DNA from: Rebecca billardiae RCC1528
Lineage: Eukaryota > Protista > Haptophyta
Reading direction: 5' to 3'
Assembly (NCBI GenBank): GCA_965240325.2
Contig: OZ251225.1
Location: forward strand, 2,232,001 to 2,296,000
Length of the DNA: 64,000 nt
Position numbers and translations under genes: made by a program. Below the pieces are notes generated by a model. The model ran no database searches, was not told the DNA's origin, and saw nothing but the letters and a program-made list of their open reading frames with translations. This document shows, one piece after another, positions 1 to 64,000 of the stretch (positions are counted from its first letter, which is position 1; each line of letters starts with the position of its first letter).

Positions 1-314
1 ACCTGCTGCGGCACGGGCGGTGGTGGCGACGGCGGCGAGAGCTGCAGTGGCACGCGCGCAACGTGTGAGTCCGAGCTCGGCGTATGTTGCCACGTCATGG
101 GTGTGCCTGCCGCTCTTTGAGGCGTGCCCTGCAAGCCGAGGGACATCAGCGCAAGGAGCGGGCCGCTGCCTGCGATGAGGAGAACGAGCCCGATCGTACC
201 GACAGCGAAGCAGAGCCACGGCCGATGCACCCTGCCCACACCCTCCTCCAGGTTGGCGGCGACAATGGCGGCGCCCTCATCAAAATTTGCCGCCACCACA
301 GCAGTGGTCGTCAT
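1..314 (-). CDS. 5' part of a putative membrane-anchored protein, running off the window edge
   Basis: Minus-strand frame open from ATG at 314 to the edge: MTTTAVVAANFDEG...WLCFAVGTIGLVLLIAGSGPLLALMSLGL (hydrophobic segment)...SPPSPPPPVPQQ. Not in the ORF track because no stop lies in the window. Confidence 0.45.
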   Translation of the reverse strand, partial: MTTTAVVAANFDEGAAIVAANLEEGVGRVHRPWLCFAVGTIGLVLLIAGSGPLLALMSLGLQGTPQRAAGTPMTWQHTPSSDSHVARVPLQLSPPSPPPPVPQQ

Positions 315-732
315 AGCGATGGCCGCCCCCTTCTTAAAATACGTAGCTGCAGTTTACCCGCTTACTTATTGTCTGGGCGCGCGCAGCCGACGCGCGGTTC
401 TCGTCTGCCTGAGCTGTGTGCGTCTCTCACTCCCTGTGTGCAGCACTGCACTAGCCGCGCAGTGATCATCACTCTCCGAGTCAATCTGTCTCTGAGTGAG
501 ACTGAGTCTCTGAAACTGAAGACCTGGTACTAGTGGTACTCTGAAACGTCGCGGGCCAGCTGACGCCCGTGAGGCGTGACGGCCCGCCAGACGCTGAGAG
601 CCGCCCGAGACCCGGATGTAAGTAATACGTATATATACTAACTAATGTAGCAGTCAATGACCGGCACCCGACACTCCATCACAGTCCGGACATCGTTACG
701 ATGGTGATGGTCAGTCGTCACTCGTCAGCATA

Positions 733-2055
733 CTACTCGTCGTTGATGTCGTCGTTTATGGCCATGCTGACAGCGGGTCCTGCGGGCACTGCCGTTTCCG
801 TCCGGGCCTGCGCTGCCTGTGCATCATCGCCCCCTGCCACCGATCTTGCCGGGACGCTCGCAGCGCCGTCGAGCCGGGCCCCGGCGGCGGGAGCACGCAA
901 TACCGCGCCACGCGACGCCGGCTGCCACGGCTCGAGGGCGAGCTCAGCGTCCGGCATGAGTGCGACGGTGACGGCGGCCTCGACGATATCCGAGCCCTTC
1001 AGCCTGGCCCCCGGGAGCGCTGGCAGGACCGGCATCCCGTGGTCCATGTCGTTGGCGATGATCGCCAGCGACTGCGGCAGCAGCGCGTCGGCGACGCACA
1101 CGAGCCCATCATTCTCCGCGCCGTGCATGCGCGACACATACAGGTTCGTCAGCGCGAGCGCGTGCGCGAGGGAGCGCGGCGCGCGCGAGCCGAGCGAGAC
1201 GACGCGGATGCTCGGGTGCAGCGCGCGCAGGTGGTCGTGCGCGGCGAGCACGGCTCGGCGGTGCCGGTACGTCATGTCGTGCAGCGAGCTGATCCCCAGA
1301 TCGAAGCGCTGGAGCAGCTGCTCGAGCACCTGCGACGCGGCCGGGTTGCCGTGCATGATGTCCTCGGCGATCGCCGCGCCGCCGAAGGGCGCCTGCAGGC
1401 TCACGACGGCGTGCGTCACGCGGCGCAGCTCCGGGTACAGCGCGAGCGCGAGCGAGGTGTCGATCATGCCCTTGGAGTGCGCGATGATCACGAGCTTGCG
1501 CCCGCCCGAGCCGCGGTGGATGTTGGTGAGCGCGAGCCGGAGGCGCGCGGCGTTGAGCGAGGCGGACGCGTCAGTCGAGCTGTCCAGACTGACGTACCGC
1601 GCATCCAGCCCGAGGTGGCGGAGCCGGTCGAGCGCCTGCCGGAAGTAGCCCACCACCGTGTTTGCAAAGAGGCCGGGTACGAAGATGTAGACGTAGCGCG
1701 AGTCGAGGGCGGACGAGTGGACGTTCGCCTGCACGTGCGCGAGGACGCGGTAGAAGGCGGAGGTGGCGTTCGCCCGCGGCGGCGGGAGCTCGCGGAGCGT
1801 CCAGCCCACGTCCTCCGCGGGCGAGGGGATGGGCAGGCGGCGCTGCCAGCGGCGCATCACGGAGCCGGTCCTGTCGACAAGCGTCGTCCAGAGCCCGGAT
1901 GCGGGCGGCTGCTGGTCGCCGTACACCACGTCGAGGTACGCCGCCGACGTGTCGCCCGACGCCGGCGGGCGCGAGGCCCCCGGCGCGCCGCCACGCGCTG
2001 CCGCACCGCCGAGTGCGAGGAGCGACAGCACGCGGTAGCTCGTTGGCGGCTGCAT
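733..2055 (-). CDS. Secreted alpha/beta-hydrolase (lipase/esterase-like)
   Basis: 440 aa. N-terminal hydrophobic signal, oxyanion-region FVPGLF, nucleophile elbow AHSKG, QAPFGG, NDGLV (acid) and DHG (His). Confidence 0.85.
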   Translation of the reverse strand: MQPPTSYRVLSLLALGGAAARGGAPGASRPPASGDTSAAYLDVVYGDQQPPASGLWTTLVDRTGSVMRRWQRRLPIPSPAEDVGWTLRELPPPRANATSAFYRVLAHVQANVHSSALDSRYVYIFVPGLFANTVVGYFRQALDRLRHLGLDARYVSLDSSTDASASLNAARLRLALTNIHRGSGGRKLVIIAHSKGMIDTSLALALYPELRRVTHAVVSLQAPFGGAAIAEDIMHGNPAASQVLEQLLQRFDLGISSLHDMTYRHRRAVLAAHDHLRALHPSIRVVSLGSRAPRSLAHALALTNLYVSRMHGAENDGLVCVADALLPQSLAIIANDMDHGMPVLPALPGARLKGSDIVEAAVTVALMPDAELALEPWQPASRGAVLRAPAAGARLDGAASVPARSVAGGDDAQAAQARTETAVPAGPAVSMAINDDINDE

Positions 2056-2170
2056 GCTGCCCCGCTTCCGAGACCGAGACCGCCAGGGCCCTGCAGGCGA
2101 GCGTTCGTTCGAAACCTGCGTCAGGATCGGCGGACGAGCCGACGGGCACCGTCATCGGCATGCGGCGGTG

Positions 2171-5100
2171 ATGCTCGACGCCGCGGGCGCGAGCGAGCGC
2201 GCGCTGGTTGACGAGCTGCACACGCGGCTGCTCTCTCTCCGCGCGGAGTCCGCGCCACCGCTGCCCTCCACGCCGAGCCGGCCGCTTGCCGAGCCCACAG
2301 CGCTCGCGGGCACGCACGGCGCGGGCGCACACACGCCCGCGACGCATCGCAGCCAGCGCTGGGCGGGCGCGCTCCTCGCGAGCGCGCAGGAGGAGAACGA
2401 GGTGCTCAGCGTGGAGGTCGAGACACTTCGCGCGCAGCTCACCGCTGTCCGTCACGAGCGCGACGCCGCCGCCGCCTCGGCCGCCGCGAGCGCACTCGAC
2501 GTGGCGCACGCGGACGCAGCGCGCGACGCGGCTGCGCTGCGCGCCGACCTGCGCGCGGCGCGTGAGGCACGGGAGGCGCTCTTGGATCAGAAGGAGCAGC
2601 TCGCTGCTGCATCCTCCACCTCGCTCGAGGCGCTCCGCGCGCAGCTCGCCGACGCCCACGCCGAGCGCGACGCCGCGCGCGCCGCGCGCGCCTCGGATCG
2701 CGCAACGCTGAGCGCGCTGAGCGAGACGGTGGCGGCGCTGCAGGCGGCGGTTGAGAGGGCGCGGCGCGACGCGCTGGCCAGTGGGGAGGAGGGCGCCGCG
2801 CAGCGCGCCGCGCTCGACTCGCTCGCCGAGCGCGAGCGCGCCGCGCACGCGCATGCGCAGGACGAGCTGAGGCGGGCGCTCGATGCGGCGGAGGCGCGCG
2901 CCGCGCGCGCAGAGGCGGCGTGCGCGGCGGTGGCGGAGCGGCTGGACGGCGCGCGCCAGGCGGAGGAGACGGCGCGCGCCGAGCTGGGCGGCGCGCGCAC
3001 GCTCGCCCACGCCACCGCCGCCGAGCTCAGCACCCTCCGCGAGGAGCGCGCGCGGCTGACCGAGGCGGTGGGCTCAGCTGAGAGCGAGCTGCAAGCGGCA
3101 GCTGCCGGCGCGGAGGAGCGCCGGGCGGCCGCCGAGCGCGACGCGGCGGAGGCGCGCGCGGAGCGAGCGCGCGCGCTCAAGCGCGCAGAGGGGGAGGCGC
3201 GGCGTGCCGACGCGGCGGAGGCCGACGCTTCGCGCTGGCGCGCGGCGCACGAGGCGGCCGTTACGGACGTTTCCGAGAAAGGTCGCGCGCTGGACGCGGA
3301 GCGCGCGAGCGTGGCAGACGCCAAGGTCGCCGTCGCCGCGGCCGAGGGGAGGCTGCACGCGGCGCTCCGCGTGGCGCGCGCGCGCGAGCTCGCGCTGCTC
3401 GGCGCGCTCGCCGACGCCGACGCCGACGTGCACGCCGCCGGTGGCGCGGTGCGCGCCACGGAGGGCGCTGCCCACGAGGCCCTTCGCCAGTCACGCTCTG
3501 AGGCGGCCGCCGCGGCCGCGGCCGCGGCCGAGGCCGAGGCGCGCGCCGAGGCGGCGGCGGCGGAGCTGGCGAGTGCGCAGCAGGCCAGCCGGCTGGTTGC
3601 GCGCGCTGCATCGCGCCGACGCGCGCTCAGCGCCGAGGCCATCCGCCGCGCACGCGCCGACGCCGACGCCGCCGCAGCGGACATGGCCGATCGGTCCCAA
3701 CTTGTGCGTGCGCTTGCGGAAGCTTCTCGGAACCTCGGAAGCCTGCTGGCCGCCGATGGCGCCGCGGGCGGCGGTGCCGACGGCGGCGAGTGGGCGGGCC
3801 AGCGCGGCGGCGGCGATGGCGCCGGCATCGGGCTGTACGAGCTCGCGCGCGCCGCGTCCGCCAGCGCCGCGCTGCGCGCCGACGCGGATGCTGCCGCGGC
3901 CGCGCGCGACGCGGCTGTCGCGGCCGCGCGCGCCGACGCAGACGGGGCGCGCGCGCTCGCGGCCACAGCGCGAGTGCAGGCGGCGACGCTGCTGGTCGAG
4001 GTCGGGCGCGTCGAGGGCGCGTCGGTGCAGCTGCGCGAGACCGTGCCGTGGCTTGTCGAGGAGGTGCGCGGCGGCCACGCCGCGCTCGCTCACGCCTCCG
4101 ACGAGCTCGACGCCGCGGCCGCGCGGATCGCAGAGTTGGAAGGCGCGTTGGAATTGACAGCGGCGGAGCGCGGCGCGGCGGTGGCGGAGGCGGCAGAGGC
4201 GGCGGCGAGCGCGGGCGCGGAGGGCGAGCGCGCGGCGGAGGCGCGCGCGCGCGCCGAGGCCGCCGAGGCGCGTGTCGACGTCGTCGAGCAGGCACGCGCC
4301 GCGGCTGAGCTCGCCACCACCGCCGCCGAGCAGGACGCTGCCAGTCGCGTCACCGCCGCGGCCTCGGCCGCGGCCGAGCACGCCGCGCGCGCGGCGCGAG
4401 AGGCGGCGCGCGCGGACGTGACGGGCGCCGCGCTTGCGGCAGTGATCCGCGAGCTCGAATCGGAGCACACGGCGCGACCGCGAGCGCCGTCGGCTCGCCG
4501 AGGCGCACAGCTCGGCCGTGGCGTGGCCGGCGGCCGTGGCGCGCCGCGCGCCGCGCGCGCTGATGACACGCGCGGCGCCTCGAGTGACAACGATGCGGAC
4601 TTCGACGCTGAGCCGGAGGTGGAGGCGGAGGCGGAGGCGGAGGCGGAGGCGGAGGCGGAGGCGGAGGCGGAGGCGGAGGCGGAGGAGGACTACTTGGGCG
4701 AGGAGAAGGAAGGGGCGCGAGAGGGCGCGCCGCTGAGCGGCGTGGGCACGCCGCCGAGAGCCGCCGCATGGCGCGCACAGCAAGCCGGCGCGGGCGCGGG
4801 CGTGGGCGCTCGCAATCGAGGCGCTCTGCTCGGCAGTGGCGGGCGCGCGCGGCCTCGCAGCGGCGTGGCGGCGGGTGGCGCGCGGCGTGGCGGCGCGCGT
4901 AGCGCGCGAGCGCTCGTCGGCGCGGCGGCGGCCCTCGAGATCGAGATCGAGTCGAGATTGCTCCGGCGGGAGCTGCATGCCGCCGAGGCTTCGCTGGGCG
5001 CGGCGGTTAATGACGATCGCGAGGCTGTGGCGATTGAGCGCGCGCGCGCCGACGCGCTGCAGCGGGCGGCAGACGCCGCCGACTCGCAGAGTGCCGAGAG

Positions 5101-6669
5101 CAAGCGCGCGCTGAGTGAGGCGCGTGCGGATGCGCAGGTGCGCGCGCGCGCCCGGCGCCGCGCGGGGCGCGCGTGGGCGGTCGCACCGGTACGCGCGCGC
5201 GCGCCGGCGCGTGCAGTCCACGCCCACGCGCGCACGCTCCTCGCCCCTGCGCCGGTACGCGCCCGCGCGCCGCGCGCCCCAGGCGCAGGCGGACTTGGTG
5301 GCGACAGTGCGAGCGCTCACGCGCGCGCGGCAACGCCTGGAGTCGCAGCTGCAGACAGAGGTGGCGCTGCGCGCCGAGGCGCAGGCGCGCGCGCAGGACG
5401 CCGCGCAGGCGCTCGAGGCCGCGACTGCCGGCGCGGCGCGGCGGGCCGTGGGGCCAGACGTTCACGTCGAGCTGGCACGCGCGCGCGCGCTCGGCTCCCG
5501 AGAGGCTGAGGCGCGCGCCGCGGCCGAGGCCGAGGTGGCTCGGCTGAGCGAGGAGCTGGAGGCCTGCCGCAAGCACGCGCGCGAGGCGACGCGCGCAAGG
5601 ACGGAGCTGGAGCGGCGAGTGGCACACGTGCGTGCGCCGCCGAGCGCGCGCGCGCCGTGCCCCTAGGGCAACCAACCGCCCGCGCGCCGCTGCGCCGCGG
5701 CCGCGGGCGCGCGCGGGCGCGCGGCGCGGCGCGCTCGATGCACCACGCCGCGCGCGCGGCCCGCCACTGACGGGCGCCGACGCGCGTGTGCTCGCGCACC
5801 ACGCCGCATCGCAGGCCGAGGGCGAGCGGCAGGAGACGGTGCAGCGCGCTCAGCTCGCGATCGACGCGGCCATCGTCGGCGGCCCGAGCGAAAGGCTCTC
5901 TCGGGAACAGACGCTTGCGGCCGCGCGGCGCGCGACCGGCCACGAGCCGTACGAGGAGGTGCTGCGGTGGGCACACGACGCGGGCGACGCGTGGCACGGC
6001 GGCGGCGGGGCGCCGACGGGCGCGCCCGTGCCCGAGTGGCTCGCCGAGGCGCAGCGCATCAGCGATGGCGACTCTCGGGCCCTCGGCGCCAGAGCTGCTG
6101 GCTCTTCAGATCGCGCCGTCGGCGCGGGTTGGGCGGTCGGCCTTGGTGCTGCCGACGCCGGCAGCAGCAGGCCTGGGCGCGCGAGCGGCTCCGCGGGCGG
6201 CGCAAGCCGCAGCTGGGGTAGCGGCCACGAGCTGCCCGTGCCTCTGCCGAGCACGCACCGAGTGAGCCGCTCGGCCTCTGCGGCCGCGCCCGGGCGAAAC
6301 GGCGGGCGGCCCGTCGCCGAGCCCGAGCCTACCCTTGGATCGATGCGGCTGGCGGGCGGCGCGGGCGGCGCTCATGGAGCTGCGGCAGCCGCGCCCTCGC
6401 TCCCGACACCGTACCGCTGCCGCACGAGCGTGGGCGCGCACCGAGCCTCGGCATCCGCGTGCGCCGCGTGGGACTCCAGCTCGAGAAGCGCGGGTGCGCA
6501 CGCCGCCGCCGCCTTGTGCTCGCCGCCGGCAGCGCGTAGCAGTGGCGGGGTGAGCGGAGCCGTCCCGCAGGTCGACTCGCCGCACACTCCGTCGGCGCTC
6601 GGGCGTAGTCCCGGCCTGTCGCCTCGACTCAGCTCACTCTTTGGCGGCGGCCCCGGAGGCGCGCTCTGA
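2171..6669 (+). CDS. Long Ala/Glu/Arg-rich coiled-coil protein, 3 exons (2171-5137, 5283-5627, 5815-6669)
   Basis: Three ORF-track frames are joined in phase 0 by GT-AG introns 5138-5282 and 5628-5814 (CTGAC branch site near 5767). Heptad-like composition and an (EA)n tract at ~4620-4685. Start codon uncertain (2054 or 2171). Confidence 0.7.
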
Positions 6670-6877
6670 AGAAGTCGCGGATAGCATCGTCTGTGTCGCG
6701 TGTGCATGTCTTTTTGTGTGTGAGTGTAGTGTGTGAATAGTGTGATGAAACTGAACGTTACGTAGGACTCAAGCTGCTTGTAACCGCCGCCGCATCGAGA
6801 AGTCGCCGCCCGGCGGGCGCGCCGCTGCGCGCCCGGCACGGCGGACGGGCGCCACTCCGCTTTCACCCCACGACGAA

Positions 6878-8089
6878 ATGGTGCCCGGCCGTGCGCTGGC
6901 GGTCGTGGGTGCCACTCTACTCACTCTTGCGACTCTGGTTGCAGTCGTCCTTCTCGGCTCTCTGCCGATTCGCGGTGGCTGGGCCGCCAAGGGCCCGGTG
7001 CACGTGCCGGCCACCGCGGACGCCACGATCTTCTTCATGTTCGACCAGACGTTTGCAAAGATGACAGACTGGCATGGCTTCGTGCCAGCCTCCGCGCTGA
7101 ACGCGTTCGCGACGGTGGCCACACTCGCGTCGAACCAGGCGCTACCTGGCTCTTATCCGGCGAAGGAGCTCTCCATCTGGGACGCGGTGGCGAACGCGTA
7201 CAACGCCTCCAAGCGGATGGAGCGCTTTGTCAACCTGTACTTCTCGTGTGCTGGCGGCGCATTCGCGCCGCTCTGTGCGTGCGACATCAAGAACGCGACA
7301 CAGACGCGCGCCGACTGCGCCGCTGGGATTGAGTCGTACATCCAAGCCACCTACCTCGCGCACGGTGTCTCTCTCGCTGGCATCAGCTTTGACAACGAGC
7401 AGGGCGATCCGAGCAAGATCGTGTACGGCATGGAGACGGTGGGCGCACGGCTCGGCCTCAAGCTGGCATGGACCGGCGCGCTCGCACACATGCGGGATCC
7501 CAACCCCGTTCCGAGCCAGTCAACTGTCGACTGGGACTACAGCCTCGGGCAGGCATACACCGAGGGGAACACGCAGCCGCTGTACGCGGCCGCCGGGTGC
7601 GCGGCGGTGCCCAACTTCTTCGAGGTGCTGGTGACGCAGCTGCGTGTGCTGCTCCCTGGGCCGCAGCCTTTCTGGCAGACGCACATGGTGCCGATGGTGT
7701 GCGGCGGCGGCAACTGCCAGGAGACGCCTGCCGACTACTACCACCCCGGCGGCAGCTGCGTCGACGAGCGTCTCCTTCCCAGCGCGCTGCAGGAGCTGCT
7801 CGCCCAGCCCAGGCCGAGCTCGTACGCGCTCCGCAACCTGGCCGTGTGGTACGGACGAATGCCAGCGCAGGCCATCGGTGGCGATGCGTGCTTCTGCTCG
7901 AAGACGGGAGCCGGCGTCGAGCAGTACATGTGGTGCCAGCTGTCGGACGTGACTGCGACCCATTGGGAGTCGAACTGCACGGCGTGCGACCCGGCACTTG
8001 GCGGGTCGTGCATCCCGTGGAAGCTGGCACCGCCCACATCGCCGTGCAGCTCAGCTCCCAGGAACGTGAAGTGCTACCCCATACCGTAA
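6878..8089 (+). CDS. Signal-anchored Cys-rich protein, possibly GH18/TIM-barrel glycoside hydrolase-like
   Basis: 403 aa with coding-type codon bias. N-terminal TM/signal, LAGISFDNE resembling the GH18 DGxDxDxE strand (partial match only), Cys-rich C-terminus. Confidence 0.6.
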   Translation: MVPGRALAVVGATLLTLATLVAVVLLGSLPIRGGWAAKGPVHVPATADATIFFMFDQTFAKMTDWHGFVPASALNAFATVATLASNQALPGSYPAKELSIWDAVANAYNASKRMERFVNLYFSCAGGAFAPLCACDIKNATQTRADCAAGIESYIQATYLAHGVSLAGISFDNEQGDPSKIVYGMETVGARLGLKLAWTGALAHMRDPNPVPSQSTVDWDYSLGQAYTEGNTQPLYAAAGCAAVPNFFEVLVTQLRVLLPGPQPFWQTHMVPMVCGGGNCQETPADYYHPGGSCVDERLLPSALQELLAQPRPSSYALRNLAVWYGRMPAQAIGGDACFCSKTGAGVEQYMWCQLSDVTATHWESNCTACDPALGGSCIPWKLAPPTSPCSSAPRNVKCYPIP

Positions 8090-8314
8090 TCGACGACCGA
8101 CGGCAGTTGATCCTTGCTGCGCATGCACCGCCCATCGTCACTATATATATAGCTTATTCACGGCAGTAAATCGTCAGAACTACGTCAGTACGTATTACTG
8201 CGCTATTCATAATTCAAGACGAACGACTAGCTGCTGCTTGGTACGACTATAGATGATGATGAGTCTGCTGATGAATAGTCGCGTATATATCAGGAGCAGC
8301 TGCTGTCGCACATA

Positions 8315-10701
8315 TATGACCGCGTTCCGCGGTCCTTCCGTAGAACCAACGTAGTTAGGGGCCCGCGGTGCACCCTCCGTCGGCATATGCTGTCCGTCCA
8401 ACGCGCGGCCGTAGCGGCAGCAGCAGCGCGGAGCGCCGTCGAGCACGCGCAGGCAAACGAATAATGGAATATTATGCAGCGCGGGCGAGTCGACGGTCTG
8501 GAAAATGCGCGATCACGCCACAGCAGGCTGGCAGAGCCCGCCCCGAGCTGCAGCATGCGCCGTAGGTGCTGCCCCAAGCTCTCGACTGCCCGTAAGCGGC
8601 GGCATGTGCGGCGGCGCCGGCGGCGGCCATGCTGCCCCACCGTTGCGCGCCGCGGGGCGCTGCCAGCACCTCCGTGGTGAAGCGCACAGCGCTCGAGCCC
8701 ACAGGGGCTGGCGACCGTCAAACCGACACCCCATGACACGGGCCGGGGCTGCGTGTGCCAGCTGCACGCACCCCCTGGGCCCACCTGGCCCGCTCGAGCA
8801 GCTCGCGCCTTGGGTGCGCACAGCGGCTCGAGTATACTGGTATGGGACGCCTGCTGCGGTGCCGCCGAGCGAGCACGTGCGGCCGAGGGTCACGCAGCAC
8901 GGGCGACTCGACGGCGGCGAGCAGGCGCGACGGCCTCGCCGCGCCGCGGTAGAGCCTGCCCGGGCTGCAGCACGCCGTAGGAGCAGCCCAGCGCCCTCCT
9001 CCGCCCTCCAGCTTCGGCGCGCGCAGCAGGCCCGGCGGCGGACATGCTGGCGTGCCCAAGCAAGCAGGCAGATGGGCGCTGCCGGCCGCGCCGTCGCAAA
9101 GCGCGCAGAACTCGAGCTCGGGGGGGCGGACGGCCGCCAAACTGGCGCCGCAGGACGTGGCACTGCGTGCGCCAGCTGCGCGCACCCGCTGCGCCCGCGT
9201 AGCCCGTGCGAGCGCCGCGCCTCGAGCACACGCCGCAGCAGCTCGACACAGCCACTGCAGCGCGCACGCAGCCTGCACGGAGCTTGCACGCCGTGGCCCG
9301 TCGGCATCTTGGAAGCCGCCGAGAGCGTGTGCTTTCCCCGCACGACGGCGGTAGCTGCCGCGATGTATACGAGCGTGCTGCCGCGCCGGCCGCCGCTGCC
9401 CGGCCGCTGCGCCGGCTTCCACTCCGCGCCCGCTGCGCGTCCGCAGCAGTGGCAGCTGCGCCCGCCGTCAGCCGGCCCGGTGGCCAGCTGCCGCGCTCGC
9501 TGGGCGACCACTCGATGATGCGCGCAGCGTAAAGTGCGCGCTGGGCACCTCCTCGTCGCGTGCAATTTCGAGGTAGTCCTGCATCTGCTCCTGCATCAGC
9601 CCCTCCCACCCTGCGCGCGGGCGCGGACGGAGTCGCACGCACGCGGTCCGCGCGGGCCGCGGCGGGACGGGCGTCGACGCGCAGGTTAGGTAGGTATGGT
9701 GCCGGCGCTTCCCGCAGGCGTTGCGCGCTTGGGGCGAGTGGGGCGCGTGGGCGAGACCAGCGGCCAGCCAGCCCACGCCACCGGCGCGAGGGCACCGGCG
9801 CGGCGCGCACACACACTTTGGGCCGCGGACCTGGTCGCGGGGCCGCCGCGCGGCTGCGTGACCGGCAGCTGTGAGTGAGCTGATCGAGTGAGCAAGCCGA
9901 ATGCGCGTCCGGAGGTACCTGCAGGCGCGCTCGGGGAGGGCCGAGGGCGATAGGTCGAGACCAGCGGCCGGCCGGCACCCGTCGCGCACGCACTCGGTGC
10001 GCGCCTTTGAAGGCAGCATCCTCGCTCGGGCCGATGTCGTCGCGCCGCTCGCGAGCACGAGACAGCTGACAGGCGGGTAACTTGGTTGTGACAAGCGCTA
10101 TTCAAAAGAATATCTTTCAATATTATCCAGGCGGTTCATCCATCGAGGCAAGCGGGTAACTGGCTTGAAATAGCGCTATTCAAAAGAATCTCTCTTCAAT
10201 ATGATGAGGAGGTTCATCCAACGAGACAGGTGGGTAACTTGGTTTAAAAGCGCTATTCAAAAGAATATCTTTCAATACCATGAGGCGGTTCATCCATCGA
10301 GACAGGCGGGTAACTTCTGTTCGCAAGCGCTAAAATTCAAAAGAATCTGGCCTCATAGCTGTTTTCGACCCAAAACAATCAAACGTCGCTCGGCAAACTC
10401 GTACTCCAGCATACAAGAAGGACAAAAATACTCACTTGTTTCACCCCCGGGGTATCTGATCCCACGTCCGTCCATCGACTTATGCGGAATGGCGTGGGCG
10501 CGCTTATTTCGTCAAGCGCGTAGTTGCTAATGCAGAGCACTATGGGCCAACGTACCCCTCGAAAAATCGAAAACTCACCCTCCAACAGCCCTCAAAATCG
10601 TCCCCCATCCCCTTTTCTTTGATCAAAAGATCTTTTTGACAACGTAGTGAGGGCCCCCGGCGGGGCTCCACGCTACGCGCTCCGCCCTGCACCGCGGGCC
10701 A
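8315..10701 (-). mobile_element. Non-autonomous Helentron/Helitron2-like element, copy 1
   Basis: Terminal hairpin GACCGCG-TTC-CGCGGTC (8318-8334). Asymmetric inverted repeat GGCCCGCGGTGCA (8360-8372) / TGCACCGCGGGCC (10688-10700). Ends shared with three other loci in the window, no TSD, internal ~76 bp tandem repeats. Confidence 0.75.
10070..10350. repeat. About 4 copies of a ~76 bp tandem repeat inside element copy 1
   Basis: Recurring GGGTAACTTGG...AAGCGCTATTCAAAAGAAT...GGTTCATCCATCGAG. A homologous array lies at ~43670-43925. Confidence 0.85.
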
Positions 10702-10975
10702 TGACGTACACTGCTATACCGCCTGCTTATAGCGGCTACTACTACGGTACTAACTACGGCACTGTCGCGTAGCAGTCTGATGATCGTCACTATATCGTCA
10801 TCCTGACGACGATCGATCGTCATCGTCCTCATCAGCAAGCAGCGCATAGGCGGCGTGCACGACACGCTGCTAGCAATAGCCGATGACTGTAGTAGTTTAC
10901 GTCACTGTCAAGTCGTATCTACTGAACGACTTGTTGACGACGACGAAGTGCTCAGCACGGCGGCGCGCCCATCAT

Positions 10976-13900
10976 CTAGCACACGTCGAAGCCGAGGACA
11001 TCCTTGAACAACTTTTTCGGCCTGCGCAGCTGGTGGAGGAGGGGCTCGACGAACACCTCGATCGCCCACGCGCGGTACGACTCGGGCACGCACGTCTTCA
11101 CAACGAGGTCGACGATCAGCTGCGTGATCACGACGCCCGGCTCGATGAGCGCGAGCTTGAACGCGGTCTCGATGAGCCACGCGACCAGGATCTCCTGCCG
11201 CCACATGTCGGGGTCGCGCACGCCCGCGCCGCCGAGGATGGAGAAGGCGAGCAGCATGCACGCCACGGCGCAGATGAGAAGCACGTTCACCGTGGTCGCC
11301 GTCCGCAGCTTCCACCTCTTCGGCTTGTTCGACCACCACTGCGCGTGCTCCAGCTCGGAGCGCGTGAGGCGCACGCGCTCGTGCACGCGATGCCGTGTCA
11401 TCGGCTCGGCGTGCACGCTTGCGCCCGCCGCGCCCAACTTCGCAGCCGCTGCCTCGGCCTCGCCGAGTTGAGTGGACGCGGCGCGCCCGTGCCTATGGCG
11501 GTGGCCGTGGCCGTGGCCGTGCACCTGGTCGTACGCGTCGAGGGCGGCGCGCGCGGCCACGTTGGGCTGCGCGATCACGTCGGTGGGCAGGATCTGGCGG
11601 CCATCGATGTACGGGCTGGTGAGGTGCATGACCTGCACCATCTTGCCCATCGGCACGCTCTCCTTGTCTCTGCGCCCCAGGCCGGCCGTCAGGCTGCCCC
11701 GTCGCGCCCTCTTGGCCGCGCCTCCGGCCGTCGATTCGCGCCGCGTGTGCATGCGCATGCTGAGGATGCCGTACGTTCTCCTCGCCTCGTCTGCGGGGAT
11801 CGGGCTGCGGCGGTACACGTGCTCAGCCTGCACGAAGCGCACGTCGGCCACGCCGTCGTGGAGGAAGTCGAGCGTGCGGTGCGCCTCCGCCAGCAGCTCG
11901 TCCTGCCCGCGGTCAAAGTGCAGCTGCATGCCCGCCATCTCGGAGAGGATGGACGGCCTGTTGGGCGGAGGGATCGACTTGATCACGATCTCCCGCCACG
12001 CGCGCGCGACGAAGAAGCCGACGATCTGCCCATGGTCCGTCGGGATGGAGATGAGCGCCTGGTCGGGCATGTTCACCGTCATCGTGCCCGGTGGTAGGCC
12101 AGCGGCCTTGGCCCGCATCCAGCCGGGCTGGGCCGCCGAGCGGACCGAGCTCGCGCGGCGCACGAGCGCGCGCGGCGGCGCCACCCTGCTGCTACTGCTG
12201 TCACGCGCGCCTGAATCCGCGGCGCGGCGCGGCAAGACGGGCGACGCAGCGGAGGCGCCGCCGAGGTGGGCCATCTGACCGAGCGACTGCAACCGAGGCA
12301 TGGGCGAAGGCCGCGGGCTCGGCGCGGGCCGGGGCGATTCCGTGGGGCCGCCCCCGAGGTAGGCCATCACTCCGAGGGACTGGGGCCGGGGCACGGGCAT
12401 GGGCGAGGGCTGCGCGCTCGGCGAGGGCGGAGGCGAGGGCGCGCCACTGGTCTCCTCGCCCACCGCCTCGCTGGCCGCCAGCGCGCTGACCGCGTCCGCC
12501 TCGATCAGCTTGACGAGCTCCGGCCGCGCGTACCGAAGCTTGTGCGCGACGGGCTCGATTCCGTCCGACTCGCTGTCCTTGGGCTGTTGGGCGTGGGGGC
12601 GGTCGAGGTGCGCGGCGTGCGCTGCGGCGTGGGCCGCGTCCTGCACCGTGTCGTGCGCCGCCCTCGCCGCGCCCCGTGCCGTCTTCGCCGCGGCGGCCGC
12701 ACTAGTCGCTGCGGTCGTCGGCTCGACCACCGCCGCCACGCGCAGCGCGGCGCGGCGCGCCTGCGCGTCCGCCGCGTCGACGCCGTCCGGCCGCTCCTCG
12801 AGCAGCCCGCGCCTGCGCACGCTCCACACGAGCAGCCGCTCGAGAAAGAAGGCCTCGTACGGGTAGCCCGACGCGATGCCCACCGCCACGCTCACGACGA
12901 GCTGCGTCGCGGAGATGTCCTCGGCCTGGCCGATGAAGAGCGCCATCACGAAGAGCTCGACCAGCGTCACGTTCATCAGCAGCAGCACGCGCATCTTCGC
13001 GCTCACCGGGTCGCCCGGCAGCCGCGTGAGCCACGAGGTGAGCGTCGAGCGCGTGAGCATGTGCGCGCCCGCGCGCCACCAGATCGAATTTGTTGCGCGC
13101 AGCTTCCACTGCGGCACCGACGGCTGCCGCTCGATCTGGAGGTCGACGCGGTGCGCGACGAGGAGGAGCAGCAGCATCGGCCCGAGCACGACGCACACGA
13201 CGACCACGCCCCAAAAGTTGGCCGCAAGCCGCCCGCCCACCTCCTGGACCACGCCGCTCGGTGACTTGTCCTCGAAGCTCTCCGTCTCTATTTGATTCAC
13301 TGCGACCTCGCCGGAGTCGTCGCCCGCCGCGACGCTCTCGATCGCGACGCCGAGGGCGACGAAGTCGGTGAGGTGGTCGCACGCGCACACGAGCGCGCCC
13401 GCGCTCACGGCGACGGCGCGGCAGCCTTCGGAGGACCAGCGGCGCGACGTCTCGTTCCAGAAGTGGCAGGTCTGCAGCTGGTCACATGCCGCCCCCGCGA
13501 AGCCCGCGTTGCACTCGCATGCTCCGCCGCTGCCGCCTCCGCTGTCGCCAACGGAGGCGTTGACAGCCGCCGCCGCGATGCAGCTGCCGCGCGGCTCGTC
13601 GCCGGGCGGCGCGCACTCGCTCGCGTCCGCGCACACGCCGATGGCGCGCGGCGAGTCGCCGAGCGACGGCAGCTCGTCCACGCCCAGCAGCGGGATGGTG
13701 ATGGTGATTGACGTCGCCAGCCCGTGAATCCGCAACGGCGCGCGCGACCGCGCGTCCGCGAGCGTCACGCCGAAGAGCGGCGAGTATAGCGCGCGCTGCT
13801 CGCCGAGCGCATACTCGGCGTCGCTGCCGCCGCCGAGCGCGCTGACGCGCGCCGTGCCGAGGTCGCCTGGGCGGTCTCGCGGGTCGTCGTGCACGTTGCG

Positions 13901-16900
13901 CTGGAGCAGCACGAGCTGCACGTCCACCGCGTCGCCGCTCACCGAACTGCCGTCGAGCAGGCCCACCGGTAGGCTCACCGTGCCGCGCCCGCCGGCCACA
14001 TCGACGGTCGAGTTCTCGACCGAGGCGGCAAACTCTCGCGCCGAGCTCAGGCTCAGCCGCTCGCCGACGAAATCGCGCGCGCGCTCGCCCGGGAGCACAC
14101 CGAGGAGCAGCCCGTCGGAGAGTGTGCGTGCGGAGCTCCGCACTGCCTCGTCTATCGCCGGCTCCGTCCCCGCGCTCGGCAAGGTGCCGCCGTCGCCGCC
14201 GCCGGGAGCGGCTGCGGCGAGGACCGAGTCAATGCCTCGGCCGACGTTGCCCGCGGTCGTGGCGTCAATGCCGTCTGCCGACGGCGAGTCCCCGACGATG
14301 GCGGCGAGCTGCGTGAGGCCTTCGAGCTGCGAGTCGGCGGAGAGCGCGAGCGGCTCGGCAAGCGCTGATGCGACCGCATTCGACAACGCCGCCCGCCCGC
14401 CGTCGAGCCCAGCCACGCCAGCGGCTGCGAGCGCGGCTGTTTGCGAGAGCAGGCTGGCTGTGATGGTGCGCGCATCGGTGGGATTGGCCGCAGTGACGGC
14501 GGGCAGCATGGCATCTGCGATGGCGACGACGAGCTGCAGCGCAAGGTCGACGTTACCCTCGTTGAGCGCGCCCTGCGCCGCGCTCACCTGCCCGGCCGCC
14601 GCCTCCGCGCTGACGTTGGCCGGCGGCAGCGGCAGCACGCGCGCGCGCGCGCTCGCCCCCGCCACGCCGCCAAACTGGTCGGTCACGGCGAGCGTTGCGT
14701 TGTGCTCGCCCTCGGGTAGCACGGCGGAAGCGGTGGGCTCGAGCGAGGACGCGGCGGTGAGTTGCTGCTCTGCCGCCGTGCCCGCGCGCACGTACCCGAA
14801 CGCGTACCGCAGCGGGAGGTCCTCAGTCTCGTCGTCCGTCCAGCCGGCCGCGATCAGCGCGACGGGCTCGAACGCGTTCGCCACAGCCGGCGAGAGCTGC
14901 AGGCTGCCGCCGTACGGAGGGCGGTTCATCACGACGGTGAGGCGCGAGACGGCGGGCTGCGCGGCGCCAGACACCTCGAGCGTAAGCGTGTACGTCGCAC
15001 CGGGCGTGAGCACCCCCGAACGAAAGACGAGAGAGCGCTTCGCGTCGCCCGTCGTCGTGGTCATGCGCGCGTCTGCGAGGTCGAGCGGGCGGCCGTCGAC
15101 GCGGCGCGCGGGCGCGGCCACGCCGTCGACCGTCTCGGCGACGCTCCAGCGGTACGCGAGGGCGGGCTCGTCAGCGGCCTCGGCAGCAGACACGCTGACA
15201 TCCAGCGTCACGAGCACCGAGATCGACTCGCCGGGCGAGTCCCAAGCCGCGTTGTACTTCCCGCGCCCGGCCCCACCGAGCGCCAGCGCCAGCTGCGGCA
15301 CAGCGCCCGGCACGAGCGTGAGCCGCACGCTGGCCGTGGCCGCGCGCCCGTCCGCGCTCGAGACGGCGAGGCGGACGTCGTACTCGCCCGCGGCGAGGCC
15401 GAGCTGAGCGGGCGCGAGCGAGAAAAGCGTCGAATTCGCAGCCGTGCCGGACACCGATGCGAGCGGCGACGGCGGCGGCCCGCCGCTGCCGCCGCCCGCG
15501 CTCACGAGCGTCCACGCGAACGCCAGGCCATCCGAGCCGCCCGTGTTGCCGTCGGCAGAGGCCGAACCGTCAAACACGATGGCGTCCGCCTCGAGCGAGG
15601 TGGTGCGGTCGCCCGAGGCGATGGCGGCGCGTACGGGCGCCGTGCCTACGAGCAGCTCCACACGCACGCTCGCGCTCGCCGCCGCGTCCGCCGCCATCGT
15701 CGTCGTGAGCTCGAGCTCATACCTGTAGCCAGCGCGAAGCGAGTAGGGCGCAAGCGTGAGCTGCGCGCGCGTGCCCGCCGTCGCCGCGTCGAAGGGCGGC
15801 GGCGGCGTAGGGCCGGCAGAGCCGTCGGCGGGCTGTGCGGCGCGCACTGCCCACTGGAACTGAATCCCACGCGACGTCGCCGCCGGCCAGCACGACGCAG
15901 GCTCGGCGCGCGCGAGCAGCACGTGCTTTGCGCCCGGCCGCGCCACCGTCTGCACCGCCGGGCCGAGCAGCGCGACCGTCGGCGAGAGCGAGGCGGTGCG
16001 GGCGACGGTGGCGGCGGCGGGCGCGGAGGCGAAGCCGAGGAACGACACGAGCCGGAGCTCGAAGACAAACTCGGCGCCCGGCGGCAGCTCCACGCTCAGA
16101 CTCGGCTCGCGCGCGGCCGCCATCCGAGAGACGAGCGCGGCCGCGGCGGCGGGCGCGAGCGCTGCTGCGGCAGTCGCGTTGACGGACCAGGAGTACTCGG
16201 GCGCCGCGATGCCGCCGGCGGACGAGCCGGTCGAGCGCAGCAGAATCGGCTGATACGGGCACGGCGACACCGTCGTCGGCCCCGCGAGCACCGCCACGGG
16301 CACCGGGCATCCACCGACGCACGCCCTCGCGGGCTGTGCGGGGATGGTCACGTGCGCTGCGGGCGCACACAGCTCCTGCGGACACGGCTGCGGGGTGTCG
16401 CGCGGCCGCAGCGCGTCGGCGCGGATGCCCACGGCATCGCCGGGGCGCAGGGCGGTGCGGCTGTCCAGATGCACGACAAGCGTGCTATCGTCCTCCCAGA
16501 AGCAGCCCGGCTCCGCCTCCGCCGCGCCGCGCACGCGGGCGAGCGTCGCATCGTCGAGCACAATGCTGCACGGCAGCACGCCCGTCGCCATGCCCGCGCG
16601 GTCGGTCGGCTGCGCGTCAAACTCGAGGCGCAGCGCGGTCGCCTGGCCGTTGAAGCGCGCCCGCAGCAGCCGCGGCGGGTGCAACAGGGCGGCTGCCGAT
16701 GTGCACCACGCCGTCGGCGGGCACTCCGCTGGCGCCACGCCGCCCAGCTCGCTCTCGAGCGCGACGGGCGCGCCGGTGCCATCGGCCACGCCCACCGAGA
16801 TTGCAATCTCCTGCAGAGCGGCCACCGTCGAGGCGAGCAGCGCGGACGAGCCCGCGCCGCCGCCGGCGGCAGGCTCGCCGTCGGTCGCGTTGAGCGCCGT

Positions 16901-19900
16901 TGCGTTGCTTGCGTTCGCGCCAGCGAGCGGCGTCGTCGTCGCGTTCGGCGCCCGCATCTCGCGCCCCAGCGTCGCGAGCAGCGGCGCGACCATCGTGAGC
17001 AGCGTCGACTGCACGAGCCGAGCGCCCGCGCTCACGCGCTGCACGTAGGCCGACGCGGCGGCCGTGGCGTTGGCCGTGGCGTTGGGCGAGGCGCGCACCG
17101 CGGCGGCCGCCGGCTGCACGAACGATCGCGTCGCGCGCACGGTGGAGGAGACCAGCGACGAGAGCGGCGCCACCGTCTCGGCCGGCGGCTGCACGCTCGC
17201 GCCGAGCTGCTGCGCGCTCGCGCGCGACACGACCGCCTCCACCGTCGCCTCCGAGCCGAGGTCGAGCGCGCACGACACGTTGGGCGGCGCAGCGCCGCTG
17301 CTGGCCCCACCGAGAGGCGCGCCGCTGGTCAGGTTGAGCGCCGCAGCGCGCAGCCTGGCCTCGAGCGCGTCCGCCATCAGCGTGGCCATCGCCTGCTGCA
17401 CGCTCACCGCGTGCGGACGCATCGCCTCTGCGGACGCAACCTGCGTCGAGTTGCCAGATTCGTACGCGGCGAGCGCGCCCGCGACGAGCGTCGTCACGGC
17501 GTGCAGCACCGCCGTCTGCTGCACGAGCTCCGCCTTGGGCGCGGCCTGCTCGCCACCGAGCCACAGCTCGGGGAACGGGTCGGCGAGCCCGCCGGCAGGC
17601 CCCATGTCCAGCTGCAGGCAGCCGCCGACCGCGAGCTCGGTCGCGAGCTCGAGGTCGGACGCGGCCGCCTCGCTGGGCGCGCCGCCGCCGGAGGAGAGCA
17701 GGGCGAGCGTGGGCGCGCCCACGCCGCGCGCCTCAAGCGCGCGCGCGGCGAGGAGCACGACCGTCGTCATCGACGAGATGGCCGTCTGCCCCGCGCCCGC
17801 CATCAGCGGAATCCTCACGTCGAGCCCGGAGTTGGAGTCGACGCACGCGCCGCCCGCCTCGGCGAGCAGCACGTACGGCGCGGCGCCGTACCGCCCGTCC
17901 GCGTTGAGCAGCGGGAAGCCGCCGCTCGCGTCGGTGGCGGCGAACGGCTCGTCCGCGTCGAGTCGAAGGTCGGCGTCGAGGTCGACGAAGACGATGCAGT
18001 CCGCAAGGTAGCCGTCGTACGCGCGGCCCATCGCTCGTGGCGAGGGCGGCGGCGGCGGCGGCGGCTGTGAGGCGGAGGGCGCAGTCGCAGGCGGCGACGA
18101 CGGCGGCGGCTGCGACGGTGGGCTGGGGGGCGGGCTCTGCGGCGGGCTCGGCGGCGGTGGTGATGGCCTGGGTGGTGGTGACGGCGGCGGGCTCAGCGGC
18201 GGGCTCGGTGGTGGCGGCGGTGGTGGGCTTGGCGGCGGTGGCGGGCTCGGCGGTGGTGACGGCGGCGGGGTGGGTGGCGGGCTCGGCGGCGGGCTCGGTG
18301 ATGGCGACGGTGGTGGGCTTGGCGGCGGTGGCGGGCTCGGCGGTGGTGACGGCGGCGGGCTCGGCGGCGGGCTCGGCGGCGGGCTCGGTGGAGGCGACGG
18401 TGGTGGGCTTGGCCGCGGTGGTGGGCTCGGCGGTGGTGACGGCGGCGGGCTCGGCGGCGGGCTCGGCGGCGGGCTCGGTGGTGGCGATGGTGGTGGGCTT
18501 GGCGGCGGTGGCGGGCTCGGCGGTGGTGACGGCGGCGGGCTCGGCGGCGGGATCGGTGGAGGGCTCGGTGGTGGCGACGGTGGTGGGCTTGGCGGCGGTG
18601 GCGGGCTCGGCGGTGGTGACGGCGGCGGGCTGGGCGGCGGGCTTGGCGGCGGGCTTGGGGGTGGTGACGGTGGTGGGCTTGGCGGCGGTGGCGGGCTCGG
18701 CGGTGGTGACGGCGGCGGGCTGGGCGGCGGGCTCGGCGGCGGGCTCGGTGGAGGCGACGGTGGTGGGCTTGGCGGCGGTGGTGGACTCGGCGGGGGTGAC
18801 GGCGGCGGGCTGGGTGGCGGGCTCGGCAGCGGGCTCGGTGGTGGCGACGGTGGTGGGCTTGGCGGCGGTGGCGGGCTCGGCGGTGGTGACGGCGGCGGGC
18901 TGGGCGGCGGGCGCGGCGGCGGGCTCGGTGGTGGCGACGGCGGTGGGCTTGGCGGCGGTGGTGGGCTCGGCGGTGGTGACGGCGGCGGGCTGGGCGGCGG
19001 GCTCGGCGGCGGGCTCGGTGGTGGCGACGGTGGTGGGCTTGGCGGCGGTGGCGGGCTCGGCGGTGGTGACGGCGGCGGGCTCGGCGGCGGGCTCGGCGGC
19101 GGGCTCGGTGGTGGCGATGGTGGTGGGCTTGGCGGCGGTGGCGGGCTCGGCGGCGGGCTCGGTGGTGGCGACGGTGGTGGGCTTGGCGGCGGTGGTGGGC
19201 TCAGCGGTGGTGACGGCGGCGGGCTGGGCGGCGGGCTTGGCGGCGGGCTTGGGGGTGGTGACGGTGGTGGGCTTGGCGGCGGTGGCGGGCTCGGCGGTGG
19301 TGACGGCGGCGGGCTGGGCGGCGGGCTCGGCGGCGGGCTCGGTGGTGGCGACGGTGGTGGGCTTGGCGGCGGTGGCGGGCTCGGCGGTGGTGACGGCGGC
19401 GGGCTGGGCGGCGGGCTCGGCGGCGGGCTTGGGGGTGGCGACGGTGGTGGGCTTGGCGGCGGTGGTGGGCTCGGCGGTGGTGACGGCGGCGGGCTCGGCG
19501 GCGGGCTCGGCGGCGGGGTCGGTGGTGGCGATGGTGGTGGGCTTGGCGGCGGTGGCGGGCTCGGCGGCGGGCTCGGTGGTGGCGACGGTGGTGGGCTTGG
19601 CGGCGGTGGTGGGCTCGGCGGTGGTGACGGCGGCGGGCTGGGCGGCGGGCTTGGCGGCGGGCTTGGGGGTGGTGACGGTGGTGGGCTTGGCGGCGGTGGC
19701 GGGCTCGGCGGTGGTGACGGCGGCGGGCTGGGCGGCGGGCTCGGCGGCGGGCTCGGTGGTGGCGACGGCGGTGGGCTTGGCGGCGGTGGTGGGCTCGGCG
19801 GTGGTGACGGCGGCGGGCTGGGCGGCGGGCTCGGCGGCGGGCTTGGGGGTGGCGACGGTGGTGGGCTTGGCGGCGGTGGTGGGCTCGGCGGTGGTGACGG

Positions 19901-22900
19901 CGGCGGGCTCGGCGGCGGGCTCGGCGGCGGGCTCGGTGGTGGCGATGGTGGTGGGCTTGGCGGCGGTGGCGGGCTCGGCGGCGGGCTCGGTGGTGGCGAC
20001 GGTGGTGGGCTTGGCGGCGGTGGTGGACTCGGCGGTGGTGACGGCGGCGGGCTGGGCGGCGGGCTCGGCGGCGGGCTCGGTGGCGGGCTCGGGGGTGGTG
20101 ACGGCGGTGGGCTTGGCGGCGGTGGCGGGCTCGGCGGTGGTGACGGCGGCGGGCTGGGCGGCGGGCTCGGCGGCGGGCTCGGTGGAGGCGACGGTGGTGG
20201 GCTTGGCGGCGGTGGTGGACTCGGCGGGGGTGACGGCGGCGGGCTGGGTGGCGGGCTCGGCGGCGGGCTCGGTGGTGGCGACGGTGGTGGGCTTGGCGGC
20301 GGTGGCGGGCTCGGCGGTGGTGACGGCGGCGGGCTGGGCGGCGGGCTCGGCGGCGGGCTCGGTGGTGGCGACGGCGGTGGGCTTGGCGGCGGTGGTGGGC
20401 TCGGCGGTGGTGACGGCGGCGGGCTGGGCGGCGGGCTCGGCGGCGGGCTTGGGGGTGGCGACGGTGGTGGGCTTGGCGGCGGTGGTGGGCTCGGCGGTGG
20501 TGACGGCGGCGGGCTCGGCGGCGGGCTCGGCGGCGGGCTCGGCGGTGGCGATGGTGGTGGGCTTGGCGGCGGTGGCGGGCTCGGCGGCGGGCTCGGTGGT
20601 GGCGACGGCGGTGGGCTTGGCGGCGGTGGTGGACTCGGCGGTGGTGACGGCGGCGGGCTGGGCGGTGGGCTCGGCGGCGGGCTCGGTGGCGGGCTCGGGG
20701 GTGGTGACGGCGGTGGGCTTGGCGGCGGTGGTGGACTCGGCGGTGGTGGTGACGGTGGCGGGCTGGGCGGCGGGCTCGGCGGCGGGCTCGGTGGAGGCGA
20801 CGGTGGTGGGCTTGGCGGCGGTGGTGGACTCGGCGGTGGTGACGGCGGCGGGCTGGGCGGTGGGCTGGGCGGTGGGCTCGGCGGCGGGCTCGGTGGTGGC
20901 GACGGTGGTGGGCTTGGCGGCGGTGGCGGGCTCGGCGGTGGTGACGGCGGTGGGCTGGGCGGCGGGCGCGGCGGCGGGCTCGGTGGCGGGCTGGGCGGCA
21001 AGCTCGGCGGTGGCGGAGAGGGCGGTGGCGAGGGCGGCGGCGGCGAGGGCGGCGGGTTTGGCGGCGGCGAGGGGGGCGGGGCCGGAGGTGGTGCGCCTGG
21101 GAGTGTCGACGGCGTCACGGCAGGGTAACCGTGCGTGCCGCCGGGCTGCCACAACTGCGTGTTCTGGACCCTCCTGCAAGTATCGATGATACCAATCCGC
21201 GGCGACGGGGCGGGGGCACCGCCGTACACGCGTGGGCGTCAGCGGCAGGAGCAGCAAGCGCGGCGCGGCGTGGGATCACCCGGGGCACGCGGGGACCGGC
21301 CCGTCGCGCGGGCACCACCGCCCCTCGCCCTGGCCGCGCATACATATCGGTCAGGGCCGTCATGTTGCCGATCTCCGTGGGAAGGGTGCCCGAGAACAAG
21401 TTGTCATACATGTACCTGCGCAGCGAGTGGCGTTCGAGCGCATTGCCGACGCGAGCGGGCGCTCAGACACGGGAGGGTGTGCGCCGCGCTGTGCGCCCGC
21501 GTGTCGCCGTGTCTGGCGAGATTGTCGCGCCATCGCTCCTGGCCCCGGCCGCGCGGCGTACATCTGGGTCAGGGCCGTCATGATGCCGATCTCAGTCGGC
21601 AGGGTGCCCGAGAACGAGTTGACAAACGCGTCCCTGCGCAGCGAGTGGCGTTCGAACGCATTGCCGACGCGAGCTGGCGGTCAGACTCGGAAGGGCGTGC
21701 GCCGCACTGTGCGCCCGCGCGGCTGGCGAGCATGTCGAGCCACCGCCCCTGGACCCGGTCGCGCGTACATCCGCTTCAGGGCCGTCACGAGGCCCATCTC
21801 CGTCGGCAGGCTGCCCGAGAAGGAGTTGTGTTGCGCCGTCCTGCGCAGCGAGTGGCGTTCGAGCGCATTGCCGACGCGAGCGGGCGGTCAGACTCGGCAG
21901 GGCGTGCTCAGCGGCACCGTGCACCCGCGTGGCGGGTCAGAGTGGCGTGCCACCACCCCTGGCCTTGATCGCGCATACATCGTAGTCAGGGCTGTCATCA
22001 GGCCAATCTCCGTTGGAAGGCCCGAAAACCAGTTCTCATATATGTACCTGCGCAGCGAGTGGCGTTCGAGCGCATTGCCGACGCGAGCTGGCGGTCAGGC
22101 TCGGAAGGGCGTTGTGCGCCCGCGTGGCTGGCGAGCATGTCGCGCCACCGCCCCTGCCTGGCCCCGGGCCGCGCGTACATCTGCTTCAGGGCCGTCACGA
22201 GGCCCATCTCCGTCGGCAGGGTGCCCGAGAAGGAGTTGGCCTGCACCCGCCTGCGCAGCGAGTGGCGTTCGAGCGGGTTGCACGCGAGCGGGCGCTCAGG
22301 CTGGGCCGGGTGTGCGCCGCGCTGTGCGCCCGCGTGGCTGGCGAGCATGTCGCGTCATCGCTCCTGGCCCCGGCCGCGCGTACATCCAGACCAGGGCCGT
22401 CATGAGGCCGATCTCCGTCGGAAGGCTGCCCGAGAAGGAGTTGTGTCGCACCTCCCTGCGCAGCGAGTGGCGTTCGAGCGCATTGCCGACACGAGCAGGC
22501 GGTCAGACTCGGCAGGGTGCGCGGTGCGCTGTGCGCCCACGTGGCTGGCAAGCATGTCGCGCCATCGCTCCTGGCCCCGGCCGCGCGTACATATGGCCCA
22601 GGGCCATCATGAGGCCGATCTCCGTCGGAAGGCTGCCCGAGAAGGAGTTAACCTCCAAGCGCCTGCGCAGCGAGTGGCGTTCGAGCGCATTGCCGACACG
22701 AGCAGGCGGTCAGACTCGGCAGGGTGCGCGGTGCGCTGTGCGCCCACGTGGCTGGCAAGCATGTCGCGCCATCGCTCCTGGCCCCGGCCGCGCGTACGTA
22801 TAGCCCAGGGCCGTCATGAGGCCCATCTCCGTCGGCAGGCTGCCCGAGAAGGAGTTGACATAGGCCTCCCTGCGCAGCGAGTGGCGTTCGAGCGGGTTGC

Positions 22901-24802
22901 ACGCGAGCGGGCGCTCAGGCTGGGCCGGGCGTGCGCCGCGCTGTGCGCCCGCGTGGCTGGCGAGCATGTCGCGTCATCGCTCCTGGCCCCGGCCGCGCGT
23001 ACATCCAGACCAGGGCCGTCATGAGGCCGATCTCCGTCGGAAGGCTGCCCGAGAAGGAGTTGTGTTGCGCCGTCCTGCGCAGCGAGTGGCGTTCGAGCGG
23101 GTTGCACGCAAGCGGGCGCTCAGGCTGGGCCGGGCGTGCGCCGCGCTGTGCGCCCGCGTGGCTGGCGAGCATGTCGCGCCACCGCCCCTGGCCCCGGGCC
23201 GCACGTACATCTTCCACCCAGCCGTCACGAGGCCGATCTCAGTGGGAAGGCCCGAGAAGGAGTTGGCATACGCCTCCCTGCGCAGCGAGTGGCGTTCGAG
23301 CGGGTTGCACGCGAGCGGGCGCTCAGGCTGGGCAGGGCGTGCGCCGCGCTGTGCACCCGCGTGGCTGGCGAGCATGGCGCGCCACCGCCCCTGCCTGGCC
23401 CCGGGCCGCGCGTACATCTGCCTCAGGGCCGTCATGAGGCCGATCTCCGTCGGAAGGGTGCCCGAGAAGGAGTTGGCATACACCCACCTGCGCAGCGAGT
23501 GGCGTTCGAGCGGGTTGCATGCGAGCGGGCGCTCAGGCTGGGCCGGGTGTGCGCCGCGCTGTGCGCCCGCGTGGCGGGTCAGAATGTCGCGCCATCGCTC
23601 CTGGCCCCGGCCGCGCGTACATATGGGTCAGGGTCGTCATGTTGCCGATCTCCGTGGGAAGGCTGCCCGAGAAGGAGTTAACATCCAAGCGCCTGCGCAG
23701 CGAGTGGCGTTCGAGCGCATTGCCGACACGAGCAGGCGGTCGGACTCGGCAGGGTGCGCGGTGCGCTGTGCGCCCGCGTGGCTGGCGAGAATGGCGCGCC
23801 ATCGCTCCTGGCCCCGGCCGCGCGTACATTTCGTTCACAGCCGTCACGAGGCCGATCTCCGTCGGAAGGGTGCCCGAGAACGAGTTGGCATACGCCCGCC
23901 TGCGCAGCGAGTGGCGTTCGAGCGCATTGCCGACACGAGCAGGCGGTCAGACTCGGCAGGGTGCGCGCTGCGCTGTGCACCCGCGTGGCTGGCGAGCATG
24001 TCGCGCCACCGCCCCTGGACCCGGCCGCGCGTACATCTCAGTCAGGGCCGTCATCAGGCCGACCTCCGTCGGAAGGCTGCCCGAGAAGGAGTTGTCTTGC
24101 GCCTGCCTGCGCAGCGGGTGGCGTTCGAGCGCAGTGCGCAGGCAGCCCCAGGCGAGGACGAGCAAGCCGCGTGAGCGCATGCCGCCATGCCCCTGACGTT
24201 CCTCTCAGCTGCCTGCCTGACGTCCGGCACTCCGGCGACCACACGACTGCGCGCACGGGCACGCGCGGCTCGCAGGCACGCGCGCTGCGCCATGCGCGTA
24301 CAGTGAAGTGAGGGCGAAGAGCGTACCGATGGCGGTTGGAACTGTGCCCGAGTAGCCAGCCGCAAGCACCTGCGCACACGGCACGCGCGCCGCGTGGCCG
24401 CGCGGCGCGAGGTGCACGTCAGACAGACAACAACAGCGACAACAGGCTGCGTGCGACAGGACGACAGGAGGCGACCACTGCTGCAGGTCAGGGCGACCGT
24501 GCGAGCGCGGCTGGCATCGCTCCCCGAAGCAGCGCGTGGCGCCCGTCGTCGCATGCCTGTGCTACATGGCCGCTCGCCGGAGCGCGCCATGAGCCAAGGT
24601 TGGCCACGCCGTCGCGATGGGCGCGGGGCCTCGCGCCGACACGCACATTCAGGCTGGTGCACGCTGCCGGGTCGGCGATGCAGTCCGTGTACTCGGTGCT
24701 GTTTTCGAAGGTGATGCCAGCAGCGCCCGACACCATCAACAGAAGCATCACGAGCGCGCCACCGTGGGCATGCCGCAGGCTGGTCGGCACGTTGGTGAGC
24801 AT
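10976..24802 (-). CDS. Giant LRR - SPPP stalk - REJ/GAIN-GPS - multi-TM (polycystin-1-like) receptor, 17 exons, about 3807 aa
   Basis: Exons 5'->3': 24647-24802 (signal peptide and Cys N-cap), 24302-24369 (LRR1), 14 LRR cassette exons between 24106 and 21344, and a final exon 10976-21173. All junctions are GT-AG and in frame. The final exon carries an SP-rich stalk, REJ-like NRPPYGG...GWTDD..DLPLRY, EGF-like CECNAGFAGAAC, GPS CHFWNE..WSSEGC...CACDHLTDF and about 5 TM helices. Confidence 0.85.
18040..21090 (-). repeat. Coding minisatellite: extensin-like (SPPP)n stalk with a 90 bp higher-order unit
   Basis: About 3 kb of a 90 bp (30 aa: 7x SPPP + PP) unit with shorter and longer variants. Synonymous variants recur periodically. 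Confidence 0.95.
21344..24106 (-). repeat. Array of 14 exon+intron units (~205 bp), each exon encoding one 24-aa (or 23-aa) plant-type LRR
   Basis: Exons: 24035-24106, 23828-23899, 23621-23692, 23416-23487, 23209-23277 (69 bp), 23003-23074, 22798-22869, 22591-22662, 22384-22455, 22179-22250, 21979-22047 (69 bp), 21769-21840, 21562-21633, 21344-21415. Consensus xxxxNSFSG(S/T)LPTEIGL(M/V)TALxxM. Acceptor ...CCACTCGCTGCGCAG, donor GTA(C/T)G. Confidence 0.93.
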
Positions 24803-24867
24803 GATGATGCGCGCCTCTTCGGCGGATTTTGCTGATGCCCGACGATCGGGCACTGCCGCCGACGAAT

Positions 24868-24990
24868 CAGGAGACCCGCGTCGTCCTACCTGTGTCGTTA
24901 AATCATAGAATGGGTCTGTTTTGTGGCGGTGTCTTTGTGCTTGGATGGCGTTAATCACGCCTTAACCAAGTGTGCACGTTAAAACATAGT
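24868..24990. repeat. Dispersed motif(s) upstream of the LRR receptor, containing CGTTAAA(T/A)CATAG twice
   Basis: 24868-24912 matches the reconstructed empty site at 46369/47498/48120-48143. 24913-24990 is an inverted copy of 26719-26803. 24844-24886 is repeated at ~25081-25122. Confidence 0.8.
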
Positions 24991-25619
24991 TGTCGTATTC
25001 GTCAAGGTTCTCTCGCCCGATTCTCAATCAGAACATTCGATCGCGGTGCAGGAGGCTGCTATGCAACGCCGACTTTTGTCGATCGGGCACTGCAGCCGAC
25101 GAATCAGGAGACCTGCCGTCCTCATCAGCTAAACTTATTTGTCATTTCAATCGTCATGGCGCATGATGTCTTATTGCGATTATTCCCCTATTTGATGTTG
25201 ACGCTTTTTCGACTAGCTTACGATGCTCCAATAGACACGAGCGCTTTCAATCAATAATGTTTCAATACGAGAGGGGCATCATGATGTGGTGGTGAGGACG
25301 CCATAGTAAGGTTCGGGGGCCGAGTCCGGGAGCTGCCCCTTCAACTTTAGTGGGCACGCTGCGGCCGCATGGCGGCCGGCCGCCCGCCGCCCACGCGAAC
25401 AAAAGTCCGTGCGCGGGCGTGGTGGGCACGCACGTGTCGATGGCGTAGGGCTGGCAGGTCCGTATGTGCCATGGCCGATCCCCCGGCGCGTTTGAGACCC
25501 CATCCCCGGCGCCTGAGGCACCACACATGCTGGCGATGACAGATGTCGTGTTCAGCACGGGTTGCTGTGCACGCGCCGGTACGGCGGGGTGGTGCACACG
25601 GAGAGAGGGCCTAGAAAGG

Positions 25620-26408
25620 GGTGGCGTGCGTTCTCACAGGTCTGGTCTCCAATTCCCGGCAGCCGGGCACCGAGCCGCAGGACGAGCTCTTGCTGGAGGA
25701 CTCGCCCGAGCGCGCGTTCGCGCGCTTGCACACCGCGCTGCGCACCATGCACGACCAGCGCGTCCTGCGCTTCTACACGCAGAACGACTCGTCGTGGACG
25801 ATCGATCAGGACATTGGCCTGCTGCAGTCGCAGTATCGGCGCACGTGCTGCACGCGACCTCGCAGCGCGCGTGGCCCGCATTCGAGGGGAAGACGCCGAG
25901 GGCGTGCAAGGAGCGGCTGCTGCGGCTGCGGGACATCGTAGACAGGCTCGAGCCGCGGGACATTGGCCTGCTGCAGTCGCAGTATGCGCTGCTGCACGCG
26001 ACCTCGCAGCGCGCGTGGCCCGCATTCGAGGGGAAGACGCCGAGGGCGTGCAAGGAGCGGCTGCTGCGGCTGCGGGACATCGTAGACAGGCTCGAGCCGC
26101 GGCTGCTCGCGACGCTCTTCCCCGCCGACGCCGACGACGAGCTGCGCGAGCTTGTCCGACGCTGCGCCGATCCCGCCGGCGCGCGAGGCTGTGCGAGGCT
26201 GACGGGCGGGCTGCCGAGCGCGATCTCAGCGCTGCGCGCGGCCACAGCAGGGCTGCCCGAAGCGCACCGGGCGGAGGCGCTGCGGCTGCTGCGCGTCGAG
26301 TTCGACACGGCCCAGCCCCCCGAGGCCGTCGATCGAGTCCGGATTACTCGCGCCCGCGCCTCCTGCACGGCGACGGCGCCGGGCGCGCGCATCGTAGTGA
26401 TTCGGTGA
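25620..26408 (+). pseudogene. Frameshifted gene remnant of unknown function with an internal tandem duplication
   Basis: Protein-like text is split over two frames (..ELLLEDSPERAFARLHTALRTMHDQRVLRFYTQND..DIGLLQSQY / ALLHATSQRAWPAFEGK..). A ~145 bp duplication spans 25809-25957 / 25958-26102, and the first copy carries a frameshifting indel. Confidence 0.55.
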
Positions 26409-27546
26409 AGAACGCGACAACTACCAGGGCCGTGCGCCATCAACTTCGTTGTTCACTACCCGAAGATCGGCGTAGCCGATCATAATAATTCGTCTTAATA
26501 TGTATATATATAGAGAGAGAGAGAGAGAGAGTAGTAGTAGTTCTTATATATTTTTCATATATATATATATATATATTGATTGGAGTCAAGCCGTCTGCCG
26601 TGGATGCATGTGCTGTCTGTGCGTGCATAAATAAGCATGCGGCCGCGCTGCCATCTAAGATCGTCTCACTTAAATCTGCTGCTTTGATTCCGCCGAGTGA
26701 TGACTGAGACTACAGTTTACTATGATTTAACGTGCACACTTGGTTAAGGCGTGATTATTAACGCCATCCAACACTGCACAAAGACACCGCCACAAAACAG
26801 ACCGGCGCAGGCAGGTGAGGGGCGCGTTGCCGCACCTCATCGAGGCGGCCATTGCAGCAAGCGGCCGCCCCGCGCTCGGAGGCACGCGCTCGAGAGCGCG
26901 CTCTGACACCACACGGGGAGGGTGCTGCACCTGGATCTTGTATCCCAGCCACCTCGAGAGTGCAGCCACGCCAAACACCTGCCTGCGCTGTGAGCGACGC
27001 CGCGTCGACTGATCGAGCCCCAGCCGAAGGGAAGAACTGGAAGATGAAGGGTCGTGGGCAGGTCCACATGCCCGGCGTAAACTGCGCGCTGCTCGCCCGC
27101 GAAGGCAAGCAGCGCACCCCCGCCGCCTTCGCAAGCAGCGGGGGCGGGGGAAAGCGGCCCCTCTCGGCTGCCGCCAGCCCCTGTCTGCCCACCTACCCCG
27201 GTTGTGGCACAGAGCCTTCGCCTGCCCCGAACACAAACACCTTGTGAACAGGGCCAGGCGCGGCCCCACGCCCCATCGGGACGAGTGGGCCCGCGAAGAG
27301 CGCGCCCACGACCTCGTCGGTCGTCGCCGACGCCGCGCCCTCATGCCCAGACGCCGCAGCCGGGGCGCCATCACCCAGAGGGTGATGGCAGCCCCCGGCC
27401 TCTTGCCCTTGGCGGTCCGAAGACATGCGGGACGGCCGCGACGACGGCTCCGACGATGCCGAAGGCGCAAGCTCGCGGAAGGGGCTGACAGAGTTGGGAA
27501 GCTGCGGCGTCGGGCCCGCACGCGCCACGGCGCTACTGCTTGGTCA

Positions 27547-28258
<712 letters not shown>

Positions 28259-28268
28259 AGTTCAGAAA

Positions 28269-30104
28269 TATGACCGCGTTCCGCGGTCCTTTTCCGTAGA
28301 ACGAACGTAGTTCGGGGCCCGCGGTGGCGGTGCACCCTCCGTCGCACCCTCCGTCGCGATCGAGAGTGGGCCCGCCCGGCCGCGAGCCCGGCAGCCAGTA
28401 GACTCCAGCGGCGCGCCGCCGCCCGCCGCGCGGCCGGGCGGGCCCATCGCAGCCGCCGGCGAGGCGCCGATTGTGCACAGTCGAAGTCATGGCCGACTGA
28501 GATCGTCGGCACGCGCTGCTGCTGCGAGATCGTCGGCGTCGGCACGCGCTGCTGCTGCGAGGGCTGCTCGCTCGCCAGCTGACCGAGGCACTCGAGCAAG
28601 CCAAGGTATGAGCACGCCTCGTCGCAGCCAGCCAGGGCCTCCATGATTTTGTACAGCATCTCGCACGCGTCCTGCTGCTGCTGCCCAAACGCCGTTGTCC
28701 ACCGACAGACCTCCGCGATCGCGTCGTGGAGCGGCTCGAGCAAGCTACGCGTCGGCCCCACCTCGCTGGGCCACTCGCAGTTGACATGCGCAAGCGCCAG
28801 CGAGCGCATGCTCGGGACACGCCGATGGGGTTGGTGGACTGCTCAGCCGCGGCAGATGTGGCGAGCGAGACGATGGAAGGGCACGCGAGCAGCGCCGCCA
28901 GCAGCGAGCCGAGGTAGCACGTGACGCCTAGGTTGAGCGTGCCCAGCAGGCTGAGCGAGCCGGCCGGGCGCCCCCGCTGCGGCTGTGCTTTCTCTGCAGC
29001 GGGCATTTCCCCGTCGAGCGCGGCGAGTGCCGCAAAGCGGCTGCCAGCTGTTGGGCCGGGTGAGGAGGAGGGAGGGAGCTGGCCTGCGGGGCGCGTGGTG
29101 AAGTCGGTGATCAGTCGCGTCGCGCTCCCCCTGCCGATTGCGCCTTCGTCCTCCAGCACGGTGCGGACCTTGCGAACGAAGTTGTAGATCGACCATTTGG
29201 GCACGTTGTACTTCATTCACCGCCGCAGAGGGCACGTCCTGCTTGTGCCTCACGACTGAGATGGCAGCAGCGATGCTCTGGAGCGTGCTCTTAGCCACCT
29301 TCTTCACTGCCCCGGATTCGAGCAGCACGTTCAATACGCGGCGAGCGCGGTCCTCGTCGGCGTCGCCAGCTGACGTGCTCGGCATGAGTCGGCATCATGT
29401 CCACGTGAGCGCAGAAAAGTGGCCTCGAGCCTGCTCAATCAAGGCCTGCTCAATCAAGTGCGCACAACTGGCTCGCCAGAGGGCAAAAGGCCAATAGCTA
29501 CTCCCAATTCCCGAAGGCTGATGATGAATACGCACACGTGCGCCTGATGAATATCGATGATATTCTGCTCGACCCCGTAGCAGTCCACGAACCATATACA
29601 TTACAATGTCATATGAAAACGAAGCGGTGCAAATGATGTTCTCCAGTATAGTGGATACGACCCCGACGAAGCGATTTTATGCCTGCGTGAACCATACATA
29701 TGAATACGAAGCGCGGTGCAAATGTTCTCCAGTAGTGAATACGACCCCGACGAAGCCAATATATATCGGTTGGTTACTTCGCTGATCCCGTAAGGACGTG
29801 CAAAAATAGCCTCAAAGAAGCTGACGCTTGTACAGTATTGGACTTGTAACCGTCCTACTTCACACAGAAGTGAACTCTCACGCCCGGCCGTCCACGATTG
29901 ATAGTAGGGGAATGTCGTGGGCGCGGTTTTTTTCTCCGTGATGCATCTGTAGAGAGGGTCTCAAAATTCGAAACTCGGTCTCCGCCAGCCCTAAAAATCG
30001 GCCCCCGCGTCCCTTTTTCTTGATCAAAGATCTTTTTGAAACGTGGTTCGGGCCCGCTGGTGCGGGCTCCACTCGCTGCGCGCTCCGCCCTGCACCGCGG
30101 GCCA
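28269..30104 (-). mobile_element. Non-autonomous Helentron/Helitron2-like element, copy 2 (second subfamily)
   Basis: Same terminal hairpin and sub-TIR (variant GGCCCGCGGTGGCGGTGCA). The other end is ...CGCTCCGCCCTGCACCGCGGGCCA with the conserved TGATCAAAGATCTTTTTGA near-palindrome. It has its own 2x tandem repeat at ~29585-29760. Confidence 0.75.
28480..29385 (-). pseudogene. Degenerate ORF in element copy 2: pipsqueak-like HTH plus a ubiquitin-specific protease (C19) N-terminal fragment
   Basis: AAISVVRHKQDVPSAA / KYNVPKWSIYNFVRK (frameshift near 29217). GTLNLGVTCYLGSLLAALLAC is a USP Cys box. [12 protein letters not shown] is a QQD box after a second frameshift. Confidence 0.6.
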
Positions 30105-30374
30105 TAATAGCAGCAGGCACTTATTATTCAATGTTGATGTTCACCCGGCCTTCTTGGCAGATCGATGCCGCCAAGGCTGCTGGTTGCTCGGTGACGGCCG
30201 GCCCGGCGTCCGGCGGTCCGGCCTCAGGACGCGGCCGCGGGCGCTGCTGCCGCAGTAGTAGTTAAAGTTAGTCAAAGCGCGTCGGCGAGTAGTATCCGCA
30301 CGAAGCAGTGATCGCGACGATGAACTGTGAATCGAGTCGGGCCATAATTATGGCGTCCGCGGATCGCCGTGGCT

Positions 30375-32901
30375 TCATTTGGACGAGCCCAGCATGAGCG
30401 AACGGAACGCATCGTTGGACTTGGGCGCCGGGGGTGCAGCAGCCGGGCTTTCAGCAGCCGGCGCCGCTCCGCCTGCGGCGCCAGCGCGTTGGCCACCCGG
30501 GCGAGCCTGGCTGCGCGGAGGCGGTCCGGCGGGCTTGCGCGTGGCCACGCCCCGCGGCAAGAGGCTGAGGGCCGCGTTCCTGCGCGCCGAGGTCGGCATA
30601 GCGAGCAGGGAGCGGCGGCGGGCAAGCGGGGGCGCGGACACGCGCGTCACTCGAGTGAGGTCGGCTGGTTGGCTCGGTCGGCGCATGCGGTCGCGCCGCG
30701 CGCGTGCGCGCACCTGCTCGCCCCGTCTGCGCTGGCGCGTGATGCCGGCGGCGCGACGGCGACTTGACCGGCACCATCGCCGCCGCCACCGCCGCTCAGC
30801 CCCGGCGGCCCCTGCCTCCGCGCCGGCACGACAGACAGCCGCTTGCCGCGCAGCCTGGTGCCATCGAGCGCGCCGAGCGCGGTGGCACATGCACTTTCGG
30901 TCGAGTACTCGACGTATGCGAAGCCCTTGGACTCGCCGTGCCGGTCGGTGACGAGCCGGAGGCCGTCGGGGCAGAGCGTGCCGTGCGCCTCGAACAGGCT
31001 GCGCAGCTCGTCCGCGCCCGCCGTCTTGTCGATGTTGGACACGTACAGCGTGCGCGGGTCAAGCTCGGCCGCGCGCGCGCCGGCCGACTTGGGCCGCGAG
31101 ACGGCGATGGAGAGAACGTGGCTGCGCAGGATGGCGCCGTTCAGGGCGAGGGCGTACTTGAGGGCGGCGTCCTTGCGCTCGGGCTCGTCGGCCGCGCCCT
31201 CGGCCGCGCCCGCCGGCACGCGCGCGCCGATGTCCACGTAGGCGAATCCCTTGGAACGGCGTGCGCGGTCGGTCACGATGCGCACGTCAACGACAGCGCA
31301 CGCGCGATCCGACTCCGACTCGGCCGGGCGCCACGCGCCGCCCTCGTTCTCGAGGTACGCCTTGAGCAGCTCGGCGTCGACGCTCTTCTCCAGATTGGAC
31401 ACGTAGAGCGTGTGCGCGTGCGCGGGCGGCGCCGCGGCGGGCACCGCGCTCTCAGCGGCCGCGGGCGGCGCTGCGGCCGCCCCGGGGCGCGCGGCGCGCG
31501 AGGCCGCGCCCTGGCGGGCACCCTTCGACTTGGTCTTCGAGCCGGCCGCGGGCTCTGGCGCGGTAGCGCTGCCGGCCGCGGGCTGGGCCTGCGCAGAGGC
31601 CGGCGAGACGGCATCCGCGGCGTGGCCCTCCGGCGGCGCCGGCTGCTTGGCTCTCTTTGAGGGCCGCGCCCGCCCGGCGCCCGCGCCGTCCGCGCCGGCG
31701 GCGGCGCCATCCGCGGCAAAATCGGCTTCGGCGCCGTCGGCGCCGTCGCGCGCGCCGCGTCGGCGCTTGTGCTGCGGCTGCGCGCGCGCCTCGGCGAGCC
31801 GGCGCGCGCACCGCTCCTCCGCCACGCGCAGCTCCTCCGCAGAGCCGTGCGCCTGCTCGTGACACTGGTACGCAGAGGCCAGCTCGGCAGGATCGTCGGC
31901 GACTGTGGGCAGCGCGCGACGGAAAAGTGCGCGCGCGCGGCGCGCGCCCTCCGCGCCCGGGCACATCTCGCGCTCGAGGGCGATGACCTCGAGCCAGCGC
32001 GCGCACACGGTGCCCTCGCGCCGCAGCACGCCCTCGCACAGCTCGCGCGCCCTCGCCGCGTCGCGCAGCCTCACACCCTCCACGCGCGCGCACAACCGAG
32101 CGTACGCGCAGCCGTGGTCGGTTCCGGGAAAGCACCGCTCGAGGTAGTAACTGCCGAGGCTGATGGCGTGGCGGATGCGCGCGAGCAGCGGCGCGGGCAC
32201 CCACGCCTCCGCGCCCGCAGCCCCCGCGTCCGCCGGCGCCGCCGGCAGCCGCCGGCATAGCACGCCCAGGTACGCCGCGAGCACGCTCCCGTAGTCGGCG
32301 CCGCGGCCTCCGAGCCCACACGCGCACGCGGCCGCAAACAGCCGGTCGACGCGCTCGTCGTCGGCGGCGTACAGGTCGAGCTGGGAGAGCGCGGCGAGCC
32401 AGAGCGGCGTGCTCCACGTGCAGTTGCGCGCCGCGCGCTCGCACACGCACGTCGCCACCGAGCCCACCTTGAGCCGCGTGCGCACGAACTCGACGTAGGC
32501 TTCCCACGCGCGGCCGTCGAGTGGCGCGGCCGCAACGCACCGCTCGTAAAGCAGCGCGGCGCGCGTGGGGTCGGCCTTGGCCTCGAGCGCGAGGTAGGGC
32601 TGCCAGGCGGCCCACTCGGCGTCGCTGAGCGTGCTCGAGCGCCGCGCCGCCTCCGCCTCCGCCCCCTTCGCCGCCTGCAGCAGCGCGTCCTCGTGCGGCA
32701 GCCGCAAGTCCACCTCGCGCGCGGCGCCCTCGGAGCGCCGCAGCAGCTCGGCGGAGGGCGTGCGGCCGAGCGAGCGCTCCCAGGCGGCGTACTCGTCGCG
32801 CGCCTGCTGCAGGTCGAGGTGCGGCACGGAGAGCCGCCGCTTGTACAGCGCGCGCACCCGCGCGAGCTGGGCCGCGACCTCCTCGCTCTCCTCCTGCTCG
32901 C

Positions 32902-32932
<31 letters not shown>

Positions 32933-33511
32933 CGGCGCGGCCGCGCGCACCGCGGCGAGCAGCTGCAGCTCAAACTGCGTGTACGTGGTCCAGAGGCGCG
33001 CGGCGTCGAGCATGTGGAGCCCAGCCGCGGTGATCGCCTCCTCGAACGCCGCGCGCACCTTCTCCATCGGCTCCTCGGCCTCGAGCACGAAGAGCGCGCG
33101 CTCGAGCCACAGCGTCGGCGAGAGATAATCGGCGGTCGCGCGCGCGTACAGCGCGAGGACGGCGTCGTGCGCCGTGCCCGCGAGGCGCTCGTCGGCAATC
33201 CACGCGCGCCAGAGCTCTTCGGTCAGCGGGTACTGCGCGGCCATCGCCTCCCGCGCCGCGCGCGCCTCCGTCACACTCCCCGCGCCGCCGAGCAGCGTGA
33301 CAAGTCGAGCGTGCGCGTCGTACAGCCGCGGGTTGGACTGCAGCTGCGCGCGGAGCTGCGCAATCTCGGCGGCGCGCTGCGCGGCCGCCGCCGGATCCTC
33401 GGGCGCGCTGGCGACGGCCGGCGCGTGCTCCATCGCCTCCATGCCATCCGACTCCTCGCCGCTGTCCTCGCTGTCCGACTCGCGCGACTCGTCGTCCTCC
33501 ATCGTCGTCAT
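30375..33511 (-). CDS. SART3: SART3/Prp24 U4/U6 recycling factor, 2 exons (intron 30580-30713)
   Basis: HAT repeats (YPLTEELWRAWI, FEEAITAAGLH, ERAARNCTWS) and two RRMs (SKGFAYV). After splicing, the C-terminus reads LSLLPRG...KSNDAFRSLML, the LSm-interaction motif. Confidence 0.92.
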
Positions 33512-34692
33512 CCCTTTTCGCGGCGTCTCGACGAAAGCGGACGAGTCACGACTGAACCCCCTTGTCACGACACGCCCAGCATGCATCCAGTGTACAGTAT
33601 GGCAGACCCGTCCACCCGGCGCGAGGCACGGCGGCCGCCACGCTTACGTTGCGGGGGCGGAGCAGGGGCGCGGCGCCCGGGCGGCTTTAGAATTAGACCC
33701 ACTCTGCGTCGCGCGCCTTCCACCTCGGCGGGTCATCCGCGCCTGAAGGCAGCGCGGACGCGCTCGCCACAAGCGTAGGCGCGAGCGCGTGCGTGGTGGG
33801 CGACGTGGCCGACTTGGGGCACGATCCACAGCAGGCTAAGGCTGTACTATCATATGCACGCGCTAGCCGCGGTCGCCGCCTGGAGCCTTCGCCATGCTAC
33901 GCACCTCTTTCCATGTGTTGTGAGGTCTCAGTGCGCCGGGCCCGACACCGCCAGGCCGCGACGGTTGGCAAGGCTGAATGTGTGCCCGTTCGCGCTGGGG
34001 CAGGGCGACTTCAGCGCGCGGCACCCATCGCGGGGCGATCCTGCGGCCCCTAGAACCGACGTGCATCAACAAGCCCGTCAGCAGCAGCAGTCGTCACTGA
34101 CAGCCTGCTGCCGCAGCCGCGTCTCGGCCCGCGGCAGCGCCTCGGGACTGCCCGACTCGGGGCCCGGGACTGGCTGTACTTTTGGGTCTGGGTCCGGCGG
34201 GCCCGCGGCCAGGCTCAGAGCCAGTGCCCGGGCTTGGGGTGCCTGAGTGTGTGACCCCGTCAGCCACCGCGACTGCCGAAGAGCCGAAATACTGCGACGC
34301 TGCAGGGTCGGAGCGTACGCGTGTGCAATGGCTAAAACTACATCAGGACCGAATACGACTACGTACTGCTGCCTGAGCTGTGTGCGTCTCGTTTTCTTAG
34401 TAAAATGTAATGGGCACCACGGACTGACTACTCTGTGGAGACCATCTGAGACGACGACTCTACTGATGGCAACTGAATATGAATACATATATATATAAAT
34501 TATTGATAAATATATATAAATTATGGGTGCTAATTAATGTCAATAATAGCGCGCAGCAGGCAGCCCTGCATTTGATGCTAAGGCAACCGAATATATATAT
34601 ATATATTTATTTATGAATTAATAAGATCAGTTTTGCTGCTAAATTACTATTTGATAAGCGCGCAGTGACGCCAGCAGGCTATGTAAGCTATG

Positions 34693-36219
34693 TTACACAG
34701 CCGGCCCGGTGGCACTGGGGCCAGTAGAGGGTTCGGACCGCCCGGAGGTTGTCTGTTCGCACCACGCGTTGCAGAAGGGCTTGTGCACCTTCCACGAGCT
34801 GCGCAGGTGCTCACGCGAGCAGAAGACCGCCACGTGGCACCGATCGCACTTCTTCAGGCCACTGCCTGTCCGTCCGCAGGCGATGCAGCACTTGGAGGCC
34901 ACCGCACGCGCTCCAGCTTCCTTGGCCAGGACTCTGCATACTTCGCCTTCGACGTTGGGGTCTAGCTCTTGGGCGCGGCGCAGCAGCCGCGCGCCCTCCT
35001 CCACATCAAGCCGCACCACGGAGATCGAGCCCTGCAGCGTCAGCATTCCCAGCAAGATGCACGCGTCTGCGCTCCCGCCATCAGCAGCCAGCCGGATCCA
35101 GCGCACTCCTTCGGGGACATTCATCCTCACGCCCTTGCCCTGCAAGTAGCGCATTGCCAGCCTGTGCTGCGCGGCTGTGTTGCCCTGCTCAGCCGCCAGC
35201 CGGTACCAGCGCACCGCCTCGCCCAAGTCTGCTGGCACGCCACGACCTTCCTCGGCCAGGACGGCCATATTGCACTGCGCTGCTGCATAGCCCTGCTCGG
35301 CCGCCAGCTGGAACCAGCGCGCTGCCTCGCCCCAATCCTGGGACACGCCCTCCCCATCTCTGTACATCACGCCCAGGTTGTGCTGCGCCTGAGCAGCACC
35401 CTGCTCGGCCGCCAGCCGGCACCAGCGCGCCGCCTCGCCCAGGTCCTGCGCCACACCCTCGCCGAACCGGTAGCGTATGCCCATATGCAACTGCGCCTCG
35501 GGAAGGCCCTGCTCGGCCGCCAGCCGGTACCAGCGCACTGCCTCGCCCCAATCCTGCCGCACGCCCAGGCCTTCCCCATAGCACGCGGCCAGATTGTACT
35601 GCGCCTGCGCAACACCCTGCTCGGCCGCCAGCCGGTAGAAGCGCACCGCCTCGTCTGACGTGTCCTGCGTCGCACCGTCGTCGGACTGAAAGTAGCGTGC
35701 GGCCAGAATTACCTGTGCTGCTGCGAAGCCCTGCTCGGCCGCCAGCCTGTACCAGCGCACTGCCTCGCTGCGATCCTGCCGCACGCCTAAGCCTTGCTCG
35801 TAGCAATCGCCCAGCCTGCACTGCCCCTGCGCATAGCCCTGCTCGGCCGCCAGCCGATACCAGCGCACCGCCTCGGCCCAATCTTGCTGTACGTCCTGGC
35901 CGCGCTCGGAACGCGCGCCCAGATTGAACTGCGCCTCGGCATTGCCCTGCTCGGCGGCCAGCTGGAACCAGTGCGTGCCTGCCTCGATGTCCACGGGCAG
36001 ACCAAGCCCACCTCTCGTGCAGATGCTGCCCATTCTTGCCTGCGCATCGGCAAAGCCGCGCTCGGCGGCGAGGGTGTACAGGCGAAGGGCTTCGCGCTTG
36101 TCCTGCGCGATGCCATCGCCTGCCTCAGCCCGCTGGGCCAGAAGGAACGTCGCACGCGCGTCGCCACGCCCCGACTTGCGCCGGAGGAGCCCGACCGCCG
36201 CGGAAGCGTCCGCCGCCAT
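34693..36219 (-). CDS. Sel1-like repeat protein with a C-terminal MYND zinc finger
   Basis: About 10 Sel1 repeats (EAVRWYRLAAEQGxAxAQxxLG). C-terminal CIAC...CDRC..FCSREH..W..HK..C. Confidence 0.9.
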   Translation of the reverse strand: MAADASAAVGLLRRKSGRGDARATFLLAQRAEAGDGIAQDKREALRLYTLAAERGFADAQARMGSICTRGGLGLPVDIEAGTHWFQLAAEQGNAEAQFNLGARSERGQDVQQDWAEAVRWYRLAAEQGYAQGQCRLGDCYEQGLGVRQDRSEAVRWYRLAAEQGFAAAQVILAARYFQSDDGATQDTSDEAVRFYRLAAEQGVAQAQYNLAACYGEGLGVRQDWGEAVRWYRLAAEQGLPEAQLHMGIRYRFGEGVAQDLGEAARWCRLAAEQGAAQAQHNLGVMYRDGEGVSQDWGEAARWFQLAAEQGYAAAQCNMAVLAEEGRGVPADLGEAVRWYRLAAEQGNTAAQHRLAMRYLQGKGVRMNVPEGVRWIRLAADGGSADACILLGMLTLQGSISVVRLDVEEGARLLRRAQELDPNVEGEVCRVLAKEAGARAVASKCCIACGRTGSGLKKCDRCHVAVFCSREHLRSSWKVHKPFCNAWCEQTTSGRSEPSTGPSATGPAV

Positions 36220-36463
36220 GAGCGATCACGGAGCGGGGCGCGCGCTTGTGCACCCGAGCTCCTGCGCGCGAACTGAGAAAGCGTCGCGCAGCTTCTTGAC
36301 GACGACGACGGCGAAGGGGTTTGCGTCCGGACATCCGGTGAGCGCGTCCGTCGTCCGGACGCAATGCCGGACGCGTGCATGTTCCGGGGTCGTACGTAGG
36401 ATTTATTCCAGCAGCATGGCCGGTGATCACGTCGATCACGTCGCGCGTCGGCTGCGCGATCGC

Positions 36464-38566
36464 ATGCCTGCACGGCTGCGCGTGCAGGCATGCGACGCGC
36501 TAGCGGCTCACTGCACGATGCATGCGCGCGTGGTTCTCGCCGTCGACATGGCGTGGACGAGCACGCGCAGCGTGCTGTCCGCCGCCATCGCCGCGATGGG
36601 GCTGCCGCGCGCACGTGCAGAGCGCGCGGTGATCACGATCGCTGGCGGCTTTGTCGTGGGCTCCGAGCAGCCGCTGTCGGTGCTGCGCGACGACGAGCTC
36701 CTCCTCATCAGCGTGGTGCCCGATGGCACGCCGCCGGGCGAAGCCGATGCTCCCGAGAGCGCCGCCGCGCGCAAGAGGCGGAAGCGCAGGCTGAAGCACG
36801 CAGTCGCGGATGCACCGGCGGCCGATGTTGACGCTCAGACGGGGCACGAGCCCGGCGCGGCGGTGGAGTGCACAGCGGCCGCTGCATCCGCGAAGGCACC
36901 CAGGCTCGCCAACGAGTCCAGGCGGCCGCGCGGACGCGGCGGGGTCGAGACGGCCGACGCCGTCCCCACCGCCGCGCGCTCACCAGCCTCAGAGGTCGGC
37001 GCCGCGCCTCCAGATGCACCGGCCCCGCGGCACGTGGCGCCTGCTGCGCAACGCCCGCCTGCGCCGCCCAGCGCGCCGCGGCACGTGCGCTTTGGGGACG
37101 ACGACGAGGAGGAGGGCGACGCTATGGCTGGCGTGGACGTGCCCGCCGCCGCGCGTCCCTCCGCTTCGGCCGTGGCCAACGGCACAAGCGGGGATGGCGG
37201 CAACCCTAACAAGGCGCCAGGCGACTGCCGCGCTGTCTCGGGCGCAACGCAGCGCGGCGGTGGCACCGGCGGCACTCCTGGGCTTGGCGGCGGCGTTGGA
37301 CGCGGCGGAGGCGGTGCCAAGGGTGGTGAGCCGAGGGCGCGGGCGGGCGAGCAGCAGACCGCCACGCTCCATGCGCACACGCCGACCCAGCAGCACGCGC
37401 CGCAGCCACCGCGGCTTGTCACCCCACCGGCCCCGCTTGGAGGCGCGCGGGCTGGTGCCATGGGCCGCGGGGCGCTGGCGAGCCGGCTGCTCGGGAGCCA
37501 CGGGCCGTGCCGGTCGGACGGCGGCGCGGCTGAGCCCGCGCGCACGCCGCCGCCGCCGCCGCCGCCCGAGCCGCACGCCGCGCCGCCGCAGCACGCCGCC
37601 CCGGACTACGACCTCCTCCCAGCCCTCAACCGCCCGCCAGATCTCGGCGACGAGATTGCGTTCCGGGCGGCGGTCGCCATGGTGGGTCAGCCGAGCGGCG
37701 CGGCGGTGCCGGCGCTGCCGACGCTCTCGGCGTGGAAGTGCGCGCGGGTGGTGCACGTGCGCGACGGCCGGCTCACGCTGCGCGGGCGGAGGCGTGCGCT
37801 GCTCGAGCTGCAGGCGGGCTCCGAGCTCGAGAGCGACACCGGCCCTGAGCCCGACGCCGGAGGGGACGACGAGCAGCCGCCGGTGGCAGCCGGGGTGCAC
37901 GGGGCGGCGGGCGGGCGCGGCTGGGCGGGTGTGGATGCGCTGCGCGGTGGCGCGACAGCGCAGCCACGCCTCGCTCCGCTCTGGCCGGACGAGGAGCACG
38001 ACGTGGAGATGCTCGCTGAGGTGTACGCCCACGACCTGTACAGCGTGCGCTTGCTGCGGCCGGGCGAGCAGCAGCAGCAGCAGACGCAGCAGCAGACGCA
38101 GCAGACGCAGCAGACGCAGGCTGTGTCGCACGCGGCGGCCAGCGAGGGCGCGGAGAGCGTGCCAGCGCAGCCCGCCCAGTGCTCCGCCGCGCCCGCCCCG
38201 CCCAGCCCGGCCGCGCCTGTGCCGAGCCTACCCGCCGCTCGCCCCCGGTACGACAAGGCCGCGTCGATCCGGAATCAGGTCGAATATTACTTCTCCGACG
38301 CCAACCTCGCTCAGGACGAGTTCATGATCGAGCAGGTGCGCGCGCACGCGGGCGGCTTCGTGCCGCTCGCGGTGCTGCGCACGTTCCGCCGCATCGAGCG
38401 GATGGGCCTCGGCGTTGACGAGCTCGGGGCCGCGCTGCGCGGATCCTTGGCTCTCGAGCTCGATGAGGATGGCAGCGCCGTCCGACGGCGCTCGGATGGG
38501 GAGGACGCAGCCGCCGCAGTGGCTGCCAGCGCGGGTGGCATGGGAGACGGCGCGGCCGCCCACTGA
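36464..38566 (+). CDS. Coilin-like protein with a C-terminal La motif
   Basis: N-terminal RLRV...GGFVV...SVLRDDELL (coilin N-domain-like), basic NLS RKRRKRR, RHVRF, DYDLLPALNRPPDLGDEIAFR (coilin Tudor-like start), then IRNQVEYYFSDANLAQDEF...GFVPL..LRTFRRI (La motif). Start at 36416 or 36464. Confidence 0.75.
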   Translation: MPARLRVQACDALAAHCTMHARVVLAVDMAWTSTRSVLSAAIAAMGLPRARAERAVITIAGGFVVGSEQPLSVLRDDELLLISVVPDGTPPGEADAPESAAARKRRKRRLKHAVADAPAADVDAQTGHEPGAAVECTAAAASAKAPRLANESRRPRGRGGVETADAVPTAARSPASEVGAAPPDAPAPRHVAPAAQRPPAPPSAPRHVRFGDDDEEEGDAMAGVDVPAAARPSASAVANGTSGDGGNPNKAPGDCRAVSGATQRGGGTGGTPGLGGGVGRGGGGAKGGEPRARAGEQQTATLHAHTPTQQHAPQPPRLVTPPAPLGGARAGAMGRGALASRLLGSHGPCRSDGGAAEPARTPPPPPPPEPHAAPPQHAAPDYDLLPALNRPPDLGDEIAFRAAVAMVGQPSGAAVPALPTLSAWKCARVVHVRDGRLTLRGRRRALLELQAGSELESDTGPEPDAGGDDEQPPVAAGVHGAAGGRGWAGVDALRGGATAQPRLAPLWPDEEHDVEMLAEVYAHDLYSVRLLRPGEQQQQQTQQQTQQTQQTQAVSHAAASEGAESVPAQPAQCSAAPAPPSPAAPVPSLPAARPRYDKAASIRNQVEYYFSDANLAQDEFMIEQVRAHAGGFVPLAVLRTFRRIERMGLGVDELGAALRGSLALELDEDGSAVRRRSDGEDAAAAVAASAGGMGDGAAAH

Positions 38567-38937
38567 GGCCCCGGCTGTGGCCCGGACGTCCACAGATGAA
38601 CCCGGGTGCGGTGCGAAAGCTAACTCCTTACGCGCGCCATGAATGACGCTGAGCGTCATCCTGGCAACGTGGCTGTGGCAGCCTCCATAGTATTCCTCGC
38701 ACGGTTACTGCTCTGTGTCTCGTCTGAGATCACTACGCGGCGTGCTAGCTGTTGACCAGCATCCCGCGGGTCGACTCAGCATACCATTCAGGCGGGCATT
38801 GCCGGGTTGCACCCGGCAATGCTGCATTCACCCCGGTCCTACCGGAATGCAGGGCTCGCCCCGCTGGCCTACAGCTCTGTGACCGTCAGCGCCGCGCGCC
38901 ACATACCAGGCCACCACGACTTCATCAATACTGCTGC

Positions 38938-39285
38938 ACGCATGATGGTACCAGTAGTGACAGAGTACTGGCGGTACCGTGCTGCTCGCATGGTATGGTA
39001 CTGCTGCGCGCATGGTATGGTACTGCTGCGTGCATGATGGTATGGTACTGCTGCGCGCATGGTATGGTACTGCTGTGCGCATGGTAGTATGGTACTCTGC
39101 TGCACGCATGATCAGGAGTATGTACTGCTGCTGCGCGCATGGTATGGTACTGCCGCGTGCATGGTATGGTACTGCTGCACGCATGATGGTATGGTACTGG
39201 CGGTACTGCTGCGCGCATGGTATGGCACTGCTGTGCGCATGGTATGGTACTGCTGCGTGCATGGTATGCCGTACTGCTGCACGCA
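38938..39285. repeat. Minisatellite of a ~22-26 bp unit GCATGGTATGGTACTGCTGC
   Basis: About 13 degenerate tandem copies, followed by three GCAGGTGGTGGGAG motifs at ~39295-39365. Confidence 0.9.
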
Positions 39286-39863
39286 AGACTACAAGCGCGC
39301 AGGTGGTGGGAGCCGCAAGCAGAAGCAAGCGCGCAGGTGGTGGGAGTGCTCGCAGGTGGTGGGAGAAGCAAGAAGCAGCAGCTCGAAGCAGCAGGCACTC
39401 CGATGCGGCACCTCCCGAAGCTGCTGCATCCTTCTGACCGCCCGCGGTTTGCGGACCGGAAGCGTCCGCGACTGCGAGCCGCACGCGCACGCGGTGCGCG
39501 CAGCGGTCATGGCGCTGGGTCCGGCGAGCAGCCGGGGTGAGGTTCAGGTACGAGGGGCACACACTATTCCGCATGCGCCTTGGCACCGACCACGCGCCGC
39601 ATCCACTGGGAGATCTGCGGCCGCAAGAAGCGCGCGCCTTGGCGAGGGCGAAGCATCGTAGACCCGCCTGCGCGCAGTGCTTCCGCACCGCCGGCCGGGG
39701 CGGTCCGGCACTGCTTGCTTGGTGTTTGTCCGGCTTCCTCAGCATCATGACATCATCACAGTCCTCACTCCTTCACCGATCACTGTGCACCGATCTCTTG
39801 AAGGGAGCGAGCAACGGCGGAGGACGAAGCTGAAGCAGTGTGCTCTTGCCGAACCGCGTGGTC

Positions 39864-41680
39864 GGCACACACTGGCACACACTGGCACACACTGGCACAC
39901 ACTGGCACACACTGGCACACACTGGCACACACTGGCACACACTGGCACACACTGGCACACACTGGCACACACTGGCACACACTGGCACACACTGGCACAC
40001 ACCGGCACACACTGGCACACACTGGCACACACTGGCACACACTGGCACACACTGGCACACACTGGCACACACTGGCACACACTGGCACACACTGGCACAC
40101 ACTGGCACACACTGGCACACACTGGCACACACTGGCACACACTGGCACACACTGGCACACACTGGCACACACTGGCACACACTGGCACACACTGGCACAC
40201 ACTGGCACACACTGGCACACACTGGCACACACTGGCACACTGGCGAAAGCGAGCCTCCCCAAGGGTGGTTGCTCAGGGTCGCCGACTCCAGCGGAGTCCG
40301 GCGCCGGAACTTCACCTCCGATTTTTTGCGGCGGCGCGGCGTGCGGGGCCGCCGCCGCTGTGGCGGGCCGCTCGGGGCGTGCACGGCGTGGGCTCGTGCG
40401 GCCGCTGCCGCGCACGCCGAGCGATCCGGCGCGGGCTCGCGGCTTGTCGATGGCCTCGCGCGCCGCAGCGCGGCGCGCGCCTTGCCTAGCTTCGCCTGTC
40501 TCGCGCCTTGGCCGCCGTGCACGCGTGCGCCGCCAAACCGCAAGCTCGGCATAGCTCTCAGCCGAGCGTGCACGTGCCTTGCGCGACGCGACGCGGGCAT
40601 TGCCGGCGGGTGATGTAGCCGTAGTGCGAGCGCGCGTCGTGAAGCCTCGACGCGGATCGTGAGTGTCTTCAACGTCTCGGTCAGCTGTCGACAACAGCTG
40701 ACGGCACCAACCACCAATGGACACCACGGTCCGCTCCGTTGAACGACTCTCAGGGCTATCGCGACGCTGCAACTCGTGAAGACTAGTCGAGCGTTGTTGT
40801 CAAGAAACACACGCCACTATGTCATGCGTGCGGGCCTTGCGTGACGATGCGACATGACGATCGCCCCGGCAAGAGAGTCAGTCGTCAAGCTTTGAGCACT
40901 GCTCAACGCACAGATGGTCCACGCGCGTACGCGGCATCGTCTCATTGCTCTCGATCCGCGCCGAGGCTTCACGACGCGCGCTCGCACTACGGCTACATCG
41001 CCCGCTGGCAATGCCCGCGTCGCGTCGCGCAAGGCACGTGCACGCTCGGCTGAGAGCTATGCCGAGCTTGCGGTTTGGCGGCGCACGCGTGCACGGCGGC
41101 CAAGGCGCGAGACAGGCGAAGCTAGGCAAGGCGCGCGCCGCGCTGCGGCGCGCGAGGCCATCGACAAGCCGCGAGCCCGCGCCGGATCGCTCGGCGTGCG
41201 CGGCAGCGGCCGCACGAGCCCACGCCGTGCACGCCCCGAGCGGCCCGCCACAGCGGCGGCGGCCCCGCACGCCGCGCCGCCGCAAAAAATCGGAGGTGAA
41301 GTTCCGGCGCCGGACTCCGCTGGAGTCGGCGACCCTGAGCAACCACCCTTGGGGAGGCTCGCTTTCGCCAGTGTGCCAGTGTGTGCCAGTGTGTGCCAGT
41401 GTGTGCCAGTGTGTGCCAGTGTGTGCCAGTGTGTGCCAGTGTGTGCCAGTGTGTGCCAGTGTGTGCCAGTGTGTGCCAGTGTGTGCCAGTGTGTGCCAGT
41501 GTGTGCCAGTGTGTGCCAGTGTGTGCCAGTGTGTGCCAGTGTGTGCCAGTGTGTGCCAGTGTGTGCCAGTGTGTGCCAGTGTGTGCCAGTGTGTGCCAGT
41601 GTGTGCCAGTGTGTGCCAGTGTGTGCCAGTGTGTGCCAGTGTGTGCCAGTGTGTGCCAGTGTGTGCCAGTGTGTGCCAGT

Positions 41681-41684
<4 letters not shown>
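39864..41684. mobile_element. Foldback-like element: (ACTGGCACAC)n - 419 bp arm - 292 bp spacer - inverted 419 bp arm - (GTGTGCCAGT)n
   Basis: Arms 40241-40659 and 40952-41370 are near-perfect reverse complements with a few transitions. The outer 10-mer arrays 39864-40240 and 41371-41684 are also inverted relative to each other. Confidence 0.75.
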
Positions 41685-41808
<124 letters not shown>

Positions 41809-42261
41809 GGGGAGTCGACTGCTGACAGATTGCACGAAAAACCGTTGGCCCCAATTGGGATCTGACTAAACTGTATTCCTCGGGATACCTATTGGAAGGC
41901 CATCAACTTTGTAAGAATCACCGGACTTCGCGTGTCCTACCGGAAAACTCGCTCCGCTCGCATGCTTGTTCTGACAGAACAACCAATGCGAGCGGGGCTC
42001 GCGATCAGTGACGACACTGCGCGCTGCTGATCGAGGATCACTCACTCATCACTGATCCGATCAGATTACTGTGCCGCCATAGTCCGCCGGCCGCCATATA
42101 TACTACGAGTGACGCGACACGCTGCGCGCGCATCAGAAATCGATGATGATCCCCGCGAGTAGCTAGGCGGCAAGTAGCCGCCCCCCCCGACCCACCCCCC
42201 CACGCCCGTGGCCGTGGGCGTGAGCCCGGCTTACGCGGCTCATGACCTACTTGGAGTCGTA

Positions 42262-44290
42262 TATGACCGCGTTCCGCGGTCCTTCCGTAGAACCAACGTA
42301 GTTAGGGGCCCGCGGTGCACCCTCCGTCGGCTGCTGTCTCAGTCTGGTCAACATGGCGGGCCGATGAGGACTGTCGCCGCGGGCCGCGCGAAGAAAGAAG
42401 CGGCCCGGCCGGGGGCGGCGCGCGCGCGTCAGGGCGAGCGAGAACTCCGAGACTGGCGCCGCGCGGCGCGGGCCGGCGCGTGCGGGCGTGCGGGCGCACC
42501 TGCCGTGAGGTGCTCGCGCTGCGCCATGCGCTCGACGACGGGCCGCTGGTCGCTCAGCCGGCGCGCCTCGTGCCGGCAGAGCGAGAGCGCGCACCACTGC
42601 TGGCCGCACCCCCAGCCTGCGCTCACGGCGCTGCGCAGCCGCGCACCGAGAGGCGAGACCGAGCGGAGCTCGGGGTGGAAAGAGGCGAGCGGCGGGTCGC
42701 GCCTGCCGCCGCGCGTGCGCGCCTGCTCCACCGCGCCACCGTGCTCGCCCGCCGCCTCCTCCGCCGCGTCGGCCTCGAAGCCACGGCGGCGGCCAGCCAG
42801 CCTCCGACCGAGGCCGGAGGCGGAGCCCGTGCGTGGTCACTCACCCGGCGCGGTGGCGCCCTCGAGTCGACGGCCCTCTACTCCACAGCTGGCTGCTCGA
42901 GCTGCTGCACGGGGCGTCGTGACGAGGGCGCCGCGCGCGCCCAGCGCGTCCGTCGCCGCGTCGCGCAGCGCGTCGAGCTCGGCGCCGCACTTCGCCAGCT
43001 CGGCGCCCAGCGCCTCCGCCGTCCGCGCGCACGTGCTCATTCGATTGTCGTCATCGCGCTCGTCGGCTCCGTGGCGAGCCCGCGGGGCGGACGAGCGGAC
43101 TGCTGCGCGCCGCAGCAGGAGCAGCGCGCGGCGCGCAGCGCTCCGCGCGCAGCAGGGCCGTCTCCTCATCCACCGAGTGCACGGCCTGCGCGGCGGCGAC
43201 GGCGGCGCGCGCCGCCGGGGGGACGCACGCGCCGCGGGCCGAGATTAGTCCGGCCGCCGAGCCGCGGTGGCGGCGTCGGCGTGCGCGCCGGGCGAGGTGG
43301 GCGAGCTCACGCGGCCCGGGCTCAGCACGCCCGTGCACAGCGCCGGCCGCGGTGGCGAGCGCGCACCGCTCGGCCGCGGTGGCAACCGGCTGAGCGGTTG
43401 TTTGAAGCCGCAACCGGTCAGCGACGTCTCCGATGACTCGGCCCGATGATTGTGGTCCTCCTTCGCCCACGGGTGCTTTGTCGACCATCCGCTGGAGGCG
43501 CGCCAACGTCGGTACGGACAGCGCCTGCTTGAGCGTCGTGATGTGCATCAGCTCGAGCCGGCCGCCAATAAGATAGATGGGCCCGCCGACGGCGATGATA
43601 TGTGCGCGCGCTTGCCGCTGGGCACCTCCTCCAAGGGCCGTCCTCCTCGTCGCGAGACGCTGGCGGGCGGGTAACCCGTCTTTCTTTCATTATATGGCAC
43701 AGGAGGTTCATCCATCGAGGCAGACGGGTAACTTGGTTTAACAAGCGCCATTCAAAAAAAACAATCCCTTCATTATGACACAGGAGGTTCATCCATCGAG
43801 GCAGGCGCCCGGGTAACTTGGTTGGACAAGCGCGATTGAAAAGAATCTCTTTTAATATGACGAGGCGGTTCATCCATCGAGACAGGCGGGTAACGTATTC
43901 GAACAAACACTATTCAAAAGAATAATCCAGGGCCTCATCATAGCTGTTTTCGACCCAAAACAATCAAACGTCGCTGGGCAAACTCGTACTTCAGCATACA
44001 AGAGGGATAGGAATACTCACTTGTTTCACCCCCGGGGTATCTGATCCCACGTCCGTCCATCGACATACGGCGAATTGGCGGGCGCGCTTATTTCGTCAAT
44101 CGCGTCTTGCGGATAGACAGCAATGTAGTACGGTGTACCCCTCGAAAAAGCGAAAATTCACTACCCTCCAACAGCCCTCAAAATCGTCCCCAGTCCCCTT
44201 TTCTTTGATCAAAAGATCTTTTTGACAACGTAGTGATGAGGGCCCCCGGCGGGGCTCCACGCTACGCGCTCCGCCCTGCACCGCGGGCCA
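42262..44290 (-). mobile_element. Non-autonomous Helentron/Helitron2-like element, copy 3
   Basis: The first ~70 bp are identical to copy 1. ~43670-44290 is homologous to 10070-10701. The interior differs from copy 1. Confidence 0.75.
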
Positions 44291-44351
44291 TCATTGGAGG
44301 AGCTAGATCGAGTCGTCTGAGTTCAAAGAGTCAAAGACCGAAAGACGACGA

Positions 44352-44586
44352 GTATGTATGTATGTATGTATGAATGAATATGTATCATGTATGTATGTAT
44401 GCGTATGTATGTATGAGTAAGTGTATGTATGTATGCCTATGTATGTATACGTATGTATGCCTATGTATGTATGTATGTATGTATGTATGTATGTATGTAT
44501 GTATGTATGTATGTATGTATGTATGTATGTATGTATGTATGTATGTATGTATGTATATAGATATAGATATAGATATAGATATAGAT
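44352..44586. repeat. (TATG)n plus (GATATA)n microsatellite
   Basis: Directly visible. Confidence 0.96.
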
Positions 44587-44674
44587 CGACGACTCAGTTA
44601 CCGTCGTAACTAAGCTACAGCAGCGCATCATCAGCGCATGGCATCAGCCAGCGCATCATCGTCATGCATCCGAA

Positions 44675-46264
44675 TTAATCATCGTCGGACGAGAATGACA
44701 GATCGGATGCCATCACCGTCCAATGGTCAGACCCATCTTCACTGTCACCGTGTGGCGGCGCTCGGCAATCCGCCCCGTTGCCTCCCTCGACTGTCCCGAC
44801 CAGCGGCGGCGGTGGTTGGGGCAGCTGCGGGGCGGCGTCCAGGACAGTGACGAGGTGGCTGGTGGGTTTGTGCCGTCGCTTCGCTGCGCGCGTGCCCTGG
44901 TCGCCGATGTCATGCTCCAGTCTGCGCTTGGGGACGGCGAGCCGAGTGTTAACCATGCCGGCCAGCTTGTGCGTACCGCACCGGCTGGCGCGCGCGTCGC
45001 CCGGCATGCCGAAGGAAGGCATCTTGGTGCAGCCCGCGTGACCACACTTGGGGTGCTTCACGTCGACCATGCCGGCCAACTTGTGCGTAGCGCACCGGCT
45101 GGCGCGCGCGTCGCCCGGCATGCTGAAGGAAGGCACCTTGGTGCAGCCCGCGTGATCACACTTGGGGCTCTTCACGTCGACCATGCCGGCCAGCTTGTGC
45201 GTACCGCACCGGCTGGCGCGCCGCTCGCCCGGCATGCCGAAGTTAGGCCCCTTGGTGCAGCCGGCGTGACCACACTTGGGGCTCTTCACGTCGACCATGC
45301 CGGCCAGCTTGTGCGTAGCGCACCGGCTGGCGCGCGCGTCGCCCGGCATGCCGAAGTGAGGCTGCTTGGTGCAGCCCACGTGATCACACTTGCGGCTGCT
45401 CACGTTGACCATGCCGGCCAGCTTGTGCGTAGCGCACCGGCTGGCGCGCGCGTCGCCCGGCATGCCGAAGGAAGGCATCTTGGTGCAGCCGGTGTGATCA
45501 CACTTGCGGCTGCTCACGTCGACCATGCCGGCCAGCTTGTGCGTACCGCACCGGCTGGCGCGCGCGTCGCCCGGCATGCCAAAGGAAGGCATCTTGGTGC
45601 AGCCCGCGTGACCACACTTGGGGTGCTTCACGTCGACCATGCCGGCCAGCTTGTGCGTAGCGCACCGGCTGGCGCGCGCGTCGCCCGGCATGCCGAACGA
45701 AGGCCGCGTGGTGCAGCCCACGTGATCACACTTGCGGCTGCTCACGTGGACCATGCCGGCCAGCTTGTGCGTAGCGCACCGGGTGGCGCGCCGCTCGCCC
45801 GGCATGCCGAAGTTAGGCTGCTTGGTGCAGCCCGCGTGATCACACTTGGGGCTCTTCACGTTGACCATGCCGGCCAGCTTGTGCGTAGCGCACCGGCTGG
45901 CGCGCCGCTCGCCCGGCATGCCGAAGTTAGGCTGCTTGGTGCAGCCCGCGTGATCACACTTGGGGCTCTTCACGTTGACCATGCCGGCCAGCTTGTGCGT
46001 AGCGCACCAGCTGGCGCGCCGCTCGCCCGGCATGCCGAAGGAAGGCATCTTGGTGCAGCCGGTGTGACCACACTTGGGGTTCCTCACGTCGACCATGCCG
46101 GCCAGCTTGTGCGTAGCGCACCAGTTGGCGCGCGCGTCGCCCGGCATGCCGAAGGAAGGCACCTTGGTGCAGCCGGTGTGATCACACTTGGGGCTCTTCA
46201 CGTCGACCATGCCGGCCAGCTTGTGCGCAGCGAACCGGCTGGCGCGCGCGTCGCCCGGCAGCAC
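44675..46264 (-). CDS. EsV-1-7-like cysteine-rich repeat protein (11.5 x 38 aa); 5' end uncertain
   Basis: 114 bp repeats encoding C-x4-C-TKxPxFGMPG..A..C..HKLAGMVxV. C-terminal PKRR...KRRHK bipartite NLS-like stretch. The first in-frame ATG is at 46210. Confidence 0.82.
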   Translation of the reverse strand: MLPGDARASRFAAHKLAGMVDVKSPKCDHTGCTKVPSFGMPGDARANWCATHKLAGMVDVRNPKCGHTGCTKMPSFGMPGERRASWCATHKLAGMVNVKSPKCDHAGCTKQPNFGMPGERRASRCATHKLAGMVNVKSPKCDHAGCTKQPNFGMPGERRATRCATHKLAGMVHVSSRKCDHVGCTTRPSFGMPGDARASRCATHKLAGMVDVKHPKCGHAGCTKMPSFGMPGDARASRCGTHKLAGMVDVSSRKCDHTGCTKMPSFGMPGDARASRCATHKLAGMVNVSSRKCDHVGCTKQPHFGMPGDARASRCATHKLAGMVDVKSPKCGHAGCTKGPNFGMPGERRASRCGTHKLAGMVDVKSPKCDHAGCTKVPSFSMPGDARASRCATHKLAGMVDVKHPKCGHAGCTKMPSFGMPGDARASRCGTHKLAGMVNTRLAVPKRRLEHDIGDQGTRAAKRRHKPTSHLVTVLDAAPQLPQPPPPLVGTVEGGNGADCRAPPHGDSEDGSDHWTVMASDLSFSSDDD

Positions 46265-46381
46265 CCAGGACGGGCGCGCCTGGTGACGAGCTGCGGAGAG
46301 GGCTTACCGCACACGTGCGTCCGCCCGGCCCGCGCCAGTCCACCGATCCACGCCGCCCTCTGTTTCCGAGGAGACCTGCGC

Positions 46382-47490
46382 CAAGGGAGTCAAGGGTGCC
46401 CGCGCCCCAGTGGCGCGCTCGGCGGATGTTGGGATACAGATTTTTGCTCGGCGCCCTGCGGCGGCGGCGGCGATGGCGTGCTCCGCTGGCGGGGCGAGCG
46501 CACGGGGCACGGCGCTGCGGGCGCGGATGTGCCCGCGAAGCCGGCGCGTGCGGACGGGCTGTTGCGGGAGAGTATCGGGCGCCCTCCTGCGACGCGCGAC
46601 TTGCGCCACGCCTCTTTCGCCTCGGCTCAGAGCAGCGCGCACGCACGCGCCGCCTCAAGGCCAGCCTTGCCGCGCCGCAGCCGACCGCGCGCGCGCCGTG
46701 CGCGGCGTGGTCGGGAAGGAACGGGCGCTGCTGCCGGGCGAGATGGCGACGTCATGGGCGCACGCCATGCCGCCCCGCGGCGCCGCGAAAGAGCACGAGA
46801 ACGGATCCGCACAGCTGTTGACGAGTGCTGATTTCTTGCCGTGCCTGAAGCCAGACCTGAGCTCGAAGAAGATGATGAAAGAGCATCAGCGCGAGGAAAG
46901 CGTCGCACCCAGCACTTCTACATGACCACGCGGTGATGAACATTCATGTAAGAGTAGCCCGCGTGCCCGTCTGGCACTGTTCTGTGTCTCAATGATCGTC
47001 CCGACAACGGTCACGACCGCGAGGCAGTGCACACCATTTGTGACAAGTCGAAAAGGCGTGCAAACGGACCGACGACACTCTCGTCAAGGCGTGGCGGGGC
47101 GGCATGGCGTGCGCCTATGACGTCGCCATCTCGCCCGGCAGCAGCGCCCGTTCCTTCCCGACCACGCCGCGCACGGCGCGCGCGCGGTCGGCTGCGGCGC
47201 GGCAAGGCTGGCCTTGAGGCGGCGCGTGCGTGCGCGCTGCTCTGAGCCGAGGCGAAAGAGGCGTGGCGCAAGTCGCGCGGCGCAGGAGGGCGCCAGATGC
47301 TCTCCCGCAACAGCCCGTCCGCACGCGCCGGCTTCGCGGGCACATCCGCGCCCGCAGCGCCGTGCCCCGTGCGCTCGCCCCGCCAGCGGAGCACGCCATC
47401 GCCGCCGCCGCCGCAGGGCCGCGGGCAAAAAGGTGTATCCCAACATCCGCCGAGCGCGCCACTGGGGCGCGGGCACCCTTGACTCCCTTG
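46382..47490. mobile_element. Long-TIR non-autonomous DNA transposon (P-element-like ends)
   Basis: 397 bp TIRs at 46382-46778 and 47094-47490 with termini CAAGGG...CCCTTG. 7 bp TSD CCTGCGC (46375-46381 and 47491-47497). Superfamily assignment is inferred from CA..TG ends and TSD length. Confidence 0.8.
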
Positions 47491-47504
47491 CCTGCGCCGT
47501 CCTA

Positions 47505-48117
47505 TGGAGCGCTCGTTGGAACTTGAGCGGGCCAGCGGGGGTGGAACTTGACACCGCATTTCCCAGCGAAGTGCCCCATCTCGGCGGGGCTGGCACGGTC
47601 GGCACACGCTCCTGAGCGCTCGCTTTGCGGTGCGGCAGGCCTTGGGCAGCCCAGACAGACATGCCGCGACCGAATTACCGGGCCATGCGCGCACCACACC
47701 CGCGCTACATGGCCTACGCGCTGGACGACTGAGAGGCAACGCCGAACCACTGCATTCCACTGCCCGGCATGCACCCCGAGTCACCTTCAGAGGGCGTCGA
47801 CGAGCGCAGAGCGGGTGCGTGGGAGTTCGACCAACTCGTGTACCTTCTTGCAAGCACCAGCGGCGAGGTCGCAAGCCGAACCTTGACCAGCCGTGGAACT
47901 TGAGCTGGTCGGCAGCAAAACCACCGTTCAACCCGGATCAAGTTAGCAGCGTGCGAGGAGGAGGCGCGGTGCGCGTCCGCGGCTGGCGAGAGGCGTCCGG
48001 ACCGTGCCGTTCTCGGCCGCGCCCGCGCGCTTCCCGCCGCCGCGGGCCCCGTGTACGCCCGTCGTCGCCCTCGCCGCGCGGGCGCCAAACCGGCGTCAAG
48101 TTCCAACGAGCGCTCCA
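47505..48117. mobile_element. MITE with 22 bp TIRs and TA TSD (Tc1/mariner-type)
   Basis: TA-TGGAGCGCTCGTTGGAACTTGA ... TCAAGTTCCAACGAGCGCTCCA-TA. An empty-site paralogue CGTCC-TA-CCTGTGTCG is present at ~24882-24897. Internal GGAACTTGA repeats. Confidence 0.85.
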
Positions 48118-48252
48118 TACCTGTGTCGTTAAATCATAGAATGAGTCAGCGCATGTCCGGTCCGGATCGTCGTTCGCACGATCGCACGACCGTCAGCAAA
48201 GCCGCTGTGAAACGGTACAGCATCTCACGGCCGGGCCGGGTGGTCCCTCGTC

Positions 48253-51200
48253 ATGGAGCCGCCGCCCGCGAGGGGTGTGCGTGCTGGCATCCCGACAGCC
48301 GGCCCCGGGCAGCCAATCGTGGCATGGGGCCCATCGGAACCGGGCGAGGAGAGGCCTACGCCTTCTCGGCGGTGGGAAGAGGCGCGTTCCGCCGATGTTG
48401 TCGCCCAGCAGCAGGTGTCGTGCGCGCAGATTGGTGTGAGCGCCGGCCGCCGTGCTACTGGGCAGCACGTGCGCAAGGCGGTGACGATGGGCCGGCCCCT
48501 CGATCGCACGGCGAACGTCCATGCGCACGAGACCAGCACGGGCGTCAAGCTGGCTCAGCTCGACGTGCTGCGGGGCGAGAAGGCCGAGGGCCATACGCAC
48601 AAAGTGTCTGGCCTGCTGCCGAGCGTCACATCGCGCTCCACCAACAGCTCCGCCGAGCGGGAGCCGTCCGCGGCTCATTCGCGCACGCCGAGGAGGAGAA
48701 GAGGCGCCCTCCTGGTAGTGCTGGGCGTCTGCGTCGCCCTTGCGCTGGCGAGTGCCACGGGCATGGCCCTGCTGGCCGTGCGCGAGCTGCGCGCTGAGCT
48801 TTCGCAACTGAGAGAAGAGGTGCGGACACTGCGGCGGCAGCGGCGGGACGAGGCCGAGAGCGGGGCCGACGCGGCGGGCTCGTCGAGCGCGCGGCCGGAC
48901 TCGCCTTCACCACCGCCGCCTTCCTCCCCGCACCTCCCGCCCCCGCCTCCTCCGACCGCCGTGCCGTCCGAACCTGACGACGCCGGCGTGGATGTTGCCG
49001 AGCTCGCGCGCACGGTCGAGGCGCACCGGGCGGCGCTCGACACGCTGAACGCAAGCGCGCTGCTCACCGCCGGGCGGCTGGCGGACGGGCTGCTGCGCGC
49101 GGACGCGGCGAGCAGCACCGCGAGCGCGGCGCTCGACCTGCTCGCCGAGCAGCAGGCGCTCGTCCGCGCGCTCAACGCGAGCGTCACGCTCGAGCGCACG
49201 GCGCCGCGCGCTCTCAACTCGAGCGCCGCCCAGTCCGGCTTGGCATCGGCGGAGGCGCTCGCGGCCGCCGTAGAGGCGCTGGTCGAGAACGGGACGACGA
49301 CGCGCGAGATGAAGCTGGCGATCGGCGCGCTCTCGCGCGTGGCGCTGCTCATGCAGGTCTCGTCCGAGGAGCAGCTGCGCGCGCACGGCGCGTCGGGGCT
49401 GACGCGCGTGCGCACGTTTGGGCATGCGCTCTCGAGCGCCGCGGACGGGCGGTTCACGTACAGCGCCGCCGCGAACGTGCACGATCACGCGGACTTTGGG
49501 GGCACGCTCGGGCTGGGCGAGGTCGGCGCGGTGCTCAACGGCGTCGAGTTCACCACGCGGCACAACGACTACAAGCTGCGCATGAACAGCGCGGCCGCGC
49601 TCGAGCGCTCGACGGGGCGGCGGTGGACGGGCGCGCGCGGCGCGCCGGAGGGCGTGGATGCGGCGGACGCGGCGAACCCGCGCGGCATGCGCACGCGGTA
49701 CCACCGCACGGCGCCGGTGCCCGAGCCGGAGGTGCCGCCGAGCGTGCTCGCGCAGCCCACGCTCGAGCGCCAGGTCGAGGAGATGCGCGAGTACTTCCGC
49801 GCGTTCAGCGCACAGAACGCCTCGCACCGCGACTATCGCCCTTACTTCCGCGCCTCGCTGTGCGTGCTCGAGGGCGCGTGGGTCGACGCGTCCGCCGACG
49901 CGCTCGAGGAGCCCTTCGAGTCGGACAGGCACCGGCTCGACGCGGAGACGTGGTCCGAGCTGCACGCCAAGGCGAACGCCATCCTTGCGAGCGGGCACAA
50001 GCTCGCCTCCGAGGATGTTGCGCGCCTCCCGGTTTCTGTGCGCGGTGTGCGCGCGGACGCGGACAACTCGAGCTGGGCGCCGGCCGTGAGCAATTGGGAG
50101 TACCGGATCCACTGCCAGCCGCTGGCCGCCGACGTGCCCACGCGGCGCTTCCGGCCCGCCGCCGACCTGCACGTGCAGCTCGGCCGGCCGGCCGGGCCGC
50201 GCACGCTCGACGAGCTCGCGCGATCGCGGTACGCGCGCTTCGAGCTGAACCCGCGCACGGAGGCGCAGTGGGCGGGCGGCGTGCGCTCGTGGCACGACGG
50301 CGAGCTCAATGGGCCGAGCTACCTCGACGAGCTGATGTACCAGGTGGCGGGCAAGGACGGGCCCGGCGCGGTGCTGCGCGACGACCTGTTCGGCGAGCAC
50401 GCGCTGCGCGCGGACGCGGCCGCGGCGGAGGGGGAGCTGCTGAACGTCGCGCGCTACTCGCGCTACTACGCGCGCGGCACGCCGGGCGCGATGGGGCGGA
50501 GCGTGCAGCGGCGCACGATCAGCGACGGCGGTGTGTGGCTGGCGCGCACGACGCACGAGCGCGTCACGCCGCACTCGATCTGCGCCGAGCCCGCCGCCGG
50601 CGGCGCGCGCGAGTGCTGGACGCAACGTTGGACTTACGCGATCCCGCTCGAGATCGTGTACAGCACGCCGCTCACGCGCTGGGACCCGCTGCGCGTGCCG
50701 GCCGCGAGCAGCTCGGACGAGGCCGCGTGCTTCGCGGGCCACACCGGCAGCAGCCTCGACGAGCCGCTGTGCGGCTGGGTGCAGTGGGGCTTCTACCGCA
50801 CGCCCGCCGACTTCTTTGACGGCACGCCGGGCGACACCGACCCGGCGGACACGGCGGTGCCGCGCAAGGCGATGCGCACGGGCTCGGGCGGCGCGGCGTG
50901 GGCGGCGCCTTCGGGCATCTGGGTCACGCTGCCGAGCATCCCGACCGTTGGGCGCGTGCGCCAGCGCTACCCCATCTTCCCTGTGCACGCGCACGGTGAC
51001 GTGGCCTACAAGGAGGCGCACGCTGCGGCGCGCTTCGCGCTGGACCCGCGCTTCGCAGCGCGCGGTGACTTTGGGCACATCAGCGCGTCGGCATTCGGCG
51101 GCGCGTTGCTCGAGCTCGGCGGCGGCTCGGCGGGGCACACTCACCGCTTTGTGATCGGCGCGGACGAGCTCGAGCGCCTCGAGGCGGGCAACGCGCTCGA

Positions 51201-51399
51201 GTTCACCACGTCGCTGGACAATGGGCACCAGCATCTGGTGCGCGTGAGTCTGAACACGCAGACGCGCGCGTGGGCGCTCGAGGCGTGCTCGTTCGGGGGG
51301 GCGTGCACCGCGAGCGCGCTATCCGCCGGCTCGTGCACGACCGACGCCTGCCCGGACGGGCACGCAAGGACGGCCGCGGTCGGGCCAGCCAGTAGATGA
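48253..51399 (+). CDS. Type II membrane protein: TM, coiled coil, large globular domain of unknown function, His-rich C-terminus
   Basis: 1048 aa with strong codon bias. TM LLVVLGVCVALALASATGMALLAV. Motifs VHDHAD, LNGVEFTTRHNDYKL, WTYAIPLEIVYSTPL, and GHTH...GHQH...CPDGH. Confidence 0.8.
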   Translation: MEPPPARGVRAGIPTAGPGQPIVAWGPSEPGEERPTPSRRWEEARSADVVAQQQVSCAQIGVSAGRRATGQHVRKAVTMGRPLDRTANVHAHETSTGVKLAQLDVLRGEKAEGHTHKVSGLLPSVTSRSTNSSAEREPSAAHSRTPRRRRGALLVVLGVCVALALASATGMALLAVRELRAELSQLREEVRTLRRQRRDEAESGADAAGSSSARPDSPSPPPPSSPHLPPPPPPTAVPSEPDDAGVDVAELARTVEAHRAALDTLNASALLTAGRLADGLLRADAASSTASAALDLLAEQQALVRALNASVTLERTAPRALNSSAAQSGLASAEALAAAVEALVENGTTTREMKLAIGALSRVALLMQVSSEEQLRAHGASGLTRVRTFGHALSSAADGRFTYSAAANVHDHADFGGTLGLGEVGAVLNGVEFTTRHNDYKLRMNSAAALERSTGRRWTGARGAPEGVDAADAANPRGMRTRYHRTAPVPEPEVPPSVLAQPTLERQVEEMREYFRAFSAQNASHRDYRPYFRASLCVLEGAWVDASADALEEPFESDRHRLDAETWSELHAKANAILASGHKLASEDVARLPVSVRGVRADADNSSWAPAVSNWEYRIHCQPLAADVPTRRFRPAADLHVQLGRPAGPRTLDELARSRYARFELNPRTEAQWAGGVRSWHDGELNGPSYLDELMYQVAGKDGPGAVLRDDLFGEHALRADAAAAEGELLNVARYSRYYARGTPGAMGRSVQRRTISDGGVWLARTTHERVTPHSICAEPAAGGARECWTQRWTYAIPLEIVYSTPLTRWDPLRVPAASSSDEAACFAGHTGSSLDEPLCGWVQWGFYRTPADFFDGTPGDTDPADTAVPRKAMRTGSGGAAWAAPSGIWVTLPSIPTVGRVRQRYPIFPVHAHGDVAYKEAHAAARFALDPRFAARGDFGHISASAFGGALLELGGGSAGHTHRFVIGADELERLEAGNALEFTTSLDNGHQHLVRVSLNTQTRAWALEACSFGGACTASALSAGSCTTDACPDGHARTAAVGPASR

Positions 51400-51889
51400 T
51401 GTCATCTAATGACTCTTGGTGGTCGAGAGCGTCGTCGGATGCTGCCCCCCCAGGTCGCTGGCGCCGCACTCGCGTCGACTCGTGGCGCCCGGCTCTCTCG
51501 CATCCCTCGCCGCGCCACCATCTCCGACCATCTCGCCCCACACGCGCGTGATCGGTCCGCCATCGCGGCCCGGCGGACGTCTGCTTTCTGATTACTAGAA
51601 TTTCTTCTCAATCGGGTTAACGTTTGATCCCGTAGGATCATGGACCGAGGCTGCTACCGTGAGGAGGGTCGTCGCAACTCCCTGTGAATCGCCGATTGTG
51701 GTTCCGGGCAGGAGTAGCTGTAGCTAGTCACTAAGCGGGTAATGATCACCTACACGACGATACTACGGTATCGAGTTTGGCAACGGTCTTAGACACCTGA
51801 GTCGATGCCGCACAGCATGGCATTGGCGCCTACAGTACGCGATGTACTGAAGTGATCGGCTGATGAGCACTGTGCCCGAACGCTGACGC

Positions 51890-53515
51890 TCACACGCGCG
51901 CGCCCAGCCGGAACGAGGGCGCGACGGTCCGCAGCATGCCGCCCGAGCGCTGGTCGGCCCACTTGCTCGCGGGTGCGAGCACGGTCAGCGTGAAGAGCGT
52001 CCCCGTGCGCGCGTCGTACGCGACGCACGCCTCGTTCTTGATCACGGCGCCGCGCATCGGCCCGTCCGCGTCGAAGCGCACCGTGTACTCAAACTGAAGC
52101 ACTCCGTCGGGGCGCAGCCGCGCGCCCTCGAGCGTGGCGGCCTTGCCCGAGCCGGCGGGCGCGATGGACGTGTCGAGCAGGCGCTGCGCGGCCTGCTCGG
52201 GCGAGCCGAACAGCGAGCTCATGTCCAGCCCCCTGCCGAGGTTGGTGCGCAGCACGCTCAGGTTCTCCGTGCGGCCGCCGCCGGCGGGGCCGAACGCGGC
52301 GTCGAGCTGCGGCCCGCGCTGCCGCGCCTGCACGCTGCGCGGCACGAGCTCTCCGTCGAGCGCGCGCACGTCGCCGGGCTTGGGGAGCGCCGCGGCCTGG
52401 TCGGCGAGCCACGCCTTCGGGTACATGAGCTCGTACGCGCTGTCTGGCGCGACGAAGCGCTTGAACCCGCCCACCGGGTACAGCACGTCCAGGCGCGCGC
52501 GCCGCGCCGGCCCGGGCGCGAGAGAGAGAGTCGCCTGCGTGATGCCGAGGAGATCGCCACCGAGGGCGAGCGCGCTCGCGAGCGCGATGCCGCCGAGCGC
52601 ACGGCGGCTGGGCGCGAAGCGCGCGCCGAGCGCGAAGTTGGCCACCGTCTCGCCGCTCGAGCCCCCCTCGAGCAGCGCGCGCAGCCGCGCCACGTCCATG
52701 TCGGCGGGCATCTCGGGGTAGACCGCGGCCGCGCCCGCAAACGTCTGCGAGGCCGTGGACGGCGTCGTGGTGATGATGCACCGCATGCTCGCCGCGTCGG
52801 CGGCCTGCAGGCCGATGAGCGAGTCCTCGACGACGAGGCAGCGCTCCGCGGGCACGCCCAGCCGCTCGCTCGCCACGTTGTAGATCTCCGGATCCGGCTT
52901 TCGCCGCTCCACGTCGTCGCCGGCCGCGATGAAGTCGAGCTTCGAGATCCGCGCCTCGCCCAGCAGCGAGCTGAGCACAAACATGCACGCCGACTTGGTC
53001 GAGGCGGAGCAGACGGCCACCGCGACCTCGGGGCTCGCGATCGCCTCGTCCATCACCTTGAGCACGTTCGGCCGCGCCTCGGCCTCGCCCGCGATGATGT
53101 CTTTGTAGATCTGCGTCTTACGGTCCTGCAGCGTGTTCAGCAGCGTCTCCTGCGCCTCCTTCGTCTCGGGCGGCGGCCCGAGCTTGGTCGTGGGCCAGCC
53201 GTTCTCGCCAAAGTGGTAGCGCATCTTGGGGATGCCACCGCCCACCGTGTTCTGCAGCACGTCGTAGTACTCCTCCGACCAGTGCACGCCCTCCGCGTCG
53301 AACTCGCGGAAGACGGCGTTGTACGCCTCCCGGTGCAGGGCCTCCGACTCGAGGATCACGCCGTCGCAGTCGAAGAGGAGTGCCCACTCGGGCGAGGCCG
53401 CCGCGAAGGCACGCGCGCGGGGCGAGGCCGAGACGCGCCGGGCGGCCTGCGTCGCCAGCCGCGGCGAGACGAACGCGCCCGCGAGGGCGAGGAGCGCGCC
53501 GACGGGCGCCACCAT
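51890..53515 (-). CDS. Plastid-targeted CbbY-type HAD phosphatase fused to a PsbP-domain (PPD7-like) module
   Basis: Signal plus AF transit (ALAGAFVSP). HAD motifs FDCDGV, KPDPEIY, VEDSLIG. Then SRRALGGIALASALALG (RR + hydrophobic) and LDVLYPVGGFKR..YPKAW..ENLSV..YT (PsbP fold), all in one uninterrupted ORF. Confidence 0.82.
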   Translation of the reverse strand: MVAPVGALLALAGAFVSPRLATQAARRVSASPRARAFAAASPEWALLFDCDGVILESEALHREAYNAVFREFDAEGVHWSEEYYDVLQNTVGGGIPKMRYHFGENGWPTTKLGPPPETKEAQETLLNTLQDRKTQIYKDIIAGEAEARPNVLKVMDEAIASPEVAVAVCSASTKSACMFVLSSLLGEARISKLDFIAAGDDVERRKPDPEIYNVASERLGVPAERCLVVEDSLIGLQAADAASMRCIITTTPSTASQTFAGAAAVYPEMPADMDVARLRALLEGGSSGETVANFALGARFAPSRRALGGIALASALALGGDLLGITQATLSLAPGPARRARLDVLYPVGGFKRFVAPDSAYELMYPKAWLADQAAALPKPGDVRALDGELVPRSVQARQRGPQLDAAFGPAGGGRTENLSVLRTNLGRGLDMSSLFGSPEQAAQRLLDTSIAPAGSGKAATLEGARLRPDGVLQFEYTVRFDADGPMRGAVIKNEACVAYDARTGTLFTLTVLAPASKWADQRSGGMLRTVAPSFRLGARV

Positions 53516-53754
53516 GCCTCGCGCGTTGATGACGCAGGGGAGGATCCGCCAGACGCGCCGCGGCTCGTGCGGTGCACACCGGACGGATGCTGCAGCGCTT
53601 CGTCGGTCCGCCATTGTTCCGGGTCAAGTTCGTCGTCTACTCCGCTCGCCTTCACAGTCACGTCCACGAGGTCGTCGCCTGCACCAGCGCCAAGGGGCGA
53701 GGCGGTCGCAGCGGCGTGGCAAGCTCGCCGCGGCTTCTGCGGGTCGTGCGCGAG

Positions 53755-54615
53755 ATGCTCCGGCGAGACGTGCGGCTGCGCCGCGAGTATCTGTACCGCA
53801 AGTCGCTGGAGGCGAAGGAGCAGGCCCTCCTCGCGCGCAAGCGGCAGCTCAAGGAGGCGCTCGCCGAGGACAAGAAGCTGCCCACCGAGCTGCGCAAGGA
53901 GGCGCACGAGCTGAAGCACAGCCTGAAGCTGGACGATCCGGACGCGCACACATCGAACGTGCTCGATGACGAGTACGCCACCGCCGGCGTCACCGACCCT
54001 CGCCTCCTCATCACGACGTCGCACGACCCGAGCTCCAAGCTCACGCAGTTCCTCAAGGAGATGCGCCTCGTGTTCCCCAACTGCCACCGGATGAACCGTG
54101 GCGGGACGACGACGAAGGAGCTCGTCGACGTGGCCAAGGCCGAGGGCTTCACCGACCTCATCGTCGTGCACGAGACGCGCGGCGTCCCGGACGGCATGAT
54201 CGTCGCGCACATGCCGCACGGGCCGACGGCCTACTTCAACCTGTCGAACACCATCCTGCGGCACGACATCGAGGGGCGGCCCAACATCCCCGAGGTGTTC
54301 CCGCACCTCGTGTTCGAGAACTTCACGACGAAGGTGGGCAAGCGCGCGTGCACGATCCTCAAGTACCTCTTCCCCGTCCCGCGCGCCGACTCGACCCGCC
54401 TCGTCTCGTGCGTGAACCGCGACGACTACATCTCCTTCCGGCACCACGTGTTCAAGAAGCGCTCACACAAGGACGTCGACCTGCTCGAGCTGGGGCCGCG
54501 CTTCGAGATGCGCCTCTACCAGATCAAGCTCGGCACCCCCGACCAGGCCGAGGCAGAGAGCGAGTGGGTGCTCAGGCCGCACATGAACACGAGCAAGAAG
54601 AGGAGGATGCTGTGA
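53755..54615 (+). CDS. IMP4: U3 snoRNP protein IMP4 (Brix domain)
   Basis: MLRRDVRLRREYLYRKS, DDEYA, ITTSHDPSS, HETRGVPDG, PHGPTAYF, ELGPRFEMRLY, EWVLRPHMNT. Confidence 0.96.
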   Translation: MLRRDVRLRREYLYRKSLEAKEQALLARKRQLKEALAEDKKLPTELRKEAHELKHSLKLDDPDAHTSNVLDDEYATAGVTDPRLLITTSHDPSSKLTQFLKEMRLVFPNCHRMNRGGTTTKELVDVAKAEGFTDLIVVHETRGVPDGMIVAHMPHGPTAYFNLSNTILRHDIEGRPNIPEVFPHLVFENFTTKVGKRACTILKYLFPVPRADSTRLVSCVNRDDYISFRHHVFKKRSHKDVDLLELGPRFEMRLYQIKLGTPDQAEAESEWVLRPHMNTSKKRRML

Positions 54616-54732
54616 GCAGTGAGGGCAGCAGCTAATTTGTCATTGTCCCGTTGGTGATGAGCAAGCGTTGCCCGTTGATGCCCGTATTTTTGTAGTCCCC
54701 GCGTCCGTTGCGCCGTTCATCGTCGGAGCAGC

Positions 54733-57489
54733 ATGGTGTCCGTCGCGACGATGGCCTCAATCATCTCCCACGCCCGCCCCGAAATCGGCGGCATGGCTGG
54801 GGCGGCCCAGCTGCGCAGCTTAGAGATTGACGAGCCGACGCTAAGGCGCATGATCGAGCTTCGCGGTGACGGTGCTGGCGATCCCCGTCCAGCGGTCATC
54901 GGCGAGCTGCTCGCGAACAGCGCCGACCTGCGCGAGCTGACGCTGAGTGGCATTGCCTTACCAGCTGACGTCACAGGCGGTGTGGAGATGGCGATTCGGC
55001 AGAACGCGCTTGAAACCTTAACGATCACGTCGAGCGCCGTCGATGAGGCCGTCGTCGTCGCAATCGCCGCCACGCTGCGCGATGGTGCCGCGCTTGACTC
55101 GCTCGTCATCCATGACTCGCGCTTGACCGAGCCAGCCGTGCTCGCCCTTGCGAAGGCGCTCTGCTCGGAGTCGGCGAGGCTCCGCAATCTCACGCTGCGC
55201 GCGTGCGGGCTGACCCCGCTCGGGGCCGCCGCGCTGCGCGATGCTCTCGGCGTGGGCGCGCTCGCCGAGCTGCGGCTCGGCCGCAACGCGGACGTGTCGG
55301 GCGTGCGCTGGAGCACCGTCGACGTGCTGCACGCGCGCGGCGCGGTGTGCCTCGAGCTGCCGAGCGGCAAGGTTGTCAGCTCGATCCCGACACTGCGGGT
55401 GGATCTTGCCCCCGACGCGTTCCCGTGGCACATCCAAGACGCGGCCATGCGCTGGGCGGCGGCGGTGCAGGAGCTGTCGGAGGAGGAGTGCGCTGCGTTG
55501 CACTCGCGGCTCGCGATCGGCGCGCGCACGTTGCGCGATGGCTGGCGCCAGATGCGCGTGCACTTCTGCGTCGAGGTGGCGATCGAGTGCGGCGCGCGCG
55601 CGCGCAGGCTGCGCACGGTCGACTCGGAGGCGGCGCACACGATGGCGCAGGCGTCGCGCATGGCCCAGCTCGCGCTGTGCGGCGTGCTTGCTGACGACCC
55701 GCGGACGGCGACGACGGTGTGGCGCGAGCAGCACGCGGCCGCGCTCGAGCGCGCGGTGGCGGGCGAGTGCAAGCACCTGATCGCGCTGCCGGCGGTGCAG
55801 GCGGCGCACACGCGCACGCTCGAGGGCGAGCTCGGCGCGTTCTTGCGCTCGGTCGTGGGCCACGACCAGTGGGGCTGGCTCCGGATGAAGCGGTACGTCA
55901 AACTCGAGGTGGGCGTGTTTGCGCTGCTCAACGCGTGCGTGCTGCAGCCGCTGCTGTGGGGGGTGCTCTGCCTCGTGCCAGACCTGGAGCCGCGCGTCGC
56001 CGCCGCGCTGTCGGGCCCGCGGCACATGTACTGGGCCGCGATCCCCGGGCTCAGGCTGCTCCTCGACGAGCTGTCCGGCTGCCTGCTCCTCGGTCTCTGC
56101 GTCTCGCTGCCGCCGCGCTCGAGCCAACTCGACGGGCCGCGCGCCGAGCACGCGCAGGTGATCCTGGCATTGCTCACGTGTGTCGGCTCGCTGCTCAACG
56201 AGGCGGACGAGATCGTGCGCGGCTGGCACTCGCCCGACGGGTGGCACTGGCTCGACGTCACCAGCATGGTCACGTCCTACCTCTCCGACGAGTTCAACGC
56301 CTTTGACTCGGTCGGCCTGCTGCTCGCGCTGCTCGGGCTGACCGTGCACGTCTCCGGGATGGGCGGCGCGCACGTCAGCCCGACGGAGGACTGGGTGCCG
56401 TCGGTGATGAGCGTGGCGTGCCTGTGCCTCACGCTGCGGCTGATGCGCGTGTTCTACCTCTCCGACACGATCGGCCCGTACCTGCAGATGCTCTTCAAGA
56501 TGCTCAGCGACACGGTCAAAATCGTCGTGCTCGGCGTGCCGATCGTGCTCGGCTTTGCGTTCGCCCTGCACGTGCTCTTCAGGCCGGTGACCCTGGACGC
56601 GGAGGAGGGCTGCTCGACGGTGGGCGACCCCGAGAAGGAGGCGGAGACCGAGGGCGACTACCGCCGCTCGTCGATCTTCGCCTTCGTGATCCTCTCCGAG
56701 ATGGTGCTCGGCGGCACCGACTCGCGCCTCGACTGCCTCCGCCAGTCCGCCGCAGGCTGGCCGGCGTGGGCGCTGCAGCTCGCCTTCATGCTCGTCGCGG
56801 TCGTGCTGCTGCTCAACACGGTGATCGCCGCCATGTCCAAGAGCTTCGACCTGATCTTCGAGTCGCTCGACGTCAACTCGATGTTCGTGCGCGCCAAGCT
56901 CATCCAGGCGTCCACCCGGCTGCCCATCGCGCCGCCCCCGCTTAATCTACTCGGGCTGCCGAGCCGGCTCGTCTTCCTCGTCGCCCGCGAGTGCGCCAAG
57001 CGCATGCCGCCGCACCGCGTGGCGGACAGGCACACCAAGTCGGCGGCGGAGACGACGGATGCCGCGGACGGCACGGCGCGCGCGGGCGAGGCGGGTGCTG
57101 GTGCCACGTCCGACGAGGCGCGGCTCGTCGCCCTGGCGAGCGCGTTCATCGACAAGTACCTGCCAGACGCGGACGTCGACGAGCGCTGGCGCAAGTCGAT
57201 GGCGCGCTCGATGGCGTCCGTGCGATCGCAGGGCGGGGATGTGAGCGAGCGACTCGTCGAGCTGGCCGAGCGTGTCGATCGGCTGACGGGGACGTTTGAC
57301 GAGCGGCTCACGCGGCTCGAGGCCCTCCTCCAGCGCAGTGTCGCGACGGGCAGCCTGCCTGGCGACCCTCCTGCTGGTGGAGGGCAAGGCGGTGCTGCAG
57401 CTGCTCCGAGTCCTCGACCCGCACTGCGCGCTGCACCGCCGGCTGCCGGGGGCACCGCCGGTGATGCTGATGGTAGTGCTGAAATGTGA
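54733..57489 (+). CDS. TRP-like 6-TM cation channel with N-terminal RNI-type leucine-rich repeats
   Basis: LRELTL/LETLTI/LRNLTLRACGL repeats. YLSDEFNAFD (S2-S3), IGPYLQMLFKMLSD (S4-S5 linker), LLLNTVIAAMSKSF (S6), PPPLNLL (post-TRP box) and a C-terminal coiled coil. Confidence 0.82.
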   Translation: MVSVATMASIISHARPEIGGMAGAAQLRSLEIDEPTLRRMIELRGDGAGDPRPAVIGELLANSADLRELTLSGIALPADVTGGVEMAIRQNALETLTITSSAVDEAVVVAIAATLRDGAALDSLVIHDSRLTEPAVLALAKALCSESARLRNLTLRACGLTPLGAAALRDALGVGALAELRLGRNADVSGVRWSTVDVLHARGAVCLELPSGKVVSSIPTLRVDLAPDAFPWHIQDAAMRWAAAVQELSEEECAALHSRLAIGARTLRDGWRQMRVHFCVEVAIECGARARRLRTVDSEAAHTMAQASRMAQLALCGVLADDPRTATTVWREQHAAALERAVAGECKHLIALPAVQAAHTRTLEGELGAFLRSVVGHDQWGWLRMKRYVKLEVGVFALLNACVLQPLLWGVLCLVPDLEPRVAAALSGPRHMYWAAIPGLRLLLDELSGCLLLGLCVSLPPRSSQLDGPRAEHAQVILALLTCVGSLLNEADEIVRGWHSPDGWHWLDVTSMVTSYLSDEFNAFDSVGLLLALLGLTVHVSGMGGAHVSPTEDWVPSVMSVACLCLTLRLMRVFYLSDTIGPYLQMLFKMLSDTVKIVVLGVPIVLGFAFALHVLFRPVTLDAEEGCSTVGDPEKEAETEGDYRRSSIFAFVILSEMVLGGTDSRLDCLRQSAAGWPAWALQLAFMLVAVVLLLNTVIAAMSKSFDLIFESLDVNSMFVRAKLIQASTRLPIAPPPLNLLGLPSRLVFLVARECAKRMPPHRVADRHTKSAAETTDAADGTARAGEAGAGATSDEARLVALASAFIDKYLPDADVDERWRKSMARSMASVRSQGGDVSERLVELAERVDRLTGTFDERLTRLEALLQRSVATGSLPGDPPAGGGQGGAAAAPSPRPALRAAPPAAGGTAGDADGSAEM

Positions 57490-58417
57490 CTGTAACGTGT
57501 CACGGCGGCGCCAAACCAATTAACCATGCTGCTGTGCCACTTAAGTGGCAGCGTCACCGTAACTATACGCGGTAATACTCTATACCGTCGACGTAGTACC
57601 GTAGTTGCCGTTGATGGCTGCAACGACTAACTAACGACTAATAACGAGTAACGAGTCTTGTATCCCGGTGACGGTCCGACTCTGACTCACAGACAATCAC
57701 CGCCTCACGACTCTATCAGATTCAAAGACTATCTAAGTCACTCGAAGTAGTCGAACTAGTGGCGGTACGGTGACTAGGTCTAGTGGCCCGGACCGTCCCG
57801 GTCCGGCACCCGAACTAGCTTATAGTCTAGACTTTATTATCACTCGGACCGCAGTACCATGTCTTACAGTTTACTAAGAATATAAGAGATATATACGCAC
57901 ACAGCTCAGTGGACATCACAGCTCAGGCACGGGCGAGATAGTACTAACTACTAAGTACAGTCCATCGGACCATCATCACCATCCGCGAGTCACGCCTGAG
58001 ACTTCGGTCGGAGTCCTTCGGACCGTGATGGCCCTGATAACGGATGACGGTCGTCGTCATCGTATTGAGTCGTGACTATAGTCTGAACGCACGTTGCGAG
58101 CATGTGACTCTGGGTGTGATGACGACGCGTGACGCCGGAACCGCATCATGCTCAGTAGCCTGCGGCTCCAGGCCGGCACCGTTTTGTCAGAGAGCCCGGC
58201 CTCGAGCACGATTCACGGGCAAGAGTTGCACGCATCGCCGGTACGCAACTCGGCAGTGCCTCCGATGCAAGGCAGTGAACGTGGTCGCTCAAAGTCCGCG
58301 TGGCCCACGTGGCGGTGGCCGTCCCGCTGCAACTTATGTGGCTGATATCTGTTAGGGCTCCGGGTAGCGCTCTTGGTCCTAGTGTCGTCGCGGGGCTGAT
58401 CGGGTGCGTTGCAGCGT

Positions 58418-58690
58418 TTACAGTGTGGGATGCGTGATGGAGAACATGTCGATATTGAGGCTGAGGTCGGGCGACGCCAGCTTCTCCGTCATGTTGTCCA
58501 GGCCGCACGCGTGGCACGTGCGCGGGCAGTATCGCTCCACGTCGTGGCTGACCTCACTGGTCGAATTGCAGCGGGAGACGGCATCAGCGCACGTGAATCC
58601 GCCGGTCACCAGCTCAAAACCCCAGTCGTCATCGACGCAGCTCCCACCCCGCCCACCGTGGCCGACGTTGTGATTCTCGCGGTTGGGCAT
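58418..58690 (-). pseudogene. Isolated ShKT-like domain fragment (short ORF or orphan exon)
   Basis: CVD.....C.....C.........YCPRTCHAC six-Cys pattern. No signal peptide, and GC is lower than in neighbouring genes. Confidence 0.4.
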
Positions 58691-59184
58691 CGCGGCGGAG
58701 CGTCGAGCCTGGACCTCCCCGAGGTCGCGGCGAGTTCGCGTGTGCCGACAGATTCACGTTTCGTCGTCAACCGCGCGAGAAAGCGCAAACGGCAAGCTCG
58801 GCGGCGGAGGATCCGCAGCGCCCTCACGAACTCGACCAGCGAGGCGGGCCCGCGAAGCGTCCGCCGTAAAATCCGGAAACGCACACCCGGACCCGAGTTC
58901 AGAGCCACGACGGGTGCAGGGCTGGGTGAGCGCCAGTGATGACGTACGTCTCGATTTAGTCTTTAAACAGTGAGTGGTGAGACCAATGGAATGAAGGGGC
59001 GGGGGGGGGGCGGGGGTCATTCCTTTGGTGAGACTGTCTTGACAGCCTAGCTTACACGGGTCTCAGACGCGCGGCAGACTAGATGGGACGAGTTACCATG
59101 TGACACGTACACTATCGTCACCGAGAGTGACGCGGGTGTCAGCTCAGCCAGCGGGCGCAGTACACCGTGCCGACCACACCCATC

Positions 59185-60087
59185 TCACCAGCCCTCCCTC
59201 GGATTGTTCGGCGCGCGATAGCTCCGTGCCATCTCCTGGTGGTCGCGCTCGGGGTTGAAGTGCGGGTCGTGGTTGGAGCGCGTGAGCTTGTTGAAGCCCT
59301 TCTTCTTGGTGACGAACGTCTGCCAGCTGGCGCGCTGCTCGTCCTGCGCCTCCTCCTTCTCCGCGAGGCTCTGCTTGCGCTTGAGCGCATGGAGCCTCTT
59401 CTTCTTCTTCGCAATGATCTCAGGCGTGTCGTCAGGCTTGATCTCGAGCGACTGCGGGATTTGCAGCGGCCGCTTGCGGCTCGGGCCGCGGTCGTCGTCC
59501 GCTCTGCCAGCCACCGCGCCCGCGCCCGCCGCGCTGCCGGCGCCGGCCGCCTGCGCCTGCACGTCCTCGGGCTCGAGCACGGCCACGTCGTCCCCGTAGC
59601 CATCGTAGGTGACCTCGAGCGTGCCATTCGCCGCCACGCGCTGCACGGTGGCGTCGTACCACCGGCCGTCGGCCTGGTACAGCGCGGACACCTTCTGCCC
59701 GGCGCCGTAGGCGGGCAGGTCCACAGGGGGGGCGGCCTTGACGGCGAGGTGTGCGAGGTCGACGGATTCGCCGCGCGCCGGCCCGAGCACGAAACGGACG
59801 CGATAGCCCTGCGCGGTGACCGCCTCCACGCGCGCGGCGTGCCATTCGCCATCGCCCTCGTGGCACGCGAGCACCCGGTCCCCCGCGCGGTGGTTTGCAG
59901 ATGAGCCGCCGGCCTTCTCCGACTGCTCGATGCGCGCGAGGTCGGCGAGCGACGCCACGAGCTCTGTCAGATCGGCCTTGAGCTGGATGAGCTCCTCGTC
60001 ACCAGGCGCGGCGCGCAAGGCCAGCTCGACGTCCGCCAACTGGTTCTCGTACGTCCGCAGCTGCTCGGCCGCCGGCAGCTCCGCCAT
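59185..60087 (-). CDS. SMNDC1: SMNDC1/SPF30 splicing factor with two Tudor domains
   Basis: EQLRTYENQLADVELAL..PGDEELIQLKADLTEL, Tudor motifs DGEWHAARV and DGRWYDATV, C-terminal ..WQTF...K. Confidence 0.88.
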   Translation of the reverse strand: MAELPAAEQLRTYENQLADVELALRAAPGDEELIQLKADLTELVASLADLARIEQSEKAGGSSANHRAGDRVLACHEGDGEWHAARVEAVTAQGYRVRFVLGPARGESVDLAHLAVKAAPPVDLPAYGAGQKVSALYQADGRWYDATVQRVAANGTLEVTYDGYGDDVAVLEPEDVQAQAAGAGSAAGAGAVAGRADDDRGPSRKRPLQIPQSLEIKPDDTPEIIAKKKKRLHALKRKQSLAEKEEAQDEQRASWQTFVTKKKGFNKLTRSNHDPHFNPERDHQEMARSYRAPNNPREGW

Positions 60088-60282
60088 GGCTGCTCCAAGT
60101 ACAAGCACCAGCACGACGTGAACGTGTGCGCACAGCAGTCCCAGCCGTCCGGCGACGAGGTGTCGACTTCAGACTGCAGGTGGGTGGCTCTGGACACGCG
60201 GCTGGGCCCGGGGCCAAGGACGGTCCGCGCCCGGCAATCGCCTCGATTCGCAGCGCCCGAAGCGCCGCGACCAGCGCGCGCG

Positions 60283-63200
60283 ATGTCGAGCCGCCTCTGC
60301 GTGAAGAACCTCCCGAGGAAGTGCAACGAGCAGCGCCTGCGCGACCACTTCGCCGCGCAGGGCGGCGAGATCACCGATGTGCGCATCATGCGCAAGGCGG
60401 ACGGGACGTCGCGCATGTTCGGCTTCGTCGGGTTCAGGACGGAGAAGATGGCGACCGCCGCGCGGAACTACTTCAACAACACCTTCATGGGCACCGTCAA
60501 GATCAACGTCGAGATCGCGCACGCCCGCGGGGACGAGCGCCTCGCGCGGCCGTGGAGCAAGCACTCGCAGGGCAGCACTGCGCACGCGCTCGCCGAGCAG
60601 CGCCGCACGGGTGGTGCTCCCGACGCGACGGCGGACGGGGCGGCTGCGCGCCCCTCGAGCCGAACAGCCCCGCAGACGGATCGCGCGCGGGCCGAGGCCG
60701 ACCCGAAGCTGCGCGAGTACCTGGACCTGATGCGGCCGACTGGAAGCAAGGCCAAGTTCTGGGCCGCGGACGCGGACGTGCAGGTGGAGGAGGCGACGCG
60801 CAAGGAGCGCAGGCCGCTCAAGGCGGTGGCCAAGCAGGTGGAGGTGCACAACCGCAAGACCGGTGGCGACGGGATGGTCCTCACCAAGACGCACGTCACG
60901 TTTGACGACGACGAGGACGAGGACGAGGACGACGATGGCGGCGAGGAGGGTGGCGGCGGCGATGCGGCCGCGGCCGCAGCCGCCGCGGGCTCTGACAGCG
61001 ACGACGAGTACCAGGAGGTCGGGCGCGTCTCGCCGCGGCTCACAGCTGTGCCCACGCCGCCCATCGCGGGCATGAGTGACCTGGATTACCTGCGCTCGCG
61101 CCAGCAGCCCGGCAAGCTGAGCGACGACGACGACGCGGGCAGCTCCGACCGCGAAGCGGAGGAGGAGGAGGCGGAGGCGGAGGAGGCGGCGGCAGAGGAG
61201 GCGGCGGAGGGGGAGGAGGAGGAGGGGGAGGAGGCAGCGGCCGGGGCGCTGGACGCGCCTGAGGACGGCGGCGACCCCGACGACGAGGCGCGCGATGCAG
61301 CCGTCGGCCGCACGGACGGCGGCGCGGAACGCACCGCCGAGGGCGGCGGCGCCGACGGCGACGAGGGCCTTGCCGATACCGGCCGCCTCTTCGTGCGCAA
61401 CCTGAGCTACGACGTGACCGACGCCGAGCTGAAGGGGCTCTTCCGCAAGTTCGGCCCGATCGCCGACGTGCTCGTCCCCGTCGACCCGACGACGAAGCGC
61501 GGCAAGGGCTTCGCATACGTGCAGTTCATGCTGCCCGAACACGCGGTCCGCGCTCTGCAGGAGCTCGACGCGACGATCTTCCAGGGGCGGCTGCTGCACC
61601 TGCTGCCGGCGAAGGAGGCGCGCGCGCGGCCGGCGCGCGGCGCGGAGGGCGCGGACCCGGCGCTCGCCTCCTCCTTCAAGAAGGCGCGCGACGCCGAGCG
61701 CCGCGCGGGCGCGGCCGACGCCGTCGGATGGAACGCGCTGTTCATGGGGGCGGATGCGGTCGCCCACGCGACAGCGGAGCAGCTCGGGCTGAGCAAGGGC
61801 GAGCTGCTCGGCGCGGGCGCGCAGGACGCGGCCGTGCGGCTCGCGCTGGGCGAGACGGCGCTGATCCAGCAGACCAAGACGTGGTTCGAGCGGCACCGGC
61901 TCAACCCGCGCGCCCTCGACGCGCTGGACGCGCACGCCGTGGGCGCGGCGAGCGGCGAGGCGCGCGCGCGCGCGCTCGCGCGATCCAAGACCACCTTCCT
62001 GGCCAAGAACCTCGCGCCGGGCACGACGGAGGCGGGGCTGCACGAGCTGTTCGGCCGGCACGGCACGATCACGCGGCTGCTCCTCCCGCCCTCGCGCACC
62101 GTCGCGCTCGTCGAGTTCGCCGCGATCCCCGAGGCGCGCCGCGCATTCCTCGGCTGCGCGTACAAGAAGCCTAAGGAGGGACAGCCTCCGCTGTACCTCG
62201 AGTGGGCGCCCGCCGCGCTGCTGCAGCCGGCCGAGCCGGAGGGGGCGGAGGCCGGGGCGGACGACGCGGCGATGGAGGATGGCGCGGCGCCCGCGGGCCC
62301 GGGGGCCGAGCGCGCGGCGGAGGAGGCCGAGGTCGAGCCCAGGCGGAGCGGCGACACGGCTGAGCTCGGTGCGGCCGCTGAGGAGGACGAGGACGACGAG
62401 GGCGGCGCCGAGGGCGGCGCGCGCAGCGTGTACGTGAAGAACCTCAACTTTAGCACGGACGAGGCCGCGCTGCGCGCGCTCTTCGAGGCGAGCTTCAGGG
62501 AGTTCCCAGTCAAGGCGGTCGTGATCGCGCGCAAGGCGGACAAGCGCGGCGGGGCGGGTGCGTGCGCGCGCTCGTTTCTCACGCGCGCGCTCGCGCGCGC
62601 CCCGTGCTGCTGCGCGGTGCTGCTGCGCGGTGCTGCGTGCGGTGCGGACCCCGACGCGCGCCCGCGTCAACGCTGCGCCGCGCCGCGCGCCGCGCCGCGC
62701 GCAGCGGGGAGAGATGGCGGCAAGGCCGCCTCGATGGGATTCGGCTTCGTGGAGTACGGATCGCACGAGCACGCGCGCGCCGTCGTCAAGCGGCTCACGA
62801 ACCTCGCGACCAAGGGCCGCCCCCTCAGACTTCACGAGCACGTGCTGGAGTGTAAGCTGTCGGCGCGGGCGAGCGGCGTGCGGCGCGCGGCGCAGCCCGC
62901 GGCCGTGGGCGCGCGCGCGCCGTCGCGCGCCAAGCCGTCGCGCAAGCTCACCGTGCGCAACCTGCCCTTCGAGGCGAGCAAGCGCGAGGTGGGCGAGCTC
63001 TTTGGCGCGTTCGGCGAGGTGTGCGCTGCGCTGCGTGCGCGCGGCCGTGCGCGCTGCGCTGCCGTGTGTGCTGCGCTGCGTGCGCGCGGCCGTGCGCGCC
63101 GATCTGCCGTGCGCGCGGCCTCCGCTGGCGGAGCTGGTGCGCGCTGCGCGCCGCGCTCATCTGCTCGCCCGCCTCTCGCGGTGCCGTGGCGCGCGCCGCG

Positions 63201-63503
63201 CAGCTGCAAAGCGTGCGCGTGCCCAAGAAGATGGGCAGCAGCGGCCATCGCGGCTTTGCGTTTGTCGAGTTCATCAACAAGCAGGACGCGCTCAAGGCGA
63301 TGGAGGCCCTCGCCAACACGCACCTGTACGGGCGCAGGCTCGCGCTCGAATGGGCGGAGGACGAGCAGTCGCTCGAGGCGCTGCGCGAGAAGGCCAAGCG
63401 CCAGATCGACGCGTCCGAGCACGCCGCCGCCGCAAAGCGCCGACGAGCGGACGAGGATGTCGGCGCGCGTGACGAGCTTGGCGGCGACGTGGATGTGTAC
63501 TAG
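60283..63503 (+). CDS. MRD1: MRD1/RBM19 multiple-RRM rRNA processing protein, 3 exons (introns 62558-62704, 63019-63203)
   Basis: MSSRLCVKNLP, RPWSKHS, TGRLFVRNL, FQGRLLHLLP, WNALFM, AVRLALGET, LYLEWAP, SMGFGFVEY, HLYGRRLALEWA. The introns are GT-AG and restore the frame. Confidence 0.94.
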
Positions 63504-63599
63504 GCAACGACTAGCGCATGAATCGTCTCCGGCGCATCTCTCCGCCGCGCGTATTGGTGGTATAACTACTCTACCGCCGGCGTCGTAGACCGTCGCGGT

Positions 63600-63710
<111 letters not shown>

Positions 63711-63741
63711 TCGCGCGATCGCCCTCGGCTAAAGTTCTATA

Positions 63742-64000
63742 TATGACCGCGTTCCGCGGTCCTTTTCCGTAGAACGAACGTAGTTCGGGGCCCGCGGTGG
63801 CGGTGCACCCTCCGTCGCAGTCGTCCCGTACGTAACTAGACTCCATCCAGCGGCGCGCCGCCCAGCGCCGCGCCGCCGCCGGCCCGGCCGGCCGGCCGGG
63901 CGCGGGCGCGTCGGCGGCTGGCGTGCGCCGAGTGTGGATGTCGGTCGTCGGCCGAGCTGCCCTCATCACAGACGGCCCTTACCTGACCCCCTGCGCGTGC
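63742..64000 (-). mobile_element. Helentron-like element copy 4, hairpin end only, continuing beyond the window
   Basis: The first ~75 bp are identical to the start of copy 2 (28269 onward). Confidence 0.75.

What the first reader, a model, noticed from the sequence alone, without database searches (positions are those of the whole stretch)
21344..24106. Hidden cassette array of 14 single-LRR exons with hypervariable binding-face codons between near-identical introns: candidate receptor diversification system
Seen: each exon is 72 or 69 bp and phase 2-2, so any can be skipped, duplicated or swapped in frame. The splice junction falls inside the xxMxxxxN strand. The scaffold NSFSG(S/T)LPTEIG is nearly invariant. 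The first four codons vary in gene order as QAQD, RAYA, RLDV, WVYA, EAYA, TAQH, EAYV, RLEV, EVRH, RVQA, YIYE, TAQH, DAFV, YMYD. The last two vary as TE, NE, TH, RQ, WK, VW, GY, GH, VW, KQ, TT, KR, TQ, TD. Introns 22456-22590 and 22663-22797 are identical over 135 bp by eye, yet the 12 coding nt that follow them differ at 10 of 12 positions. Known: these positions form the concave ligand-binding face of LRR solenoids, and one-LRR-per-exon shuffling is described for Ectocarpus ROCO proteins. Inference: introns are homogenised by recombination or conversion while contact residues diversify, producing a variable recognition surface (immunity, prey or mate recognition).
Basis: partly seen in the sequence, partly recalled or inferred. 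Interest (0 to 1): 0.9.

Follow-up and report, generated by a model that had tools for sequence, protein, structure and literature searches.

The report
Tandem single-LRR exon array, variable face
A giant surface-receptor gene of a very GC-rich alga builds its leucine-rich-repeat tip from 14 tandem copies of one small exon plus its intron. The copies differ mainly at the ligand-facing residues. This gene design is already published for brown algae, and nothing here shows an active diversity-generating machine.

Summary
On the minus strand, 14 exons of 72 or 69 nt, all phase 2, alternate with 13 homologous GT..AG introns of 131-146 nt. With two upstream exons and one 10.2-kb final exon they splice into a single 3,807-aa frame: signal peptide, about 15 plant-type LRRs, a Ser-Pro3 rod, REJ, GPS and membrane helices.

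Per-base diversity between copies:
- five x codons of LxxLxLxxN: 0.57
- mid-intron: 0.13
- scaffold third positions: 0.17

Half of the informative site pairs fail the four-gamete test. Near-identical tracts of 136 and 197 nt stop at the variable patches. The best reading is ordinary germline evolution: tandem exon-intron duplication, unequal crossover or gene conversion, and selection that keeps the binding face diverse.

The "diversification system" part is unsupported:
- no spare cassettes elsewhere in the 64 kb
- no docking/selector complementarity
- no RNA run listed, so splicing and exon skipping are untested

The design (72-bp phase-2 LRR exons, shuffling, positive selection) is published for brown-algal ROCO genes. 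This scan's notes report it in at least five other genes of this genome. It is a new member of a known kind.

The parts
24647..24802 (-). Exon 1: ATG, signal peptide (hydrophobic core at aa 14-32), an NST sequon, a Cys pair, and the start of the first LRR strand; ends in phase 0
   Evidence: The donor GTGCGT follows at 24646.
24302..24369 (-). Exon 2: an older, degenerate LRR (VLAAGYSGTVPTAIGTLFALTS + split L), 68 nt; it sets phase 2 for the array
   Evidence: It is followed by GTACGCGC, the same donor type as in the array.
24107..24301 (-). Intron upstream of the array (195 nt). Its last 25 nt match the array introns with 1 mismatch, which marks the 5' edge of the duplicated unit.
21344..24106 (-). 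Array of 14 single-LRR exons. Window coordinates, written high to low in minus-strand reading order: 24106-24035, 23899-23828, 23692-23621, 23487-23416, 23277-23209, 23074-23003, 22869-22798, 22662-22591, 22455-22384, 22250-22179, 22047-21979, 21840-21769, 21633-21562, 21415-21344. The 13 introns between them are 131-146 nt, from GTACGCGCGG to CGCTCGAACGCCACTCGCTGCGCAG.
22456..22797 (-). Introns 7 and 8 (100% identical, 135 nt each) flanking exon 8. The identical tract of 136 nt stops at the variable patches on both sides.
21174..21343 (-). Last intron (170 nt). Its 5' end is homologous to the array introns, the rest is unique, and its acceptor is TTGCAG. It marks the 3' edge of the duplicated unit.
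10976..21173 (-). Final exon of 10,198 nt, in frame with the array. It encodes the partial last LRR strand (M RVQNTQLW), the Ser-Pro3 rod, REJ, GPS, membrane helices and the cytosolic tail, and ends with the stop codon at 10976-10978.
18101..21079 (-). Ser-Pro3/Pro5 rod: a 12-nt unit in 90-nt higher-order repeats, about 31 copies. An uninterrupted Pro-rich run of 754 aa is 76% Pro and 22% Ser.
14522..15772 (-). REJ domain (PF02010, E 6.4e-29)
13361..13471 (-). GPS motif (PF01825, E 1e-9) with an intact CACDHLTDF core at aa 3005, containing the HL/T position that is the cleavage site in characterised GPS domains. Hydrophobic helices follow.

Best explanation
The stretch is the LRR-head part of one large minus-strand gene (17 exons, 3,807 aa) for a cell-surface receptor or adhesin. 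The protein has a signal peptide, about 15 plant-type 24-residue LRRs, a long Ser-Pro3 rod, REJ and GPS domains, and membrane helices.

The head grew by tandem duplication of a 207-bp unit, one 72-nt LRR exon plus its ~135-nt intron. It has since evolved in concert: unequal crossover and short gene-conversion tracts keep introns and scaffold codons alike.

The five solvent-exposed residues of each beta strand stay different. Two are encoded at the end of one exon and three at the start of the next. Selection for a differentiated binding surface most likely maintains this.

Shown: the anatomy, the frame, the diversity contrast and the recombination signal.

Inferred: constitutive splicing, selection as the cause of the contrast, and the ligand-binding role. 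The process is germline evolution, not a somatic or programmed generator of diversity.
For: Gene model:
- All 16 introns are GT..AG, and the spliced CDS is 11,424 nt with a single terminal stop.
- Exon lengths differ only by a whole codon (72 or 69 nt), whereas intron lengths vary from 131 to 146 nt and 6 of 13 are not multiples of three.
- 8 of 13 introns carry an in-frame stop.
- GC3 of scaffold codons is 0.92, matching 0.91 in the REJ/GPS-to-stop part of the final exon; intron GC is 0.75.
- Scaffold dN/dS is 0.42.

LRR class:
- A profile of the 14 cassettes hits plant LRR-receptor-kinase ectodomains: HAESA 5iyx at 6e-9, then GSO1, MIK2 and FLS2.

Diversity contrast:
- Per-base diversity is 0.574 at the 15 nt of variable codons, 0.127 in the mid-intron and 0.171 at scaffold third positions. 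Mann-Whitney p is 1e-11 and 7e-6.
- At the variable codons pN is 0.61 and pS 0.42; on the scaffold they are 0.08 and 0.18.
- Codon 2 varies only among A, V, L, I and M, so the fold is kept.

Recombination:
- 192 of 378 informative site pairs fail the four-gamete test, and the PHI permutation p is 0.014.
- By direct reading of the alignment, two 5' and two 3' intron haplotypes occur in all four combinations.
- A 136-nt tract (intron 7 = intron 8) and a 197-nt tract with one mismatch (exon 6 + intron 6 against exon 9 + intron 9) both end at variable patches.
- Intron similarity tracks the upstream scaffold (r 0.48, p 0.006) but not the downstream head patch (r 0.03).

Context:
- REJ and GPS domains are present.
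- Relatives carry the same body with TIG or LRR heads.
Against: - No RNA data could be obtained, so splicing rests on sequence logic only.
- Variable codons are near saturation, so the Nei-Gojobori ratio of about 2 is imprecise.
- Synonymous diversity is also raised inside the patches (0.42). This fits old patches as well as fast ones.
- Mismatch-rich patches could block conversion tracts without any selection.
- No orthologue, allele or second strain was available to test turnover.
- No structure was predicted, so the concave-face assignment rests on the motif and on alignment to solved LRR ectodomains.
Confidence: 0.72

Rival explanations
1. Active diversification system. The alga would use the interchangeable same-phase exons to make many receptor variants, either by regulated exon skipping or choice, or by frequent mitotic unequal crossover and conversion. 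Clones or single cells would then carry different heads.
For: - All exons are 3n long and in the same phase, and donors and acceptors are almost identical, so any donor could in principle join any acceptor.
- 100% and 99% identical introns show very recent exchange.
- Alternative LRR-exon combinations are reported for brown-algal ROCO genes (PMC11378527).
- Scan notes report several similar arrays in this genome (not checked here).
Against: - No transcript data exist.
- No docking/selector complementarity was found: the invariant intron 25-mer has no reverse-complement match within 3 mismatches, and inverted repeats are only weak, 72-88% complementary.
- The intron fold is no better than shuffles and shows no covariation.
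- Short introns and short exons suggest intron-definition splicing (inference).
- Recombination signals are what any tandem repeat shows on evolutionary time.
Confidence: 0.1
2. No selection for diversity. The surface residues are simply old and unconstrained. Conversion homogenises everything else, because heteroduplexes are rejected at the mismatch-dense patches.
For: - Synonymous diversity is also high inside the patch codons: 0.42 against 0.18 on the scaffold.
- Tract ends coincide with patches.
- GC3 of patch codons is 0.70 against 0.92, as expected if they are left out of GC-biased conversion.
Against: - The tail patch VW was carried along in the exon 6 / exon 9 tract, so patches are not absolute barriers.
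- Patches are only 6-12 nt long and lie between perfectly matching blocks. Neutral patches should often be co-converted (inference).
- None of the 70 patch codons is a stop, Pro or Cys, and the residues are rich in Y, Q, T, E, R, H and W.
- Codon 2, inside the patch, stays hydrophobic.
Confidence: 0.15
3. Lamprey-VLR-like assembly: an incomplete germline gene completed from flanking LRR cassettes.
For: Only the general idea of LRR cassettes with variable concave residues.
Against: - The germline gene is complete and in frame.
- tblastn with three cassettes finds no other LRR-coding piece in the 64 kb.
- The cassettes are bounded by splice sites, not by bare homology.
Confidence: 0.01
4. The repeat is a non-coding satellite, or codes on the plus strand, where mechanical ORFs of 523 and 425 aa run across it.
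For: Long plus-strand ORFs exist.
Against: - The plus-strand ORFs change frame from unit to unit and give no conserved repeat peptide.
- The minus-strand exons give a clean LRR consensus that matches solved LRR ectodomains, and they join a 10-kb ORF in frame.
Confidence: 0.02

Closest known systems
Brown-algal ROCO (LRR-ROC-COR) genes with one LRR per exon (Zambounis et al. 2012, PMC3341825; Teng et al. 2024, PMC11378527)
   Same: - One 24-residue LRR per 72-nt exon, with phase-2 introns.
- Repetitive exon-intron structure read as exon shuffling.
- Positive selection reported at concave-face residues.
- Proposed role in variable ligand recognition.
   Different: - In ROCO genes the exon runs GxxPxx...LxxLxLxxNxLx, so the whole beta strand lies in one exon. 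Here the junction lies inside the strand (LxxM | xLxxN), so each binding strand is encoded by two exons.
- ROCO genes encode an LRR-ROC-COR GTPase, not an extracellular head. This head sits behind a signal peptide, on a Pro rod and a REJ-GPS membrane body.
- ROCO introns contain inactivated or reverse LRR exons. These 135-nt introns contain none.
- The different intron position suggests an independent origin (inference).
Glycoprotein-hormone receptor (LH/FSH/TSH receptor) LRR exons
   Same: Similar-sized LRR exons, all introns phase 2, read as growth by exon duplication. As cited in PMC11378527.
   Different: In those receptors the arrays are old and fixed, the introns are long and dissimilar, and there is no sign of recent conversion or of a hypervariable face between copies (my own knowledge, not tested here).
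Polycystin-1 / sea-urchin REJ receptor family
   Same: N-terminal LRRs, a REJ domain and a GPS motif with an intact HL/T site, followed by membrane helices.
   Different: - No PLAT or PKD-channel domain and no PKD repeats were found at E <= 0.01.
- Only about four or five hydrophobic helices follow the GPS.
- A Ser-Pro3 rod lies between head and body.
Plant LRX (LRR-extensin) proteins and plant LRR receptor-kinase ectodomains
   Same: A plant-specific 24-residue LRR type (LxxLxLxxNxFSGxLPxxIGxM), followed by an extensin-like Ser-Pro(n) region. The best solved matches are HAESA, GSO1, MIK2 and FLS2.
   Different: LRX proteins are secreted wall proteins with no membrane body. Plant LRR-RLK heads are mostly encoded in large exons (my own knowledge). 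There is no kinase here.
Lamprey VLR and insect Dscam diversity systems
   Same: Modular repeats, LRR or Ig, with variable binding residues arranged as cassettes.
   Different: VLR needs an incomplete germline gene plus donor cassette banks. Dscam needs mutually exclusive splicing with docking and selector RNA pairing. Neither feature was found.

Membership tests
Leucine-rich repeat, plant-specific 24-residue class | Repeat of 23-25 residues with LxxLxLxxNxL followed by (S/T)GxIPxxLGxL | tested here: met
   The consensus is xAxxNSFSGSLPTEIGLMTALxx plus the split M, with nine invariant columns. The profile matches HAESA, GSO1, MIK2 and FLS2 ectodomains, best E 6e-9. Single 23-aa cassettes are too short to score in Pfam.
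One-LRR-per-exon shuffling arrays (brown-algal ROCO type) | Each LRR on its own 72-nt exon, with all introns in the same phase | tested here: met
   Twelve exons of 72 nt and two of 69 nt, all phase 2.
One-LRR-per-exon shuffling arrays (brown-algal ROCO type) | Excess amino-acid change at concave-face positions | tested here: met
   pN is 0.61 at the five x codons and 0.08 on the scaffold. Per-base diversity is 0.57, against 0.13 in the mid-intron. The cause, selection or a conversion barrier, is not resolved.
One-LRR-per-exon shuffling arrays (brown-algal ROCO type) | The same exon boundary relative to the LRR motif, and an attached ROC-COR GTPase | tested here: not met
   The junction lies inside the beta strand, not after NxLx. 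The body is REJ-GPS, and no ROC or COR domain was found in the 2,308 aa scanned, from after the rod to the stop. This gene works like the ROCO arrays but is not a member of that gene family.
One-LRR-per-exon shuffling arrays (brown-algal ROCO type) | Transcript support and alternative exon combinations | not testable with these tools
   No RNA run was listed for this stretch, so read laying could not be used.
Polycystin-1 / REJ receptor family | REJ domain plus a GPS motif with the HL/T site | tested here: met
   PF02010 at 6.4e-29 and PF01825 at 1e-9. CACDHLTDF at aa 3005.
Polycystin-1 / REJ receptor family | PLAT domain and an 11-helix body with a channel-like end | tested here: not met
   No PLAT or PKD_channel hit at E <= 0.01. 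Only about four or five hydrophobic segments follow the GPS.
VLR-type somatic LRR assembly | An incomplete germline gene flanked by donor LRR cassettes | tested here: not met
   The gene is complete and in frame, and there is no further LRR-coding piece in the 64 kb.
Dscam-type mutually exclusive splicing | A docking site complementary to a selector sequence in each array intron | tested here: inconclusive
   The invariant intron 25-mer has no reverse-complement match within 3 mismatches. Inverted repeats are only weak, 72-88% complementary, and there is no covariation. G-U-rich or distant pairing cannot be excluded.

The most novel reading that the evidence does not exclude
The array, with its sister arrays in this genome, is a recombination-prone contingency locus. 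Frequent mitotic unequal crossover or conversion between near-identical introns, with or without exon skipping, would give clonal lineages or cells different LRR heads on a far-reaching stalk. That would be a variable surface-recognition system in this alga, independent of the brown-algal one.
Probability: 0.1. Interest if true: 0.75.

Novelty: new member of a known kind. Interest (0 to 1): 0.3.

Why it matters
This is a clean, quantifiable example of how an LRR binding domain grows and keeps its ligand face diverse while introns and scaffold are homogenised. It occurs in an alga that does not look like a brown alga (69.7% GC; species not identified here) and in an extracellular receptor rather than a cytosolic GTPase.

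The different intron position suggests that one-LRR-per-exon arrays arose more than once. If strains or clones prove to differ in cassette number or order, these receptors would be candidates for self/non-self, mate, prey or pathogen recognition in an alga whose recognition biology I believe to be little studied.

As it stands it adds a case to a published pattern, and this scan has already reported the same pattern in other genes of the same genome.

Tried and rejected
1. RNA evidence. The look-up of sequencing runs with kind rna listed no run, so read laying could not be used.
2. Full-length relatives. The search for homologous proteins on body residues 1150-2750 gave no hit.
3. Metagenome scans. 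An exon-scaffold DNA pattern found nothing. A peptide-pattern scan found 18 loci, all of 36-50% GC. Fifteen of them encode plant-type LRRs in an open frame and three gave no motif hit. None is a close relative.
4. Pfam on single cassettes gave no hits because they are too short.
5. Intron RNA structure. Fold z-scores were 0.04, -0.80 and 0.86, and the covariation term was -0.2 with 1 compensatory pair of 39. Rejected.
6. Docking/selector pairing was not found.
7. Plus-strand ORFs are frame-hopping and spurious.
8. Donor cassettes elsewhere in the window: none.
9. Structure prediction, and protein searches with the spliced LRR head, were not run. The spliced protein has no reference and I did not type it.
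10. Organism. It was not identified. The published Diacronema lutheri genome is 73% GC (PMC8379373), which is compatible with the 69.7% GC of this window but untested.


Full report
**What is there.** The window is 69.7% GC. Between 21508 and 24137, Tandem Repeats Finder reports a 207-bp unit in 12.7 copies, score 3143. Read on the minus strand, every unit is a short exon followed by an intron that runs from GTACGCGCGG to CGCTCGAACGCCACTCGCTGCGCAG.

Twelve are 72 nt and two are 69 nt. Each exon begins with a G that completes a codon started by the last two bases of the previous exon, so all introns are phase 2. The 25-nt intron 3' end occurs 14 times within 3 mismatches, against none in 100 shuffles.

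**Is it a gene, and which one.** Upstream lie two more exons.
- Exon 1 (24802-24647) holds an ATG, a signal-peptide-like hydrophobic core, an NST sequon and a Cys pair.
- Exon 2 (24369-24302) is an older, degenerate LRR exon.

Downstream, a 170-nt intron (21343-21174) leads into a 10,198-nt exon that runs to the stop at 10976.

Joined, the 17 exons give 11,424 nt and 3,807 aa with a single terminal stop. The features along the protein are:
- a partial last LRR strand
- a Ser-Pro3/Pro5 rod, with an uninterrupted run of 754 aa that is 76% Pro, encoded by 90-bp higher-order repeats
- a REJ domain (E 6.4e-29) and a GPS motif (E 1e-9) with an intact CACDHLTDF core
- several hydrophobic helices and a long tail

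The coding signatures agree with this model.
- Exons vary in length only by a whole codon, while introns vary from 131 to 146 nt and 6 of 13 are not multiples of three.
- 8 of 13 introns carry an in-frame stop.
- Scaffold GC3 is 0.92, like 0.91 in the REJ/GPS-to-stop part of the final exon; the introns are 0.75 GC.
- Scaffold dN/dS is 0.42.

The long plus-strand ORFs across the array change frame from unit to unit and are spurious. No RNA run was listed, so splicing is inferred, not shown.

**What kind of LRR, and where the variation sits.** A profile of the 14 cassettes hits solved plant LRR-receptor-kinase ectodomains: HAESA 5iyx at 6e-9, then GSO1, MIK2 and FLS2. Written across the junction, the repeat reads L-x22-x23-M | x1-(A/V/L/I/M)-x3-x4-N-S-F-S-G-(S/T)-L-P-T-E-I-G. 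This is LxxLxLxxNxL followed by the plant-type GxLPxxIG.

By established LRR structural knowledge, these are the solvent-exposed residues of the concave sheet. I could not fold the spliced head, because it has no reference, so this assignment rests on the motif and on the alignment to solved structures.

**How large the contrast is.**

| Sequence class | Per-base diversity between copies |
|---|---|
| 15 nt of the five variable codons | 0.574 |
| Scaffold third positions | 0.171 |
| Mid-intron | 0.127 |
| Whole intron | 0.101 |

Mann-Whitney p is 1e-11 against the intron columns and 7e-6 against scaffold third positions.

Nei-Gojobori values are pN 0.61 and pS 0.42 at the variable codons, and 0.08 and 0.18 on the scaffold. 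Amino-acid-changing divergence on the binding face is therefore four to six times the local neutral level. The raw ratio of about 2 is imprecise, because these codons are near saturation.

Codon 2, the inward-facing L position, varies only among A, V, L, I and M, so the fold is preserved. None of the 70 variable codons encodes a stop, Pro or Cys, and Y, Q, T, E, R, H and W are common. GC3 of the variable codons is 0.70 against 0.92 on the scaffold (Fisher p 6e-6).

**Recombination.** Introns 7 and 8 are 100% identical, and introns 6 and 9 are 99% identical. By direct reading of the alignment, two 5' and two 3' intron haplotypes occur in all four combinations.

Outside the patches, 192 of 378 pairs of informative sites fail the four-gamete test, and a PHI-type permutation gives p 0.014.

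The longest identical tracts end at variable patches.
- One is 136 nt: intron 7 equals intron 8.
- The other is 197 nt with one mismatch: exon 6 codon 3 to the end of intron 6, against the same span of exon 9 and intron 9.
- Units 6 and 9 are not neighbours, so this looks like conversion rather than a fresh tandem duplication.

Intron similarity tracks the upstream scaffold (r 0.48, p 0.006) and weakly the upstream tail patch (r 0.28, p 0.01). It does not track the head patch that directly follows the intron (r 0.03). Head motifs fall into a few related groups (xAYx, RLxV, xAQx, xVxx, YxYx) scattered along the array, as expected from old segmental duplications later overwritten by conversion.

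**Most likely mechanism.** The head grew by tandem duplication of an exon-intron unit. It has since evolved in concert through unequal crossover and short conversion tracts. The ligand-facing residues are kept different, most likely by selection for a differentiated binding surface. I put this at about 0.7.

One rival holds that the patches are merely old and unconstrained, and escape conversion because mismatch-dense heteroduplex is rejected. It is not excluded (about 0.15). The raised synonymous diversity and the low GC3 inside the patches fit it. Against it:
- the tail patch VW was carried along in the 6/9 tract
- the patches are tiny and lie between perfect homology blocks
- their residue content looks selected

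**The "diversification system".** I found nothing that goes beyond germline evolution.
- There is no other LRR-coding piece in the 64 kb, so there is no donor bank of the lamprey VLR kind.
- The invariant intron end has no complementary partner, and inverted repeats are weak, so there is no Dscam-like docking/selector design.
- The introns fold no better than shuffles and show no covariation.
- Skippability in frame follows from the arithmetic of any symmetric exon.

Without RNA, or a second strain or haplotype, exon skipping and somatic turnover remain untested. I give them about 0.1.

**Comparison with what is known.** Brown-algal ROCO genes have one LRR per 72-nt phase-2 exon, exon shuffling, positive selection on the concave face and alternative LRR-exon combinations (PMC3341825; PMC11378527). 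The second paper also recalls the phase-2 LRR exons of gonadotropin receptors.

This case shares the design but differs in three ways.
- The intron lies inside the beta strand, so each binding strand is encoded by two exons. In ROCO genes the whole strand sits in one exon.
- The introns are compact, homogeneous and free of pseudo-exons.
- The head is extracellular, on a Pro rod and a REJ-GPS body.

It works like the ROCO arrays but is not a member of that gene family.

The body has 834 relatives at E <= 1e-3. The best (48% identity) and several other close relatives carry TIG heads, and one more distant relative carries a plant-type LRR head. Heads on this body are therefore interchangeable in evolution. 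The gene lacks the PLAT and channel parts of polycystin-1.

**Earlier notes of this scan.** The same pattern was reported in at least five other genes of this genome, with follow-ups reaching the same verdict. A family of LRR-rod-REJ/GPS receptors was also noted. I did not see those sequences and could not compare them.
- The note that the moving unit is exon tail + intron + next exon head (s1-353050) is only half borne out here. The intron travels with the upstream scaffold and tail, not with the downstream head.

**Verdict.** This is a new member of a known kind, already seen by the scan on other DNA of the same genome. Interest 0.3.

Noticed in passing
window 18101-21079 (minus strand): The rod between the LRR head and the REJ domain is an almost pure Ser-Pro3/Pro5 array built from 90-bp higher-order repeats, about 31 copies at 84% matches. 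The uninterrupted Pro-rich run is 754 aa at 76% Pro. As a polyproline-II helix it could hold the head several hundred nm from the membrane (inference), and it should be length-polymorphic.
   Followed up: partly
window 23693-23827 and 23278-23415: Introns 2 and 4 of the array are 135 and 138 nt long and have no in-frame stop, so retaining either would keep the reading frame and insert 45 or 46 residues. Of the other 11 introns, 8 carry an in-frame stop and 3 have lengths that would shift the frame.
   Followed up: no
window 21416-24131, the last 25 nt of each of 14 introns: The intron 3' end CGCTCGAACGCCACTCGCTGCGCAG is invariant in 12 of 14 introns and has 1 mismatch in the other two. One of those is the older intron upstream of the array. 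In the mid-intron only 55% of columns are invariant. This is probably the branch-point-to-acceptor signal, and it also gives a perfect homology block next to every head patch.
   Followed up: partly
window 27549-28258: A cluster of microsatellites, (AT)46, (ATAGAG)91, (AT)19 and (TG)22, sits in an otherwise ~70% GC region. It lies inside a mechanical 829-aa minus-strand ORF (26727-29216) that has no Pfam hit.
   Followed up: no
window 25809-26102: A 144-bp unit is repeated twice at 96% identity, about 1 kb upstream of the receptor gene's start.
   Followed up: no
window 51893-53614 (minus strand): A single 574-aa ORF combines a HAD-type hydrolase domain (E 5e-20) with a PsbP domain (E 3e-12). 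The PsbP domain suggests that the organism is photosynthetic, and the fusion itself is unusual.
   Followed up: no
L019 (Logan ERR14847148 contig) and proteins P0001-P0007, P0107: The REJ-GPS body has many relatives: 834 at E <= 1e-3. Five of the seven closest relatives (P0001-P0005) carry IPT/TIG heads, and four of the seven have cytosolic EF-hands. The more distant P0107 carries plant-type LRRs. The same membrane body is therefore combined with different heads.
   Followed up: partly
window 21344-24106, variable codons: Third positions of the variable codons are only 70% GC, against 92% in scaffold codons of the same exons. TAT, CAA, CAT, GTT and GAT are used in a genome that otherwise avoids A/T-ending codons. 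Either these codons turn over quickly, or they are left out of GC-biased conversion.
   Followed up: partly
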